Positions 1 through 49,885 of a DNA stretch of 49,885 nt are shown here, one piece after another. A program made the position numbers and the translations under genes. The stretch spans positions 1 to 49,885 of the forward strand of contig JAHDCW010000001.1 of assembly GCA_020629675.1 (NCBI GenBank). The letters run 5' to 3'. This DNA comes from Minisyncoccota bacterium. GTDB taxonomy: Bacteria; Patescibacteriota; Minisyncoccia; Moranbacterales; GCA-2747515. The notes under the pieces are model-generated. The model was not told where the DNA came from. It saw only the letters and a list, made by a program, of their open reading frames with translations, and ran no database searches. Each line of letters begins with the position of its first letter. Within the stretch, counting starts at the first letter, position 1.

Positions 1-1
1 T

Positions 2-3000
2 GTTACTATCTGTGAGCTTGATGGTTACGTTTGCAATAGGATCTTCATTTGCATCCTGGACACCATCTTGGTTTGTGTCATACCAGACATAGTCTCCGAT
101 GGAGCCGAGGGTTGATTCCGTAAAGCCAAAGTCCATTTGATGACGATTTGACCCAACATTTCCCATTGTAACATCAGCTATCGCATCAGTGCCGCTCAAC
201 ACACCATCTGAATCTATCGCATTATCACCATCGGCATTTACATCTTCTTGCGTAAGATCATAGTCCACCAACTCTGCCTGTGTTGTATCAATACTTACCG
301 TGTAGTCTGTATTTGGCGTTAGTGCGACATTGACATTTGCATCAGTAGCGCCCCCAAAGTAATAATGACCATTAGCATCTGTCGTAGCTGTTCCGATAAT
401 TGCACCCGTGTCATCGAGAAGCTCAACTACAACATTAGGTATAGCTGCCTCACCAGCATCCTGTATACCATCCTCATCAACATCTAGCCACACACGGTTT
501 CCGATCTCAATCGGTGCTGCAGCACATAAATATTCCACATCACTTAATCCGCTAGCTTTTCCAGATTCGGGAAACGTACCTCTATAAATCTGATACCACT
601 GGGTAATGTCACCTGTGCTTGTGTCGTACCACTGGAAACCACCACTCTGACGATACAAGCTTTGCACAACACGATCCACTGGATCAATCGGTTCATTTGT
701 TACAGCAACAAGACGTCCAGATCCACGTTTAATCGCGAAACCACCCTCCATATTAGTCAATATACCATCCCCTGCAGAGTCATTATAAAATTCATTTGTT
801 CCATTCGGCGTCCATGTATCTGCATAGGGAGCAGAACAACCATTTGTACCAGAGAGATCATAGCCGCCTACATCATTTTTACAGAACCGTACAATATCAC
901 CATGGCCTTGAAATTCCCACAAATTAGTACTTCCGGTATCTGGACTGTAGTTGTTGGTACCTCCCTGATGTCCCTCACGATCCAAAAGGCCAATAATCAA
1001 GTCACCATCGTCTTCAAATTCGATATCAGCCAAAATTGGCTGTCGTTGTTGTGCTACAAAACCACCAAATGTGGCGAAACTACTCCAATCATCCTCCCAT
1101 GATTGCCATGCAAAATACCCCGTATAGTTCGTAAATGTCGGTACATTTGCAATCTCAGTAAAACCTGAAGCTACGTCATTTGGATCAAATGCAAGCACGT
1201 GCGCTGAAAGATCTCCACTTCCACCACCAGAAGCATCACATACTGCACCTAGATAACCTTGTCCATCATGGAACTTAATTGCCCATGGTCGTAACTCACC
1301 ATTTGTACATACTGTAACACCAGGCAAGCTCATAATGTCGTAGCTATTCACATCCCCAAGAACACTAAAGTCATCATCGCTTACATCTACTAATATTAAT
1401 GTTCTCTGGTAGAGGTTTGTAAGCCAAAGCCGATCTTCACCCTCCTCCATGTCGATGTCTCCATAACTCATCTTACCCACCTTACCAAATGCATCAGGAT
1501 CATGGTTTGGAGTATTAGCATCTGATAGCTCTCCACCACAACTCGCATCCCTACAGACTGATCCCAGATCAATAGCAGCACCTCCATTAGCCGGTGTCAC
1601 CCCCTGTAGGTCAAAACCACCTGCAAGATTCGCAACACCGCCCGAATAATCATACACAAAAACATATCCAGGGCCATTTATCATACTAGAATGCCTTTTG
1701 AGAAAAGATGAATTATACATCCTTTGCTGCGACACTTGCCACGCATAGCCCCATGTTGTCCCGACATCACCGATTGTTGAAACTTCTGTGTATGGATTGG
1801 GCGTGTACCCCGCTTGGTCTGACTGAAAAGTTGCATTTGCCACACCAGTCATATCATCCGCAAAGAGAACAGTACCCGTCATACCACTTCCTGCTGATTC
1901 ACCATTTAAGTAACACGTCGCCATCAAATTTGGATTTGTACCACAATAATCAGCTGGATTAATAACACCAAAGTCTACATCACAGGTATCGTTGTTAGTG
2001 ATAAAGCGGACAGAAGAATCTACAATTGTTCCTGACTGTGCTGGTTGAAGATAACTTGGGAGATCTGTCATTTCTACACGGACGTCTGTGCCGTTGGGGA
2101 CAGAGAGGACGTATTCTCCATCTGTATTTGTTGTGGTGGTATCGATTTGTGTATTTGATGCATCATAGGCAGAGATTGTGATTCCTTCTACGGTAACCTC
2201 TCCGGTATCTAGAGATCCATTAGAGTTAAAGTCTCTAAAGACAGTTCCTCCTAGTTGGCCGCCGGAGCAGGATCCCACAGGAACATCAACAGTAGAAAAA
2301 GTAATGTCATCAATAGCCTGGGAGCTTCTAAATGCATCTGAAATTTCACCGGTTGTTATATCAGTTATACCAACACCCCATCGTAGCGACCGCACCTGCG
2401 TACCTCCAAAATCAACCATCGCACCCTGGTCATTAGTAACACTGCCAACAAGAGTAAGGGTGTCTCCGGCAAATTCAACAGCTGGGAGGGTGGCGTCATA
2501 GTCATTTGTTGGTGGTGATGTGAAAGAAGAAGCTGCAGACGTACCGCCTGGAATTGCAATTTTATTTCCCGTTCCATTTGGACCGTCAAAAATCTCAAAG
2601 GTAGCCTCTTCCTGCGTATTGCTATTATTGTACCTTTGAATTCGTACAGAACTAATATTATGCATCTCCACTGGCTCAGAGAATGTCAAAGTAACATAAT
2701 TCCATTCAGGTGCACCCGTTGTATCATCATTGACCCATCGTAGAGCATCATCCCATGGCGCTCCCCAAGGATTACCCACATAGACATCTGGTGCATCAGT
2801 GCTGACACTCGCTGCATCAAAGCGACCGTCAAACTCTACAGTAAGACCAACTCCTGAGCCATTTACATCAGCAATTGTCTGAATGGCCTGATTCGGCTGA
2901 CCTGAAGCAGCATCTGAACCTCCGATGAAACCGCTGCCAGTGTTCCATGTGGGATCATTAAAGTCAACGACAAAATCACCCATTGCATCAACATGCCCCA

Positions 3001-3070
3001 CAGAAAAAAACATAATGAGTATAGCAGTTGCCGGAGTAAACAACTTTTTTTTGTACCTTGATAGATGCAT
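2..3070 (-). CDS. Secreted surface repeat protein, N-terminal 1023 codons only (3' end lies beyond the left window edge); SdrD-B/Cna-B-like Ca-binding units
   Basis: Absent from the ORF track because it has no in-window stop. Manual minus-strand translation from ATG 3070-3068 gives MHLSRYKKKLFTPATAILIMFFSVGHVDA/MGDFVVDFNDPTWN (signal-peptide-like). The same frame is open where I checked: 520-411 reads AAPIEIGNRVWLDVDEDGIQDAGEAAIPNVVVELLDD and 58-2 reads QDANEDPIANVTIKLTDSN. 3070 to 2 is exactly 1023 codons. Confidence 0.8.
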   Translation of the reverse strand, partial: MHLSRYKKKLFTPATAILIMFFSVGHVDAMGDFVVDFNDPTWNTGSGFIGGSDAASGQPNQAIQTIADVNGSGVGLTVEFDGRFDAASVSTDAPDVYVGNPWGAPWDDALRWVNDDTTGAPEWNYVTLTFSEPVEMHNISSVRIQRYNNSNTQEEATFEIFDGPNGTGNKIAIPGGTSAASSFTSPPTNDYDATLPAVEFAGDTLTLVGSVTNDQGAMVDFGGTQVRSLRWGVGITDITTGEISDAFRSSQAIDDITFSTVDVPVGSCSGGQLGGTVFRDFNSNGSLDTGEVTVEGITISAYDASNTQIDTTTTNTDGEYVLSVPNGTDVRVEMTDLPSYLQPAQSGTIVDSSVRFITNNDTCDVDFGVINPADYCGTNPNLMATCYLNGESAGSGMTGTVLFADDMTGVANATFQSDQAGYTPNPYTEVSTIGDVGTTWGYAWQVSQQRMYNSSFLKRHSSMINGPGYVFVYDYSGGVANLAGGFDLQGVTPANGGAAIDLGSVCRDASCGGELSDANTPNHDPDAFGKVGKMSYGDIDMEEGEDRLWLTNLYQRTLILVDVSDDDFSVLGDVNSYDIMSLPGVTVCTNGELRPWAIKFHDGQGYLGAVCDASGGGSGDLSAHVLAFDPNDVASGFTEIANVPTFTNYTGYFAWQSWEDDWSSFATFGGFVAQQRQPILADIEFEDDGDLIIGLLDREGHQGGTNNYSPDTGSTNLWEFQGHGDIVRFCKNDVGGYDLSGTNGCSAPYADTWTPNGTNEFYNDSAGDGILTNMEGGFAIKRGSGRLVAVTNEPIDPVDRVVQSLYRQSGGFQWYDTSTGDITQWYQIYRGTFPESGKASGLSDVEYLCAAAPIEIGNRVWLDVDEDGIQDAGEAAIPNVVVELLDDTGAIIGTATTDANGHYYFGGATDANVNVALTPNTDYTVSIDTTQAELVDYDLTQEDVNADGDNAIDSDGVLSGTDAIADVTMGNVGSNRHQMDFGFTESTLGSIGDYVWYDTNQDGVQDANEDPIANVTIKLTDSN

Positions 3071-3292
3071 TTTTTTTGTCTCAATATTTTATGTATAAGT
3101 TATACACCAGCAACATCCCTTCATTGATACAGTTATCCACACGCTCAGATTTTGCCATAATTTTATGCATGTTTAGATTAATTGATAAATAGATAAAACC
3201 CCCAGAATGCATTGGTGCAAAGGAGGGGGTGTGGCGATAAATTTTTAATATAAAAAGACCCGTAAAGTAAAAGGATCGCAACTCCAGAACCC

Positions 3293-4012
3293 CTAAGAGC
3301 TCATACCGATTACTGTAAGCATCGCGCTATGTGAATCTCCTCGATGTCGGCGCGCAGAAAAGTACCTCTCATCCGCAAAGGTGCACTCACCACAGTACTT
3401 CATGTTTTTGATTGGCACGCCTGCACTCTCTACTTGATCCATAAGGATTGCCTGTAAATCAATAAAAATTTTGTCGAGACTGCTTCCACGTTCGATATAT
3501 TTATCCTGTGAATACTGACCAAACTCCTGAATCATCTCCGCATAGTGAAATTCAAAATTAGCCTGTGAAATCCCCGGGCCGAGCTCTATAAAAATATTCT
3601 CAGGCTGTGAACCCTGACTTTTCATTGCATCAATCACCTTGATGATAATCTCTTTAACTGTGCCACGCCAGCCTGCATGCGCCACGCCGACGATACGCTC
3701 CACATCATCATAAAATAACACCGGAAAACAATCTGCCACCGTCAAGCCGAGAAAAACACCTGGCTCCGTAGCGATAAGCGCGTCCACACCTGTAATTACA
3801 TGTGGACTCTCAGAAGTGACGTGTAATACATCCGGACCATGCGCGACCTGCGCGTAGTGAAAATTCTCATACGCTATGCCATTTTTCTCAAGAAAAGTGA
3901 TTTGATTTTGCTTTGATTGTTCTGAGTCCTCACTGCGGAGTTTCATATTACCGTCCCCCGCGAGAGACAGATGAGCCCGGACATGATCGTGATTGGTAAA
4001 AAAAGAAAGCAT
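3293..4012 (-). CDS. pgeF: YfiH/PgeF (DUF152, laccase-domain) family purine nucleoside phosphorylase-like protein
   Basis: Family motifs VGVAHAGWRGT and the C-terminal CGECTFADERYFSARRH. 239 aa, ATG start. Confidence 0.75.
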   Translation of the reverse strand: MLSFFTNHDHVRAHLSLAGDGNMKLRSEDSEQSKQNQITFLEKNGIAYENFHYAQVAHGPDVLHVTSESPHVITGVDALIATEPGVFLGLTVADCFPVLFYDDVERIVGVAHAGWRGTVKEIIIKVIDAMKSQGSQPENIFIELGPGISQANFEFHYAEMIQEFGQYSQDKYIERGSSLDKIFIDLQAILMDQVESAGVPIKNMKYCGECTFADERYFSARRHRGDSHSAMLTVIGMSS

Positions 4013-4030
4013 GACGTGATAGTTAGATTT

Positions 4031-7020
<2,990 letters not shown>

Positions 7021-7067
7021 AAGGCAAATCGATAATTATTTGTTGTTTCTATTTTATCACAGTTCTC

Positions 7068-7781
7068 TTACCGCATAATCCAAAGATAAAGGTCTTTGAC
7101 GAGTCGCTCCAGTTCACGCACATCTTTATGGGAAAGGCGCAACTTGTGGACATGCGCAAAAGACTGGGTATAGATGAGGCGTAGCGCCTTAAGCGCATTA
7201 TGGCTCATAACTTGCGCCTCAGGACGCGAGCGTGCGCTGAGAGCGTTGATCACCCCACCCCCTGCAGGTAAAAAGTAGAGCACATCATCCACAGACAATG
7301 CCTCCCCACTCAACGCGCACCGATCAAGCACCATCTCATACCCTAAGTGCTTATAGAGTCGCACTAAAAAAGCGATACATAAAAAATGTGCTTGCACGTC
7401 ATCATCAACACCATCAAGATACCCGAGAAGCGTAAGAAGTAAATCATAGACCGCTTCATCTTTTTGCTCATCATGGATCACATGCAGGAACTGCGACCGT
7501 ACAGATGAGAGCAATAGCAAACATCCTAGTCGTTCACGTAACCCCGTGTGTGATGAAGTGGTAAATGCACCCGTGAGCACATCTAGCCCGCGCCCTGCCA
7601 CGACCTCCACTTCGGACACGACAAAGTCTTCCACATGTGCAGCCAGCTTGGCCTGTGGCCTCCGCACGCCACGCGCCTTGACTCTGATGAGACCTCGCTC
7701 ACGCGCATAGAGCACATAGATACGATCCAACTCACCCACATCATATTTTGTTAGCGCGATCGCTTGGTAATTCTGTTTCAT
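7068..7781 (-). CDS. recO: DNA repair protein RecO
   Basis: N-terminal OB-fold signature MKQNYQAIALTKYDVGELDRIYVLYARERGLIRVKARGVRR and a C-terminal region DRCALSGE...YFLPAGGGVI. The start is moved from the track's TTG (7823) to ATG 7781 because a terminator hairpin and an extended -10 box lie inside the TTG extension. Confidence 0.8.
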   Translation of the reverse strand: MKQNYQAIALTKYDVGELDRIYVLYARERGLIRVKARGVRRPQAKLAAHVEDFVVSEVEVVAGRGLDVLTGAFTTSSHTGLRERLGCLLLLSSVRSQFLHVIHDEQKDEAVYDLLLTLLGYLDGVDDDVQAHFLCIAFLVRLYKHLGYEMVLDRCALSGEALSVDDVLYFLPAGGGVINALSARSRPEAQVMSHNALKALRLIYTQSFAHVHKLRLSHKDVRELERLVKDLYLWIMR

Positions 7782-7787
7782 GGAGAC

Positions 7788-7796
7788 ATTATAGCA
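7788..7796 (-). promoter_or_regulatory. Extended -10 promoter placed for a leaderless recO transcript
   Basis: The minus strand reads TGCTATAAT-GTCTCC-ATG, so there are 6 nt between the -10 box and ATG 7781. Confidence 0.45.
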
Positions 7797-7810
7797 AAAT
7801 GATAAATTAT

Positions 7811-7841
7811 CATTAAAAAACAAGGTGCGCGCGACGCACCC
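7811..7841 (-). terminator. Rho-independent terminator after the 7852-8370 gene
   Basis: GGUGCG (7824-7829) pairs with CGCACC (7835-7840) around a 5-nt loop, followed on the minus strand by UUGUUUUUU. Confidence 0.65.
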
Positions 7842-7851
7842 TGTTTCACAC

Positions 7852-8370
7852 CTAACCTCGATGCTTATTGATCGACGTTACTTTTTCTCTGTCTGCAGCA
7901 CCCCTTAAGACTTTCAGCTCAGCAGTAGGGATAACTTCAACTCGATAACAGGACAAGTAATCACCCTGTGTCTTTCTCTTCTCCATAATAAGCTTGTGCC
8001 TACACAGTACATCGAGTATCCGCTCTATTTGACGGCCTGGGATCTCACACCCTGATGCGTGATGTAATCTTTCAACCAATTCATCCTTTATTATGACGTG
8101 ATTAGACTCTTTCATAATCCGATCCATCCGCTCAAAGATGAGCGTAGCCTCAGATTTAGTAATTTCTGCATAATATGCACACTCAGATAAAAAACCACCA
8201 CTCACCGCTTTCGACTTTTCTATTTCTTCACACAACCTAACGCTGACATCGTGATACTTACCAGCAAGACGCAGCCACGCGACACCCAAGCTTACTGTAA
8301 TCAGAAAAAATACAATTACAAATATCACCAAGAAAAGATTTTCTGATGCATAGCTAACTAAAGAACTCAT
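7852..8370 (-). CDS. Hypothetical single-pass membrane protein
   Basis: The ORF's ATG at 8370 (MSSLVSYASENLFLVIFVIVFFLITV = TM) is preceded by AAGGGG 7-8 nt upstream. The track's TTG at 8418 lies within the predicted promoter. Confidence 0.5.
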   Translation of the reverse strand: MSSLVSYASENLFLVIFVIVFFLITVSLGVAWLRLAGKYHDVSVRLCEEIEKSKAVSGGFLSECAYYAEITKSEATLIFERMDRIMKESNHVIIKDELVERLHHASGCEIPGRQIERILDVLCRHKLIMEKRKTQGDYLSCYRVEVIPTAELKVLRGAADREKVTSINKHRG

Positions 8371-8396
8371 AATTTTCCCCTTGTTTGAGTACTGGA

Positions 8397-8425
8397 AATA
8401 TGACACATCACTACTCAAGTGTCAA
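8397..8425 (-). promoter_or_regulatory. Sigma70-type promoter of the 7852-8370 gene
   Basis: TTGACA (8425-8420), 17-nt spacer, CATATT (8402-8397). Confidence 0.5.
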
Positions 8426-8472
8426 ATTAAAGATACTGACAATTATAAATAAAAAATTAGAGCAACCGCAAA

Positions 8473-8508
8473 AGAGTCTGCACGTATTTACGGCAGGCTC
8501 TTTTTTTA
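8473..8508. terminator. Hairpin downstream of ileS (possible terminator)
   Basis: A 9-bp stem pairs 8473-8481 with 8493-8501. On the minus strand it has one C.A mismatch and only four U. On the plus strand it has a G.U pair and seven U. Confidence 0.4.
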
Positions 8509-8525
8509 TTTCCTATGAATATGAT

Positions 8526-11462
8526 CTATTTTTTGAGAGAGAAACTAAATGTCATATCTCCGATCTGCACCTCACTCTCACTGTAATCCGCATCTGATAT
8601 ATCCCCCTGCCGCACTTCACGCGCGAGTACCTCATGTGCAATGAGATCGCCATACATAGAAAATACATCTTCACCCCCGACATACCCTAGAGTGATCCGA
8701 TCATCGATTTTAAAGTCGGCCTTCTTACGTGCTTGCTGGATCACACGGATAATATCACGCGCTTGCCCTTCACGCATTAACTCTTCGCTGATCTCCGTGT
8801 CGATCACTACTTTTTCTCCAAAGTGGATTTCCTTAACATTAAGCTCTTCCTCTGCAATTACCGCGAGTTCTCTTGGTACTTCTGGAATAGTTGCACTCTG
8901 CAGCGGCTGGCGGACCTTGATCTTAGCCTGTGCTCGCAGTGAGAGCCCCTCCGTGATCGCATCACGGACCTGTTGCATCTGCGCAAGCAACTCCTCATCA
9001 ACCGTACCAGCCTCAGGCCAATCAGTGAGATGTACCGATTCTTCTCCTGTGAGATTAGTATAGAGCTCCTCTGCCAAAAAAGGTGTAAACGGCGCAAAAA
9101 CCTTGGCCATCTGCACGAGGACATAATGCAACGTCCGGTACGCTTGCTCCTTGTCAGTATCACTCTCGCTCTTCCAAAAACGTTTACGTGAGCGGCGCAC
9201 ATACCAGTTTGACGCATCATCGAGAAGCTCCAAAAGTGGTCGCGTCGCAGTCGGGATATCATAACGTTGCATATTCTCATCCACCTCTGCGATCACCTGA
9301 TGAACGCGACTTAAAATCCATTGATCAAGGATATTATCACTGGACGCATAAGGATCAGTGATCTCCGCTGGTGACTCCCAGCCATCTACTGCAGCATACA
9401 TCACAAAAAAGTCATACATATTCCAGATCATACTTAGTTTGCGTTGGACATCCTGTGTGTTTTTATCAAGTAGCACATAATCTTCACCGCTAAGGAGATT
9501 GGAGGAGAGCATCACAAAACGGTACGCATCCGCACTGTACTTATCCATAGCCTCATTGGGATCTGTGTAATTCTGGCGCGATTTGGAGAGCTTGTAACCA
9601 TCATCACCCATAACATTACCTGTGACAATTACATTTTTAAATGAGTTCACACCAAAGAGTGCCACGCTAACGGTATGCATGTAGTAAAACCACGCTCGTA
9701 CCTGCCCCACATACTCGACGATGAAATCACCAGGAAAATTCTTTTCAAATTTTTCTTTGTTTTCAAATGGATAGTGAAACTGTGCAAATGGCATCGACCC
9801 TGACTCAAACCAACAATCCAAGACTTTTTCAACGCGTCTGTATGTAAGCCCATCTTTTACGATCTCAATATCATCCACCCATGGACGGTGATAATCTTCC
9901 AGCCTCTTTCCAGAAAGTTCCTCAAGCTCATCATAAGAACCGACGACAATCTGCTTCTTTTCTCCTGATTCAGCAACCGCCTCCCACACCGGAAAGGGTG
10001 TCGCCCAAAAACGATCTCGCGATAGGTTCCAGTCAGGTGCCTGCTCAATTGTCTTTTGAAATCGCCCTTCTTTGATATGCCCTGGAAACCAATTAATATT
10101 TTTGTTTTCCTCGAGCATCTGATCTTTTTGCCCTTTGACATCCATAAACCAACTAGGATGCGCGCGGTAAATCAGCTTTGTATCACAACGATGGCAGTGT
10201 GGGTAGCTATGCTTAATATGAGATATGCGCCAGATCGGGGCCGTTGGATCTTTCTCAGGATTTTCTTTCCAAAAAGAAATTCTTTCCTCAACTGATTTGT
10301 GAGCATAATCCCCCATCAGAGTCTCCGTACTAAATTGCGCCATGTCCTTGGCGATTTGCTTATTGATATCCCACACATACTGCCCTTTCCATGGACCTTC
10401 GGCGTAGTGACCACTCTCATCGAGTGTATGCACAGCAGGAAAACCTTTCTCCATCGCCAACTCATAATCCTCCTCACCGTAGACAGGCGCTAAATGCACG
10501 ATACCAGTCCCCTCTTCTGTGCCGACATAATCAGCTGCCCACACTCGGTGCGCACCATCACCTCGATCTGTAAAGAGTGGCTCATAAGACTTCCCTACGA
10601 GCTCATCCCCTTTGAATTCTTTGACCACCTCATAATGAAGAGGCTTATTTTTAGCATCTACGAGCGCAGCCTCTAATAGGTCTTTCGCCAAAATAAGCGA
10701 TTGACCTTCTACCAAAACCTCGACGTAATCAATATCCTCATGCACTGCCACTGCTGTATTTGAGAGTAGCGTCCACGGTGTCGTTGTCCAGGCGAGGAGA
10801 TGGCGATCCTCTCCCACCATTTTAAATTTCACATAAACAGATGGATCAGTTACATCCTGATAAGCACCCTTGTCCATGGTTACCTCATTTTTAGAAAGCG
10901 GCGTCGCATCATGCGGACAGTACATAAGCACCTTTTCACCTTCGTAAATTTTTCCTTTGCTATAAAGCTCCTTAAACGCCCACCAAATACTCTCCATGTA
11001 CTCCTTGTCCATGGTTTTGTACGCATTTTTAAAATCCACCCAACGACCGATCCGATCTACCGTATCCTCCCACGCCTCACCAGTAGCTACCATGTTCTCA
11101 CGTGCAGCTGTAATGTACTTCTCAAGACCATACGCAAGCACTTCATCCTTACCATTGAGACCCAACTTTTTTTCTGTAAAAGTCTCTGCCGGTAAACCAT
11201 GACAATCCCATCCCCAACGTCGCTCTACGCGTTTTCCTTTCATCGTCCAGTACCGTGGTACCGCATCTTTTACAGTCGAGCTGATAAGCGTCCCAGCATG
11301 AGGCTGCCCCGTGATAAAAGGAGGACCATCATAAAAAACATATGCATCATTCTCATCGCGCAAGGCAACAGATTTCTCAAATGTTTTGTCTTCTTTCCAC
11401 TTCTTTGCCCAGTCTTTTTCGTAGTCAATTGCTTTTTTTCGCTTCTTTTCGACAAATTTCAT
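8526..11462 (-). CDS. ileS: Isoleucyl-tRNA synthetase
   Basis: 978 aa. PPFITGQPHAGTL (HIGH-type), GWDCHGLPAE (IleRS-typical) and YKLSKSRQ (KMSKS-type). The start overlaps the upstream stop by ATGA (11459-11462). Confidence 0.9.
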   Translation of the reverse strand: MKFVEKKRKKAIDYEKDWAKKWKEDKTFEKSVALRDENDAYVFYDGPPFITGQPHAGTLISSTVKDAVPRYWTMKGKRVERRWGWDCHGLPAETFTEKKLGLNGKDEVLAYGLEKYITAARENMVATGEAWEDTVDRIGRWVDFKNAYKTMDKEYMESIWWAFKELYSKGKIYEGEKVLMYCPHDATPLSKNEVTMDKGAYQDVTDPSVYVKFKMVGEDRHLLAWTTTPWTLLSNTAVAVHEDIDYVEVLVEGQSLILAKDLLEAALVDAKNKPLHYEVVKEFKGDELVGKSYEPLFTDRGDGAHRVWAADYVGTEEGTGIVHLAPVYGEEDYELAMEKGFPAVHTLDESGHYAEGPWKGQYVWDINKQIAKDMAQFSTETLMGDYAHKSVEERISFWKENPEKDPTAPIWRISHIKHSYPHCHRCDTKLIYRAHPSWFMDVKGQKDQMLEENKNINWFPGHIKEGRFQKTIEQAPDWNLSRDRFWATPFPVWEAVAESGEKKQIVVGSYDELEELSGKRLEDYHRPWVDDIEIVKDGLTYRRVEKVLDCWFESGSMPFAQFHYPFENKEKFEKNFPGDFIVEYVGQVRAWFYYMHTVSVALFGVNSFKNVIVTGNVMGDDGYKLSKSRQNYTDPNEAMDKYSADAYRFVMLSSNLLSGEDYVLLDKNTQDVQRKLSMIWNMYDFFVMYAAVDGWESPAEITDPYASSDNILDQWILSRVHQVIAEVDENMQRYDIPTATRPLLELLDDASNWYVRRSRKRFWKSESDTDKEQAYRTLHYVLVQMAKVFAPFTPFLAEELYTNLTGEESVHLTDWPEAGTVDEELLAQMQQVRDAITEGLSLRAQAKIKVRQPLQSATIPEVPRELAVIAEEELNVKEIHFGEKVVIDTEISEELMREGQARDIIRVIQQARKKADFKIDDRITLGYVGGEDVFSMYGDLIAHEVLAREVRQGDISDADYSESEVQIGDMTFSFSLKK

Positions 11463-12007
11463 ATATTTTTTGTTAATTGGTAACTGTAAAGACTTTCATG
11501 ATCCTCAAAAGAATAGTCTTCTATGATCCTATATAGTGGTAACCCCTTATATTCATGGCACATCTCCAGAAAAAGCTCTCTTTTGCCGACAAGGCTTCTC
11601 TTCTCAGCATCCCACCGACTCTCGTCATGATACACCCTAAAATGCTCGAGGTTGTCACAGAGGTCTGCCGCTTTGACATTGACAGAACCCTCACCTGCCG
11701 CAGCAATCTCCTCAAAATATACCCCCGTACCGCTCTCATCACCCCGCATCTCATCCGACATCGTATTCACCTCCACCATTTCAGCCACATAAATGCCAAA
11801 TTCACTTTCGATTTCCTCATACGTGACATCAGCATCCTCGATAAGATCGTGACAGTAACCCGCAATAACGACATCTTCATCACCTACCACGCGATACAGA
11901 ATCTCCGCCACACGCATAGAGTGAAGTGCCACTGGCTTGGTAAGATCGAGATCCTTCGTTTTGTCTGTGAGGAAATAGAGCGCTTGTTGTAATTGCCAAT
12001 GATCCAT
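11459..12007 (-). CDS. HD-domain protein, RelA/SpoT-type (p)ppGpp-hydrolase-like (small alarmone hydrolase-like)
   Basis: HSMRVAEIL...VIAGYCHDLIEDADVTYEEIESEFGIYVAEMVEVNT matches the H...HD..ED...FG pattern of the SpoT hydrolase domain. 182 aa. Confidence 0.65.
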   Translation of the reverse strand: MDHWQLQQALYFLTDKTKDLDLTKPVALHSMRVAEILYRVVGDEDVVIAGYCHDLIEDADVTYEEIESEFGIYVAEMVEVNTMSDEMRGDESGTGVYFEEIAAAGEGSVNVKAADLCDNLEHFRVYHDESRWDAEKRSLVGKRELFLEMCHEYKGLPLYRIIEDYSFEDHESLYSYQLTKNI

Positions 12008-12010
12008 AAA

Positions 12011-12571
12011 CTAAAAAACTTCAACCCAACCGACAGACGGATTCACCCCCTCATCCTGGTCTGCATTCTCCACTGTTCCATACCTACACAAAGAAGCCTC
12101 TTCAACCTCATACAGCATATCACCCTGCTCAGAACTAAATTCTATACTTACAACAGAGCCATCCTGATTATAAGAAACCGTCTGTTCATTTGACTCCGCA
12201 GACTCGGAACCCTCCTCCTCAGACTGTTCTAAATATTTTTTTCTAATCAGGTATTTCCCTCCATCAATATCCATATTCTCACTCACCTCAAAATAGACCT
12301 CCTCTTCACCTGTAACCCAAGACTCGCCAATCAACTTGCCACTGTCAGAATCATAGTTATAATACACGGCAACTTCATCCCCATTATCCATAACCCACAC
12401 TTTTTCACTGGGCTTACCTGAAATTATTTGAGGAGCATTGTAATAGTTCTCCTGATCAGGTGTAATTAACTCAAAAAAGCTTCGCGGTGCATGACCCACC
12501 GCTTCATAAACTTTTTCTATTTCTGCATACTTTCCCACCTCTTCCTTCCTTTCTTTTGCTTGCTCAAACAT
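12011..12571 (-). CDS. Hypothetical acidic protein (first gene of the T-box-controlled operon)
   Basis: I use the ORF's ATG at 12571 (MFEQAKERKEE...). The track's ATG at 12604 sits in the loop of the T-box terminator hairpin. Confidence 0.5.
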   Translation of the reverse strand: MFEQAKERKEEVGKYAEIEKVYEAVGHAPRSFFELITPDQENYYNAPQIISGKPSEKVWVMDNGDEVAVYYNYDSDSGKLIGESWVTGEEEVYFEVSENMDIDGGKYLIRKKYLEQSEEEGSESAESNEQTVSYNQDGSVVSIEFSSEQGDMLYEVEEASLCRYGTVENADQDEGVNPSVGWVEVF

Positions 12572-12773
12572 AAAAATCGTCCGTAAAAATATAAATAAAT
12601 ACATTCTTACGGACGATTTCTAAAGATAAACCTCATTGAAACCGCGGTACCACCGCACTTGAAACAGCTTGTTTCCACTTGATTGTGCGCGTATCGTGCG
12701 CGACCGAGAGGTTCTACTAGCTATGTAAGCGTTCTTCCTCCAGCTCAGGAGTGATATCTCCATCGTTGCTTCT
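12572..12773 (-). promoter_or_regulatory. T-box riboswitch leader, Ile specifier (AUC), truncated Stem I type
   Basis: Minus-strand reading. Stem I (12770-12742) is AGC|AAC|GA|U|GGAG-AUAUCA-CUCC|U|GA|GCU, a K-turn-like GA motif plus a hairpin whose loop shows AUC (12755-12753) followed by A. A GAGG...CCUC helix (12740-12708) has an internal loop carrying GAA and AGUA. A stem GAAAC-AAGCU-GUUUC lies at 12675-12661. The antiterminator (12657-12608) is UGCGG|UGGUACC|GCGGUUUC-17 nt-GAAAUCGU|CCGUA, and the sequence GGUGGUACCGCG is the conserved T-box motif. Confidence 0.8.
12574..12619 (-). terminator. T-box terminator/sequestrator helix (mutually exclusive with the antiterminator)
   Basis: A perfect 13-bp helix pairs AAAUCGUCCGUAA (12619-12607) with UUACGGACGAUUU (12586-12574), with a 20-nt AU-rich loop. 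It is followed by UU and then AUG (12571-12569). Confidence 0.75.
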
Positions 12774-12779
12774 GCTCAC

Positions 12780-12807
12780 AGATTAACATAAATCTTATTT
12801 TTTGCAA
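12780..12807 (-). promoter_or_regulatory. Sigma70-type promoter of the T-box operon
   Basis: TTGCAA (12807-12802), 16-nt spacer, TAATCT (12785-12780). The -35 box is embedded in the U-tract of the preceding terminator. A paralogous copy lies at 13482-13509. Confidence 0.55.
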
Positions 12808-12840
12808 AAAAATTGCTACCTACATTTAAGTAGGTAGCAA
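12806..12840 (-). terminator. Rho-independent terminator downstream of the NUDIX gene
   Basis: A perfect 11-bp stem pairs 12813-12823 with 12830-12840, with a 6-nt loop, followed on the minus strand by seven U. Confidence 0.8.
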
Positions 12841-12954
12841 TATGTGAACTGATGTGATTTAAACACCTTCCGACCCTCCACCTCTCCACAATTGAGAACT
12901 TAGAGTGCCACTTACATAATATGTCCTGAAGCGGCTGAGGGTGTAAATTTTATA

Positions 12955-13401
12955 TCAGATAGCCTGCAATTTATCACGAAACTTCTCCATGTCTACGCGC
13001 GTAGCTTTTCCTAAAGGCTGAGGCAAATCATCAAGCGAACACCATCGAACCTCTGAAATCTTATCAGGCTCACCGATAGAAACCTCTGACGGATCAACTC
13101 TCAAGATATACAGCAAGCTAATCCAATGTGTGTCGCTCTCACCTTCATTACGAAAAACAGAACTAAAACCCAATTCCCCCTCTACTACAACATTGCGCAC
13201 GCAAATTTCTTCTTGCACCTCGCGTATAATTGCTTGAACTGGAGCCTCAAGCATCTCCAGCTCCCCACCTGGAATCTCCCACAAACCACGCCCATCCCTT
13301 GCTTTTGCGCCACGCTTTAGAAAAAGAAATTTACCTCTACCATCATGACACCATGCTGCCACACAAATACCTGGAAAATCAATGCCAGCCTTCTTACTCA
13401 T
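12955..13401 (-). CDS. NUDIX hydrolase
   Basis: Nudix box GGELEMLEAPVQAIIREVQEEICV (GX5EX7REUXEEXGU). GAGAGGA lies upstream of the ATG. Confidence 0.85.
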   Translation of the reverse strand: MSKKAGIDFPGICVAAWCHDGRGKFLFLKRGAKARDGRGLWEIPGGELEMLEAPVQAIIREVQEEICVRNVVVEGELGFSSVFRNEGESDTHWISLLYILRVDPSEVSIGEPDKISEVRWCSLDDLPQPLGKATRVDMEKFRDKLQAI

Positions 13402-13481
13402 AAAATCCTCTCAATTTCTATCTATGAAGCATTACTGAAATAACAATCAGAAATAGCAAACTCGCCATCTCATGACCCCGA

Positions 13482-13509
13482 AGAATATCACAAATCTCAT
13501 TTTTTGCAA
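13482..13509 (-). promoter_or_regulatory. Sigma70-type promoter of the NUDIX gene
   Basis: TTGCAA (13509-13504), 16-nt spacer, TATTCT (13487-13482). 24 of 28 positions match the T-box promoter. Confidence 0.5.
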
Positions 13510-13542
13510 AAAAAATGCCAAACGTTAGTTGTAACGCTTGGC
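13508..13542 (-). terminator. Rho-independent terminator downstream of the 219-aa gene
   Basis: An 11-bp stem (13517-13527 with 13532-13542) has a GUUG/CAAC loop. The single non-Watson-Crick pair is G.U on the minus strand but A.C on the plus strand. It is followed on the minus strand by A plus eight U. Confidence 0.75.
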
Positions 13543-13550
13543 GTATAAGT

Positions 13551-14210
13551 TTAATTAAAGATATCAAGAACCCACGACAGGTTAGATTCGCAAGATCGTT
13601 CTTTTTGCTTTACATATTTCAGAAAGTGATGCGCTGTGAGATGATTTAATCTTCGATCAAAAACAACTACTTGAATGAGACCTTTTTTTACAATGGTCTT
13701 CTTATATTCAACAAGAGGATATTTCATCAACTTTAAAACAGGCGCAACCTCAAAGCCAAAAAATTTGAGAATATGTGACATTGCATTAGCTGGCATCTCT
13801 ATCGTTTTTTCCAGATAGATCTTTCTACCAGTTTTCCCAAGTTTCAAAGTTCCATCAAAACCAAAAATTTTTGCATCATCTATAATCTCCTCCAGAACCT
13901 GATATATTCTCAAATCCCTTCTTTGGCGAAGCTCAGTCTTACATCTGATATTGACATCTTTTGATCTGGACACGCCCCCATAATAAATGTCTATAGCCTC
14001 TGCAACTTTTTGAGAAAGAACTTCTTCAGAAAATACAATATTTGGAAAGTGCACTACCCATGTCGGACGAAGTGAGTCCGAAAGAAGTCTGTGCAAGTCT
14101 TTTTTTTGTTGAGATTCATCAACAGTTAAATTTTGATCAAGCAAAGATTTCATTATGTCACGAATTGGAACGAAATCAGTCGTTGAAAATCTAAAGGATT
14201 CCTTGGACAC
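13551..14210 (-). CDS. Hypothetical protein (visibly AT-rich, self-contained transcription unit)
   Basis: 219-aa ORF with a GTG start at 14210 preceded by AAAAGGGG. It has its own consensus promoter and terminator. I recognised no family motif. Confidence 0.5.
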   Translation of the reverse strand: MSKESFRFSTTDFVPIRDIMKSLLDQNLTVDESQQKKDLHRLLSDSLRPTWVVHFPNIVFSEEVLSQKVAEAIDIYYGGVSRSKDVNIRCKTELRQRRDLRIYQVLEEIIDDAKIFGFDGTLKLGKTGRKIYLEKTIEMPANAMSHILKFFGFEVAPVLKLMKYPLVEYKKTIVKKGLIQVVVFDRRLNHLTAHHFLKYVKQKERSCESNLSWVLDIFN

Positions 14211-14245
14211 TTTTAACCCCTTTTGTTAATTAAACAATTTTCATT

Positions 14246-14274
14246 ATTATGTCATATTTTTATTAATATGTCAA
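14246..14274 (-). promoter_or_regulatory. Sigma70-type promoter of the 219-aa gene
   Basis: TTGACA (14274-14269), 17-nt spacer, CATAAT (14251-14246). It lies immediately after the argS stop. Confidence 0.6.
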
Positions 14275-14277
14275 TAT

Positions 14278-15972
14278 CTACATTTCTTTTGGCGCTGTAA
14301 TTCCAAGAAGGTCCAAACCATGCGCAAGCGTTTTGGCGACAGCCTGCGTCAACTGTGTGCGATATGCAGTTGCACCTAAATCTTTCTCATCAATAATTTT
14401 TTGATCATTGTAATATTTGTTGTAGACATGACAAAGTTCGAGTAGATACTGTGCTATCGCATGAGGTGCGATGTCTGTCGTCGCCCTGAGAACAGCCTCC
14501 TCATAGCTCATCAATTGCCACACCACACCATGACTTTTAGCATCGTAAATTTTTTCTGTATTGTCGATATCTAATTCACCCGCCTTTGTGACGATGCTCG
14601 AGCAGCGTGCATGCGTGTACTGTACATATGGCCCGCTATCCCCCTCAAAAGACAGTGCCTGCTCAGGGTCAAATACCATATTTTTACCTAGAGACACCTT
14701 AAGAATCGCAAACTTGAGTGCACCAATAGCGACTGCGTCGATATCTACTTCTCCACGTGAGTTTTCGTTGGCTGCAATTTTTTCTCGTGTCGACTCTACA
14801 ACGCCTTCGATGATGTCTTCTGCGAGCGGGACATTACCAAGTCGTGAAGAAATCTTAATGCCTTTAAGTGTAAGGCGTCCGTGCATGACATGCTTCATTT
14901 TTTCCTCCCACGCAGGTGTGATCATGCCCGCAGCTTTACGTACCACCTGAAAATATGGTCCTTGTTCATGATCTGTCACGGTAATAGAGAGATCAGGCTT
15001 GTATGTCTCCCACTTTTTTGAGAGCAGCCCGATATCCTTGGCCTCATACGTAGGGAAACCTTCTTTATTTAGGAAAACTCGTGTATGCAGATCATGCGCC
15101 TCCCCATCAAAGATCACTGCACCCTGACTTTCCTCAAACACGCTGCCAATATTAGCACGTACGATTTCTTTACCGCTTGTACCAGCTTCACTCTCAAATA
15201 TATACCCATCGAAACGTGATCCTAGTCGGGTTACCACTTTTTCAAAATACGCGATATTGAGAGCACGCCCTTTTTGATAGACATCATAGTATGGACTGGT
15301 TGCATCGTGATTGTAGAGAGCCGCTACGATCCTGCGGATCTCCTGTTCGACATCAGGATTGTCATCATAACTCTGCACACCATACGCATAAGCTGCTCCA
15401 GCATCACGCATCTTGTCCTCGAGACTCATATCGCTATCAAGTGTCTCTGGAAACTTTTGCACCATACCCCATACCGCCTTAGCGATACCAAGTGAAACAT
15501 CAGACGGATAAGAAAGAGCTCTGACATCACCGTGGATCGCTTTCATCAGACGCGCCACACTCTCTCCCACAGTATTATTCACCAAGTGACCAATATGAAA
15601 AGGTTTAAATAAGTTTGGACTGGAATGCTCTACAAGGACCGTCTGCGTTGTCAAAGCTGCATCTAGATCAATTACACCATCCGCCTTTTGTGACACAGCT
15701 TCCATGTAATCATTTTCAGTAAGCGTGAAATTAAGATAGGGACCTGCAGCTTCTGCAACAAAAGAAGAATCCACAAAAGACTCTGCTAATTTATGCGCCA
15801 CCTCCACCGGTGACACGCCATATTCTTTAGCAACCACAAAAGCAATCGCTGACGTAAAATCACCCTTATCCGCATCCTTTGGTGTGGTGATTTCAATTTT
15901 CTCAGCATCGATTTTTGGATAAATCCCACCTACAATCTGCGTCAGACTTTGTTCTATTTCTTTTACTATCAT
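14278..15972 (-). CDS. argS: Arginyl-tRNA synthetase
   Basis: HSSPNLFKPFHIGHL (HIGH) and a C-terminal DALR-type anticodon-binding region ending ...APKEM. I prefer the start at ATG 15972 (MIVKEIEQSL), which forms an ATGA overlap with the upstream GT4 stop. Confidence 0.9.
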   Translation of the reverse strand: MIVKEIEQSLTQIVGGIYPKIDAEKIEITTPKDADKGDFTSAIAFVVAKEYGVSPVEVAHKLAESFVDSSFVAEAAGPYLNFTLTENDYMEAVSQKADGVIDLDAALTTQTVLVEHSSPNLFKPFHIGHLVNNTVGESVARLMKAIHGDVRALSYPSDVSLGIAKAVWGMVQKFPETLDSDMSLEDKMRDAGAAYAYGVQSYDDNPDVEQEIRRIVAALYNHDATSPYYDVYQKGRALNIAYFEKVVTRLGSRFDGYIFESEAGTSGKEIVRANIGSVFEESQGAVIFDGEAHDLHTRVFLNKEGFPTYEAKDIGLLSKKWETYKPDLSITVTDHEQGPYFQVVRKAAGMITPAWEEKMKHVMHGRLTLKGIKISSRLGNVPLAEDIIEGVVESTREKIAANENSRGEVDIDAVAIGALKFAILKVSLGKNMVFDPEQALSFEGDSGPYVQYTHARCSSIVTKAGELDIDNTEKIYDAKSHGVVWQLMSYEEAVLRATTDIAPHAIAQYLLELCHVYNKYYNDQKIIDEKDLGATAYRTQLTQAVAKTLAHGLDLLGITAPKEM

Positions 15973-17144
15973 AATGACGATCTTAGTTCTGCTATTTTTT
16001 TCATAATTGTACGTGCTGCGTGCGACCATGTGTAGCGCTCAACGTGTTTTTGTCGCATCACACGATCCTCATCTGTCTGTGGCGACAAGATCGCATCACG
16101 CATAACATCAGCAATTTTACGAGCATCACGCATATCAACTATAATAATTCCTTCATCTACCATCTCATGCGCCACACTGTCATGATGGACGATGCATGAC
16201 GTCCCGCTCGCCAAGGACTCAAGTGGTACCATGCCATATCGCTCATATGTCGTCGGCACAACACAAAGCTCTGCATACCGATAAAGTGCAGCAAGATCCT
16301 CTCCCGTCACGTAGCCCGCAAATTTTACGTCATCACGGACATCCAAGTCTTTCATAAAATTCTTAATCTCTCCTGCCTTATAACCATCAGCACCTACGAT
16401 CAAGAGCTGATAATCACTATGATCTCGATCACGCGCAGTGCGGCGCTCCTGCTGAAAAATACCAAATGCTTGCACGAAACGCGTCAGGTTCTTAGCTGGC
16501 TCGATTGTACCCACCCATAAAATGAGTTTTTTCTTAATACCAAAGCGCGCTGCTGCATACTTATCCTGACTATGCACTTCCGTAAAAAACCTCTTATCCA
16601 CACCTGGTCGCAACACTGTTATTTTTTTTGGATCAACGCGGAAAAGATCTATCATACTCATCCGTGCCTCCTCTCCGGGAACATAAAGATGTCGCGCTCT
16701 TCGCACATTGACTTGCATAATCGTTTTTTGTTTTCGATTGAGAACAGATGGATAGCAGGCCGCACTTTCGTAGAGATCAGCGTGCGCGCATATCGCCACA
16801 AAAGGGATTCTGCAGCGCAATGGGACACGCACTGTAATATCAGGCACAAATAAAATATCAATCTCAGATCTTTTCAAGGTATTTGTGACCACCAACTCAT
16901 TAAATAGCCATGGGAAGATTCCTCCAACAAAAGCATATGGTAACTCCACCACCTCTACCCGTGTAAAAGCATGAAGAAAATAAAGGTCTTTACGTCGCAC
17001 TTTGTGATCCACAAAAACAGAAAAGTGCGCATCAGGGTGCTCAGCGATCATTTTTTTAGTGACTTGTAATACAAAATGCCCCGTACCAATCGCTGAGCGA
17101 TAACGAGGTGACAAAAGCGCTCGCAAATCAATCCCTACATGCAT
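15969..17144 (-). CDS. Glycosyltransferase family 4 (GT-B, Glycos_transf_1-type)
   Basis: WVGTIEPAKN and the YERYGMVPLESLASGT (E..G...lE) motifs. 391 aa. Confidence 0.75.
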   Translation of the reverse strand: MHVGIDLRALLSPRYRSAIGTGHFVLQVTKKMIAEHPDAHFSVFVDHKVRRKDLYFLHAFTRVEVVELPYAFVGGIFPWLFNELVVTNTLKRSEIDILFVPDITVRVPLRCRIPFVAICAHADLYESAACYPSVLNRKQKTIMQVNVRRARHLYVPGEEARMSMIDLFRVDPKKITVLRPGVDKRFFTEVHSQDKYAAARFGIKKKLILWVGTIEPAKNLTRFVQAFGIFQQERRTARDRDHSDYQLLIVGADGYKAGEIKNFMKDLDVRDDVKFAGYVTGEDLAALYRYAELCVVPTTYERYGMVPLESLASGTSCIVHHDSVAHEMVDEGIIIVDMRDARKIADVMRDAILSPQTDEDRVMRQKHVERYTWSHAARTIMKKIAELRSSL

Positions 17145-17179
17145 AGAAGCAAAAATTTAAAAAATTTCAATAGCACTTG

Positions 17180-17209
17180 ATTATACAAAACAATCCTACA
17201 CACTGTCAA
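17180..17209 (-). promoter_or_regulatory. Sigma70-type promoter of the GT4-argS unit
   Basis: TTGACA (17209-17204), 18-nt spacer, TATAAT (17185-17180). A second extended -10 box TGATATAAT lies upstream at 17240-17232. Confidence 0.6.
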
Positions 17210-17254
17210 AAAGTGCTGCGATCACATAGCTATTATATCACCCTCCACCAGAAA

Positions 17255-17291
17255 CAAAAAAGCAAAGCTTAGTACAGCTTTGCTTTTTTTT
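17255..17291 (-). terminator. Rho-independent (bidirectional-looking) terminator after the 1259-aa gene
   Basis: GCAAAGCU (17262-17269) pairs with AGCUUUGC (17276-17283) around a 6-nt loop. The hairpin is flanked by an A-run and a T-run. Confidence 0.75.
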
Positions 17292-17308
17292 GAGTGCTGC
17301 GTGTGGAT

Positions 17309-20300
17309 CTATGGAGTTACCTCTCCAAATGATCCTCCACTACAATCAGCGTTTGTAGAACACTCACTCACACATGCTCCCGAAGACGCTGAGGAAGCAA
17401 TTACAGGAGCCGCTACACACGCACCGCCTGCGCTACATTTTCGTGCAGTACATACACACGTCACCTTGTGATCCACTGTTGTGCCATCACATGTAATCTG
17501 AGCGATATCACCATTGTTATTGTGCTCAACTTCATAGTCGATACCACTATCAATCAATTCCTCAATTGTGTATGAATCTCCATTAACGTCACAGGTTACG
17601 ACCCCTGCCGGTGGTCGACAGTTGTCCTCAAGTGCTACCCGCAAATTGACCGGGATAGGATTCCCCTCTTGATCAAAGGTTGTTTGCACAGCGCCTTGGA
17701 TTGTCATGCGCTTACATTCACCTCCACAAGCAACTTCATCTGCAGCACATTGAGCCTGTGCAACACAATTTGCAACATTTGTGCCTGATGTGCAAGTCCA
17801 ATTCCAATCAATACCGTTCTGCGTTACTAAGGAAGGGCTTCCAGTTGTACAGAGCTGCGTTGGTTGCGTGTTAATCAGTACACGACCATTATCAGATCCA
17901 CAAACTGCATTTGGAATCGCCTGTGTTTGACATGTAGCGCTACAGCCATCTCCATCAACTGCATTGCCGTCATCGCACTGCTCGCCAAACTCTATAGTTC
18001 CGTTTCCGCATACAGGAATTGCCTGTGTCTGGCATGTAGCACTGCAACCATCGCCATCCTGCGTATTACCATCATCACACTGCTCCCCAGTTTCTACAGT
18101 TCCGTTTCCGCATACAGCACCTGCAGGCTCACTACCACAAGTAGCACTACAGCCGTCACCACTCTGGTTATTACCATCATCGCACTGCTCTCCTGATTCT
18201 ACAGTTCCGTTTCCGCACACTGGACTTACAGGCACTATGCGACATGTACTACTACAACCATCACCATTTTGAGTATTACCATCATCGCACTGCTCTCCTG
18301 ATTCTACAGTTCCGTTTCCGCACACTGGATTATTTCGTTCTACCTGACAAGTTGTACTACAACCATCACCACTTCGTGTATTTCCATCATCACATTGTTC
18401 ACCTGACTCTACAGTGCCATTTCCACAAACTGGAGTTGGGACACTTCGATTGGCTCGACACGAACTGTTTGAACCACCATTTTCACCTTGACATGTCCAT
18501 GTCCATGGACCGCTTCCATTCACTCCTGATGCACCACCTTGCGCACAGAGACCTGATGTTGGTCGCGTATCATATGTACCATTATGGCTTGAGCCGCACT
18601 GACCATCCACTCTTTGCGGTGGGATTGGTGCGCGACAAACACTGTTTGAGCCACCATTTTGTCCATAACAAGTCCAGACGTACTCACCATTACGCTGTGC
18701 GACGGATGAATTACCCCCTCGGCTTGTACATGGATTATTTATATTTGACCCGCATGATCCATTTTCTGGAACAAGTCGCGTGGCACTACAGCTAGCATTA
18801 GAGCCACCATTTTGTCCTTGGCATGTCCACGTGTAAGAATTACTAGACGTTCGCTGACTTGAAAGCGATCCCTCTGAGCAGTTATTACGATTTGGGAAAG
18901 AAGAATAGCTTCCTCTATTTGCTGAACCACAACGTCCATTTACAGGTGCTGGCTTGTTTGCAGAACATTGGACAGTACTTCCACCGTTTTCACCAGTACA
19001 CTGCCATCGCCATTGTGTGCTTGTGTCACTACGATCACTAAAGTTTCCACCTGAGCATCGTGTAGACGATGAAGGAAATGAGCTCGTCGTAGTTCCATTT
19101 GCTGATCCACAACGTCCATTTACAGGAGGAAGAGCTCTATTTACGTAACAACCCCCATCCCAGACACCGTTCGTGCCTTCACACTCCCATGTCCATCGAT
19201 TGCTACTAAAGCGAGCATTCCGTACTGTTCCTCCATTCGTACACTTTTGACTATTTGTAGGCTCACTTGTTACCGTACCTCCTCGATAGCCACAATTACT
19301 TGGCTGTCCGCAAGAAGTTACTGTGTAATTATCGCGGCGAATATTTGTTGGGTTCCATCCACTCCAGTTACACTTTGCACTATGCTGCACGCGCATCTCA
19401 AAGGAGTTATTCCCTTGAGATGAATTACTCAGGTTTGCAGAAAAATTACGACGCGTTGTTCCATTGGCTGTAAAGTTAGCAACTTGACCACCATCAACAT
19501 ACACCCTTGAACAAGCATTCGGCTCATCCCAAGGGTTTCCACAGTTACTATTTGTAACTGTTCCAGACACTGTAGGCTGACAGCGATTATCATTAATGTT
19601 GTAATTTACCTCAGTATATTCACCTGTTGCTGCATCGTGTACAGCACGAAGTGTTACCGCGTCAGCACTTGCAGCCATGCCCATCAAACCAACACCTGTT
19701 ACTGCTGCTAAAGCCCAGACACTTACAGAACCCTTCCCCTTGCGCGCTACTAGAACAAGCAAAGCGATCACAAGAAACAACACTATAAATCCTAATACCA
19801 TACTATTAATTCCACTGTTATTCTCCCCTGCTGATGTACTAACATTGCCCTGATATGCCTCCTTAGCGTCTACATTCGCTCCATAAGCTATTGTCTGTGA
19901 CTGCGCAAGAACCACTCCTTCAGCACCCTCGATTACGACATCAACTATTGGATTTGGACATTTTACTGTCACCGGCATCTGAAGTGTGAAGAATTCACCA
20001 TTATCAAGGCCTTGTCCGACCTGCGTCGTCACTGGATCTGCACAATTTCGACCATTACTTTCAAGTGAAACTGTAGCATTATAGAAAAATGTATTTCGAT
20101 CTTCAGCAACTATATCTCCAATTTCTGCGCGGGCCTCTGTCCCAAAAAAGTCTGCCTGTGAACCAAGTAGAAGTGTAACATTTGCAAGGTCACCTTTAGC
20201 GTATTCATGGCGGTCAATTTGTACATTTTTAATTGTTGCAGACTCACCTTGGATGACTACACGTGCAATCACAGGATTTGATGAGATTTCCTTATTGTCA

Positions 20301-21088
20301 GGATTTACAAGCACAAAATAAACGTCGTACGCCTGAGCTTTATCAATTTCAGGCACAGGAATCTGTACACGCTCTGTGGCACCTGCTGCTATCTCACGCA
20401 TAGAAAAGTCAGCTGTCGCAGCTTGTGGACCTGCAAGTGAACGCTCATAAGCTGTTGCTCGTGGGATATAAGCTTGCGGGCTACCAAGATCATTAAGGAT
20501 TGCGCAATCAAGCACAACAGTCTCGTTTGGTGTCACGTCCACACCTTGAACCAATGTTGATGTCTCGCCAGCTTCACCCACTAAGAGCTGACAGGTTTCC
20601 ACATCAATAAAAAGTGATCCCGGCTCAGCTTCAAGTGTAAATGTCTCTATACTATCTGTTTGAGAGAAAATATATCCATTTGTATTGGCGATGATTCCAC
20701 CTACACCAATCTCACCTTTATAGGATGCTGGTACAGGGTATACCATACTCTTTACGACTAACTCGCCAGGCTTTAGTGAAAAAACCTCATCAAAGAATAG
20801 CGTGTCACTAACACCACCCTCTTTGAAAAGCTGTGCACCATATCTAATGTTTGACTCGACCTTGTCACCATTATTTTCAATTTCCAAAACAACTGTAAGA
20901 TCACGATTATCTCGCGATGCTACGGATGCCTTAGGAATGTTAAGCTCTGATACAATCTCGAAATCCAATGAGACATCCGCCTCTGGACTAAGTGCATCAA
21001 GGGCTTGTTGTTCCGTTTGTGCATGCGCTGCAGGTGTTGTCAAAAACACAAATGCAAAGCATAAAACGAAGTACATTACTCGCGCCAT
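17309..21088 (-). CDS. Large secreted/membrane protein with a central TM hairpin and two families of Cys-rich repeats
   Basis: 1259 aa. Signal peptide MARVMYFVLCFAFVFLTTPAAHA. TM hairpin at aa 430-474. Five [27 protein letters not shown] units (Myxococcus cysteine-rich repeat type). Six units of about 55 aa of the form G.CGS...W.W.C.G.NGG....C. Confidence 0.8.
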   Translation of the reverse strand: MARVMYFVLCFAFVFLTTPAAHAQTEQQALDALSPEADVSLDFEIVSELNIPKASVASRDNRDLTVVLEIENNGDKVESNIRYGAQLFKEGGVSDTLFFDEVFSLKPGELVVKSMVYPVPASYKGEIGVGGIIANTNGYIFSQTDSIETFTLEAEPGSLFIDVETCQLLVGEAGETSTLVQGVDVTPNETVVLDCAILNDLGSPQAYIPRATAYERSLAGPQAATADFSMREIAAGATERVQIPVPEIDKAQAYDVYFVLVNPDNKEISSNPVIARVVIQGESATIKNVQIDRHEYAKGDLANVTLLLGSQADFFGTEARAEIGDIVAEDRNTFFYNATVSLESNGRNCADPVTTQVGQGLDNGEFFTLQMPVTVKCPNPIVDVVIEGAEGVVLAQSQTIAYGANVDAKEAYQGNVSTSAGENNSGINSMVLGFIVLFLVIALLVLVARKGKGSVSVWALAAVTGVGLMGMAASADAVTLRAVHDAATGEYTEVNYNINDNRCQPTVSGTVTNSNCGNPWDEPNACSRVYVDGGQVANFTANGTTRRNFSANLSNSSQGNNSFEMRVQHSAKCNWSGWNPTNIRRDNYTVTSCGQPSNCGYRGGTVTSEPTNSQKCTNGGTVRNARFSSNRWTWECEGTNGVWDGGCYVNRALPPVNGRCGSANGTTTSSFPSSSTRCSGGNFSDRSDTSTQWRWQCTGENGGSTVQCSANKPAPVNGRCGSANRGSYSSFPNRNNCSEGSLSSQRTSSNSYTWTCQGQNGGSNASCSATRLVPENGSCGSNINNPCTSRGGNSSVAQRNGEYVWTCYGQNGGSNSVCRAPIPPQRVDGQCGSSHNGTYDTRPTSGLCAQGGASGVNGSGPWTWTCQGENGGSNSSCRANRSVPTPVCGNGTVESGEQCDDGNTRSGDGCSTTCQVERNNPVCGNGTVESGEQCDDGNTQNGDGCSSTCRIVPVSPVCGNGTVESGEQCDDGNNQSGDGCSATCGSEPAGAVCGNGTVETGEQCDDGNTQDGDGCSATCQTQAIPVCGNGTIEFGEQCDDGNAVDGDGCSATCQTQAIPNAVCGSDNGRVLINTQPTQLCTTGSPSLVTQNGIDWNWTCTSGTNVANCVAQAQCAADEVACGGECKRMTIQGAVQTTFDQEGNPIPVNLRVALEDNCRPPAGVVTCDVNGDSYTIEELIDSGIDYEVEHNNNGDIAQITCDGTTVDHKVTCVCTARKCSAGGACVAAPVIASSASSGACVSECSTNADCSGGSFGEVTP
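17925..18432 (-). repeat. Five tandem ~102-105-nt coding repeats (Myxococcus-type cysteine-rich repeat)
   Basis: VCGNGTVE(S/T)GEQCDDGN..(S/N/D)GDGCS.TC occurs five times. Stretches of about 50 nt are identical between units, for example 18172-18222 and 18278-18328. Confidence 0.8.
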
Positions 21089-21193
21089 AGTTTTAATTAA
21101 TTTTTTACTTTACTTTATTATATAACAACTCTTTAATTTCACGGCATTTCTCTGTGGATAATTAAGATAAAGTGTAGGAAAAATTTAAAAACC

Positions 21194-22504
21194 TTAGAGT
21201 TTGCTTTCGTAATTTTCAGCCCAATACAAAACGTTTTCACAGTAAAAACGCGTATTACCAGAGCATGATCCCAAATAGCGAGCTGCCGCCTGCCACTCTC
21301 CCGATTCTGTTCGCGCACCATCATTTGCAAGCTTGAGTGCCATCGCCATGACGCCATCTGTGAGATCCCACGGATCAGGTGGGTTATGTCCAGTATTCGC
21401 TGCTATGCGTGATTGGTATTCAAGCCACGTGTCAGACATAAATTGTGCCACGCCCATAGCGCCGCCCGTACCCGTGTATTGCGATGGTGGACACGACACA
21501 CGCATTTCCGTATGGTCATAGCCCAACTCCTCTGTGATTTGCTTAAATGCTTTTTTACGTCGATCATTCATACGACTTGTCCCATATGTGCATCCTCCCG
21601 TAAATCGTCCGAGGTCAGTTTCCACAATCAGCATCCCCAACAGAAACTCCTTCCGCACTCCTGTCTGACCACTCGCAAAATCTGCAGCTTCTACAATATC
21701 ATCCGTTGTCACACCCACGCCTAACAAAGCTGAAATCTGCGACTGGATCACGCTTAACTTGCGATTCAATTCCGAAAGCTCTGCCTTTGCACTAAGAACC
21801 TCACTTGATGTAAGAGCAGCTGTTTGCGCAAGCGCTGACTCTTTTTCTGAAAAATCTTTTTCTAATTTTTGCTTCTCTACTCGCGCTTGATCAAGCTCAG
21901 CTTTTTTCGCACTCAAATCTCGCTCTTCCTGATCAAGCTCATTCAATACATCAGTAATTGAGCGACGCACTTTTTCCACATCTCCTGACATAAATGCAAC
22001 ACCAGAGCTTACCTCTTCAATCAAATCCACAGAAAGCATGGAAACATACTCCCTATATAAAATACGCACTGATGCTGCCAATGACTCACGACTAATATTG
22101 AGACGCTCACGTACGCGTGCAAGCTCTTTTTCGTTGGTTGCAATCTGCTCTTCTTTTTCTGCAATATCAGCACGCACGTCCTCAAGTGCATAACGCTGCG
22201 TCATCAAAGCATTTCTTTGCACGGCCAAACGCGCTTCTGAATCCACCTTTTTATCACGCGCTTCGTCAATCCTCTCCTTGAGATCTTCTTTATCATCCTC
22301 CAACTCCTTTTGTTTTTCCTTATCTTCTTCAGTCAACTCATCGCTTTGCTCCTCATTGTTCACACCCTCACCTCCACTCTGATCATCCTCTTTGTTTTCA
22401 GCGATCGTTTCTGCTGACTCCTCTGCATAAACAAAATGTGGCACACTCAAAAAAATTGCACCTAAAGCACCAAAAAAGAAAGCTATGTACACAAAATACT
22501 TCAT
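21194..22504 (-). CDS. Secreted coiled-coil protein with C-terminal MltB/SLT_2-like lytic transglycosylase domain
   Basis: N-terminal TM or signal peptide, a long Glu/Lys-rich coiled-coil segment, and the C-terminal motif GTGGAMGVAQFMSDTW. Confidence 0.6.
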   Translation of the reverse strand: MKYFVYIAFFFGALGAIFLSVPHFVYAEESAETIAENKEDDQSGGEGVNNEEQSDELTEEDKEKQKELEDDKEDLKERIDEARDKKVDSEARLAVQRNALMTQRYALEDVRADIAEKEEQIATNEKELARVRERLNISRESLAASVRILYREYVSMLSVDLIEEVSSGVAFMSGDVEKVRRSITDVLNELDQEERDLSAKKAELDQARVEKQKLEKDFSEKESALAQTAALTSSEVLSAKAELSELNRKLSVIQSQISALLGVGVTTDDIVEAADFASGQTGVRKEFLLGMLIVETDLGRFTGGCTYGTSRMNDRRKKAFKQITEELGYDHTEMRVSCPPSQYTGTGGAMGVAQFMSDTWLEYQSRIAANTGHNPPDPWDLTDGVMAMALKLANDGARTESGEWQAAARYLGSCSGNTRFYCENVLYWAENYESKL

Positions 22505-22510
22505 GACGGC

Positions 22511-22519
22511 ATTATATCA
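22511..22519 (-). promoter_or_regulatory. Extended -10 promoter placed for a leaderless transcript
   Basis: The minus strand reads TGATATAAT-GCCGTC-ATG, so there are 6 nt between the -10 box and the start codon at 22504. Confidence 0.45.
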
Positions 22520-22581
22520 TGAAGACCACTTCCCGCGGTGGAAAGTGGTCTATGACATTTTCTATGCTGTTTCTAATACTG

Positions 22582-23193
22582 CTATTCAGCAGACTCAGCT
22601 TCAGGAGCCTCTTCAGCTTCAGGTGCTGATTCTTCCTCTTGTTTTCGTGGCGCTGAAACACTCACAGCGACTGCAGTAGCATCAGTCAAAACCTCAATAT
22701 TTTTATCAATTGTGAGATCCGCCACTGTAATACGATCTTCAAAAGTCTCAATCGTAGAAATATCTACAGTAATTTCATGCACGAGGTCGCCCGGCAAAGC
22801 TTTCACTGCAACAGACTCCAGCGTACTAAGTGTACCACCCAGGTTTTTAACTGCTAGTGACTCCCCCTCTGTCACGATCGGGATATGTGTCTCCACCTTC
22901 TCATCCATACGCACATGGAAGAAGTCAACATGCGTAAACTGATTAGACACAGGATCCACCTGATAATCATGAATCAGCGCTTGAAATTTTTCACCACCAT
23001 CCACATCAATTGTCACAACCGTATTCGTACCTGATTTTTCAAAAGTATGCATCAAAAGCGTCGCGTCAACCCACACATTCTGTGCATCAAAGCCATGTCC
23101 GTAGATAACCGCAGGTACATTACTCACCTCTTCGCGGCGCACTTTTCGCCCGGTAACGTCTCGCTTTGAGACGGATAATTCTATTTTTTCCAT
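22582..23193 (-). CDS. rplY: 50S ribosomal protein L25, Ctc (long) form
   Basis: MEKIELSVSKRDVTGRKVRREEVSNVPAVIYGHG, two-domain length (203 aa) and an acidic C-terminal tail. Confidence 0.85.
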   Translation of the reverse strand: MEKIELSVSKRDVTGRKVRREEVSNVPAVIYGHGFDAQNVWVDATLLMHTFEKSGTNTVVTIDVDGGEKFQALIHDYQVDPVSNQFTHVDFFHVRMDEKVETHIPIVTEGESLAVKNLGGTLSTLESVAVKALPGDLVHEITVDISTIETFEDRITVADLTIDKNIEVLTDATAVAVSVSAPRKQEEESAPEAEEAPEAESAE

Positions 23194-23227
23194 ATTACTA
23201 ATATTCTGATTAATTTAATCACACAGC

Positions 23228-23554
23228 TTAGATGCCAGGCTCTTGCGCACACCTCTCATACTCTTCGTGAAAATAGCGATACGCAGCAATCACATCATCA
23301 CTATCAATCGCCTTTTGCTGCATCATGTCTAGTGCCTCATGCGCATGCATATCAGTCATCATACCGAAAGTGACCATACCTGCCTCACTCTCTGCGCTGT
23401 ACGCCATAACCTTATGCTGACATTTTTCGCATGCGATATGCATAATAGCACGGTCTCGCGTTGAGCCAATCGATGACACCGTCAATTCATCGCTTTGCGC
23501 ATTACACACAGGACAGCTCTGTGACGTACCATTGTGCTGAACACTATTTTCCAT
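23228..23554 (-). CDS. Hypothetical small zinc-ribbon protein
   Basis: Paired CPVC...CEKC cysteines. 108 aa. Confidence 0.4.
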   Translation of the reverse strand: MENSVQHNGTSQSCPVCNAQSDELTVSSIGSTRDRAIMHIACEKCQHKVMAYSAESEAGMVTFGMMTDMHAHEALDMMQQKAIDSDDVIAAYRYFHEEYERCAQEPGI

Positions 23555-23563
23555 ATGGGAGCT

Positions 23564-23592
23564 ATTTTAATATGTTTTATCACTTTTGACAA
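23564..23592 (-). promoter_or_regulatory. Sigma70-type promoter giving a near-leaderless transcript
   Basis: TTGTCA (23592-23587), 17-nt spacer, TAAAAT (23569-23564), with 9 nt to ATG 23554. Confidence 0.45.
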
Positions 23593-23603
23593 CCCTCTTC
23601 TTC

Positions 23604-24434
23604 CTAACGATAATTACTCTGATCCGTAAAATCACCAACATCGATACCGCTCGCATTTATAAAATTCTCCGAATCATACACATCAACCTCAACATCAATG
23701 TCAATATCGCTAATCACGCCATCAAAGGGATATGTCCAATTTAAGCGGAAGTCACGTTGCTCAAATGCACGAAAGGCACCTATGCGTGTTTTATTTACTG
23801 CAATTGGTTGTCCGATCTCATTACGTAAAATCACGAGCGCATCAACTGCTGCAAAGTCATAAGGGCTGCGATTATGTACAACACCAAACGCCTCTGCAAA
23901 ATCAATACCAGCCTGCACCTTACCATAGCTCTCTCCTGAGACGATAAAATCTGGATCTACAATATTCTCAAACCGCACCCACTCTACATCAGAAATTTCC
24001 ATACTTACCTTTTTAGGCTCTACTGAGCTGCTGATGTTCAACTCTGCCACAAAGCGATCCTGCTGCGGTAAGATGAGGCTGGTACCAGCTCTTTGCGCAA
24101 CTCTTTGATTGCTCCCATCATAAAGAGTGATTGTATAGTAAAATCGCGAAGCCCCAAGCAATGGATTAGGATTAGACACCTCAGCCACAACATCATACAC
24201 ACCCGGACCACCTCGCATGACAGCCGTACTTGTAATGTCCATCTTTTCTGGTTTTATGGGTTCTTCGCATGCCGCACATACACCACCGCAATCCACACCT
24301 TCTTCATTTTGATTTTGGCGACCATCAAAACATGATGCTGGTGGTCGGTTGGTCCAATACATGCAACCTGCAATACTTAAAAAAATTGCAAGATAAACAC
24401 ACAGGATCACTATTCTCTTTATTGTTCGTGTCAT
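23604..24434 (-). CDS. Hypothetical membrane-anchored extracytoplasmic protein
   Basis: One N-terminal TM followed by SCFDGRQNQNEEGVDCGGVCAAC, a Cys motif I recognise from many uncultured small-genome bacterial hypothetical proteins. Confidence 0.5.
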   Translation of the reverse strand: MTRTIKRIVILCVYLAIFLSIAGCMYWTNRPPASCFDGRQNQNEEGVDCGGVCAACEEPIKPEKMDITSTAVMRGGPGVYDVVAEVSNPNPLLGASRFYYTITLYDGSNQRVAQRAGTSLILPQQDRFVAELNISSSVEPKKVSMEISDVEWVRFENIVDPDFIVSGESYGKVQAGIDFAEAFGVVHNRSPYDFAAVDALVILRNEIGQPIAVNKTRIGAFRAFEQRDFRLNWTYPFDGVISDIDIDVEVDVYDSENFINASGIDVGDFTDQSNYR

Positions 24435-24440
24435 ATTAGT

Positions 24441-24468
24441 ATTATAATCTGCCTACGTTATTTCGCAA
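24441..24468 (-). promoter_or_regulatory. Sigma70-type promoter placed for a leaderless transcript
   Basis: TTGCGA (24468-24463), 16-nt spacer, TATAAT (24446-24441), then ACTAAT and ATG (24434). Confidence 0.5.
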
Positions 24469-24469
24469 A

Positions 24470-24913
24470 TCATCTTATCCATAAGGACGCATAATCACCC
24501 ACTTCCACGCCCCATGCTCCAGCTGATCCTGCAGGCAACTCCAAAACACCCTCTATTTTTTGACCAGCCTCATAGAGCACTGTAGGTGTAAGGTGGGACA
24601 CGTCATGGTCTATATGGACGATACGCCCACCCCTAACCCATATTATATCAATATCAAAACGCATATCCTTCATCCAAAATCGCGGCTCTTGCAACGTTTT
24701 AAAGTCAAAATACATCCCACAGCGTCCACACAAACGATCACGACCGCCAAGCCCGCGCGCAAACTCCCCTTCTGTCACAGGAAGCTCCACGAAGACGAGT
24801 TGACCATCAACGACAAAAGGTGACCACCGCAAAAAACCTCCCACAAACAAGAAGCATGCAGCAAACATCAACGCAGTGACAAAAATGACTATTTTTTTAT
24901 GAAATGGATTCAT
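24470..24913 (-). CDS. DUF192 (COG1430) family protein
   Basis: N-terminal TM and the motif GMYFDF....FWMKDMRFDIDIIWV...VLELPAG. Confidence 0.7.
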   Translation of the reverse strand: MNPFHKKIVIFVTALMFAACFLFVGGFLRWSPFVVDGQLVFVELPVTEGEFARGLGGRDRLCGRCGMYFDFKTLQEPRFWMKDMRFDIDIIWVRGGRIVHIDHDVSHLTPTVLYEAGQKIEGVLELPAGSAGAWGVEVGDYASLWIR

Positions 24914-25919
24914 TTTTATTTTTACTTAGATAAGTGCTAAACGAAAGTACGCTAAAAATAAACACTGCATAAAATGCGAGAAAGAAAAACTTATATGCGC
25001 CCTGAAAAAAAGCTGCTGCTGTAGCACCTAGAACCGTCACACCCAAATACACAGTAACAACCCTTTCCTTTGTCCACCCAGATCGCAGTAAATGATAGTG
25101 CAGGTGACGCTCATCTGCTCGAAAGATGTTAACCCCTTCTCTTAATCGTTGCCAAATCACGTAGACAAAATCACATAATGGAATCAGCAGAACAGCCAAC
25201 ATCGTCCCCACTTTCCCACCGGCAAAAATTGCCATAAACGCCAGCATAAAGCCAATGATATACGAGCCGCTTGTGCCGAGCATCATACTACGCCCAAATA
25301 CATTAAAACATGTAAATACGAAAAGCGCCCCCATCATAATTACAGCAACAATCGCAAGTGGCGGCTGATAAACATGATCTGAAAGCGCAACAATAAAAAG
25401 CGCACCGAAAGCGATCACCCCTATCCCACCAGCAAGACCATCAACACCATCACACCAGTTATACGCATTTACAATCACGAGAACCCAGAGAGCCGTTAAA
25501 CCAGCCAACAAAAGAGACTGTACAGCGCCTGAAACAAGTCCAGTAAGAAAACTATACTCAATCCTAAAGCCAGCAGCTACTATAATTCCAGCAAGGAGGA
25601 CTTGTACCGCAATTTGTGAACGCCATGACTGTGGCCTTACATCATCATAAAGTCCATAAAGAAGTGCGCTACCTATTACTACAATAAAGACGAACCACGC
25701 CTGATCAATAATGAGCGTTGGATGCAATAACATACTCACAATCACAGTTACTCCCACCACAAGCCCACCAATTCGAAGCATTTCTCGCCGTGCATAGCGA
25801 TGCCGCAAACCGGTACGGTTAAGGTGTGGATTTAACCTCGAACCAATACACAGCGGTAGAAATATCGCTCCTACTATGGCGATCACCAAACTCAAAATCA
25901 GCGCAATAATGTATTCCAT
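24897..25919 (-). CDS. Polyprenyl-phosphate N-acetylhexosamine-1-phosphate transferase (MraY/WecA superfamily, WecA/TagO-like)
   Basis: Polytopic membrane protein with YGLYDDVRP, NAYNWCDGVDGLAGG and RHLHYHLL. Confidence 0.8.
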   Translation of the reverse strand: MEYIIALILSLVIAIVGAIFLPLCIGSRLNPHLNRTGLRHRYARREMLRIGGLVVGVTVIVSMLLHPTLIIDQAWFVFIVVIGSALLYGLYDDVRPQSWRSQIAVQVLLAGIIVAAGFRIEYSFLTGLVSGAVQSLLLAGLTALWVLVIVNAYNWCDGVDGLAGGIGVIAFGALFIVALSDHVYQPPLAIVAVIMMGALFVFTCFNVFGRSMMLGTSGSYIIGFMLAFMAIFAGGKVGTMLAVLLIPLCDFVYVIWQRLREGVNIFRADERHLHYHLLRSGWTKERVVTVYLGVTVLGATAAAFFQGAYKFFFLAFYAVFIFSVLSFSTYLSKNKNESIS

Positions 25920-25955
25920 AAAAATGCATCCCCTACGAGTACTCCGACTACCCCA

Positions 25956-27662
25956 CTACTTCAATCCTGTTTTTTTGATGACTTTTTCAGTAACCCAAAA
26001 CTCTGTAAAATATTTCTTTAGCAGGATGCGTGTTTGTGACTCAATCGCAGGCAACGCACCTAGAAGCGGCGCAATAATCGGCACCAAAAACCATTGCGTG
26101 GCCATATAAATATATTTTTTGCGGGAATGATGTTCTGGTCGTGGTGGCAAAAGCAGGAATGAAAGCCCAATCGAAATAATCAAACCGCCCATCGCCATCG
26201 TCATCAGTGTACGCGTCACTATCGGTAAATTACTTGCAATCGTCAGCTGACGAAACTCTGCTCCACCAAAAATCAACGGTAACCACCCTAAGAGCGCAAG
26301 CATAAGTGGCGCTGTCGCCCATGAGTGATGACCCTCAAGCATCTCGAAAGCGATCTTGAGCTTTTCGCGTAAGTAGATCTTTTGATTTGACCAGATTGCA
26401 CGCATAATAATTGGGAAGTTTTCAATACCATACGCCCAACGGCGCTTTTGCTTGTACTGATTGACAACTGTCCCCCAATACGATGAAGCAAGCACGGCAT
26501 CCATCGATACAGGTGTATACAGTGGCTTTACTGCATAATCACCATTGAAATATGAATACCCCTTCCAATAAATAATCGAGTCCTCGCTGATCATGTTCAC
26601 TGGCCAAAAATTAACCTTTACCAGCGTATCAAACGGTTCTGCATGTGATGAAAAAGTCACCATCTCACGACGCGTACTTTGAAACATGTGCCAAAAAGAA
26701 GAGCTTGTTACAATCACACGCACAAAAGCATTAGTGTCCCAAAGGTTGTTATGATATAGCGGAATCGGTTGATATGCCCTCTGGAGGCGATCCTTTTCTG
26801 TGATGTAAGCATATGTAAGTGCCCCAAAATACTCCGGATGCGCAACGCTTTCACAGTCAAAATTAGAAAGTACCACACGCTTATAATCAACCTCTCGATC
26901 ATCAAGATACTTTTGTAGCTTTTTAGCAGCATAGGTAGTATTAGAAGCCTTACATTTCATTTCACCATCCGCAACTTTATGGACAGATACAATAAAGTCT
27001 TGAAATACACCAGCATATTTTTGACGTAGTGTATTAACCTTATGTTCGCGCTTTTCCGGATCTTCTCGCTCCTCTGTTGCCAAGAGAATGATAATTTTCT
27101 CATTTGGATAGTGACTGCTCTTAATTGCCGCAAGAGCTGGATCGATATTTTCTGGGCCCTCTGTCGCCGTTGGCAGCATCACCACATGCACAACATCCTC
27201 CCACGGCATCATGTCTTCCTGTTTAAAAGTTGCCAATTCTTTAGTTAGCTCCTTGTCTTGCTTGATTTCTCGACGCAGTGTTTTGCGCTCATGTGCAAAA
27301 GGCGTCTTGCGGAGTAACTTTTTATTTGTTTTGATGCGTGTAAATACCTCTTTTTGATAGGCCACGAGATCAGCCACACCCTCGATCCGTGCAAACCAAT
27401 CAATCTTTTGATCATTTTTCAATCGTCGGTACGCTTTGATTGAATAGTATGAGATAAAAATCGTGCGGTGAATCCAGTAAATATCAAACGCAATTATAAA
27501 GATAGCCACAGCAATCGGCGTAAAGATTGAAAAGACCACCATCCCAATCAACGTCGCCCACGTCAAGATCGCAGGAATTACTTCCAGCAGGCGCTGATCA
27601 CGTCTCTCCTTTTTTGTCTTTGGCTGCGGCGAAGGAAATGAAAAAGGTATTTTATTTTTCAT
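25956..27662 (-). CDS. Integral-membrane processive family-2 glycosyltransferase (cellulose/chitin/hyaluronan-synthase-like)
   Basis: TM segments flank a cytoplasmic GT-A domain with ISEDS (ED motif) and QKRRWAYG (QxxRW motif). 568 aa. Confidence 0.65.
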   Translation of the reverse strand: MKNKIPFSFPSPQPKTKKERRDQRLLEVIPAILTWATLIGMVVFSIFTPIAVAIFIIAFDIYWIHRTIFISYYSIKAYRRLKNDQKIDWFARIEGVADLVAYQKEVFTRIKTNKKLLRKTPFAHERKTLRREIKQDKELTKELATFKQEDMMPWEDVVHVVMLPTATEGPENIDPALAAIKSSHYPNEKIIILLATEEREDPEKREHKVNTLRQKYAGVFQDFIVSVHKVADGEMKCKASNTTYAAKKLQKYLDDREVDYKRVVLSNFDCESVAHPEYFGALTYAYITEKDRLQRAYQPIPLYHNNLWDTNAFVRVIVTSSSFWHMFQSTRREMVTFSSHAEPFDTLVKVNFWPVNMISEDSIIYWKGYSYFNGDYAVKPLYTPVSMDAVLASSYWGTVVNQYKQKRRWAYGIENFPIIMRAIWSNQKIYLREKLKIAFEMLEGHHSWATAPLMLALLGWLPLIFGGAEFRQLTIASNLPIVTRTLMTMAMGGLIISIGLSFLLLPPRPEHHSRKKYIYMATQWFLVPIIAPLLGALPAIESQTRILLKKYFTEFWVTEKVIKKTGLK

Positions 27663-27721
27663 AAGAAATATAATCGATATACTTCTTATTATACGACCAA
27701 TTCACAATTACCAAAAGAGTA

Positions 27722-28105
27722 TTACGCATTATTGAGAACGAGCGAGATGCACATCACCACAAAAGCAAGTACAACCAAAAAGGTACCAATCAGAATAATG
27801 TGTGCAGCTACACGCTCTTGCCGGCGATAAAATACACTAGCAATATAGTAATTAAGAGCACTTTGTAATATCAAAACACAAGCGATAATATATGGACTCC
27901 ACCATGGAGCGCGCGCGCTTACACCAAAGTAAACGTTATATTGCAACTTCAGCTCTTTAGCATCACCACCAAAAAAATATAAGATCGCAACTGCTACCAC
28001 AAATACAAGCACGGTCGCAATAAAAATCCACTGCGTCACAGGACTATACCATAGTGCCGCAGCCTTATGCTCTTCACTTTTAGCAAATAAAATAGGATTT
28101 TTCAT
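27722..28105 (-). CDS. Small polytopic membrane protein, unknown function
   Basis: 127 aa with 3-4 hydrophobic segments. It lies between rmuC and the GT2 synthase. Confidence 0.45.
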   Translation of the reverse strand: MKNPILFAKSEEHKAAALWYSPVTQWIFIATVLVFVVAVAILYFFGGDAKELKLQYNVYFGVSARAPWWSPYIIACVLILQSALNYYIASVFYRRQERVAAHIILIGTFLVVLAFVVMCISLVLNNA

Positions 28106-28109
28106 ATAT

Positions 28110-29213
28110 TTAATCTTGGGCGTGCGGCCGCTCTATTTTCTCAGGTATAATTTCACGATCCTCACGGTCTGTAATGCGCATCACATCACGATCGACCTTA
28201 CCAAGCTCCGCATATGCATTATTAAAATGATTCACTGTCGTGCTCATCGACTTGCCTAGTTTTGCCATATGGACATCATGCGCGTTCCAGTGCTTAGAAA
28301 GCTCTTCAACGCGCTTCTTGATCTGCCTTGCATTATCCTCGATCTCAAGTGCGCGCAAACCTTGAAGTACAGTCTGCAAATAAGCTAAAAAGGATGTCGG
28401 GGAAACAATCACCACACTCTTATCACGAAATGCGTACTCTATCATATTTTGTGTCTGGATGGAAGCAGTCCCCACACGTCCCACGAGAAGATCATAATAA
28501 ATAGCCTCTGAGGGAATAAACATAAATGCAAAATCCATCGTGTCCTCCTCGGGGCGAATGTATTTTGCTGTTTCATCAATGCGCTTTTTTACATCTGCTT
28601 TAAACTGCTTTTCATAGCGTTCTTTGAGATCCTCATTTGGCGCATTAAGAAGTCGCTCATAGTTCTCTAGAGAAAATTTGGAGTCAACAGGAATGATCTT
28701 ATCTTTGACAAACAGTGCTGCATCCACGATATTGCCATCTGCAAACGCATACTGCACCTTATAAGCATCGGGTGGTAACACATTCCCAAGGACATGCTCA
28801 AGGATAAATTCCCCCAGAACACCGCGTTGCTTAGGACTACGCAAAATATCCTGCAAACCTTGTAACTGCTCTGAAAAATCAACGATCTTTTGATTGGTTT
28901 TATCAAGTGAGCCAAGCTTCTCTGAAACATGCTCAATAAGTCGATCAGACTTTTTCGTGATATCGCCGATGATTTCACGTGCCTCACTAAATTGATGTTG
29001 CCCTGCCCTATGAAAGCTCTCGAGTTTTGTGTCTACGTCTGAGCGCATTTTTTCCTGTGTGGAGCCGATGTGAAGTAGCTTCTCATTTAACTGCTCCAAG
29101 CGATCCTCTGACTCTCGTCCTTTGAGAATTTTAAGCACAAACCAAATCAAAACAACCAACAGCAATACAATTGCTACCAATAACATCTCAATCAGTCCAC
29201 CATTTAGCTCCAT
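28110..29213 (-). CDS. rmuC: DNA recombination protein RmuC
   Basis: N-terminal TM, a coiled-coil region, and IIPVDSKFSLENY plus FAFMFIPSEAIY. Confidence 0.8.
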   Translation of the reverse strand: MELNGGLIEMLLVAIVLLLVVLIWFVLKILKGRESEDRLEQLNEKLLHIGSTQEKMRSDVDTKLESFHRAGQHQFSEAREIIGDITKKSDRLIEHVSEKLGSLDKTNQKIVDFSEQLQGLQDILRSPKQRGVLGEFILEHVLGNVLPPDAYKVQYAFADGNIVDAALFVKDKIIPVDSKFSLENYERLLNAPNEDLKERYEKQFKADVKKRIDETAKYIRPEEDTMDFAFMFIPSEAIYYDLLVGRVGTASIQTQNMIEYAFRDKSVVIVSPTSFLAYLQTVLQGLRALEIEDNARQIKKRVEELSKHWNAHDVHMAKLGKSMSTTVNHFNNAYAELGKVDRDVMRITDREDREIIPEKIERPHAQD

Positions 29214-29215
29214 GG

Positions 29216-29827
29216 TTATTTTTTCTTTTTCTGTAGATTAATCAGAAATTCCGTTTTTTCTGGCACCTTGTTAATAATCATATCATGCGGCCCAGTCATA
29301 AAATCAATAATAAATCGATCCATCATTTCCAAGCGATACAAAAAATCTTCTGTCGACATCGTCGAGTAGCGTACCTCATGTCCAATTTCTGCCTCAATAC
29401 GCGCTATTTTTTCATTCAATGCAGGTCGCTTTACATTATTCCCAACAACCAGCAAATCAATTTCTGCATGAGGATAATTCATAAAAACGCCGCTGATCGC
29501 CACAAGTTGCAGCGACCCCAACTTCTTCATATTCTGCACCTCACTACAATGAGGATAAACATTTGATTTTACAAAAAGATTACGCAGTTCATTATAATAA
29601 GGAAATTGCTCATCTACACCGTAGACTTTTTGTCGACGTGCCACGTCCTCTTTTAAAAGACCTAGCTTAGTGAGCATTGTCACCGCCTTGCGGACACGAT
29701 CAGCCTCGAGACGCGTTTTTTCACGCACGTCTTTGAGTGTAAATTTACTGCCAGGGTTTAAGATGAAAAAGCGCATGATACGCGCTTTTTCCTTGGAACC
29801 AAAAAGTGTCGTCAATACATCTGCCAT
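29216..29827 (-). CDS. Winged-helix DNA-binding protein with C-terminal nucleotidyltransferase-like domain
   Basis: I prefer ATG 29827 (MADVLTTLFGSKEKARIMRFF...) over the track's GTG start at 29848. It has a wHTH-like N-terminus, then SGVFMNYPHAEIDLLVVG. Confidence 0.45.
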   Translation of the reverse strand: MADVLTTLFGSKEKARIMRFFILNPGSKFTLKDVREKTRLEADRVRKAVTMLTKLGLLKEDVARRQKVYGVDEQFPYYNELRNLFVKSNVYPHCSEVQNMKKLGSLQLVAISGVFMNYPHAEIDLLVVGNNVKRPALNEKIARIEAEIGHEVRYSTMSTEDFLYRLEMMDRFIIDFMTGPHDMIINKVPEKTEFLINLQKKKK

Positions 29828-29936
29828 ATGAGTAGTTTGTTCCTCCACGAGTTTTCTCCATCATACTATAGATTTAACCAAAGAGCCAAAATAATACAAA
29901 AACTTTGATTTTTGTTCATATTTTTTAGCCATCACA

Positions 29937-32027
29937 TCAAAAAGGTGACTCATAATTTAACCCCGTCTTAGACGAGGGCGCCATAGACTTGGACGGAGAT
30001 CCTCCAAAAATACCCCCATCTCTCTTCACATTACCCCTCTGATAAGCTCCGTAACGCACTTCACGATCTGAAAATGGCCACAACACTCCATAATTAAGAC
30101 CTCGAGAATCATTAATCCATACATTTTCAAAGTTATATCTTTCTGGACTAGCCGAATAAGTCAATCCTAGCGTTTTAGGACTTGCATCATTTATATATCG
30201 AGGATCGTGGCCGTATTCGACATTGCGCAGCATGAAGTCTTTGACTTTTAGACCAAGCCAAGCATGAGCTACAATTCCATTGGATGTGCCAAGCGCAGTT
30301 ACATTTTCAAAAAATAACTCACCTGGGACCTCGCCATAACCTTGGTTTTGGAAGAGGTCTCCATGAATACCCTCTGGTTTTCCTGTTTTGTATTCATCAG
30401 AATCATAGCCATCGTAACCAGCGCACCGCGTATTAACAACATGAAACTTACTTTTATCCTGCAATTCTTTCGCAAGATCTTTATTAGCTGATGAGCGACT
30501 ACCAGGACTTTGATTATGGCGCATAACAAAACAGTCAGCTTCCATGCCATTCATTTCAATTTTCACCCCCTCAACAAACGTCGTATCAGATTGTTCCAGA
30601 CGAATTGCAATATTACCCGGCAAGCGTGGATTGTAATTCTCACCTCTCAAGCCTTTGTTCGTAGCCTCGCCAACCCCGCACCCATTCTGAATAGCCAAAT
30701 CCAAGTCTAGACCCAAAAGATGTGCATTGCGCCCGCCCCTTATCCAAACAGGATACTTAAGCGGCCCAGAACCTTCTCCCATAACAACCTTTACGTCACG
30801 CTTAGGATCAACGGTAAACTGATAAATAAACCCCTCGCAACCATAACGACCATGATCTGCCATAAAAACAGGCTCCGTATCCTGCGATATCCTAATAATT
30901 TGAGGATTAGACAGATTTGGCGGCTTAATTGTATTACTCCATACAGCGGAAGGAGAAAAATCATTACCCTCCATACCCACGCTACTGCGAAAGATATAAT
31001 CAACTTTATTCCACTGACCGTTTGTCAGCTTATAGTTTAGACTTAGATAAACATCACGCTCAGGAGGTATCTCACCCACCAATACCTCTGTTATATTTGG
31101 ACTCAGACGCTGACTCTCAAAGTATTCACGCCCACCAAATGAGCTCCCAGCTCTTATAATCCACTCACTAACTAGTGTTTTATTTGCACTGAAAACTATT
31201 GCTTCTGAGCTAAAATCCACAACATCCCCATCTTTGTGACTGGTAATCTCAGGCACACTCACAACTTCAAAACTACCAACCTCAGATAAAGCTACTTCAC
31301 CGCTTTCACTAACTGATTTTACGCGATAAAAATAACGCGTATCTAACTTTAAATCTTTTAAAATATGCTGATGTTGCAGTAGCCCATTAGAGGATTCCTC
31401 GGAAGCCTGATTCAAAGAGTTTTGCGCAGTGCCATACAAGACAATCCCATTTGCATTAGCAGAAGTCGCCCATGACACTTCCGCAACTTCATCCACAATG
31501 TTAACTGCAGGTTGACCCTCTATCTCAAAAGCCTTTAAATCGCCACCGATCACCTCACCTACAGGAACATTATATGAAATCAAGCCCTCACAGTGAAGCC
31601 ATTCTGACTTCTTATTACCATCAGTACACCCTTGCCCGCGGGACCATGTACCAGTAGAGAATGTGGAGCTATGCTCTGTTTCGTACTTTTTCCCGTTCAC
31701 CTTAATATAATCAACTCTCACATCCTGCCTAGGCGCTTCATTGATATAAGAAACCGTTAGCTCACCTACCTCAAGAGATGACTTTGGGGTGAAGATATAA
31801 TTTTGATAGTCCTGAGAAAGCTGCCACTGTCCCATTTCTTTCTTATTAATCTCAAGAGAGATCCATTCATTACCTGATGTGCCTCGCGCCCTAATAAGAA
31901 CATCAGAAAACTGCGCATCTGCTACAGCGATTGCCTTGTGAGATATCAGCGCTGCGAGAAAAAGAGCTGCAAGAGTGATAAGTGTAGAGAGGAAACCTCT
32001 CTCTTCAGTTGTTCCTATAAAACGCAA
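29937..32027 (-). CDS. Secreted multidomain protein: CBM-like module + FN3 + unassigned C-terminal domain
   Basis: TTG start 2 nt after the stop of the 2746-aa gene. Signal peptide FLSTLITLAALFLAALISHKAIAVADA. IRARGTSGNEWISL...VRVDYIKVNG resembles Ca-dependent CBM60-type modules. YFYRVKSVSESGE is an FN3-type strand. Confidence 0.55.
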   Translation of the reverse strand: MRFIGTTEERGFLSTLITLAALFLAALISHKAIAVADAQFSDVLIRARGTSGNEWISLEINKKEMGQWQLSQDYQNYIFTPKSSLEVGELTVSYINEAPRQDVRVDYIKVNGKKYETEHSSTFSTGTWSRGQGCTDGNKKSEWLHCEGLISYNVPVGEVIGGDLKAFEIEGQPAVNIVDEVAEVSWATSANANGIVLYGTAQNSLNQASEESSNGLLQHQHILKDLKLDTRYFYRVKSVSESGEVALSEVGSFEVVSVPEITSHKDGDVVDFSSEAIVFSANKTLVSEWIIRAGSSFGGREYFESQRLSPNITEVLVGEIPPERDVYLSLNYKLTNGQWNKVDYIFRSSVGMEGNDFSPSAVWSNTIKPPNLSNPQIIRISQDTEPVFMADHGRYGCEGFIYQFTVDPKRDVKVVMGEGSGPLKYPVWIRGGRNAHLLGLDLDLAIQNGCGVGEATNKGLRGENYNPRLPGNIAIRLEQSDTTFVEGVKIEMNGMEADCFVMRHNQSPGSRSSANKDLAKELQDKSKFHVVNTRCAGYDGYDSDEYKTGKPEGIHGDLFQNQGYGEVPGELFFENVTALGTSNGIVAHAWLGLKVKDFMLRNVEYGHDPRYINDASPKTLGLTYSASPERYNFENVWINDSRGLNYGVLWPFSDREVRYGAYQRGNVKRDGGIFGGSPSKSMAPSSKTGLNYESPF

Positions 32028-32029
32028 AA

Positions 32030-35000
32030 TTAGATCCTACACATCATATCAACCCCTGTCTCAGCAAGGACACACTCACTTTTGATGAGCCCAAAGTCTA
32101 CCTTTGTTGTGTCGTCTCCACACTCTTCGATGTGAATCTGTGTGCGATTATCTGGATTTTTTGACGATCCTGAATCAAAGGAGATGATCATATCCTCGAT
32201 GTCTTTGTCATCGATCACAACCGTGTAGTACCCCACACCTATTGTGCGCAGCTCATATTTACCACCATCACTTGTTGTGTCACGGTCAATCGTATTACCC
32301 TCTCGATCTTTAAGCTTTACTTCAATACCAGACAGCGGCAAGTCTATATCAGGATCATACTTACCATTACAGTTCATATCCTCAAAGATCCGATTACCAA
32401 TTGTCGCCTCATCACCTTCGGCACACTGACCGAACTGGTTGTAGGCAAAATCATTATCATAAGATGCCGGATCTTCCTCTGTAATTGTCGTTTCTGTGAG
32501 CGCGTCAAGAATCTGATCAACATCAAATGACTGACTTAACTCTGCAGGAATATCCGTCTCATCGATGACGATGCGGTAGTCACCATATGGGAGGTTATCG
32601 TAATAGTAATTTCCATCTTCATCAGTCGTGGTCGTAAACAACACCTCGCCACCATTTTCTGTCTGGAAATAAATATTGATATCGACATTTGCAAGCGGCT
32701 CTTCACTGCTATCAAAATCATCATCACCATCCACATCAATCCAGAGAGTTCCTGCTACGACACCGTTACCAGTTATTACTTCTGCATCATCCTCATCTAT
32801 TGGTGCGGTTGGGTTTTCATAGTCAGTACCGTCCTCATCCGTAGGTGTGCCCGTTGTCTCTGCTATATTTACATGAATCAATCCAATTGGCACATCGATC
32901 TCCACAGTACACACGACCACCTCTTCGGGCGCTACAGGACCTGCAAGTGCTGGGCATGTGGCGGCATCAACCGTGAAATCATCTGTCTCATCCGTTGGTG
33001 TGCCATTGTCATCATTTACGACGATGTCCTTGAGGTGCGACTCACCTGTATTGGTAACCGTGTAGGTAAAGATGACTGGCTCTCCAATGTGCACATATCC
33101 ATCTCCGTCCGGTGCATCCCCAGCTGTTTTGACGATGTTGACACTTGATGATAGCGTGTCCACCTCAGCCTCATCTTCATCTGTTGGCATATGACCATCT
33201 GGCGTCTCGCCGGTAACACGCGCGTAGTTGATGAAATCTTCTGGCGCTGATTCAAGTGTGCACGTGTACGTTTCGCTAGCACCAGCAGCAAGGCTCGCAA
33301 ACGTGTTGTCACAATTTGGCGCATTTGGGTCCGACACAACCACATCTGTAAGCTCTACAGATCCAGTATTTCTGACAATAATCTGAAATGTCACAGCAGA
33401 TCCTTCTGGTAGCACAACCATCTCACCGTACTCACCAGTAGCTGGATCTAGCACTTGCTTATCAATCTCTACCCCATACGTTTGATGCTCAGCATCATCA
33501 TCATCTTCAGGCTCATTATCCTCCGGTGTCATACCAGTTACAGCAATGATATTGGTTAACGTCTGATCAGTAGCTATAGTTGTACATGTATATGTTTCAC
33601 TGCCGCCAACTGGAATTACCGCAAATGTGTTATCACAATCAGGAACAAGCGGATCAACAACATTGACGTTGGTAAGATCAACTGTACCAGTATTGGTAAC
33701 AACGATTTGGTACGTCACTGTATCCCCTACGGGAATCTCCACATCTTCCAAAAAATCACCAGTATCAGGATCTTGGACACGCTTATCTATATCAAGACTA
33801 TACACGTCAGCCTCTGCATCATCATCATCTTCTGGAGTATTACCATCCGGTGTTTCACCAGTTACGTCTGCGACATTGGTCAGAGCATCTTCTAATGGGT
33901 TGAGTGTACATGTGTAAGTCTCACTTGCACCTGCAGCTAGAGTCGCAATGACAGTATCGCAATTAGGAACTTGCGGATCAGAAACTGTTACATTTGTGAG
34001 CTCGACAGAACCAGTATTTGTCACGATAATCTGAAATGTCACTTCATCACCATCAGGAATTTCGGTATATTCCTCAAATTGTCCCGTAACAGGATTCAAC
34101 ACCTGCTTATCGATATTAATACCATATGTCTGATGTTCAGCATCATCATCGTCTTCCGGCTCATTAGACCCGGGCGTTTCACCAGTTGCTGTAACTGTAT
34201 TAGTTACCGTTTGATCTGTTGCTGTTGTTGTACATGTATAGATCTCTTGAGCACCTGCTGCGAGAGTTGCAAATGTATTATCACACGCCGGAACAGTCGG
34301 ATCGACTACCTCAACATTTGAGAGATCAATACTACCTGTATTGACGACTCTAATCTGATACGTTACCGTGTCCCCCACAGGAATCTCAGTATCTTCGACG
34401 AAATCCCCAGTTATTGGATCTTGCACTAACTTCTCAATAGCTAAACCGTACACACCTGCTTCCGCGTCGTCATCATCTGTCGGCATATTACCCTCTGGTG
34501 TTTCACCTGTTGCGCGCGCTATGTTTACAATTGCATCATCAAGCGGATTAAGCGTACACGTATATGTCTCTGTTGCACCCGCTGCGAGAGTTGCAAACGT
34601 GTTATCACAATTAGGAGCATTTGGATCAGTCACCTCCACATTTGCAAGGTCTACGGAGCCAGTATTTGTTACGGCGATTTGGAACATCACCTCTTCACCA
34701 GTCGGGATCTCCGTGTAATCAAGATAAGAATCAGTACCAGCATCGTATACTAATTTTTCTATTTCGATACCATATGTCTGGTGCTCAGCATCATCATCAT
34801 CTTCCGGTTCGTTAGCATTTGGTGTTTCACCAGTTGCAGTTGCTGTATTTACAACTGTTTGATCTGTTGCCGTTGTCGTACACGTGTACGTTTCACTAGC
34901 TCCAGCTGTGATCGTCGCAAACGTATTATCACAATCAGGAACAAGCGGATCAGTCACATTTACATTTGTGAGATCTACAGTACCAGTATTGGTAACTATA

Positions 35001-38000
35001 ATCTGATACGTCACTGTATCTCCCACCGGTATTTCTGTGAACTCTACAAAATCTCCCGTATTCGGGTCCTGGACACGCTTATCGACAGTCAAGCCATAAA
35101 CATCTGCCTCCGCATCATCATCATCGTTTGGATTGTTACCTCCTGGCGTCTCACCTGTTACGCTAGCAGTATTTACAAGGTTATCACCGAGGGAGACCAT
35201 TTCACACGTATAGGTTTCACTTGCACCTGCTGCGAGAGTTGCAAATGTATTGTCACAATCAGGCACTTGCGCATCTGTTACTGTGACATTTGTGAGATCC
35301 ACGGAACCTATATTTGTCACAACAATCTGATACTGAGCTGTATCGCCCACTGGCACCTCCGCATAATCTACATATGTGTCTGTTGCTGGGTCATAGACGA
35401 GTTTTTGGATTTCAACACCGTATGTCTGCGCCTCTGCATCATCATCATCGTCTGGCGTGTTACCGTTTGGTGTCTCACCCTCTGCTTCGGCTGTGTTGGT
35501 AAATGGTACCAGCACCTCAGCATAGGTACATGTATATGTTACAGAGTCATCAAAAGGAAGTGATGCAATAGTCGTATTACACGCCGGAACAGTCGGATCA
35601 GTCACGCTAACATTTGTCAGATCTACAGTTCCTGTGTTGCGCACTGTGATCTGATATGTTGCTGGATCACCCACTGGGATCTCTGCCACCTCTACAAAGT
35701 TGCCGGTTGCAGGATCTTGAATCAACTTTTCAATTTCAATACCAAACGTCTCCACATTTGCATCATCACTATCATCAATCTCAGAACCAGACGCTGTCGT
35801 ACCAGTCGAAGTTGCCACATTGGTGTAAGCCCCATCAATTGCAACATCACACGTGGTAACGATTACCTCCCCAGGTTCAAATGGGTCGGCTCCGGATACA
35901 CCCAGTGCAGTCGTGTCCTGACTACATGAGGGAAATGTATCATCATCAAGCTCTAATTGCTCAAACGCTGTTGAACCAGTATTTGTAATAGTGAAACGAA
36001 AAGTTGCATCGTCATCAAGTGCAATCTCAGCCGCAGCTACATCAAGCCACTGATCAAGTAGCGGGTCATAAACTTCCTTGAGGATGCTAATGTCAAAGAG
36101 AGGTGCAGATGCATCATCATCGTCGTCAACTGGGTCCTGACCATCAGTAGGATCTCCTGTTACAGATGCGGTGTTAGGATTCACATCAGCTGTAATCGTC
36201 CCAGTACACGTGTATGTATAGATCTGCCCAGGATCGAGCACGCCATCGTTCGCACCATTTTGATCAGGTAGCGTGAGATCACAGTTTGGCAAATCAGGAT
36301 CCGTTACTGCGACATTATCAAGAGCTACCTCACCTGTGTTTGTCACCACCATCTGATAGGTAAGCTCTGTGCCAGGTGCCTGCTCCGGGATGGTATCCAC
36401 AAAATCTCCCGTGTCGGGATCTTGCACACGCTTATCGATATTTATGCTAACAGGAGGTTGATAGAAACCAAAGTCTACTGTGAGATTATCATTGGCATCA
36501 GCTGCATTTCTACTTATACCATTATCAACATCAATACTGTCAATTTCTTCTTGTAGAGGCTCCGTACCGATATCTAGAGTCAAAATACCAGACTCGTAGT
36601 CACCTGCACCCGTTGGAATAGCATCATGATTTTCTGTTTCATTATCATCATCATTTGGGTCTGTGCTTGGGTTAACTGATCCAACATATGTATAAAGCGC
36701 ACCACCCGGCAGGAAATTTGATGCCAGCACACGCACTCTATAGTCACCAGTAAATGCAATGTTCTGAAAAACATACCGACCATTACCATCTGTTGTTGCT
36801 GTATCTATAACTGCACCATCTGATTCGCGAACGAGCTCCAGGTCAACCCCAGCCAGCTTTGTATCCCCTGTATCAAATAGATCATTTCTATTTGCATCAA
36901 TAAACACGAGATCCCCAATCGATGCTGTGTACACCTCAGTGTACACCGGGTTTGATCGCGCTGGTAACGACAATATGCTTGGAGGCACTTTTACACTGTA
37001 GTCATTTGCATAGAAATCGCCAGGAGTATTAGCATCTGTGCTGATTGTCACTCGAAACGATTGCTTGCCAGCACCGGGCGTTGCCGGAACAGTTGACGCA
37101 TCTCCTGCAAATAAGTTTTCTCCATAAATTCGAAATGAAGTTGCATCAGATAATCCCGTTGGACATCCTGGTGATCCAAGTGCTGGTGCTCCATATGGAT
37201 CTAGAGCTGTGTCATCTGTGCACCACAAAGTACTTCCTCCTGGGATAGCATTAGTTGGATCTGATGAATCTGCTGTAATCGTAGCAGGATCAGCATTTGT
37301 GAGATAGAGCGCATATGGCTGATTACTAGGATCTGCCGTAATCGAAAGAATCTCAAATCCACCAGTAAAATCAGATGGCGTAGTACGCGTATCGCCATTA
37401 AATGGCAACGTATCAATTAAGTCATACCAATCTACATCATCATTAGCAATATTAGCAAATACAAGCTCATATGTAATGTCTTCATTAATGAATATGAGCG
37501 TGTCCTCTACGCGCTTAACTACTGCAAATGCTCCTAGCTGAATAATTACTATACCATCTGTGTCACTTCTCGCTGATTCTATTGCGGAATCCTCAGGGTC
37601 AGAAATGATCGCGGTATTTTCAATATTTGTACCATTCGCAGCATCAATTGGCGTTGTCGTAACAAAACTAAGCGTTGGCAAATTTGTACGATCGAGCTCA
37701 ACAACTCCCAGAACCCACTTTAGACCCAAAACATCAGACCCAAGCACTGGCTCTGTCGTCGTCCAATGACTTGCATCATCTCGGTCACATGGCGCCACAA
37801 CACAATACTCCACTAAATGAGTCGCTCCATTATCATCAATAAAGCTAGCAGGCATCGCAGAACCGGTTACGTAGGTCAGCGTTGAGTCAAGCACATCTAC
37901 TATTTGCACATCCTGAGCAGGATCACCCGGCTCACCGCTAATGGATGTAACAGTTGGCCTCAGATTCCATGTAACATCAGTTCCTCCTAAATGATTAGCT

Positions 38001-40270
38001 CCAGAACCAGGCTGCGCCTCAAGAGCCTCCTTTTCTATACGTACCTGAAGATTTGTCGCAAATAGACGGTCACCATTACCCACCCCAGAATGCGTCTCTG
38101 GATTATAATTTCGCGCACCCTGTCGGAGAATATCATCCTTATCAATAAAGCTATAGTAGGCTTGATTTGCTATCTCTGTACCCAAGGCAAGCCCCGGTTG
38201 AGCCTCATGCATCACATAAGCTTGAAAATATTTTCCAGCTGGCAAAATAGACCGTTCTTTCCACGGCAAATTTGGGTCGATATCAGGATGTTCGATTCTG
38301 ACACGAAATTTAGTAATATCATCCACAGCTACTCCAGCTGGCAATACCGCACTCAAATCGCCGAACTCAGGCACTTGAATCCAGTCGTCACCATCACTAT
38401 TACCATCACCATTAATATCAAGCGCATCACTGTCGTCACATGTACCATTTCTTTGAGCAGTCCAGCCAGCTGTATTAGCACCTCCCCAATTCCCGGGAGC
38501 CCCCCCATCAACTCCAGCAGCAACTTCCAAGACAACATTTGCGGAAGTTATATTTGAGTAAGTTTGGTCAACATTTGAACCTCCCACTCGTATGTAATGC
38601 ATGCGATTTGTCTGACTACTTGGCGAAAGGAAAAAGGTAGTCGGATCAATCTTATCACACATATACGCCTCGCGATTCGTGTATACGGATGTGTTATTCA
38701 AAGACACTAAGGTAGACCACTGACTTCCCGCCATAGCTTGACCATTACCAGCTCCGACACCAGTTGCATTTGTTGGGGCCGTCCAATACCTTGCATCTGG
38801 ATCATCATAGACCTCCCCAGGAACTCCCTTTCTATAATACTTACTCCATCCCGTGCCCCCACCGATTGCTGTAAATTCTAGCGTGTTTTTGCGATCACCT
38901 GTATTTTGATCATCCTCAGTTGGCTCTGTACCACTACCATAATTTGAAAGTCCATCCGTGTCAGTCGGATCAAAATTGGTTAGCGTGTCCGATGTTGGAT
39001 ATTCACCATCATCATCAGTTCCCTCTATACCATCAGGTCCAAGTTCAATCTGTTCAATCGGAATCCAAATTTCAAGCCAGCCAGAACTAAACCATGTTTG
39101 ATCCGCGGCAATAGCACCACCTGTCCAGTGAGTGTCCGGGAACTCATCTGGTCCCCAATCAGCGTTTGTGATTGTGACATCAATGTTAGTACCTGTTTGT
39201 GTGCAAGAATAATTACCGGAGTCACTTGTCGATCTGTACTGCCCCCATATATCCGCTTTACCCAATGGCACAGCACCATAATCAAGACTGTTTTGTCCTG
39301 CGTATCCACATCCGCCATGTGCACCCCAGTCATAAAGAAGTGATCCCGCTGGAAAACCGGAAATATCATCCGTAAAGGTGACAACATTTGGATCAATTAC
39401 TCCATTACCATTAGCATCATCTCCAGGATCGATGACACCATCTCCATTTTCATCATAATCTCCAAGAATAGATAATCCACGAGGATCCCCGCCGCCCGCA
39501 ACAATACCTGTCCTAATGCCGTAAACGACACCTATCTGATCCTCTCCTGTCGTATTTCGTGGATCAGATGCTGGTAGTACACGCGGTGTATTACGAGATG
39601 CACCATGTTTCCAAAGATCATAACGCGGCGCAGAAGCATTAGTGATAGGATCAGAAAAGAAAGGATCGGTTTCAACAACGATATCATCATTATCGTCAAG
39701 GTCACAGACCGTGTACTTAATGCCAAAGCGCGTCCCATTTGGAACCGACCCACTTGTTTTAACCTCAGCATTAATAAAGGCAGTGGTACCGTTAAGTACG
39801 GAACCAATACTACATGTCAATGTTTGATTGTCTGGCCCTGTATTACCTGAACAACCAGGAGGTAACTGCACAAACTGCACTCCCTCATGAGCGGGATTAC
39901 CCGTAGGATTGCCTGCAGCATCAAACTCCACCAACTCAGCTTTAAGAGTTAGGTTATTAGCATCCTCCCCATTGACGTTGTATTCAAGTTTAAACGTAGA
40001 GACATCATTTGACCGTGCATAATGCCCAAATCCTAAAAATCCATCCTCCTGCGCAGGCGAGCCATCCTCACCAGGATCCACCAAACCATCCCCATCGTAG
40101 TCCACAAAGGGTGCAGAACCAGAACTTACAATTGTCATATTTGAATCAACGGTTGGCGCAGCGTAAGCGATGTATGGGACATGTTGAAGCACAAAAGCAA
40201 AACACAAAAGCGACAACAAAAAAGATTTTGCTTTTTTTCGCACTTTTTGGGGGAAACAAAAAGAATGCAT
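32030..40270 (-). CDS. Giant (2746-aa) secreted adhesin-like protein with DUF11/TIGR01451-type repeats and SdrD-B-like domains
   Basis: Signal peptide LLSLLCFAFVLQHVPYIAYA. About 12 units of the form Y.I.VTNTG.V.L.NV.V.D...P.C....A.L..G.S.TYTC. Three GNR(V/I)F.D.N..G-type SdrD-B units. LAETG lies 13 aa from the C-terminus. Confidence 0.85.
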   Translation of the reverse strand: MHSFCFPQKVRKKAKSFLLSLLCFAFVLQHVPYIAYAAPTVDSNMTIVSSGSAPFVDYDGDGLVDPGEDGSPAQEDGFLGFGHYARSNDVSTFKLEYNVNGEDANNLTLKAELVEFDAAGNPTGNPAHEGVQFVQLPPGCSGNTGPDNQTLTCSIGSVLNGTTAFINAEVKTSGSVPNGTRFGIKYTVCDLDDNDDIVVETDPFFSDPITNASAPRYDLWKHGASRNTPRVLPASDPRNTTGEDQIGVVYGIRTGIVAGGGDPRGLSILGDYDENGDGVIDPGDDANGNGVIDPNVVTFTDDISGFPAGSLLYDWGAHGGCGYAGQNSLDYGAVPLGKADIWGQYRSTSDSGNYSCTQTGTNIDVTITNADWGPDEFPDTHWTGGAIAADQTWFSSGWLEIWIPIEQIELGPDGIEGTDDDGEYPTSDTLTNFDPTDTDGLSNYGSGTEPTEDDQNTGDRKNTLEFTAIGGGTGWSKYYRKGVPGEVYDDPDARYWTAPTNATGVGAGNGQAMAGSQWSTLVSLNNTSVYTNREAYMCDKIDPTTFFLSPSSQTNRMHYIRVGGSNVDQTYSNITSANVVLEVAAGVDGGAPGNWGGANTAGWTAQRNGTCDDSDALDINGDGNSDGDDWIQVPEFGDLSAVLPAGVAVDDITKFRVRIEHPDIDPNLPWKERSILPAGKYFQAYVMHEAQPGLALGTEIANQAYYSFIDKDDILRQGARNYNPETHSGVGNGDRLFATNLQVRIEKEALEAQPGSGANHLGGTDVTWNLRPTVTSISGEPGDPAQDVQIVDVLDSTLTYVTGSAMPASFIDDNGATHLVEYCVVAPCDRDDASHWTTTEPVLGSDVLGLKWVLGVVELDRTNLPTLSFVTTTPIDAANGTNIENTAIISDPEDSAIESARSDTDGIVIIQLGAFAVVKRVEDTLIFINEDITYELVFANIANDDVDWYDLIDTLPFNGDTRTTPSDFTGGFEILSITADPSNQPYALYLTNADPATITADSSDPTNAIPGGSTLWCTDDTALDPYGAPALGSPGCPTGLSDATSFRIYGENLFAGDASTVPATPGAGKQSFRVTISTDANTPGDFYANDYSVKVPPSILSLPARSNPVYTEVYTASIGDLVFIDANRNDLFDTGDTKLAGVDLELVRESDGAVIDTATTDGNGRYVFQNIAFTGDYRVRVLASNFLPGGALYTYVGSVNPSTDPNDDDNETENHDAIPTGAGDYESGILTLDIGTEPLQEEIDSIDVDNGISRNAADANDNLTVDFGFYQPPVSINIDKRVQDPDTGDFVDTIPEQAPGTELTYQMVVTNTGEVALDNVAVTDPDLPNCDLTLPDQNGANDGVLDPGQIYTYTCTGTITADVNPNTASVTGDPTDGQDPVDDDDDASAPLFDISILKEVYDPLLDQWLDVAAAEIALDDDATFRFTITNTGSTAFEQLELDDDTFPSCSQDTTALGVSGADPFEPGEVIVTTCDVAIDGAYTNVATSTGTTASGSEIDDSDDANVETFGIEIEKLIQDPATGNFVEVAEIPVGDPATYQITVRNTGTVDLTNVSVTDPTVPACNTTIASLPFDDSVTYTCTYAEVLVPFTNTAEAEGETPNGNTPDDDDDAEAQTYGVEIQKLVYDPATDTYVDYAEVPVGDTAQYQIVVTNIGSVDLTNVTVTDAQVPDCDNTFATLAAGASETYTCEMVSLGDNLVNTASVTGETPGGNNPNDDDDAEADVYGLTVDKRVQDPNTGDFVEFTEIPVGDTVTYQIIVTNTGTVDLTNVNVTDPLVPDCDNTFATITAGASETYTCTTTATDQTVVNTATATGETPNANEPEDDDDAEHQTYGIEIEKLVYDAGTDSYLDYTEIPTGEEVMFQIAVTNTGSVDLANVEVTDPNAPNCDNTFATLAAGATETYTCTLNPLDDAIVNIARATGETPEGNMPTDDDDAEAGVYGLAIEKLVQDPITGDFVEDTEIPVGDTVTYQIRVVNTGSIDLSNVEVVDPTVPACDNTFATLAAGAQEIYTCTTTATDQTVTNTVTATGETPGSNEPEDDDDAEHQTYGINIDKQVLNPVTGQFEEYTEIPDGDEVTFQIIVTNTGSVELTNVTVSDPQVPNCDTVIATLAAGASETYTCTLNPLEDALTNVADVTGETPDGNTPEDDDDAEADVYSLDIDKRVQDPDTGDFLEDVEIPVGDTVTYQIVVTNTGTVDLTNVNVVDPLVPDCDNTFAVIPVGGSETYTCTTIATDQTLTNIIAVTGMTPEDNEPEDDDDAEHQTYGVEIDKQVLDPATGEYGEMVVLPEGSAVTFQIIVRNTGSVELTDVVVSDPNAPNCDNTFASLAAGASETYTCTLESAPEDFINYARVTGETPDGHMPTDEDEAEVDTLSSSVNIVKTAGDAPDGDGYVHIGEPVIFTYTVTNTGESHLKDIVVNDDNGTPTDETDDFTVDAATCPALAGPVAPEEVVVCTVEIDVPIGLIHVNIAETTGTPTDEDGTDYENPTAPIDEDDAEVITGNGVVAGTLWIDVDGDDDFDSSEEPLANVDINIYFQTENGGEVLFTTTTDEDGNYYYDNLPYGDYRIVIDETDIPAELSQSFDVDQILDALTETTITEEDPASYDNDFAYNQFGQCAEGDEATIGNRIFEDMNCNGKYDPDIDLPLSGIEVKLKDREGNTIDRDTTSDGGKYELRTIGVGYYTVVIDDKDIEDMIISFDSGSSKNPDNRTQIHIEECGDDTTKVDFGLIKSECVLAETGVDMMCRI
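33155..35746 (-). repeat. Eight strictly in-phase 324-nt (108-codon) coding units alternating between two subtypes (648-nt higher-order period)
   Basis: Unit starts (F/Y codon) are at 35746, 35422 (inferred from the 324-nt spacing; this boundary was not located directly in the sequence), 35098, 34774, 34450, 34126, 33802 and 33478. Odd units end ...EPEDDDDAE(H/A)QT and carry TTTATDQTV. Even units end ...DDDDAEA.V and carry TLNPL.DA. Confidence 0.85.
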
Positions 40271-40358
40271 AATAATATATTGGGGAAATAATATATTAAT
40301 TATACCTCAGTTTTATAGCCTCTCGAGACGAAGAGTTGTCCACAGATATATGCGCATC

Positions 40359-40385
40359 AAAAAAACACCCACATCATGTGGGTGT
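40359..40385 (-). terminator. Rho-independent terminator after the ATPase gene
   Basis: ACACCCACA (40365-40373) pairs with UGUGGGUGU (40377-40385) around a 3-nt loop, followed on the minus strand by 6-7 U. Confidence 0.75.
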
Positions 40386-40400
40386 TTTTTACTCCTACCT

Positions 40401-42047
40401 CTATTCGGATTGTGCTTTTTTTATCATGTCGCCTATACTCATTGCATTTTGAGAAGACTGTTTTGGTTTTTGTGCACGATTTTGTGACGGCACAACCTGT
40501 GCTTCACGCGGCGGCAGAGCATTACCCCGCACTTCCTCCTCCTTTGCAGCATTGCGCTGCACCTCTTTAAGACAATTCTTACAATACACAGGACGCTTAG
40601 GATCTGGCTTAAATGGCACTTGGATTGCGAGTCCACACATCGCACAGACTGCATCATACATCGTCTTTTGCACTTTCTCCACGAGCGTCGGCCCTGCATT
40701 GGCAGCTCTTTGCGGCGTCTGAGGACGTGCAGATGGTGCACCTGCTGTTGGCGGTGGACCAGTTGGCACACTTACACCGCTCCACGCGGCAATCGCCTCC
40801 TCAACTTTTTTCTGATCTTCAGCATAATGCTGACGAGAATATGTGATCACCCCCTCTGTGCTATCACCATACGGGACGTTGATCGGTGGAAGCGTCGTCG
40901 CGCTAAACGCATCACCTGAAATACCATCGATCATCAACTTAAGGTAAATATTATATTTTGGAAGATTAACGATATCGTTCATGGTAAATACCGGCTCAAA
41001 TTCTTTTTCCAGCGCCTCCGCATCACTAGCACCTACACGAAATGACACAATCGTTCCAACGTTACCAAAAATCGCATCACGCACCTCATCTTGCAGCTGT
41101 GCAATATACTGATTGGCAAGTGTCAGGCATAGCCGATACTTACGTGCCTCAGAGAGAATGCTTGCAAATGACTCTGTTGCAAAGTTTTGGAACTCATCTA
41201 CATACAAATAAAAATCCTTACGATCGTGCTCCTCTGTATCAACCCGACCCATCGCTGCCAGCTGAATCTTCGTGATCATCATCGCCCCCAAAAGAGCGGC
41301 ATTATCCTCACCGATATATCCCTTGGAGAGATTCATAACAAGGATCTTTTGATCATCCATCACCTCACGCACACTAAATGACGATCGTGATTGCCCTACA
41401 ATATTTCGAATCAAGGGGTTCGTCAAAAATTGCCCTACTTTGTTTTGGATTGGAGAGATTACCTCCTGCAAAACACGTTCGTTCCACCCAGAAAACTCAT
41501 CCACCCAAAAAGAACGCACCACAGGATCTTTCACGTGGTTAATTACTTCGATGCGGTACTTTTTATCAACAAGGATGCGCATAACGCCGAGCAACGTACT
41601 CTCGGGGTGCTCGAGAAGCGCCAAGATCGCATTACGCAAGATATACTCAAGCCGTGGACCCCACGAGTCAGCCCACAATTTTTGAAACACACCAATCAAA
41701 CCAGATGCCACAAGCGGTCGAAAGCGGGGTTCCACGCGCTCCATCACGTTAAAAGACATTGGAAAATCTTGATCTCCTGGATTGAAATAAATAACATCCT
41801 TGATTCGCTCGGGTGGAATCATAGAGATCAACTTCTCTGCAGTGTCACCATGCGGATCCACAAAACACATCCCGTGACCATTCCGGATGTCTTGAATCGC
41901 TAGATTCTCAAGCATATTCGTCTTCCCCATACCCGTCTTACCAATCACATACATGTGACGACGACGATCATCTGTCTTGATACCAAAAGGGACATTTTGA
42001 TTACGGAAATTGGTCTGCGCAAATGGTGTGATAATTTCTGGTTGCAT
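40401..42047 (-). CDS. Soluble VirD4/TraD/TrwB-like (T4SS coupling-protein-type) P-loop ATPase with C-terminal CxxC-x17-CxxC zinc ribbon
   Basis: Walker A GKTGMGKT (aa 36-43), Walker B FYLYVDEFQNF, and a TraG-D_C-like EARKYRLCLTLANQYIAQL. No N-terminal TM. CAMC-17 aa-CKNC at 40572-40646. Confidence 0.7.
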   Translation of the reverse strand: MQPEIITPFAQTNFRNQNVPFGIKTDDRRRHMYVIGKTGMGKTNMLENLAIQDIRNGHGMCFVDPHGDTAEKLISMIPPERIKDVIYFNPGDQDFPMSFNVMERVEPRFRPLVASGLIGVFQKLWADSWGPRLEYILRNAILALLEHPESTLLGVMRILVDKKYRIEVINHVKDPVVRSFWVDEFSGWNERVLQEVISPIQNKVGQFLTNPLIRNIVGQSRSSFSVREVMDDQKILVMNLSKGYIGEDNAALLGAMMITKIQLAAMGRVDTEEHDRKDFYLYVDEFQNFATESFASILSEARKYRLCLTLANQYIAQLQDEVRDAIFGNVGTIVSFRVGASDAEALEKEFEPVFTMNDIVNLPKYNIYLKLMIDGISGDAFSATTLPPINVPYGDSTEGVITYSRQHYAEDQKKVEEAIAAWSGVSVPTGPPPTAGAPSARPQTPQRAANAGPTLVEKVQKTMYDAVCAMCGLAIQVPFKPDPKRPVYCKNCLKEVQRNAAKEEEVRGNALPPREAQVVPSQNRAQKPKQSSQNAMSIGDMIKKAQSE

Positions 42048-42100
42048 AAATCAGTATTTAGATCGTTATGTATTTTTGTTTTTATTTGTGGCGCTTATGT

Positions 42101-43375
42101 TTATTGGTTCATAAATGGGAGATTGGCCGGTGCACCACCGTGCTGTGCATCAACAAATTTAACACCTGGCGATACCACAGACATATCTGGCAGATGAAAT
42201 ACCGTTGCTAACTCTTCTGACGAAAAATGAAACATCGTCCCAGAGGGGTCGCGGTCACGATAGCGATCCATAATCTGGCGCATACGACGTGTCCCAATCT
42301 CATCCTTCATGACATAGTCAGCATCCGTCTTTGTATCACCATCGGGCGCAATAGAATTGTGCAGTCCGTCGTTAAACTGCTTGATCGTTCCACCGTTCAT
42401 CGCACTTACATTCGCCTTGGTAAAACCATCACGATTACCAATGATCACAACGCGCATCTTAACAGTAAACATCGCTTTGGATAGATTTTCTTCGAGAGCT
42501 GTCAAAGTTTGCTTTTCTCCCGGCGTCAGTCGAAACTCGAGAGGTTGCTCATCATCACCGCCGCCGCCACCATCCCAGGCGGAATACTCAACCGGCTTAC
42601 TCCACGCAACGAAAACACCAAAAAAAACATCCTTCAGATCTTTCCAAAAACGACTGCCTTCTGGTGTAGTTTTACGTCCTAAAAATTTGTCAATCTCCGC
42701 TCGTCCTACTGTCTCTGCCCAAGCTGATTTTTCTGGTTGAATAATGTACTGCAGCCACATATTTTGTCCTGGCGGCAGTGTACTCATGTGCTCAATCAGA
42801 GTATTAAGCGGGTCAAGCATTTTACCAGTAATATCCTCTTCAAATTTTTTATACGTTCTAATAGGATGTGCATCATGTTTAAGGAGTTTATAATCCACAG
42901 CCCACATCGTATAGTCCTTGTTTGGCATCACTTTTGGCACCATCTTTTGGGCGTAGTCATCCGCCTCAACGATCTGCGCATTAGGATAAGCTGCATACAG
43001 TGCTGACTCCACAAAATCGCGAAATCCGCCCGGCATTCGCACATAAAAATGCACCTCACCCCCACGAGATTCAATCTCAAACGAAAACAGTGCATTCATT
43101 TTTCCATCTGCATACTTGTCGATCACATTAGGGTTTGAATCAACGGCTGTAAGAGTATTAAAAAAGATCTCCATATTCTTAGGGCTCGCCTCGATGTTAC
43201 GCGGCGGTACAATTTCCAACAAAATATCATTTTGCTTCATGAAATGCTGCCCGACTGCGTGACCATCCCACAAGACACGAAAAGCGTAATACAACAAAAT
43301 CGGCAACACGATAAACCATGATGCCAGAAATGCGGTCGAAAAACCTGTTACCACCAATAAAAGATCCTCAAGCAT
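42101..43375 (-). CDS. Membrane-anchored protein of unknown function, partner of the VirD4-like ATPase
   Basis: 424 aa with an N-terminal hydrophobic segment LLLVVTGFSTAFLASWFIVLPILLYYAF, then a soluble domain (ILLEIVPPRN...FSFEIESRGGEVHFYVRMP...SSEELATVFHLP). GAGGA SD. 53-nt gap to the ATPase gene with no terminator. Confidence 0.55.
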   Translation of the reverse strand: MLEDLLLVVTGFSTAFLASWFIVLPILLYYAFRVLWDGHAVGQHFMKQNDILLEIVPPRNIEASPKNMEIFFNTLTAVDSNPNVIDKYADGKMNALFSFEIESRGGEVHFYVRMPGGFRDFVESALYAAYPNAQIVEADDYAQKMVPKVMPNKDYTMWAVDYKLLKHDAHPIRTYKKFEEDITGKMLDPLNTLIEHMSTLPPGQNMWLQYIIQPEKSAWAETVGRAEIDKFLGRKTTPEGSRFWKDLKDVFFGVFVAWSKPVEYSAWDGGGGGDDEQPLEFRLTPGEKQTLTALEENLSKAMFTVKMRVVIIGNRDGFTKANVSAMNGGTIKQFNDGLHNSIAPDGDTKTDADYVMKDEIGTRRMRQIMDRYRDRDPSGTMFHFSSEELATVFHLPDMSVVSPGVKFVDAQHGGAPANLPFMNQ

Positions 43376-43428
43376 AAAACATTCCTCAGAATGACGCTCG
43401 GATAAAAATTACAATAAAGTAGCGTACT

Positions 43429-44445
43429 CTACTCTAAAGTATACGTACCTCCATTTTTTTGTGCAACTGTATTGAGATTTATCTTGACTGTTGCTGGCTT
43501 TACCTCGCGCAGTGCGCATACCTTATCCACAACCTCAGATGCTGTAAGCGGCTGGTTAGATTCTTTGAGTACATGGATCACGAGATCACGTACCTTGCCA
43601 TGAGTATACCCACGTGATGCTAGTCCATATGTCCCTCGTCCGACGAGCACGAAAGCCTCGTCTTTGATAAGCTCGTTGTGAACTGTCTGCGGATGTGTCT
43701 TGCGACCACCTTTTCCAAGCTTTCGATCATCAATTGCAGATGCGATTTCACGAAAGTGAAGTGGTGACTCTGTATGAAGTAAGATCAAGTACACTTTATC
43801 ACGAATGCTGCGCGGCTTTACGGTGCTCCATTCAGTCTTACCCCACTTGTCATAAATATTTTGTGAAATTTCCTGAGATGCATGAAGGTGCTCTTTCATA
43901 TGCAAACCATCAACTGCGGGATGTTTTTTTGCAAGAACCGCATACAGATCATCCTCTTCGACGATTTCATTTTTATCTGAAAGATAAGCATGCGCATCAG
44001 CATGCACATTAGACCACTGCTTAAAATCAAAATCATGCACATGCACAGACTGCTCTAGTGGATGCTCCTTATGACGATCGATGAGCATTACAGAATCAGA
44101 AGCAGACACAAGAAAACGCATTGTACCTATACTTGCACCATGCATATCATAGAATTTTTTGAAGAGTCGATCAGCTCGAATAATACCTCCCTTAGAGCGA
44201 ATGTGTTGCTCAACAGCATCTTGTGCTGCATGATAATCAGCATCTTTTTTCTCATGAACCTGCTGAAGGCTTGTACGCACAATCTGACGAACACGCTCTC
44301 TTGTAATGTCATGCTGCTTACCAATCGCATCGAGAGTATATGGTGCATCATACCCAATGCCAAAGCGGCGCTCTACACAATCTCGTGCTCGCTCTGATAG
44401 TTGCGAAAGTGCTTCTGCACAAATGTGATCAAAGGTTTTTTTCAT
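43429..44445 (-). CDS. DNA-binding protein: sigma-70 region-4-like HTH (N-terminal) + HARE-HTH-like domain (C-terminal)
   Basis: LSERARDCVERRFGIGYDAPYTLDAIGKQHDITRERVRQIV is sigma region 4. LHFREIASAI...VHNELIKDEAFVLVGRGTYGL is HARE-HTH-like. I prefer ATG 44445 over the track's TTG 44484. Confidence 0.55.
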   Translation of the reverse strand: MKKTFDHICAEALSQLSERARDCVERRFGIGYDAPYTLDAIGKQHDITRERVRQIVRTSLQQVHEKKDADYHAAQDAVEQHIRSKGGIIRADRLFKKFYDMHGASIGTMRFLVSASDSVMLIDRHKEHPLEQSVHVHDFDFKQWSNVHADAHAYLSDKNEIVEEDDLYAVLAKKHPAVDGLHMKEHLHASQEISQNIYDKWGKTEWSTVKPRSIRDKVYLILLHTESPLHFREIASAIDDRKLGKGGRKTHPQTVHNELIKDEAFVLVGRGTYGLASRGYTHGKVRDLVIHVLKESNQPLTASEVVDKVCALREVKPATVKINLNTVAQKNGGTYTLE

Positions 44446-44474
44446 AATGAAGTTCAAAAAATTGTTGTGTGAGT

Positions 44475-44503
44475 AGGATAACAAAAATATTTCTAAATGT
44501 CAA
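44475..44503 (-). promoter_or_regulatory. Sigma70-type promoter of the sigma4/HARE gene
   Basis: TTGACA (44503-44498), 17-nt spacer, TATCCT (44480-44475). Confidence 0.5.
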
Positions 44504-44537
44504 CATTGTGTCATCAAATCAACTACTAAAATAATAA

Positions 44538-45608
44538 TTAGAGCATTAGCGCCTCAGGTGCTTCAAAGGCTATAGCCTCATCTTGATCGATAAGCATTGC
44601 CTTTACCATGATACGGCGCAGAGCTGTACCTAGCGGCCAACACGTCGTAAGTGTGAGAACTTCGTCATTGGAACTCGCGAAAATATCAGGCTCATCAGGC
44701 TCCACCTCACGCTGCACATCTACCGCATAGGTATAGCGCACCTCCTGACCTTTTGCAGTACGTGCTGCTACGATAATTTTGTCGCCAGGCACGACATCGA
44801 TAAGGTCTTTAAAGATCGTATTAAAGTTACCTCCCGCCCACGCATAATTACTGCTATGACCAGCAATATATGAGTTTCCGATTTCACCTGGCATCACTGT
44901 CCCCTGCCCAGGATAGAGAATTACTCCTCGCTCGAGATCTTTTTGAATCTGACTTTCGTCAACTGTATCAGATAAAATGACAGGTGCATCGACACCAATC
45001 TTATCAATCATGATTTTATAGGTGAGTCGCGCATCACCAGATGCAGTCGGATCATATCCATCACGTACCTCTTTTTCATCATCGTAACCATCGCCATCTG
45101 TATCTGCAACCAGAGGGTGTGTCCCAAATAAAAATTCCTCTTTATTTGTGAGGCCGTCACCATCTAAATCACCATCAGTCGTCGTCTCTGCACCAAGCTG
45201 ATACTCTTGCTCCCAGTTGTCTGAGAGACCATTGTTATTTGCGTCGAGCCGACCTTTACCAGTTGGTGAGTACCCATTATTTACCTCAGTACCATCTAGA
45301 TATCCGTCGCCATCTGTATCTGCCACTATCGGATGTGTGTTGTGAATATACTCCTCTATCAGACTAAGTCCATCCTCATCTGCGTCCACCTGCGCATCCT
45401 CCTCTGATGAAACACTAATCTGATAACGATCAAGCCAAAAAGGCGAAATTCCATGATGTTTTTCATCAAGCATCTCCATTAATTCTTGCGATGTTTTTTC
45501 ACGCGGTAAAATTGTATCTACAAGTAAACCAAAACGACCTGTAAAAATCACAAAAGCCACAAAAAACACGACCACAAAAACGATAACGATAGAAAAAAAT
45601 GATTTCAT
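44538..45608 (-). CDS. Sortase (transpeptidase) with N-terminal TM and thrombospondin-type-3-like Ca-binding repeats
   Basis: Catalytic motifs YIAGHSS (His), VLTLTTCWP (TLxTC Cys) and ALRRIMV (Arg). Four DxDxDG-type repeats (DADEDGLSLIEE, DTDGDGYLDGTE, DLDGDGLTNKEE, DTDGDGYDDEKE). I prefer ATG 45608 (MKSFFSIVIVFVVVFF). Confidence 0.8.
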   Translation of the reverse strand: MKSFFSIVIVFVVVFFVAFVIFTGRFGLLVDTILPREKTSQELMEMLDEKHHGISPFWLDRYQISVSSEEDAQVDADEDGLSLIEEYIHNTHPIVADTDGDGYLDGTEVNNGYSPTGKGRLDANNNGLSDNWEQEYQLGAETTTDGDLDGDGLTNKEEFLFGTHPLVADTDGDGYDDEKEVRDGYDPTASGDARLTYKIMIDKIGVDAPVILSDTVDESQIQKDLERGVILYPGQGTVMPGEIGNSYIAGHSSNYAWAGGNFNTIFKDLIDVVPGDKIIVAARTAKGQEVRYTYAVDVQREVEPDEPDIFASSNDEVLTLTTCWPLGTALRRIMVKAMLIDQDEAIAFEAPEALML

Positions 45609-45639
45609 AGGTTTTTTCTGTTTATTACTCCAACAATAC

Positions 45640-45668
45640 AATTTATCACAATAAAATGTTTTTGTCAA
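45640..45668 (-). promoter_or_regulatory. Sigma70-type promoter of the sortase gene
   Basis: TTGACA (45668-45663), 17-nt spacer, TAAATT (45645-45640). It directly abuts the upstream terminator. Confidence 0.45.
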
Positions 45669-45670
45669 CA

Positions 45671-45696
45671 AAAACCCGCGCCTAAAGCACGGGTTT
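45671..45696 (-). terminator. Rho-independent terminator after the 802-aa surface protein gene
   Basis: AAACCCG (45672-45678) pairs with CGGGUUU (45690-45696), followed on the minus strand by a U-run (UUUUUGUUG). Confidence 0.6.
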
Positions 45697-45722
45697 CTAC
45701 TACATCGAACATTCGTAGATGA

Positions 45723-48131
45723 TTAGTGATCAAATCGAATCACAGATCTTTCTTGACCACCTTTCATCTGACGACGTTGGTACATCCACGCTGCACCAGA
45801 GGCAATCATAACTGCTGCACCTCCTGCGAGTGGTCCTGCACCAGTTTTTGGCGATACAGGACGATGCGTAGACTGATGTGCTGGACAGTAATATCCGAAG
45901 TCAGCACGATCTTCTTCTTCGCCTTCATCAAGGCGAACTTTGTTCATATGATCTAATTTTCCATCACGATCATACGTCTGGTAACACCCCTTATCGAGAG
46001 TTTCCACAGCTACGATCACACGATATGTATCTTCACAAAGATCATCAAAATCATATTTACCGCTACTGCTTGTACGTGTCTTATCCACGTTGTCACCGTA
46101 TTGAAGCTTGAGCTTTACGTTGTCCAAGCCTGGCTCACCAGCGTCACGGACACCATTACGGTTAAGATCGTTCCATACGCGGTTACCGATCTCACCATCA
46201 CATTTGTCATCATCGTCATCATTATCGTCGTCCTCCTCTGGAGTCACGATGCGACACTGATTTGAACATGAATCACCGTCATTACGATTACCATCATCAC
46301 ATTGCTCGTTTCCTTCCTTGATACCGTTACCGCAGACAGGATCTACGATACGACGTTCCACACTACACTGATTGCTACAACCATCACCATTGATCGTGTT
46401 ACCATCATCACACTGCTCCCCTGTTTCAATTTTTCCATTTCCACAGATAGGCGCTTGTGGCTCTGACTTTACATCTACTGATGTCGGATCATCATCAATC
46501 ACATCATCCTGACCGTCAACTGGTGTCGCTGTAACGCTCGCAACAACATCAAATGCATCTGTTATATTTTCTGCAGTACACGTATACACAACTTCTTCAC
46601 CAACAACGAGACTTGCAATCGTTTTTTTACAATTCTTAGCGTTGTCTACTGTAATACGAACATCTGTGAGATCTACTTCACCGTTATTTTTAACAACAAC
46701 CTCAAATGTAGCCGTCCCACCGTCTTCTACAGTTTGCTGATCATCTTTGTCGATTGCGTCACGAATCTCAATCATCACGCTTGGCGCGCCTGGGATCGTC
46801 ACAATAATCTCCGTTGGATCCTCATCTGTAACATGACTACCACCATTTGCAGGTTCACTGACAACACGTGCTACGTTTGTAAAACTGTCATCTACGTTTG
46901 TTGCAGTACAGGTATATGTTTCAGTCTCTCCACCTCTTAGCGTACCAATGTTTTTGTTACATGCAGGCGTCTTTTCATCTGTTACAACAACATCATTAAG
47001 AGTAACCTGTCCTGTGTTGCGTACGACGATTTCAAATACTGCATCCTCACCTTTTTTGATATTTTGGACATCATCCCTGTCAGATGCGTCACGTTTGATG
47101 ATGTTAATACCAGCTTCTTCAACAACACACTGATTGCTACAACCATCACCGCTTGCAGAGTTGCCATCATCACATTGCTCACCTTGGTCGAGTTCACCAT
47201 CACCGCAAACAGGATCTTTTGGAGCTACAATAATCTCCGTTGGATCCTCATCTGTAACATGACTACCACCATTTGCAGGTTCACTGACAACACGTGCTAC
47301 GTTTGTAAAACTGTCATCTACGTTTGTTGCAGTACAGGTATATGTTTCAGTCTCTCCACCTCTTAGCGTACCAATGTTTTTGTTACATGCAGGCGTCTTT
47401 TCATCTGTTACAACAACATCATTAAGAGTAACCTGTCCTGTGTTGCGTACGACGATTTCAAATACTGCATCCTCACCTTTTTTGATATTTTGGACATCAT
47501 CCCTGTCAGATGCGTCACGTTTGATGATGTTAATACCAGCTTCTTCAACAACACACTGATTGCTACAACCATCACCGCTTGCAGAGTTGCCATCATCACA
47601 TTGCTCACCTTGGTCGACGTGTCCATTTCCACAGACAGCAACAGGACGAAGCATCATACACACGGGATTCAAACTATTAGCACTGATACCACCTTGTTTT
47701 GGGATCGTATGCGTGATAGCGATCTTATTGATGTTTTGATTTAGTGCCAAATTATTATTGACCACACCGCTCCACGTCGCATTTGCTACGTAATCCTCAA
47801 GGTCATCTGAACTATTTGATGTACCTACGAGTGAGCCACCATTAAAAAATTTAACAAAATACTGCTCATTTGGCTGATTAGTATTTACGCGTGAACCATA
47901 TTGATCATTGCTTTGCAGCATGATCTCATAGTTTCCACGTGGAATTGACACTGCGCGCTCCACAGCATTTGGGTCACGATCAGAGTAGATCCGAAGTGAT
48001 CCACCAAAATTAATTACGATATCACCTTGACCTGGGCTCAAATGACATACTGAACCCGAAGCGTGCACTGAGGGAGCCCCAGCGGCAACAGCGATAAAAA
48101 CAAAAGCAGCAACTGCAAATATCTTTCTCAT
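45723..48131 (-). CDS. Sortase-anchored surface protein (SPKTG sorting signal) with Myxococcus-type Cys-rich repeats, DUF11-like and SdrD-B-like domains
   Basis: Signal peptide [24 protein letters not shown]. Four CG(N/D)G....GEQCDDGN...GD(G/S)CSNQC units. The C-terminus is SPKTG (45840-45854), then the hydrophobic [20 protein letters not shown], then the basic QRRQMKG. Confidence 0.85.
46801..47617 (-). repeat. Perfect tandem duplication inside the 802-aa gene: two identical 391-nt copies with a 426-nt (142-codon) period
   Basis: 46801-47191 equals 47227-47617 by direct reading. Flanking bases differ (46800 c vs 47226 t; 47192 g vs 47618 c). The ORF track shows identical antisense peptides at 46948-47133 and 47374-47559. 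Confidence 0.9.
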
Positions 48132-48202
48132 ATATATTATTTAGTAGTTAAAACAAAATTAACTGCCAACTACCAATTCAGTTGATAATTAGTTGACTAG
48201 AT

Positions 48203-48231
48203 AATGTAACACAATTCAATATATGTGTCAA
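48203..48231 (-). promoter_or_regulatory. Sigma70-type promoter of the 802-aa surface protein gene
   Basis: TTGACA (48231-48226), 17-nt spacer, TACATT (48208-48203). Confidence 0.55.
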
Positions 48232-48247
48232 CCATCTATTTGACATA

Positions 48248-48276
48248 TTGACAAAATATTACTTAAATGATAATTT
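48248..48276 (+). promoter_or_regulatory. Sigma70-type (extended -10) promoter of the plus-strand gene
   Basis: TTGACA (48248-48253), 17-nt spacer ending in TGa, TAATTT (48271-48276). A second TTGACA lies at 48240-48245. Confidence 0.5.
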
Positions 48277-48323
48277 TTTGAAAGTTTACCCCTAATTTAA
48301 AAATCAAAAAGGATAGTGATCGC

Positions 48324-48737
48324 ATGAAGTCAAAGAAACTTAAAAGAAAGCTCTTAAGTCAATTTTCCAACTTTTTAAAAGATACAGAAGCTTCAAAACT
48401 CAAAGAATCGACAGTAATCCTCACTATTGATCGCCAAGGTAAATCTGAGTTTACCGTAGCTAAAAAAATAACAACAATCGCAACTCTATTCAGTGAAGAG
48501 TCATTGTCTGAGCTGGGTGAACAATACGCCAGCCGTGCAGTCTTATACAAAAGAGCACTAAAAAGCATAGCAAATGAATTTCCTGAGAAATATAATTTGC
48601 CAGTTGTGGACCTTGTCACATTACTAAATGAAAAAAATGATCCTTTTAAGACTCTTAAATCAGGTAAATTTCATGGTATTGGAAACATAACAGCAAAAGC
48701 AATTATTGATCTTTTGGAAGCAAAGAGGCTTTTATAA
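48324..48737 (+). CDS. Hypothetical Lys-rich protein with C-terminal helix-hairpin-helix-like motif
   Basis: The only plus-strand gene, and visibly AT-rich. AAGGA SD. The C-terminal HGIGNITAKAIIDLL resembles an HhH (GIG..A..I) motif. Confidence 0.5.
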   Translation: MKSKKLKRKLLSQFSNFLKDTEASKLKESTVILTIDRQGKSEFTVAKKITTIATLFSEESLSELGEQYASRAVLYKRALKSIANEFPEKYNLPVVDLVTLLNEKNDPFKTLKSGKFHGIGNITAKAIIDLLEAKRLL

Positions 48738-48751
48738 TAAGATCATGCAGC

Positions 48752-48790
48752 AAAAAATCGCCACCATAAAACTATGGTAGCGATTTTCTT
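48752..48790. terminator. Shared terminator hairpin between the convergent genes (better formed on the minus strand)
   Basis: A 14-bp stem pairs 48755-48768 with 48773-48786. The single odd pair is U.G on the minus strand and C.A on the plus strand. T-runs follow on both sides. Confidence 0.7.
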
Positions 48791-48805
48791 TTAGCAACTT
48801 GTCTT

Positions 48806-49822
48806 TTAAGCAGAGATTGTCGTGCGTACTGATGCGACCATATCGACGAGTCGATTAGCATAGCCCCATTCGTTGTCATACCATGCGAGCACTTTGACGA
48901 GATTACCACCTACTACTTTGGTAAATGGGAGATCTACTACACTCGAAAAAGCTGATCCGATAAAGTCTGATGATACCAGCGGCTCATCACTCACACCGAG
49001 GATGCCTTTGTATGTCGTAGCTGCTGCCTCACGAAGTGCATCATTAACCTGTTCAACCGTGACATCTTGCTTGAGGACAAAAACTGTATCTGTGAGAGAT
49101 ACATTAATTGTCGGGACGCGTACCGCCATTCCATCAAATTTTCCCTTGAGGTCAGGAATTACCTTGGTCGTCGCAATTGCTGCACCGGTCGTCGTCGGGA
49201 TCATATTTTGTGCAGCTGCGCGCCCTTTGCGAAGATCTTTAGCAGGACCATCTTGGAGATTTTGAGTTGAGGTGTAGGAGTGAATCGTAGTCAGCATCGC
49301 TTTTTCTACACCAAATACTTCATGCATGGTTTGCACTACAGGCGCTGCGCAATTGGTGGTACATGAGCCATTTGATACCACGTGATGCGACTCAGGCGTC
49401 GGCTCACTCACACCGACCACATGGGTCGAGATGTTTTCATCATCACCCTTGGCTGGTGCACTGATGATTACACGTTTTGCCCCAGCATCTACGTGCGCGT
49501 ATGCTGCGCCATCTTTTACAAACCTCCCCGTGCATTCGAGAACCACATCAATATCATGTTCTTGCCACGGCAGCTCGAGCGGCTTTGGCTCCGCGAATAC
49601 TGGTATTTTCTCTCCGCCTACCACCAACGCATGATCCATCACTTGAATGTCCTTGTCGTACGTCCTAAAAACACTATCATACTTAAGCATATGGCCGAGC
49701 GTCTTGGTGTCTGCAAGGTCATTAATGGCAACCACCTGCATATCATCTCGAGCGGAGATGATCCTAAAGGCAGCTCGTCCAATTCGTCCAAATCCATTGA
49801 TTGCGACACGTGTTTTGACCAT
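48806..49822 (-). CDS. gap: Type I glyceraldehyde-3-phosphate dehydrogenase
   Basis: VAINGFGRIGR, SNGSCTTNCAAP (catalytic Cys) and WYDNEWGYANR. I prefer ATG 49822 (MVKTRVAINGFGRIGR). Confidence 0.93.
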   Translation of the reverse strand: MVKTRVAINGFGRIGRAAFRIISARDDMQVVAINDLADTKTLGHMLKYDSVFRTYDKDIQVMDHALVVGGEKIPVFAEPKPLELPWQEHDIDVVLECTGRFVKDGAAYAHVDAGAKRVIISAPAKGDDENISTHVVGVSEPTPESHHVVSNGSCTTNCAAPVVQTMHEVFGVEKAMLTTIHSYTSTQNLQDGPAKDLRKGRAAAQNMIPTTTGAAIATTKVIPDLKGKFDGMAVRVPTINVSLTDTVFVLKQDVTVEQVNDALREAAATTYKGILGVSDEPLVSSDFIGSAFSSVVDLPFTKVVGGNLVKVLAWYDNEWGYANRLVDMVASVRTTISA

Positions 49823-49885
49823 AGTTTTTTGTTTTAGAAATTTAGTCGAGATTATTGATTTTTTTATAGATCGCATAAAGCTCCA

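Follow-up and report, generated by a model that had tools for sequence, protein, structure and literature searches.

An isoleucine-specific T-box with an ultrashort Stem I and a candidate terminator ahead of an ileS operon in a Patescibacteria genome

Introduction

Which mechanism does a T-box riboswitch use when a Stem I of minimal size is followed by a hairpin and a run of uridines? According to a 2020 review, an ultrashort Stem I goes with translational control, and a long Stem I carrying a platform goes with transcriptional control (PMC7583486). The question is raised by a leader on the minus strand of contig JAHDCW010000001.1 (assembly GCA_020629675.1, Minisyncoccota bacterium), of which we analysed a stretch of 49,885 nucleotides, hereafter the window. 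An initial annotation, made from the letters of the sequence, had described this leader as an Ile-specific T-box with a truncated Stem I in what looked like a CPR-type genome and had called its mechanism ambiguous; it proposed that the identity be judged by a match to the Rfam T-box model, by covariation of the helices including the terminator and by conservation of the AUC and UGGU motifs among related leaders. Here we describe the architecture of the leader, its operon and its relatives, and weigh the ways in which it may act.

Results

Assignment to the T-box family

A search with the Rfam model RF00230 gave a significant match of 45.2 bits, which was aligned end to end (model positions 1 to 219 over 12775-12606) and lies far outside what chance would give, with an E-value of 7e-9 when the region was searched and of 7.7e-7 when the search covered the whole window, where it was the sole match with E<=0.01. 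The score nevertheless lies under the gathering score of 93, because 4 nt stand where the model has 74 positions of distal Stem I; at gathering thresholds Rfam returned nothing in the window, the T-box match appearing in E-value mode only. The same alignment, with its 4 nt in place of 74 Stem I model positions, bears out the missing distal platform that the initial annotation had pointed to. The relatives described below scored 35-46 bits against this model, so annotation based on the cutoff of 93 would not report these leaders.

The leader has the 7-nt bulge with UGGN between helices A1 and A2, a more stable and mutually exclusive hairpin that reuses the antiterminator 3' strands, and a specifier that agrees with the amino acid of the regulated gene (AUC and ileS). 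The long Stem I with specifier internal loop, AG bulge and distal loop was not found in it. Its identity as a T-box thus rests on the covariance-model match and on the covarying helices A1, A2, Stem I, Stem II, Stem IIA and Stem III, and on these comparative sequence grounds we take the leader, which stands in a CPR genome, to be confirmed as a true Ile T-box with an ultrashort Stem I.

Architecture of the leader

A complete Ile T-box occupies 12770-12572 of the minus strand, with the following parts.

12742-12770, minus strand: Stem I, ultrashort, with a base helix of 3 bp (AGC/GCU) and a K-turn-like GA motif
12761-12758 with 12751-12748, minus strand: upper helix of Stem I, GGAG/CUCC, 4 bp, closed by the hexaloop AUAUCA at 12757-12752
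12753-12755, minus strand: AUC specifier (Ile) in loop positions 3-5, with A as the next base
12707-12741, minus strand: Stem II, with lower helix GGAGG/CCUCU and upper helix GCU/AGC
12688-12706, minus strand: Stem IIA (CG...CG) and candidate IIB pseudoknot, loop CGCG 12702-12699 with CGCG 12691-12688
12676-12687, minus strand: purine-rich linker with a conserved AAG (12680-12678)
12661-12675, minus strand: Stem III, GAAACA/UGUUUC with loop AGC, seen in the predicted fold
12654-12643, minus strand: T-box core GGUGGUACCGCG
12608-12657, minus strand: antiterminator, composed of A1, a 7-nt bulge and A2, predicted at -13.2 kcal/mol
12572-12621, minus strand: terminator hairpin of 22 bp with a 6-nt loop, -27.4 kcal/mol (RNAfold)

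Every element that the initial annotation had named was recovered base for base at its minus-strand coordinates; its list had omitted Stem II with the S-turn, Stem IIA with its candidate IIB pairing, and Stem III; these stems are all present. The K-turn-like motif of Stem I consists of a bulge AAC and of G12764-A12763 opposite G12746-A12745. The upper helix above it is paired in 99.3% of cases among 75 relatives, with compensatory changes in 4/4 pairs. Stem II contains an S-turn (loop E-like) formed by AAGAA opposite AGUAGAA, whose AGAA and A-UA-A show no variation among the aligned leaders, and its lower and upper helices are 97% and 92% paired in the family, with covariation in 8/8 pairs.

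The two outer pairs of Stem IIA are kept in 75/75 leaders, and the window has only 2 canonical IIA pairs. The candidate IIB pseudoknot gave a modest signal in both counts applied to it: with a fixed register 55% of cells were paired, against 44% when shuffled and 19-32% when slid, and the longest run was 3.7 against 3.1 in shuffles. In the linker that follows, A95 and G100 do not vary across the alignment; the ileS T-box of M. tuberculosis has a GAG linker at a similar position (PMC12647780), its presumed counterpart. Stem III is 90.7% paired in the family, with compensatory changes in 9/9 pairs.

The antiterminator agrees in each part with the earlier description: helix A1 is UGCGG (12657-12653) with CCGUA (12612-12608), the bulge UGGUACC lies at 12652-12646, and helix A2 is GCGGUUUC (12645-12638) with GAAAUCGU (12620-12613). 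Across the family, pairing reaches 99.4% in A1 and 93.2% in A2, and covariation was seen in 10/11 pairs. The alternative helix had been given as a perfect 13-bp pairing of AAAUCGUCCGUAA (12619-12607) with UUACGGACGAUUU (12586-12574), behind which come UU and AUG (12571-12569). This pairing and what follows it hold, but the full helix is longer, at 22 bp. The 3' strands of A2 and A1 double as its 5' arm, and its tail reads U5 (12576-12572), AUG and U3. The hairpin was also flagged by a simple terminator scan, and the fold z-score is -4.4.

The operon downstream of the leader

The leader is followed on the same strand by an operon of three genes, an orphan ORF, an HD protein resembling RelA/SpoT hydrolases, and ileS.

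12011-12571, minus strand: gene 1, acidic orphan ORF of 186 aa, Asp/Glu-rich, with its AUG 2 nt past the hairpin
11459-12007, minus strand: gene 2, HD-domain protein of 182 aa, whose start overlaps the stop of the first ORF
8526-11462, minus strand: gene 3, ileS, isoleucyl-tRNA synthetase of 978 aa, with a 4-nt overlap with the HD-gene stop

The overlapping stop and start codons favour co-transcription of the three genes. The product of gene 3 matched the equivalog TIGR00392 with 802.9 bits (cutoff 621) along with the Pfam families tRNA-synt_1, Anticodon_1 and DUF5915. Gene 2 matched PF13328 (HD_4) at 9.9e-11 and TIGR00691 at 50 bits, the latter in the hydrolase region only, and had no homologue in the 160 related loci. 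A putative alarmone ((p)ppGpp) hydrolase inside a T-box operon would be induced by uncharged tRNA-Ile. The orphan ORF matched no Pfam or NCBIfam family, found itself alone among 5.8 billion clustered proteins, and gave no tblastn homologue in the 160 related loci. Its start at 12571 is the assignment of the ORF list and gene caller, and the 186-aa protein stands in the database; an alternative in-frame GTG start lies at 12538, behind a AAGGAAGGAAGAG stretch.

Host and gene neighbourhood

The suspicion of a CPR-type genome was borne out, the nearest IleRS genes being found in Ca. Pacebacteria and Saccharibacteria MAGs, and we consider the assignment of the window to CPR/Patescibacteria sound. 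Among GTDB genomes the closest IleRS belongs to a Ca. Pacebacteria MAG (locus L001, 75% identity), followed by dozens of Saccharibacteria MAGs at about 60%; a search for closer relatives in metagenomes through IleRS gave 62% identity at best, below the 75% of L001. All ORFs of at least 200 aa lie on the minus strand over nearly 47 kb of the window. A Shine-Dalgarno-like (SD-like) motif is absent from almost all genes of the window, which have AU-rich sequence upstream instead; in contrast to the nearly complete lack of it here, such a motif stands at 67/69 Saccharibacteria ileS genes.

The features around the T-box operon that we took note of are as follows.

12955-13401, minus strand: NUDIX gene upstream of the T-box, with its own hairpin and U7 terminator at 12841-12812
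32030-40270, 17309-21088, 45723-48131, 44538-45671 and 40401-42047, minus strand: surface, DUF4215, sortase and T4SS-coupling group

A NUDIX homologue of 46% identity is encoded in the Pacebacteria locus (L001:2516-2941), where it is placed between the T-box and ileS. The NUDIX gene is thus upstream of the T-box in the window and downstream of it in L001, which indicates that the leader has been reshuffled relative to its cargo genes. Between 12805 and 12775 no convincing sigma-70-like promoter was found.

Elsewhere in the window a giant surface protein of 2746 aa is encoded on the minus strand, with 10 DUF7507 repeats and DUF11, SdrD and SpaA domains, and DUF4215 occurs in two further proteins. 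The window also encodes a sortase, a type IV secretion (T4SS) coupling protein with a C-terminal zinc finger, and TGT.

Relatives, covariation and specificity

Related leaders were sought in 160 IleRS loci from genomes and metagenomes by a regular expression first and then by two covariance models, R1 for the decoding domain (Stem I, Stem II and IIA) and R2 for the discriminator domain (Stem III and antiterminator). With the window included, R1 matched 144/161 sources, R2 matched 140/161 and both matched in 138; each model gave a single match per source, the two matches being adjacent, upstream of ileS and on the same strand as ileS. The window scored 63.5 bits with R1 and 49.0 bits with R2, mid-range for the family. 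The architecture was therefore found upstream of ileS in about 140 of the 160 Patescibacteria loci, mostly from Saccharibacteria and including a human oral TM7 MAG (L074).

Covariation in these leaders, which the initial annotation had proposed to test, is strong in every helix, with 93.2% and 93.8% of cells paired in the genome-derived R1 and R2 alignments and both-sided changes in 35/38 pairs. The covariation score was reached by 0/500 shuffles, and slid registers fell to 31-58% paired.

The specifier is equally well conserved. AUC stands at the same loop position in 127/144 leaders, the Stem I loop having the form NNAUC(N1-2) in 124 heptaloops and 3 hexaloops, that of the window among them. 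Within these 127 leaders loop position 2 is U in 109 and the base after AUC is A in 121, a layout resembling that of an anticodon loop. The bulge contains UGGU in 133/140 leaders and reads UGGUACC in full in 120/140, and the UGGU implies a discriminator A73. Bacterial tRNA-Ile carries A73 as its discriminator. A scan of the window and of the first 60 related loci turned up no tRNA-Ile gene, and A73 is hence an assumption here. The Ile specificity that had been proposed for the leader is upheld by AUC in 127/144 leaders, by UGGU in 133/140 and by a bona fide ileS as third gene of the operon.

Expression platform and proposed mechanism

Two types of expression platform were seen in the family. 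The canonical one is that of a small subclass with six leaders, namely those of the window, L001 (Pacebacteria), L046 (Moraniibacteriota), L079, L149 and L156. The terminator helix, for which a covariation check had been called for, has the same arrangement in the latter five, with compensatory changes among them. A U tract follows immediately 3' of the helix in all six, and in L149 and L156 there is no ATG within the 40 nt shown from the start of the U tract, so that the helix is read as a terminator and not as a sequestrator of the start site. The Saccharibacteria leaders that lie directly upstream of ileS and have a U tract show an SD-like motif past the tract in 67/69 cases, usually 6-10 nt from the start codon; its place beyond the U tract indicates a transcriptional design. 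The predicted energies of the window leader, -27.4 kcal/mol for the terminator against -13.2 kcal/mol for the antiterminator, may be read beside the typical values of TBDB, which are -19.5 and -7.4.

These results bear on two points of the initial annotation. The role it had offered for the helix as a sequestrator of the GGA-containing region ahead of the AUG is unlikely, the genome being SD-poor. The mechanism is also less ambiguous than it had been taken to be, as the U tracts in all six leaders, the cases of L149 and L156 and the SD positions favour termination.

With the architecture, the covariation, the conservation of specifier and bulge, the gene context and the energy asymmetry as observed, we consider it probable that the leader is the Ile-specific T-box of the three-gene operon and works by tRNA-Ile-dependent transcription antitermination. 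In the scheme of tRNA binding, termination and a possible translational effect that we infer from the sequence, the anticodon GAU of tRNA-Ile would pair with AUC in the terminal loop of the minimal Stem I, and the S-turn of Stem II and IIA/B would presumably buttress this codon-anticodon contact, as happens in the ultrashort-Stem-I ileS T-boxes of Actinobacteria. The 3'-terminal ACCA of an uncharged tRNA would pair with UGGU in the 7-nt bulge and stabilise the weak antiterminator (-13 kcal/mol), and while this is held RNA polymerase would read into the operon. Without uncharged tRNA the 22-bp hairpin (-27 kcal/mol) would capture A2 and A1 by their 3' strands and, together with the U-rich tract behind it, would stop transcription at about 12572-12566. 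A secondary, translational layer is conceivable on refolded transcripts: with the AUG 2 nt past the hairpin and initiation mostly SD-less, the hairpin may also hinder ribosome loading.

Against this account count the Rfam score under the gathering value, the assumed status of A73 and the lack of a convincing sigma-70-like promoter between 12805 and 12775. The U tract is moreover broken by the AUG (U5-AUG-U3) and is partly pairable with an upstream A run, and transcriptional T-boxes generally need the distal platform of Stem I, missing here, for fast capture of the tRNA (PMC7583486). In its favour, the genome has a second clear terminator, the hairpin with U7 at 12841-12812.

Alternative readings

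The alternative to be weighed most seriously is a purely translational T-box of the actinobacterial kind, in which the 22-bp helix would occlude the ribosome landing region, or a weak GGA SD, and no termination would take place. The AUG is indeed only 2 nt past the helix and stands right behind the U tract in L001 and L079 as well, the antiterminator state would leave 36 AU-rich nt single-stranded upstream of the AUG, and the known ultrashort-Stem-I T-boxes are all described as translational (PMC7583486). Yet an SD-poor genome offers no SD to sequester, the helix has a U tract behind it in all six leaders, of which L149 and L156 show no ATG in the 40 nt examined, the Saccharibacteria relatives carry their SD outside the hairpin and past the U tract, and hairpin and U tract together satisfy the terminator scan. 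We therefore judge an exclusively translational action unlikely.

Two further readings deserve less weight. The leader could be a decaying, non-functional remnant, with the operon constitutive or internally promoted and ileS free of tRNA control, and it is true that the unrelated orphan ORF and HD gene have been inserted between leader and ileS and are absent there from the relatives, that Stem IIA is down to 2 canonical pairs in the window, and that the Rfam score is under threshold. Decay is nonetheless very improbable for a leader that has kept all its helices intact along with the AUC specifier, S-turn and bulge, whose 63.5 and 49 bits lie mid-range for the family, whose fold z-score is -4.4, and which precedes genes whose overlapping stops and starts favour co-transcription. 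Another specificity might be read from the hexaloop AUAUCA, where the overlapping triplets UAU (Tyr), AUA (Ile) and UCA (Ser) are also legible; but only AUC is fixed over the 127 leaders while its flanks vary (NNAUCNN), the downstream gene is always ileS, and the UGGU bulge suits the A73 of bacterial tRNA-Ile, which leaves this reading hardly any probability at all. Antitermination controlled by tRNA-Ile remains our preferred account of the leader.

Platforms in Saccharibacteria and other relatives

The Saccharibacteria leaders are built differently: the loop and 3' strand of Stem III are paired with the segment just ahead of the U tract. The base helix of this terminator encloses an intact A1/bulge/A2 hairpin and so excludes Stem III and not the antiterminator. 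Examples are as follows, and about 60 further loci share the arrangement.

L016:2892-2984: enclosing terminator
L021:2355-2449: enclosing terminator
L040:2899-2990: enclosing terminator
L074:2892-2983: enclosing terminator

A third covariance model, R3, recovered the enclosing arrangement in 66/80 genome loci, and it was absent from the window. The enclosing base helix is 96.7% paired with double changes in 8/9 pairs, against 9/9 in the competing Stem III, and permuting the partner strands weakened the enclosing duplex from -14.1 to -8.4 kcal/mol. With a charged tRNA, Stem III has been seen by smFRET to undock from the antisequestrator (PMC12647780), an observation that makes a switch by "Stem III protection" plausible. 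No description of the enclosing topology was found in the T-box literature examined. In a few leaders (L134:1618-1830 and L113:2294-2480) Stem III is lacking and a separate hairpin with a U tract comes directly after the 3' strand of A1; such hairpins, with little or no overlap with that strand, may represent a third platform variant.

Discussion

Comparison with known T-boxes

An actinobacterial ileS T-box with an ultrashort Stem I was reportedly described by Sherwood, Grundy and Henkin in 2015 (Mycobacterium smegmatis / M. tuberculosis), and structures of this actinobacterial ultrashort-Stem-I T-box are said to have been presented by Battaglia and co-workers in 2019.

The likeness to this actinobacterial class that the initial annotation had noticed is apt (PMC7583486, PMC12647780). 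The two have in common a short K-turn Stem I, the specifier in its terminal loop and the lack of a platform for the tRNA elbow (PMC10651847, PMC12647780, PMC7583486), as well as the S-turn Stem II, IIA (with IIB as a candidate pairing here), a purine linker, Stem III and the helix-bulge-helix with UGGN. Ile specificity and linkage to ileS are shared too, the likeness being one of architecture as described, and the core measures about 165 nt here and 166 nt in the M. tuberculosis core construct (PMC12647780). They differ in the expression platform, which is a hairpin with a U tract here and an SD sequestrator in the actinobacterial ileS T-box; ahead of the AUG in the window no SD was found that a sequestrator helix could mask. 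The host, an SD-poor CPR/Patescibacteria genome, and the place of ileS as third gene of the operon also set the leader apart from the actinobacterial class. Its specifier loop has 6 nt, whereas most CPR relatives have 7.

From the canonical transcriptional T-boxes (RF00230; Bacillus subtilis tyrS and glyQS) the leader keeps GGUGGUACCGCG in the antiterminator bulge, the order of Stem II, IIA/B and Stem III, and the stabler terminator, which shares the 3' strands of A2 and A1 with the antiterminator and has a U tract behind it. Unlike them it has lost about 74 Stem I model positions, which comprise the specifier internal loop, the AG bulge and the distal interdigitated T-loop platform, and it presents the specifier in a hairpin loop. 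Membership in the T-box family is itself ordinary; what is unusual is the combination of a platform-less Stem I with a terminator, and the CPR host. In TBDB the model of the ultrashort type is applied to Actinobacteria only, and full-text searches found no papers linking T-boxes with Saccharibacteria, Patescibacteria, CPR or TM7.

Significance for the T-box family and for CPR bacteria

The CPR/Patescibacteria may thus harbour a large and apparently unannotated clade of platform-less Ile T-boxes acting by intrinsic termination, a generalisation that we put forward tentatively, with its chances somewhat short of even. The leader appears, with its roughly 140 relatives, to form a natural exception to the platform requirement. 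If that is true, they contradict the rule that platform-less T-boxes are translational owing to the kinetic deadline of termination, and the helix would have a second role in the SD-less genome of the window, where it would gate ribosome loading too, so that control would be dual. The competition between terminator and Stem III in Saccharibacteria would, if real, be a new switching topology. An ultrashort Stem I joined to a terminator in a widespread natural class makes the idea that Stem I length is tied to mechanism testable (PMC7583486). Confirmation would mean either that the groove of Stem II and IIA/B is fast enough alone or that pausing by the CPR RNA polymerase gives the time. For the CPR bacteria, genome-reduced and host-dependent, the finding shows that a tRNA-sensing riboswitch has been retained on ileS, a rare regulatory handle.

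Follow-up and report, generated by a model that had tools for sequence, protein, structure and literature searches.

A probable split coupling-protein-like ATPase with a DUF8128 membrane partner in a conserved three-gene unit of Patescibacteria

Architecture of the locus

The locus lies in a window of 49,885 nucleotides, meaning the whole stretch of Minisyncoccota DNA that was analysed, and comprises three genes on the minus strand. Gene 1 (43429–44484) encodes a 351-aa DNA-binding protein, gene 2 (42101–43375) a 424-aa protein of the DUF8128 family (PF26449), and gene 3 (40401–42047) a soluble VirD4/TrwB-type ATPase of 548 aa. Genes 2 and 3 are separated by a spacer of 53 nt (42048–42100), in which no hairpin was found on reading and no terminator-like site in a scan, as had been stated in an earlier sequence-only reading of this DNA. 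The strong terminator that this reading placed after the ATPase gene is equally present: the unit is closed by an intrinsic terminator at 40359–40390 on the minus strand, where a T run follows a fold of −19.9 kcal/mol (z = −4.9). An equally good fold arises in none of 200 shuffles, and a consensus scan for terminators missed the site. Genes 2 and 3 are real, as their homologues at E < 1e-100 number in the hundreds to thousands, and the base composition of the pair is the same as that of its surroundings.

The other genes of the window are housekeeping genes (IleRS, ArgRS, RecO, L25, TGT, GAPDH, RmuC) or encode glycosyltransferases, a sortase, and large surface proteins. A scan of all gene-like ORFs of at least 110 aa, with short ORFs nested in larger ones left out, revealed no VirB4, VirB6, relaxase, pilin, or phage gene, which agrees with the claim that no other type IV secretion system (T4SS) gene is found here. 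The window likewise holds no mating-pair-formation (MPF) gene, relaxase, or integrase, and relaxase and MPF genes are also absent among the called genes at five related Patescibacterial loci inspected. The window contains no conjugative element, but the description of the locus as an orphan two-gene module does not hold, since the unit consists of three genes, the first being a Sigma70_r4/HARE-HTH gene.

Gene 1 carries the Pfam domains Sigma70_r4 (aa 25–76) and HARE-HTH (aa 234–290), and its C-terminal region is further winged-helix-like. A promoter-like site is located before it on the minus strand (44475–44503; TTGACA-17-TATCCT with an extended TG), being a consensus match only, with 10 of 12 positions in agreement. 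Since this site overlaps the first codons of the TTG-started frame, a downstream ATG is favored, and the true start may be the one at 44443–44445 (codon 14). SEML1_0294, the apparent Saccharibacterial orthologue of gene 1, was scored as essential by Tn-seq (PMC10633639 Table S1). As the family is thus itself essential in Ca. Southlakia, gene 1 need not be merely the pair's own regulator, as which the earlier reading described it.

The DUF8128 membrane partner

The product of gene 2 consists of a membrane helix and an α/β domain of about 380 aa. Its single hydrophobic stretch in a Kyte–Doolittle hydropathy scan comprises residues 4–36 (43268–43366, minus strand) and represents the membrane anchor that the upstream gene had been proposed to supply. 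W20 and P25 are conserved in this helix. An acidic N terminus precedes the helix and R/K residues follow it (RRR/KKK in fused orthologues), which suggests an N-out, C-in topology. The large domain is probably cytoplasmic, given this charge distribution and the fusion to a cytoplasmic ATPase in relatives.

The approximately 380 aa behind the helix had been regarded as unassignable to any family. They belong to PF26449, which is the precomputed Pfam assignment for the 424-aa protein and for all 120 listed homologues; a local Pfam-A scan of the protein gave no DUF8128 match, and a search with the DUF8128 profile yields 2,807 representative clusters. Toward the C terminus lies the junction motif EELATVFHLPD (aa 388–397; 42185–42214, minus strand), immediately ahead of the place at which the chain of fused relatives runs on into the ATPase. 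Among 21 sequences, E388, L389, A390, T391, F393, H394, P396, and D397 are invariant, and V392 and L395 vary; among 82 diverse members, A390, H394, and P396 are invariant, and E388 and T391 nearly so. In hhalign, the motif pairs with ELAxxxHLP-type motifs of Bacillus, Embleya, and phage proteins.

The AF2 model of DUF8128 (pLDDT 75, pTM 0.71) was compared with known structures by Foldseek, where the top 14 PDB matches are all TrwK/VirB4 (E 1.7e-5, TMq 0.34–0.41). Matches in BFVD include gp156 of phage G (4.8e-17) and gp155, annotated as "VirB-like" (6.7e-7). At the sequence level, neither hhalign nor HMM searches link DUF8128 to VirB4. The predicted fold thus resembles the N-terminal domain of VirB4 by Foldseek only and at modest TM-scores. 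TrwK/VirB4 being the only PDB fold matches, these results, together with the hit to gp155, speak for the alternative that the pair is a split VirB4, i.e., the MPF ATPase of a T4SS distributed over two genes and not a coupling protein. VirB3–VirB4 fusions consist of a membrane helix, an N-domain of about 400 aa, and a P-loop domain of about 400 aa; the layout of the pair is the same, and its tethering by a short helix recalls these fusions.

The anchorless coupling-type ATPase

The product of gene 3 comprises a nucleotide-binding domain with an all-α insertion, a flexible tail, and a zinc ribbon. In a Pfam scan, it matches TrwB_AAD_bind with 46.5 bits (gathering threshold 20.5) and TraG-D_C with 29.1 bits (gathering threshold 22), and FtsK_SpoIIIE is not matched at E ≤ 0.1, in line with the VirD4/TraD-like assignment made earlier. 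DUF87 aligns with aa 16–68 only and lies marginally over its threshold (23.8 vs 23.2 bits). The following comparisons argue against a split VirB4. In hhalign, R388 TrwB reaches 96.4% (E 1.2e-9) over TrwB residues 118–394, whereas only 26 residues around Walker A align with TrwK. The VirB4-type Pfam models CagE_TrbE_VirB, AAA_10, P-loop_TraG, and TraC_F_IV give no match, whereas a true VirB4-like protein encoded beside a fused relative on an Embleya plasmid matches three. Foldseek ranks DotL (8.9e-8), TrwB, and Cag-β first, followed by HerA and only then by VirB4 (4ag5, 7.9e-3).

Walker A (GKTGMGKT, aa 36–43; 41919–41942, minus strand) is invariant in 22 orthologues. In Walker B (YLYVDEF, aa 280–286; 41190–41210, minus strand), Y280 and V283–F286, including D284 and E285, are invariant in the same set, with L281 and Y282 nearly so; more than 200 further columns of the alignment are invariant. 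Between the two motifs, at the site of the all-α domain of type IV coupling proteins (T4CPs), lies an all-helical insertion (aa ~107–231; 41355–41729, minus strand), modelled by AF2 as eight helices between strands 85–88 and 235–239. The model is mediocre (pLDDT 67), with residues 328–382 poorly modelled; both the TrwB_AAD_bind Pfam alignment and the hhalign alignment run through the insertion. As modelled, the ATPase has the T4CP all-α domain inserted in its nucleotide-binding domain.

The absence of an anchor, claimed from the position of Walker A at residue 36, is confirmed. No hydrophobic stretch was found in a hydropathy scan that detects both transmembrane helices of TrwB, the ORF is not extendable upstream, and the 22 aligned orthologues all lack additional sequence at the N terminus. 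At the other end, a low-complexity linker leads to a CxxC-x17-CxxC treble-clef zinc ribbon (aa 461–495; 40563–40667, minus strand), which matches PF23477 at 4.6e-14 and TIGR04272 at 9.6e-15 and in which C468, C471, C489, and C492 are invariant in the 22 orthologues.

By its profile matches, the protein is a VirD4/TrwB-type coupling-protein ATPase without an anchor of its own. Like VirD4, TrwB, and TraD, it has a P-loop domain into which an all-helical segment is inserted between Walker A and B. Canonical T4CPs, however, have two N-terminal transmembrane helices directly before the nucleotide-binding domain, whereas here approximately 380 aa of DUF8128 stand between one helix and the motor, on a separate polypeptide. 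Further differences are the zinc ribbon in place of the usual acidic tail and the lack of a relaxase or MPF neighbor in the window.

Split and fused members of one family

Among the best 120 database matches to a concatenated DUF8128 and ATPase query, 86 are single Patescibacterial proteins (849–1164 aa) carrying both PF26449 and PF10412, and 82 of these 86 begin with an N-terminal hydrophobic helix. One 949-aa example, P0441, was aligned by BLASTP with both halves: residues 14–421 of the DUF8128 protein match P0441 residues 10–377 (E 1e-36), and the ATPase matches residues 382–798 with 59% identity. Only four residues of P0441 lie between the two alignments, and the break falls at the interdomain linker. 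Both halves also match the profile phrog_5156, DUF8128 at 30–199 and the ATPase at 386–804. Two fused forms were checked for their position, and since each directly follows a Sigma70_r4/HARE-HTH gene, fused and split forms are regarded as orthologous.

The evidence is solid that the two genes are the detached halves, N-terminal domain and motor, of one family of long coupling proteins. From the alignments, the gene was broken exactly at the interdomain linker in the source lineage, whose closest relatives are Moraniibacteriota. Of the two earlier proposals, "split or re-invented", the first stands, as the pair is colinear with single fused proteins, but the second does not, DUF8128 being an old and widely fused domain. 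The fused forms differ from the pair not only in being single polypeptides: the zinc ribbon is present in all 34 split ATPases and in none of the 86 Patescibacterial fused orthologues; in the source lineage, the ATPase half has gained it. One fused orthologue carries an S1 domain in place of the ribbon. Domain content and order are the same in fused and split forms, and the Patescibacterial fused forms further share the position after a Sigma70_r4/HARE-HTH gene and the 59% motor identity.

Fused relatives outside Patescibacteria

The DUF8128–ATPase fusion is also found in Bacillota, Actinomycetota, Halobacteria, and large Bacillus phages. Herein, hhalign was used to align the DUF8128 profile with the first third of proteins in which the ATPase is matched further downstream. 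The values obtained were 98.7% for a plasmid protein of B. licheniformis, 98.1% for one of B. subtilis, 91% and 86% for plasmid proteins of Embleya and Haladaptatus, 98.3% for gp156 of Bacillus phage G, and 83% for gp91 of Bacillus phage CP-51 (phrog_5156). The Bacillus plasmid proteins are named "DUF87" proteins. Unlike the split pair, the Bacillus and haloarchaeal forms belong to mobile elements, and a hydropathy scan found no membrane helix in them; hence, membrane anchoring is not universal in the family.

On the Bacillus and Embleya plasmids, the neighbors of the fused gene are relaxase-like genes plus VirB4-like, PrgI, or TcpE genes, where relaxase-like means annotated as replication-relaxation family, with Pfam Replic_Relax confirmed only for Embleya. 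A weakly VirB4-like gene lies upstream of the fused gene on the Haladaptatus plasmid, and in CP-51 a neighbor is annotated as a nicking replication initiator. On the plasmids, a VirB4-like gene thus stands beside the fused gene as a distinct neighbor, joined in the bacterial cases by a relaxase-like gene, and this is the position of a coupling protein. It again speaks against a split VirB4, which is a quite improbable reading of the pair: the similarity to VirB4/TrwK comprises the predicted DUF8128 fold and the domain layout, whereas no sequence similarity to VirB4 N-domains was detected and the motor is VirD4-type.

Conservation and published genetics

The ATPase gene lies directly downstream of DUF8128 in 82 of 82 loci, so that the pair, as the earlier reading required, is conserved as neighbors elsewhere. 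A homologous sigma-like gene directly precedes DUF8128 in about 77 of the 78 loci with room for it; most of the best 80 loci belong to a single clade at order level. Over the 82 species-level loci, the ATPase is 51–79% identical, and the genes flanking the trio are housekeeping genes that differ from locus to locus. The unit is a chromosomal set of three co-oriented genes, conserved across ultra-small Patescibacteria and located outside any mobile element. A published study reports T4CP homologues in 2,918 of 3,035 Patescibacteria genomes (96%), with only 148 of 5,713 T4CP copies near virB4 and with 109 relaxases in the 3,035 genomes (PMC12102498).

The conjugation clusters occupied by plasmid-borne relatives, along with a window devoid of MPF genes, relaxase, and integrase, might suggest that the pair is what is left of an integrated conjugative element that has decayed, and has lost its function. 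The evidence contradicts this, and it is hardly credible: both frames are intact, the ATPase retains the above identity with invariant catalytic motifs, the trio occurs at differing housekeeping positions in different genomes, its base composition is that of its surroundings, T4CP homologues are nearly ubiquitous in Patescibacteria (PMC12102498), and the family is flagged as core and Patescibacteria-enriched (PMC10633639). Similarly far-fetched is a role in anti-phage defence, with a HerA/MADS-type ATPase and a sigma-like factor acting together in the manner of MZA systems. In PADLOC, the ATPase matches mad8 (4.1e-15) and, weakly, HerA models, and the gene 1 protein matches MzaA via sigma region 4 only, but these matches are confined to generic P-loop and sigma-r4 parts, DUF8128 has no match, and no further MADS or MZA components lie nearby. 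Near-universal presence, strong conservation, and fixed synteny are also unlike defence islands.

Genetic data exist for Ca. Southlakia epibionticum. Its protein SEML1_0293 (921 aa, TrwB domain 402–719) is encoded directly downstream of SEML1_0294 and belongs to the core, Patescibacteria-enriched family mentioned above; by Tn-seq, it is dispensable for epibiotic growth (PMC10633639). Judged by length, domain positions, and synteny, SEML1_0293 is apparently the fused Saccharibacterial orthologue. The T4SS of the same Saccharibacterium, unlike SEML1_0293, is essential in published data. Should this protein serve the T4SS, the essential function of the latter does not depend on it. Given the lack of a relaxase beside the pair and the scarcity of relaxases in Patescibacteria, classical conjugative DNA export is unlikely.

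A T4SS-independent chromosome motor, acting in FtsK-like segregation or in HerA-like end processing and repair, has to be weighed against these data. Both fold and profile searches with the ATPase bring up HerA, the P-loop fold being related; the family occurs in lytic-type large Bacillus phages without a secretion system, beside a nickase or partition gene; the nucleic-acid-binding tails are variable; and Ca. Southlakia has a second, essential T4CP-like paralogue, which adjoins gyrB/gyrA. Unlike HerA and FtsK, however, the ATPase has neither a HAS-barrel nor an FtsK_SpoIIIE match, and no NurA-type nuclease or defence effector partner lies next to it. Moreover, the apparent orthologue in the Saccharibacterium is dispensable, and TM7x transcriptome papers mention FtsK, which suggests that some Patescibacteria have an FtsK. 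Such a motor is rather improbable.

A model for the pair

The pair is probably a domesticated, split, and membrane-tethered ATPase of a "long" T4CP-like type, for which nucleic-acid handling is the probable function. In its full-length form, this type consists of a membrane helix, DUF8128, and a VirD4/TrwB-type nucleotide-binding domain with the all-α insertion. In the split form, DUF8128 would be held by the membrane, its large domain lying on the cytoplasmic side, and would recruit the soluble ATPase via the former covalent junction, the two halves presumably docking to each other. The ATPase would assemble into a TrwB-like ring, putatively a hexamer, in which ATP drives the hand-over or pumping of a nucleic-acid or nucleoprotein substrate. 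A nucleic-acid substrate is suggested by the zinc ribbon or S1 tail and by the relaxase link of the family; the tethered zinc ribbon may capture it, as the S1 domain would do in some fused orthologues. The sigma-like winged-helix protein could act as operon regulator or as DNA-bound adaptor. The obvious candidate channel is the Patescibacterial T4SS encoded elsewhere, with a T4SS-independent role being at least as likely. DNA uptake or export and substrate delivery during episymbiosis, which the earlier reading proposed, would be candidate roles.

Ced DNA import in archaea is a precedent for conjugation-type ATPases that were domesticated for chromosomal DNA traffic. The ATPase shows weak NCBIfam matches to CedB/CedD via its Walker A region, but the scores are far under the family cut-offs (29.5 vs 600 bits), and neither a CedA-like channel gene nor a pilin gene lies next to the ATPase gene.

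A further-reaching, unlikely reading is that the trio forms a machine for nucleic-acid translocation, present throughout Patescibacteria and operating without any T4SS, the DUF8128–T4CP architecture being a surviving VirB4–VirD4 intermediate. If so, the sigma-like multi-winged-helix protein would be the nucleic-acid adaptor of this machine, and its membrane-tethered motor could move DNA or RNA into or out of nucleotide-auxotrophic epibionts.

A coupling-type ATPase encoded by two genes

The window encodes, on the − strand, a 424-aa member of the Pfam family DUF8128 (PF26449; 42101–43375) and a VirD4/TrwB-type ATPase of 548 aa (40401–42047), which together correspond to one protein in relatives. 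With the DUF8128 protein and the ATPase of the related locus L082 concatenated as the query, 86 of the best 120 matches are single Patescibacterial proteins of 849–1164 aa that contain both PF26449 and PF10412 and show 45–49% identity over 94–100% of the query; split ATPases make up the remaining 34. Residues 10–377 of one such fused protein, P0441, align with aa 14–421 of the window DUF8128 protein, and residues 382–798 with aa 4–421 of the window ATPase (59% identity). Hence, the gene break lies inside a linker of four residues. Walker A has a median position of 418 in the fused proteins, and 82 of the 86 have a hydrophobic helix at the N terminus with R/K clusters after it. P0441 and a second fused protein, P0392, are encoded directly 3′ of Sigma70_r4/HARE-HTH genes, at distances of 4–29 nt, so that fused and split forms share one locus. 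Within the PHROG profile phrog_5156, DUF8128 covers positions 30–199 and the ATPase positions 386–804.

The two forms differ at their C terminus, where a zinc ribbon is present in 34/34 split ATPases versus 0/86 fused proteins. P0392 (L094, a related locus, 6001–9159) carries a C-terminal S1 (OB-fold) domain and no zinc ribbon. The nucleic-acid-binding tails appear to be swapped within the family, with S1 on some fused proteins and the zinc ribbon on the split ones.

Architecture of the DUF8128 partner

The DUF8128 protein consists of one hydrophobic helix (aa 4–36) followed by about 380 aa, as the sequence-only reading had described it. The family is large: at 50% identity it comprises 2,807 representative clusters, and 894 of these have E values below 1e-30. 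The literature search found neither a publication naming DUF8128 nor a paper combining TrwB_AAD_bind with CPR. Zero sequence links emerged from profile searches against the PDB with 21 and 82 sequences, from a scan of 82 members against other Pfam families at E ≤ 10, or from hhalign comparisons with TrwK and with the VirB4-like protein of Embleya.

In the AF2 model (pLDDT 75, pTM 0.71), α/β domains follow a long N-terminal helix. The only significant PDB matches of this model, ranks 1–14, are TrwK/VirB4 chains of the R388 T4SS (E 1.7e-5 to 2.6e-3, TMq 0.34–0.41), below which the matches are noise. Its matches among predicted viral structures include gp156 of Bacillus phage G (4.8e-17) and proteins of phages JL (1.4e-15) and Slash (2.3e-14), as well as phage G gp155 (6.7e-7), annotated as "VirB-like." The modelled likeness of DUF8128 to the VirB4 N-domain is a structural lead, and homology is not claimed.

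Architecture of the ATPase

As read from the sequence alone, Walker A starts at residue 36 (GKTGMGKT) and the ATPase contains no hydrophobic segment; the same scan detects the two TM helices of TrwB. The ATPase scores above the Pfam thresholds for TrwB_AAD_bind and TraG-D_C, and TrwB and DotL are its closest solved structures by sequence. A profile of 22 orthologues aligns with R388 TrwB over residues 118–394 at a probability of 96.4%, and with R388 TrwK/VirB4 at Walker A only. The top fold matches of its AF2 model (pLDDT 67) are DotL, TrwB, and Cag-β, with HerA next and VirB4 only at 7.9e-3. The modelled helices at aa 107–231 sit where T4CPs have their all-α domain. That the pair represents a split VirB4, a reading that the fold matches of DUF8128 would fit and the ATPase matches would not, is ranked low. 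FtsK is ranked low as well; HerA, standing behind DotL, TrwB, and Cag-β, is rejected as the identity of the pair.

The ATPase core (aa 1–425) is extremely conserved, with more than 200 invariant columns among 22 sequences, and identity over 82 species-level loci is 51–79%. An N-terminal extension is absent from every orthologue. Beyond the core follow a low-complexity linker of varying length, a treble-clef zinc ribbon (CxxC-x17-CxxC), and a variable tail. Judged by its sequence, the TrwB-type motor is catalytically intact.

Setting of the locus in the window

Upstream of the pair lies a gene for a sigma-like protein of 351 aa (43429–44484, − strand), with Sigma70_r4 at aa 25–76 and HARE-HTH at aa 234–290. 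The three genes are co-oriented with spacers of 53 nt and no hairpins between them. A promoter-like site precedes the sigma-like gene as the first of the trio, and a strong hairpin followed by a T run (40359–40390, −19.9 kcal/mol, z = −4.9) is located 3′ of the ATPase gene.

The remaining genes of the window are those of an ordinary chromosome, namely IleRS, ArgRS, RecO, L25, TGT, GAPDH, RmuC, glycosyltransferases, a sortase, and several giant surface proteins. T4SS, relaxase, pilin, and phage genes were not found among the gene-like ORFs of at least 110 aa in the window, and tRNA and Rfam scans of it gave zero matches. All likely genes are on the − strand, the GC skew is below zero in every 1-kb bin, and the cumulative skew falls monotonically; hence, the window lies within a single replichore with strict gene co-orientation. 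The setting of the trio is chromosomal and of core-gene character. An ICE remnant and a defence system are ranked low as readings of the trio.

Giant secreted or surface proteins are unusually dense in the window (29937–40270, 44538–48131, 17309–21088, 5185–7020, and 1 to ∼3090). Their sizes include 2,746 aa (with 11 DUF7507 repeats), 1,259 aa, 802 aa, 696 aa, and 611 aa, and an ORF of at least 1,029 aa that extends past the window start is counted among them. The gene of the 802-aa Cys-rich surface protein (45723–48131, −) contains a 426-bp tandem duplication (46801–47617, 1.9 copies, 100% identity), the doubled unit being one DUF4215 plus DUF7507; the duplication appears to be very recent, or the assembly could have been collapsed or expanded here. 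Directly upstream of the trio lies the gene of a sortase that carries bacterial TSP3 calcium-binding repeats.

Conservation and genetics in Patescibacteria

A one-genome-per-species scan yields at least 553 stretches encoding a DUF8128 relative among the 600 matches listed. The best 80 loci are mostly Moraniibacteriota, with some records otherwise labelled; many trio-bearing loci belong to TPA assemblies that bear the labels "uncultured Bdellovibrionales" or "Pseudobdellovibrionaceae," probably through taxonomic mislabelling in public records. In these 80 loci and two from another look-up, the DUF8128 gene is followed immediately by the ATPase gene, in the same orientation, in 82/82 cases and preceded immediately by a sigma-like gene in about 77 of the 78 loci with room for it. 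The genes flanking the trio vary (F-ATPase, SecA/SecDF, Mur genes, and tRNA synthetases). The sigma-like gene with its several DNA-binding domains is an obligate neighbour of the pair.

VirD4-type homologues have been reported in 2,918 of 3,035 Patescibacteria genomes with 5,713 copies, only 148 of which are near virB4, and VirB4 in 2,417 genomes (PMC12102498). This 2025 survey raises exaptation, in that VirD4-like genes "may have been exapted," and is silent on the N-domain, the split, and the sigma-like neighbour (PMC12102498).

Tn-seq data exist for the cultivated relative Ca. Southlakia epibionticum ML1 (PMC10633639, Tables S1 and S2). Its SEML1_0294 is essential and encodes 349 aa with four helical or winged-helix domains, including Sigma70_r4 (27–72) and HARE-HTH (225–283). 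Directly downstream on the same strand follows SEML1_0293 (921 aa, TrwB_AAD_bind 402–719), an apparent orthologue of the fused ATPase by length, domain positions, and synteny. It is called non-essential at every time point, its normalised reads falling about 4-fold over passages, from 5,817 to 1,372, with its neighbours flat, and both genes are flagged as core and Patescibacteria-enriched families (PMC10633639, Tables S1 and S2). A second long T4CP-like gene, SEML1_0142 (1,019 aa, P-loop 381–800), is essential and located beside gyrB/gyrA (PMC10633639, Tables S1 and S2), and a second paralogue of this type accounts for the approximately two T4CP homologues per Patescibacterial genome. A small gene, SEML1_0141, lies upstream of it.

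The same architecture outside Patescibacteria

A tblastn search with the ATPase against plasmids and phages retrieves proteins of 812–1193 aa in which the match begins at approximately residue 320–417; the corresponding search of plasmids with DUF8128 gives zero matches. The non-Patescibacterial fusions were reached solely via ATPase matches plus comparison of their N-terminal parts with the 82-member DUF8128 profile (hhalign). The matches are colinear and strongest for plasmid proteins of B. licheniformis (885 aa, 98.7%, E 4e-16) and B. subtilis (913 aa, 98.1%, E 7.4e-14) and for Bacillus phage G gp156 (825 aa, 98.3%, E 1.6e-14), followed by plasmid proteins of Embleya (812 aa, 91%, E 1.1e-6) and Haladaptatus (1193 aa, 86%, E 4.9e-6) and by Bacillus phage CP-51 gp91 (911 aa, 83%, E 8.7e-6). 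The Embleya protein has a membrane helix, which the Bacillus and Haladaptatus proteins lack.

The fused gene, which in Bacillus sits on plasmids of 25–65 kb, is followed immediately in both Bacillus and Embleya by a gene with the annotation replication-relaxation family; Pfam Replic_Relax was confirmed for Embleya only. Near the fused genes on plasmids, there are also genes for VirB4-like ATPases and for members of the PrgI or TcpE families, and the CP-51 gene after gp91 is annotated as a nicking replication initiator. With these conjugation-gene neighbours, the family behaves as the coupling-type ATPase of a group of monoderm and archaeal mobile elements.

The fused gene (phrog_5156, "unknown function") is carried by the large Bacillus phages CP-51, JL, Shanette, SP-10, SP8, and G. 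It adjoins the nickase-type replication initiator and a partition gene in the CP-51 locus (L090, 2753–6314), and a "VirB-like" protein having the DUF8128 fold in the phage G locus (L091, 1196–5338). The N-terminal region of a 708-aa Bradyrhizobium homologue is of another kind, and pLS20 VirD4 (786 aa, two TM helices) is a canonical T4CP unlike the matched Bacillus plasmid proteins. The closest non-Patescibacterial ATPase homologue (43.5% identity, E 1e-102) is encoded on the Sulfitobacter mediterraneus plasmid NZ_CP081110 (L084, 6989–8176). This homologue consists of the motor domain alone (395 aa), is surrounded by transposases on the alphaproteobacterial plasmid, has neither DUF8128 nor zinc ribbon, and may reflect horizontal transfer. 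An HTH protein of 350 aa encoded near it is not related to the sigma-like gene.

Proposed mode of action

The pair fits best into a "long" T4CP-like subfamily that contains DUF8128, as a split member domesticated in Patescibacteria. The sequence-only reading, a split or re-invented coupling-type translocase forming a two-gene unit, is partly supported: the split stands, whereas the partner belongs to a known family and the unit comprises a third gene. The DUF8128 protein, bearing the membrane helix, is the other half of the ATPase motor, and the zinc ribbon or S1 domain is its tethered tail. DUF8128 would adopt an N-out/C-in topology, which the flanking charges fit, and is placed on the same side as the ATPase because the two are fused elsewhere. 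The halves would re-associate at the old junction (ELATVFHLP... / ...FAQTNFRN), and the motor would form a ring, as TrwB does, acting on a nucleic acid or nucleoprotein substrate.

The pair would work like a coupling protein, and its motor belongs to the TrwB/VirD4 family. Unlike a classical T4CP, however, the motor has no anchor on the same chain and no relaxase or MPF neighbours, and its system has an extra N-domain. The ATPase could feed the Patescibacterial T4SS. A T4SS-independent role is at least as plausible, since the T4SS of Ca. Southlakia is essential and SEML1_0293 is not, T4CP homologues are more widespread than VirB4, and relatives occur in phages without a secretion system. The sigma-like protein may be an operon regulator, a DNA adaptor resembling relaxosome accessory proteins, or a general transcription factor merely sharing the operon; the essentiality of its gene shows a role beyond the ATPase.

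Implications

It was already known that Patescibacteria carry orphan T4CP homologues and that Pfam has an entry DUF8128. The literature searched was found to describe neither that fused and split forms are equivalent nor how widely the architecture occurs among phyla, plasmids, and phages, and no account was found there of the putative VirB4-like fold of DUF8128, of zinc-ribbon tails alternating with S1 tails, or of the fixed sigma-like partner.

Patescibacteria account for much of bacterial diversity, and nearly all of their genomes contain VirD4-like genes far from any T4SS. The anatomy of these orphan genes is now defined. It comprises a long type of coupling protein whose N-domain (DUF8128) is VirB4-like in its predicted fold, the occurrence of fused and split forms, an interchangeable nucleic-acid-binding tail, and, as a constant partner, a sigma-like DNA-binding gene from a family that is essential in Ca. 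Southlakia. The orphan genes are linked to coupling-type proteins, so far uncharacterised, that are encoded on plasmids of Bacillus, actinomycetes, and haloarchaea and in large Bacillus phages and can be studied in tractable hosts. DUF8128 herein gains a structural context and, if its VirB4-like fold is true, would bear on the divergence of the two T4SS ATPases.

Follow-up and report, generated by a model that had tools for sequence, protein, structure and literature searches.

A patescibacterial sortase with a putative calcium-loop stalk and its adjoining SPKTG substrate protein

Sortase A (SrtA) of Staphylococcus aureus is the membrane-anchored housekeeping transpeptidase of class A; its activity responds to Ca2+ and it has a single Ca2+ site, located in the catalytic domain and formed by the beta3/beta4 and beta6/beta7 loops. 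The members of the Patescibacteria are mostly uncultured episymbionts, in which surface proteins probably mediate the attachment to the host. The way in which they fix these proteins to the envelope is poorly understood, and the locus described here bears on that question. Surface proteins bearing sortase motifs have been reported in large numbers from CPR genomes (PMC5220378), and a literature search for sortases of CPR, Patescibacteria or Parcubacteria or with TSP3 repeats yielded only such general mentions of CPR sortases, whereas the stalk, the motif and the fusion treated below were not found. The pentapeptides SPKTG and SPQTG are known as substrates of SrtB of Clostridioides difficile, which cuts them between Thr and Gly (PMC4155245). 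The analyzed stretch of DNA, referred to as the window, comprises 49,885 nucleotides of contig JAHDCW010000001.1 of a Minisyncoccota bacterium, and all features given below lie on its minus strand.

A first, sequence-only reading of the window had recognized a sortase with His, TLxTC Cys and Arg motifs next to the gene of an 802-aa protein, and this identification was fully borne out. The sortase gene (44538..45608) is an intact ORF of 356 codons. Its mechanically delimited ORF reaches up to TTG 45671, but the database protein and all homologues begin at ATG 45608 (MKSFF...). The protein starts with a membrane anchor (aa 3-24, 45537..45602), modelled by AF2 as a helix of aa 2-23, and ends with the catalytic domain (aa 195-340, 44589..45026). 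The Pfam model Sortase (PF04203, MEROPS C60) matches with 73.8 bits versus a cut-off of 26.6, at aa 220-360 of the TTG-started ORF. Moreover, His251 (44856-44858), Cys323 (44640-44642, within LTLTTCWP) and Arg332 (44613-44615) are invariant across 26 full-length aligned sequences, i.e. the window's sortase and 25 family members with 38-74% identity to it. The AF2 model (mean pLDDT 85.9, pTM 0.69) resembles solved sortases with a Foldseek E-value of ~1e-11 and a probability of 1.00.

The class-specific models proposed as a check in the earlier reading did not assign a class, as every class model that matched stayed far below its cut-off. The scores were 44.5 bits versus 160 for class E (NF033747), 43.0 versus 165 and 44.4 versus 140 for class D (NF033746 and NF058671) and 41.1 versus 160 for class C (NF033745). 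The family of the window's sortase matches none of the described classes. The closest solved relatives, in sequence profile as well as in fold, are of class D/E: the best PDB sequence match is SrtD of C. perfringens (4d70, E = 1.3e-12), despite the low scores of the class D models, and SrtE of Thermobifida fusca (9iok) is matched by profile with E = 1.9e-08. Class A structures give a PDB profile match of only E = 1e-6 to 1e-2, and over the PDB profile and Foldseek searches the classes D, E, A and C are placed almost level. Like the enzymes of class D/E, the window's sortase is anchored in the membrane by its N-terminus and has a His-Cys-Arg triad and a TLxTC motif. It differs from them in the motif of its family, which is [L/V/T/A/S]PxTG and not LAxTG or LPxTA, and in a conserved linker of 100-225 aa built of Ca-loop modules, which class D/E enzymes lack. 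In the databases the family goes by the names 'sortase' or, for some members at NCBI, 'class E sortase', and the class E substrate motif LAxTG is found in none of the 58 adjacent substrates, all of which have Pro at position 2.

The presence of an SPxTG motif had led to a comparison with the substrates of C. difficile SrtB. The comparison holds for the pentapeptide, as the same SPKTG, with Ser replacing Leu at position 1, is cleaved by that enzyme (PMC4155245); it does not extend to the window's enzyme, which has no particular relation to class B. An identity as a class B sortase was dropped: the NCBIfam matches at E <= 0.01 included no class B model, and neither the best 60 PDB profile matches nor the best 50 Foldseek matches contained a class B chain. 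In addition, SrtB of C. difficile lacks a TSP3 linker and acts on several substrates that are scattered. The likeness between the motifs is therefore convergent.

Between anchor and catalytic domain the sortase carries an acidic linker. The sequence-only reading had described it as some 130 aa of unusual DxDxDG repeats, and such a linker is indeed there: it spans 128 aa (aa 63-190), contains 34 Asp and Glu against 5 Lys and Arg, and holds five DxDxDGxxxxxE loops of 12 residues each (45069..45386, PF18884). Four of the loops are arranged as TSP3 pairs, one at aa 75-86/97-108 and the other at aa 147-158/169-180; the fifth, of the Asn type (aa 122-133), separates the two pairs. The TSP3_bac model PF18884 scores 35.6 bits versus a cut-off of 25. 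Across the family alignment the Asp and Glu residues of the loops show no or almost no variation, and a GISxxWLxRY element and a D..WE loop, both conserved, accompany the repeats. The structure prediction that had been recommended for this region gave an AF2 pLDDT of ~82-95 over the stalk. Profile searches returned weak matches (E ~2-3e-4) to lanmodulin, an EF-hand protein and the Ca domain of the C2-II toxin, and the linker alone matched the PDB marginally (E = 0.02-0.3). The resemblance of the loop motif suggests that the loops may bind Ca2+. The putative sites are then five separate linker loops outside the catalytic domain, in contrast to the single site of S. aureus SrtA. The repeat belongs to the same DxDxDG...DTDGDG family (PF18884) that is found in Myxococcus CglD/MtsD, to which partial matches were obtained, and in OmpA-type proteins. 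Like the linker, these bacterial TSP3 repeats are an extracytoplasmic, acidic and repeated structural unit; in the window's protein this unit joins a membrane anchor to the catalytic domain of a sortase.

The linker is unusual only in comparison with the textbook sortases of the Firmicutes. Its fusion to a sortase is the standard architecture of a family that at least 261 species-representative genomes encode, all of them Patescibacteria save a few with doubtful labels, and nearly all of the best 120 homologues listed carry both PF04203 and PF18884. The traits of these stalked sortases, i.e. the membrane anchor, the GISxxWLxRY element, the TSP3 loop pairs and the TLTTCWPLGT catalytic domain, are all present in the window's enzyme. 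The length of the linker is quantised across the family (~105, 162 and 225 aa), and when the full sortase alignment was run as a profile against the whole library, giant proteins with tandem arrays of the same TSP3-pair module dominated the matches. The module is therefore a generic unit and not specific for sortases. Both the putative calcium-loop stalk and the SPKTG motif differ from what is seen in textbook sortases, yet they are normal for a large patescibacterial family.

The adjoining gene (45723..48131) is an intact ORF for a secreted repeat protein of 802 aa. Its N-terminus (aa 1-24, 48060..48131) resembles a signal peptide by inspection, with the layout MRK, hydrophobic stretch, VHA. 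The modules of the protein are four Cys-rich acidic DUF4215 repeats, three DUF7507/DUF11 domains, an SdrD B-like domain (aa 647-746, 45894..46193; PF17210, 65.1 bits), which ends in an ADFGY motif, and the C-terminal sorting signal. The S. aureus Sdr family has the same SdrD B-like domain directly before the sorting signal as well as a modular repetitive ectodomain; the N-terminal modules are different, as the Sdr proteins have an A domain and SD repeats. A recent duplication of modules is another trait that the protein has in common with the Sdr adhesins: the gene contains a perfect tandem duplication (46801..47617; 1.9 copies, 100% matches) of a 426-bp unit that encodes a 142-aa module of one Cys-rich repeat and one DUF7507 domain, giving a repeat offset of 142 aa in the protein. 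The sole support for two copies is the depth of the duplication contig, for which two public runs give ~1.6-1.8x the flank depth; the contigs of these runs are short and have the repeat collapsed. A giant protein encoded nearby ends in what looks like the remnant of an LAETG motif. A read-through of its stop codon into the next ORF was considered and rejected, since a second in-frame stop follows four codons on and the next ORF lies in another frame.

The 802-aa protein had been credited with a complete sorting signal, and rightly so. It has the pentapeptide SPKTG (aa 760-764, 45840..45854), a hydrophobic segment of 20 residues (aa 765-784, 45780..45839) and a basic tail (QRRQMK..., aa 785-802, 45726..45779), so that with the signal peptide seen by inspection all elements of a cell-wall sorting signal are present. 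The tail includes a clade-conserved [ST][VI]I.F[DE] extension, which together with SPKTG sets the protein apart from the LPXTG adhesins of the Sdr family. The motif is preserved in the strain variants of the source metagenome, where a change at Ser760 is synonymous, and homologous substrates have SPDTG, SPQTG, SPETG or SPVTG. A KADFGY sequence followed by [STA]PxTG is common to 18 related substrates, and a search with the last 156 aa of the substrate gave two matches only, with APRTG and SPVTG, a number too small for statistics.

SPxTG had been called unusual. That is true in comparison with textbook Firmicutes but not within the family, where the motif is [L/V/T/A/S]PxTG and Ser is among the states that its first position takes in different clades. 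Position 1 is Leu or Val in 38, Thr or Ala in 16 and Ser in 4 of the 58 adjacent substrates and varies by clade, position 2 is Pro in all 58, and SPxTG is limited to the closest relatives of the window. For 55 of the 58 cases the nearest-neighbour sortase has the same motif class (shuffles: mean 29, maximum 45), a correspondence that is confounded by shared descent. Several columns of the sortase alignment, among them 321 (two before the Cys), 197, 210 and 300, separate the enzymes with L/V-type from those with S/T/A-type substrates; as these columns are wholly confounded by phylogeny, we derive no claim on specificity from them.

The proposal that enzyme and substrate form a pair gained much strength from the comparison of genomes. 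Directly upstream of the homologous sortase, and on the same strand, 58 of 79 loci have a gene whose product terminates in xPx[T/S]G, a transmembrane segment and a basic tail, the 79 loci being the window and 78 related loci with a detected sortase ORF (57 of the 78 paired). The recurrence of the same gene pair implies more than chance. Indeed, the flanks, 1.36 Mb in all, contain 72 sorting-signal-like ORFs, of which 67 are found within 1.5 kb of a sortase; the other five resemble false positives. Most loci have a single substrate gene, and one MAG has two such sortases (L044 and L075), each paired with its own substrate. The adjacency is not universal, as 21 of the 79 loci, including the clade next closest to that of the window, have no adjacent substrate. 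Within the window a complete sorting signal was not found in the three other large secreted repeat proteins, so that the one of four that has it is the protein adjoining the sortase.

We therefore consider it probable that the locus as a whole is a dedicated sortase-substrate cassette of Patescibacteria of the Moranbacteria/Parcubacteria type. The 802-aa protein would be exported via its N-terminal signal peptide and be retained in the membrane by the C-terminal hydrophobic segment and the basic tail. By analogy, the adjoining membrane-anchored sortase would then cut SPKTG between Thr and Gly and pass the substrate to a nucleophile of the cell envelope, most likely a peptidoglycan precursor, to yield a covalently anchored, adhesin-like surface protein. 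The catalytic domain would be carried on an extracellular acidic stalk of TSP3/EF-hand-like loop pairs, a spacer that would set the distance from the membrane at which the active site works and whose length would alter between clades by whole modules. The sub-lineage in which residue 1 of the pentapeptide would have drifted from Leu to Thr, Ala or Ser is the one with an SdrD-B-like domain at the end of its substrates, and the window's own clade has the state SPxTG. In this scheme cleavage, acceptor, Ca2+ binding and spacer role are all inferred.

An alternative that has to be weighed is that the enzyme is a housekeeping sortase that anchors many proteins encoded throughout the genome, its adjacency to one substrate being incidental or partial. 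The window is only 50 kb out of a genome of roughly 1 Mb, the 21 unpaired loci and the LAETG-like remnant of the giant neighbour would fit such a role, and so would the many sortase-motif surface proteins reported for CPR genomes (PMC5220378). Nevertheless, the concentration of sorting signals around the sortases, the two paralogues with a substrate each in one MAG and the three large repeat proteins of the window that have no complete signal make it an unlikely explanation. The dedicated cassette also leaves room for two views of the stalk. It could be a Ca2+-dependent switch or tether, which docks the enzyme on the wall, on an S-layer or on the substrate's acidic Cys-rich repeats, or gates its activity by external Ca2+. 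The loop residues are conserved more strictly than much of the catalytic domain, the GISxxWLxRY element and the D..WE loop are maintained alongside them, and the AF2 model, with its pTM of 0.69, points to domains that are arranged in a defined manner. However, the module is also a generic tandem unit of giant proteins and its copy number varies among the sortases. A structural spacer therefore fits better than a specific binding site, and we regard the switch or tether as doubtful; the sequences suggest a Ca2+-binding stalk whose main function is that of a stiffened spacer.

A class C-like, pilin-polymerising sortase with a pilus subunit next to it seems highly improbable. Operon-like adjacency is typical for pilus sortases, class C structures rank level with the others in Foldseek, and the adjacent substrates in other clades are small (116-250 aa). 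The class C model, on the other hand, reaches 41 bits against a cut-off of 160, the window's sortase lacks the DP[FWY] lid motif of class C, its substrate lacks the YPK pilin motif, which occurs in only 1 of the 58 related substrates, and there is mostly one substrate gene per locus. The source metagenome has a low coverage (depth 3-12) and the perfect 426-bp duplication might be an artefact of the assembly, and one could thus suppose that SPKTG and the hydrophobic tail arose by chance or that the pair is not functional. As both ORFs are intact, the motif is kept in strain variants, and the pair, the position of the motif and the catalytic residues are conserved in dozens of species-level genomes, we give this supposition almost no credit.

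The dedicated cassette does not overturn current understanding; it extends a known mechanism to an under-studied lineage. The locus offers a clean and conserved combination of one enzyme and one substrate that is within reach of in vitro work with short peptides. The family constitutes a natural series in which to study how sortases select residue 1 of their motif, with Leu, Val, Thr, Ala and Ser all represented, and contains a non-class-B enzyme that would recognise SPxTG. No sortase studied so far has been described with a modular Ca-loop stalk of this kind; should the stalk prove to be a spacer or switch, it could inform how a catalytic domain is positioned in the wall. Stalked sortases might also give new tools for sortase ligation with a changed motif preference. 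Taken to its furthest consequence, the material could be read as a distinct, new sortase class. Its Ca2+-loaded extracellular stalk would then serve as a molecular ruler or Ca2+ switch, with a length that is set by modules and matched to envelope and substrate type. The shift from Leu to Thr, Ala or Ser would have arisen separately from the class B SrtB of C. difficile and in co-evolution with residues by the catalytic Cys, and the cytoplasmic [ST][VI]I.F[DE] tail of the SPxTG substrates would be an extra element for recognition or retention. We put this combined reading forward as speculative and rather unlikely to hold in full.

The earlier suggestion that each gene has its own TTGACA-type promoter agrees with the presence of two promoter-like sites, with a terminator-like hairpin between them. 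The site of the substrate gene (TTGACA-17-TACATT, 48203..48231) is found 72 nt upstream of ATG 48131, and that of the sortase gene (TTGACA-17-TAAATT, 45640..45668) 32 nt upstream of ATG 45608; with the start at this ATG the latter site falls outside the gene. Both have a TG before the -10 element and match 10 of 12 consensus positions, which for the substrate gene is a consensus match only. Overall, promoter-like sites are not above shuffles in number (20 versus 15.2 +/- 4.0), and three of the best four on the minus strand sit within the three short intergenic gaps. Between the two genes lies a hairpin that resembles an intrinsic terminator (45673..45695), with a 10-bp stem, AAACCCGUGC-UUU-AGGCGCGGGUUU, followed by a U run, directly after which the sortase site begins. 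The hairpin was missed by the automatic terminator scan, spotted by eye and confirmed by folding: it reaches -19.9 kcal/mol (z = -4.3), and none of 200 shuffles folds equally well.

The substrate gene (45723..48131, minus strand) encodes a protein of 802 aa and lies upstream of the sortase gene (44538..45608, minus strand); both open reading frames were confirmed at the positions given in the sequence-only reading. The N-terminus of the substrate resembles a signal peptide and its C-terminus carries the complete sorting signal that had been claimed, i.e. the pentapeptide SPKTG (aa 760-764), an uncharged hydrophobic stretch of 20 residues and a basic tail. Comparison with Pfam and NCBIfam revealed four Cys-rich acidic repeats (DUF4215/TIGR02232), three DUF7507/DUF11 modules and an SdrD B-like domain; a search of the protein for the YPK pilin motif was negative. 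A perfect tandem duplication within the gene (46801-47617, minus strand; 426 bp, 1.9 copies, 100% identity) repeats a 142-aa module composed of a Cys-rich repeat and a DUF7507 domain. In the assembler contigs of the source runs the duplication has a depth of ~1.6-1.8x that of its flanks, and its single-copy joint is present in one contig, which may reflect a collapsed repeat or genuine variation in length. The strain variants in these runs (at 45749, 45763, 45809 and 45852) comprise a synonymous change of Ser760, which leaves SPKTG unchanged, and the replacements Met775Val, Lys790Arg and Arg795Gly. The changes in the sorting signal are conservative, except for Arg795Gly in the tail. The sequence seems to stem from a metagenome associated with algae.

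Ordinary sorting signals end at basic residues. In the substrate the basic cluster is followed by a conserved element (45726-45746, minus strand), which is also found in the SPxTG substrates of the related loci L001 (6594-7838), L002 (23-1327) and L011 (8201-9526) and in the database protein P0122. Its forms across the window protein and these four are SVIRFDH, ATIIRF, GTIISFE, ATIIPMD and KTIIDFTK.

The adjoining gene encodes a genuine sortase of unassigned lineage. The start of the mechanical open reading frame, TTG 45671, was rejected: P0001, the database protein of 356 aa, starts at ATG 45608, as do all homologues, which places the first residue two positions ahead of the membrane anchor. 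The protein scores 73.8 bits against Pfam Sortase (cut-off 26.6) and 35.6 bits against the bacterial TSP3 repeat (cut-off 25). Its proposed catalytic residues do align: His251, Cys323 (in LTLTTCWPLGT) and Arg332 are invariant across 26 homologues with 38-74% identity to the window protein. An AlphaFold2 model based on that alignment (mean pLDDT 85.9, pTM 0.69) matched solved class D, E, A and C sortases nearly equally well in Foldseek (E ~1e-11). The best solved relative by sequence profile was SrtD of C. perfringens (4d70, E = 1.3e-12), followed by SrtA of B. anthracis, class C enzymes and SrtE of T. fusca. Although classes D and E are nearest to the catalytic domain, the enzyme falls within neither: none of the NCBIfam class-specific models came near its cut-off, those for classes D, E and C yielding 41-44.5 bits versus 140-165. 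The class C lid motif (DP[FWY]) was sought in the sortase and is absent.

The motif had been likened to that of the substrates of C. difficile SrtB. Indeed, this enzyme cleaves SPKTG, PPKTG, SPSTG and SPQTG between Thr and Gly (PMC4155245), so that the likeness holds for the motif. It does not extend to the enzyme: C. difficile SrtB belongs to class B, whereas no class B enzyme appeared among the NCBIfam matches, the best 60 PDB sequence matches (E to ~1) or the best 50 fold matches of the window sortase, and a relation to SrtB was rejected on that basis. The shared motif is therefore attributed to convergence.

PF04203 and PF18884 were found in nearly all of the best 120 of 2,895 homologues, which carry names such as 'sortase', 'class E sortase' and 'LPXTG-site transpeptidase family protein' and derive from Moranbacteria, Parcubacteria and Patescibacteria. 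When one genome per species was scanned, relatives were recovered in at least 261 genomes, the best 80 of which are all Patescibacteria or MAGs with doubtful-looking labels. The third-party labels Bdellovibrionales, Micavibrio or Pseudobdellovibrionaceae on MAGs with a stalked sortase (L003, L006, L010, L022, L025, L030 and others) are probably taxonomic mislabels. The literature on CPR sortases notes only that they are common (PMC6744442, PMC4736985, PMC5220378), and we found no published description of TSP3 repeats fused to a sortase. The observation made in the sequence-only reading is thus confirmed, yet its appraisal of the stalk and SPKTG as unusual was not upheld: the flagged features are the norm of a large, uncharacterised, lineage-specific sortase family, of which the window protein is an ordinary member. 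Current understanding is not challenged by the locus.

The reading of the two genes as enzyme and substrate is supported by the genomic context of the related sortases. At 58/79 loci the sortase gene is directly preceded, on the same strand, by an open reading frame that ends in xPx[T/S]G, a hydrophobic segment and a basic tail; an adjacent substrate is missing at the other 21 (+/-10 kb per locus). The motifs at the 58 loci are LPATG (25), TPATG (9), LPASG (4), APATG, LPKTG and VPATG (3 each), APVTG and TPVTG (2 each), LPTTG, LPRTG and LPVTG (1 each), and SPKTG (window), SPDTG (L001), SPQTG (L002) and SPETG (L011). These last four substrates pair with the four most similar sortases (60-61% catalytic-domain identity); two further homologues of the substrate C-terminus have SPVTG and APRTG. 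All [S/T/A]PxTG substrates share an SdrD-B-like domain that ends in (K)ADFGY just before the motif, and the L/V-type substrates are mostly small (116-250 aa). The motif falls in the class found with the nearest-neighbour sortase in 55 of the 58 cases (shuffles: mean 29, max 45), which shows that enzyme and signal are co-inherited; this pattern is confounded by descent and falls short of proving co-adaptation. As a system it is neat and open to test, and it provides a natural series in specificity for position 1 of the motif.

Sorting-signal-like open reading frames are concentrated close to the sortase genes, 67 of the 72 in 1.36 Mb of flanking sequence (+/-10 kb per locus) lying within 1.5 kb. 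The remaining five look false-positive (an FtsW-type motif, a PEP-CTERM-like tail, tiny open reading frames). One MAG (JBAZUU01) has two stalked sortases, L044 and L075, each with its own substrate (LPRTG and VPATG). Within the window only the neighbour of the sortase, one of four large secreted repeat proteins that share domain families, has a complete sorting signal. Together, the adjacency counts, the paralogue pairs and this single signal support the view that the locus is a dedicated cassette. The arrangement varies in some genomes: a tandem pair of sorting-signal genes lies upstream of the sortase in L057, L063 and L074, and L077 has one such gene upstream and one downstream. On a Moraniibacteriota-labelled contig (L020, 1280-1894) an open reading frame ends in ...PVPEPATMLLFATGLAGLAAVGRRRRKQ, a PEP-CTERM-like sorting signal.

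The repeat region of ~130 aa reported before the catalytic domain was recovered as a linker of 128 aa that joins the anchor (aa 3-24) to the catalytic domain (from ~aa 195). It contains 34 acidic versus 5 basic residues and five loops, each of 12 residues and matching DxDxDGxxxxxE: DADEDGLSLIEE, DTDGDGYLDGTE, DANNNGLSDNWE, DLDGDGLTNKEE and DTDGDGYDDEKE. The Asp and Glu residues of the loops are invariant or nearly so in the family alignment, and the pLDDT of the region in the AlphaFold2 model is roughly 82-95. With the family profile, matches at E ~2-3e-4 were obtained to lanmodulin, to an EF-hand protein and to the C2-II toxin domain that binds Ca2+, whereas the match of the single linker sequence to calmodulins is marginal (E = 0.02-0.3); Ca2+ binding by the loops is therefore inferred, on good grounds, from the likeness of motif and profile. 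The window protein also gives partial matches to CglD/MtsD of Myxococcus, known TSP3-repeat proteins. The Ca2+ that stimulates SrtA of S. aureus acts at a site within the catalytic domain, an arrangement different from that of the putative Ca2+ loops in the linker.

The linker could in principle be adapted to one particular partner or serve as a generic extracellular spacer. Linker lengths in related sortases are quantised (~105, 162 and 225 aa, i.e. whole loop-pair modules). Moreover, in a profile search of 1.84 billion representative proteins the matches were dominated by giant proteins of 1,000-7,400 aa (P0123-P0271), in which the two-pair TSP3 module is tandemly repeated 10-35x. In view of these lengths and arrays, a generic structural spacer unit fits better than a partner-tailored site.

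The following route is the most likely one. The substrate would be exported, probably via Sec, and its C-terminal segment would keep it in the membrane. The sortase would then cut within SPKTG, by analogy after Thr, forming a thioester on Cys323, and the substrate would be moved onto an envelope amine, probably of a peptidoglycan precursor. Throughout, the acidic stalk of putative Ca2+ loops would set the distance between catalytic domain and membrane.

The proposal that each gene has its own promoter is reasonable in terms of consensus matches. TTGACA-17-TACATT (48231..48203, minus strand) precedes the start codon of the substrate and TTGACA-17-TAAATT (45668..45640, minus strand) that of the sortase, both with 10/12 positions matched and an extended-10 TG. 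Promoter-like sites are not in excess overall (20 versus 15.2 +/- 4.0 in shuffles), and three of the four best on the minus strand fall within the three short intergenic gaps; the support for the candidate promoters is thus positional. The 114-nt gap between the two genes contains a 10-bp GC-rich hairpin (-19.9 kcal/mol, z = -4.3; 0/200 shuffles fold as well) followed by a U run; this element extends exactly to the -35 box.

Surface repeat proteins occupy about one third of the 50-kb window. The large secreted or membrane repeat proteins (5185-7020, 17309-21088, 32030-40270 and 45723-48131) contain DUF11/DUF7507, DUF4215 Cys-rich repeats and SdrD_B. The giant of 2746 aa (32030-40270, minus strand) has 11 DUF7507 stretches with SdrD_B and SpaA-like domains and ends in VDFGLIKSECV-LAETG-VDMMCRI, a sortase-like pentapeptide without hydrophobic segment or basic tail. 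Its spacing after DFG[YL] matches that of true substrates, and the pentapeptide may be what is left of a sorting signal that decayed; stop-codon read-through was rejected because the next open reading frame is in a different frame.

The gene order at 40401-49876 is GAPDH, substrate, sortase, a protein with sigma-70 region 4 and HARE-HTH, a membrane protein of 424 aa and a VirD4/TrwB-like ATPase whose C-terminus bears a treble-clef zinc finger. The closest relatives (L001, L002 and L011) keep this order; in distant relatives the substrate-sortase pair alone persists. All sizeable genes of the window (1-49885) are on the minus strand except for a 137-aa open reading frame (48324-48737), and the GC skew is negative throughout, with a cumulative fall to -4.4, a pattern that fits one replichore with a strong gene-strand bias.
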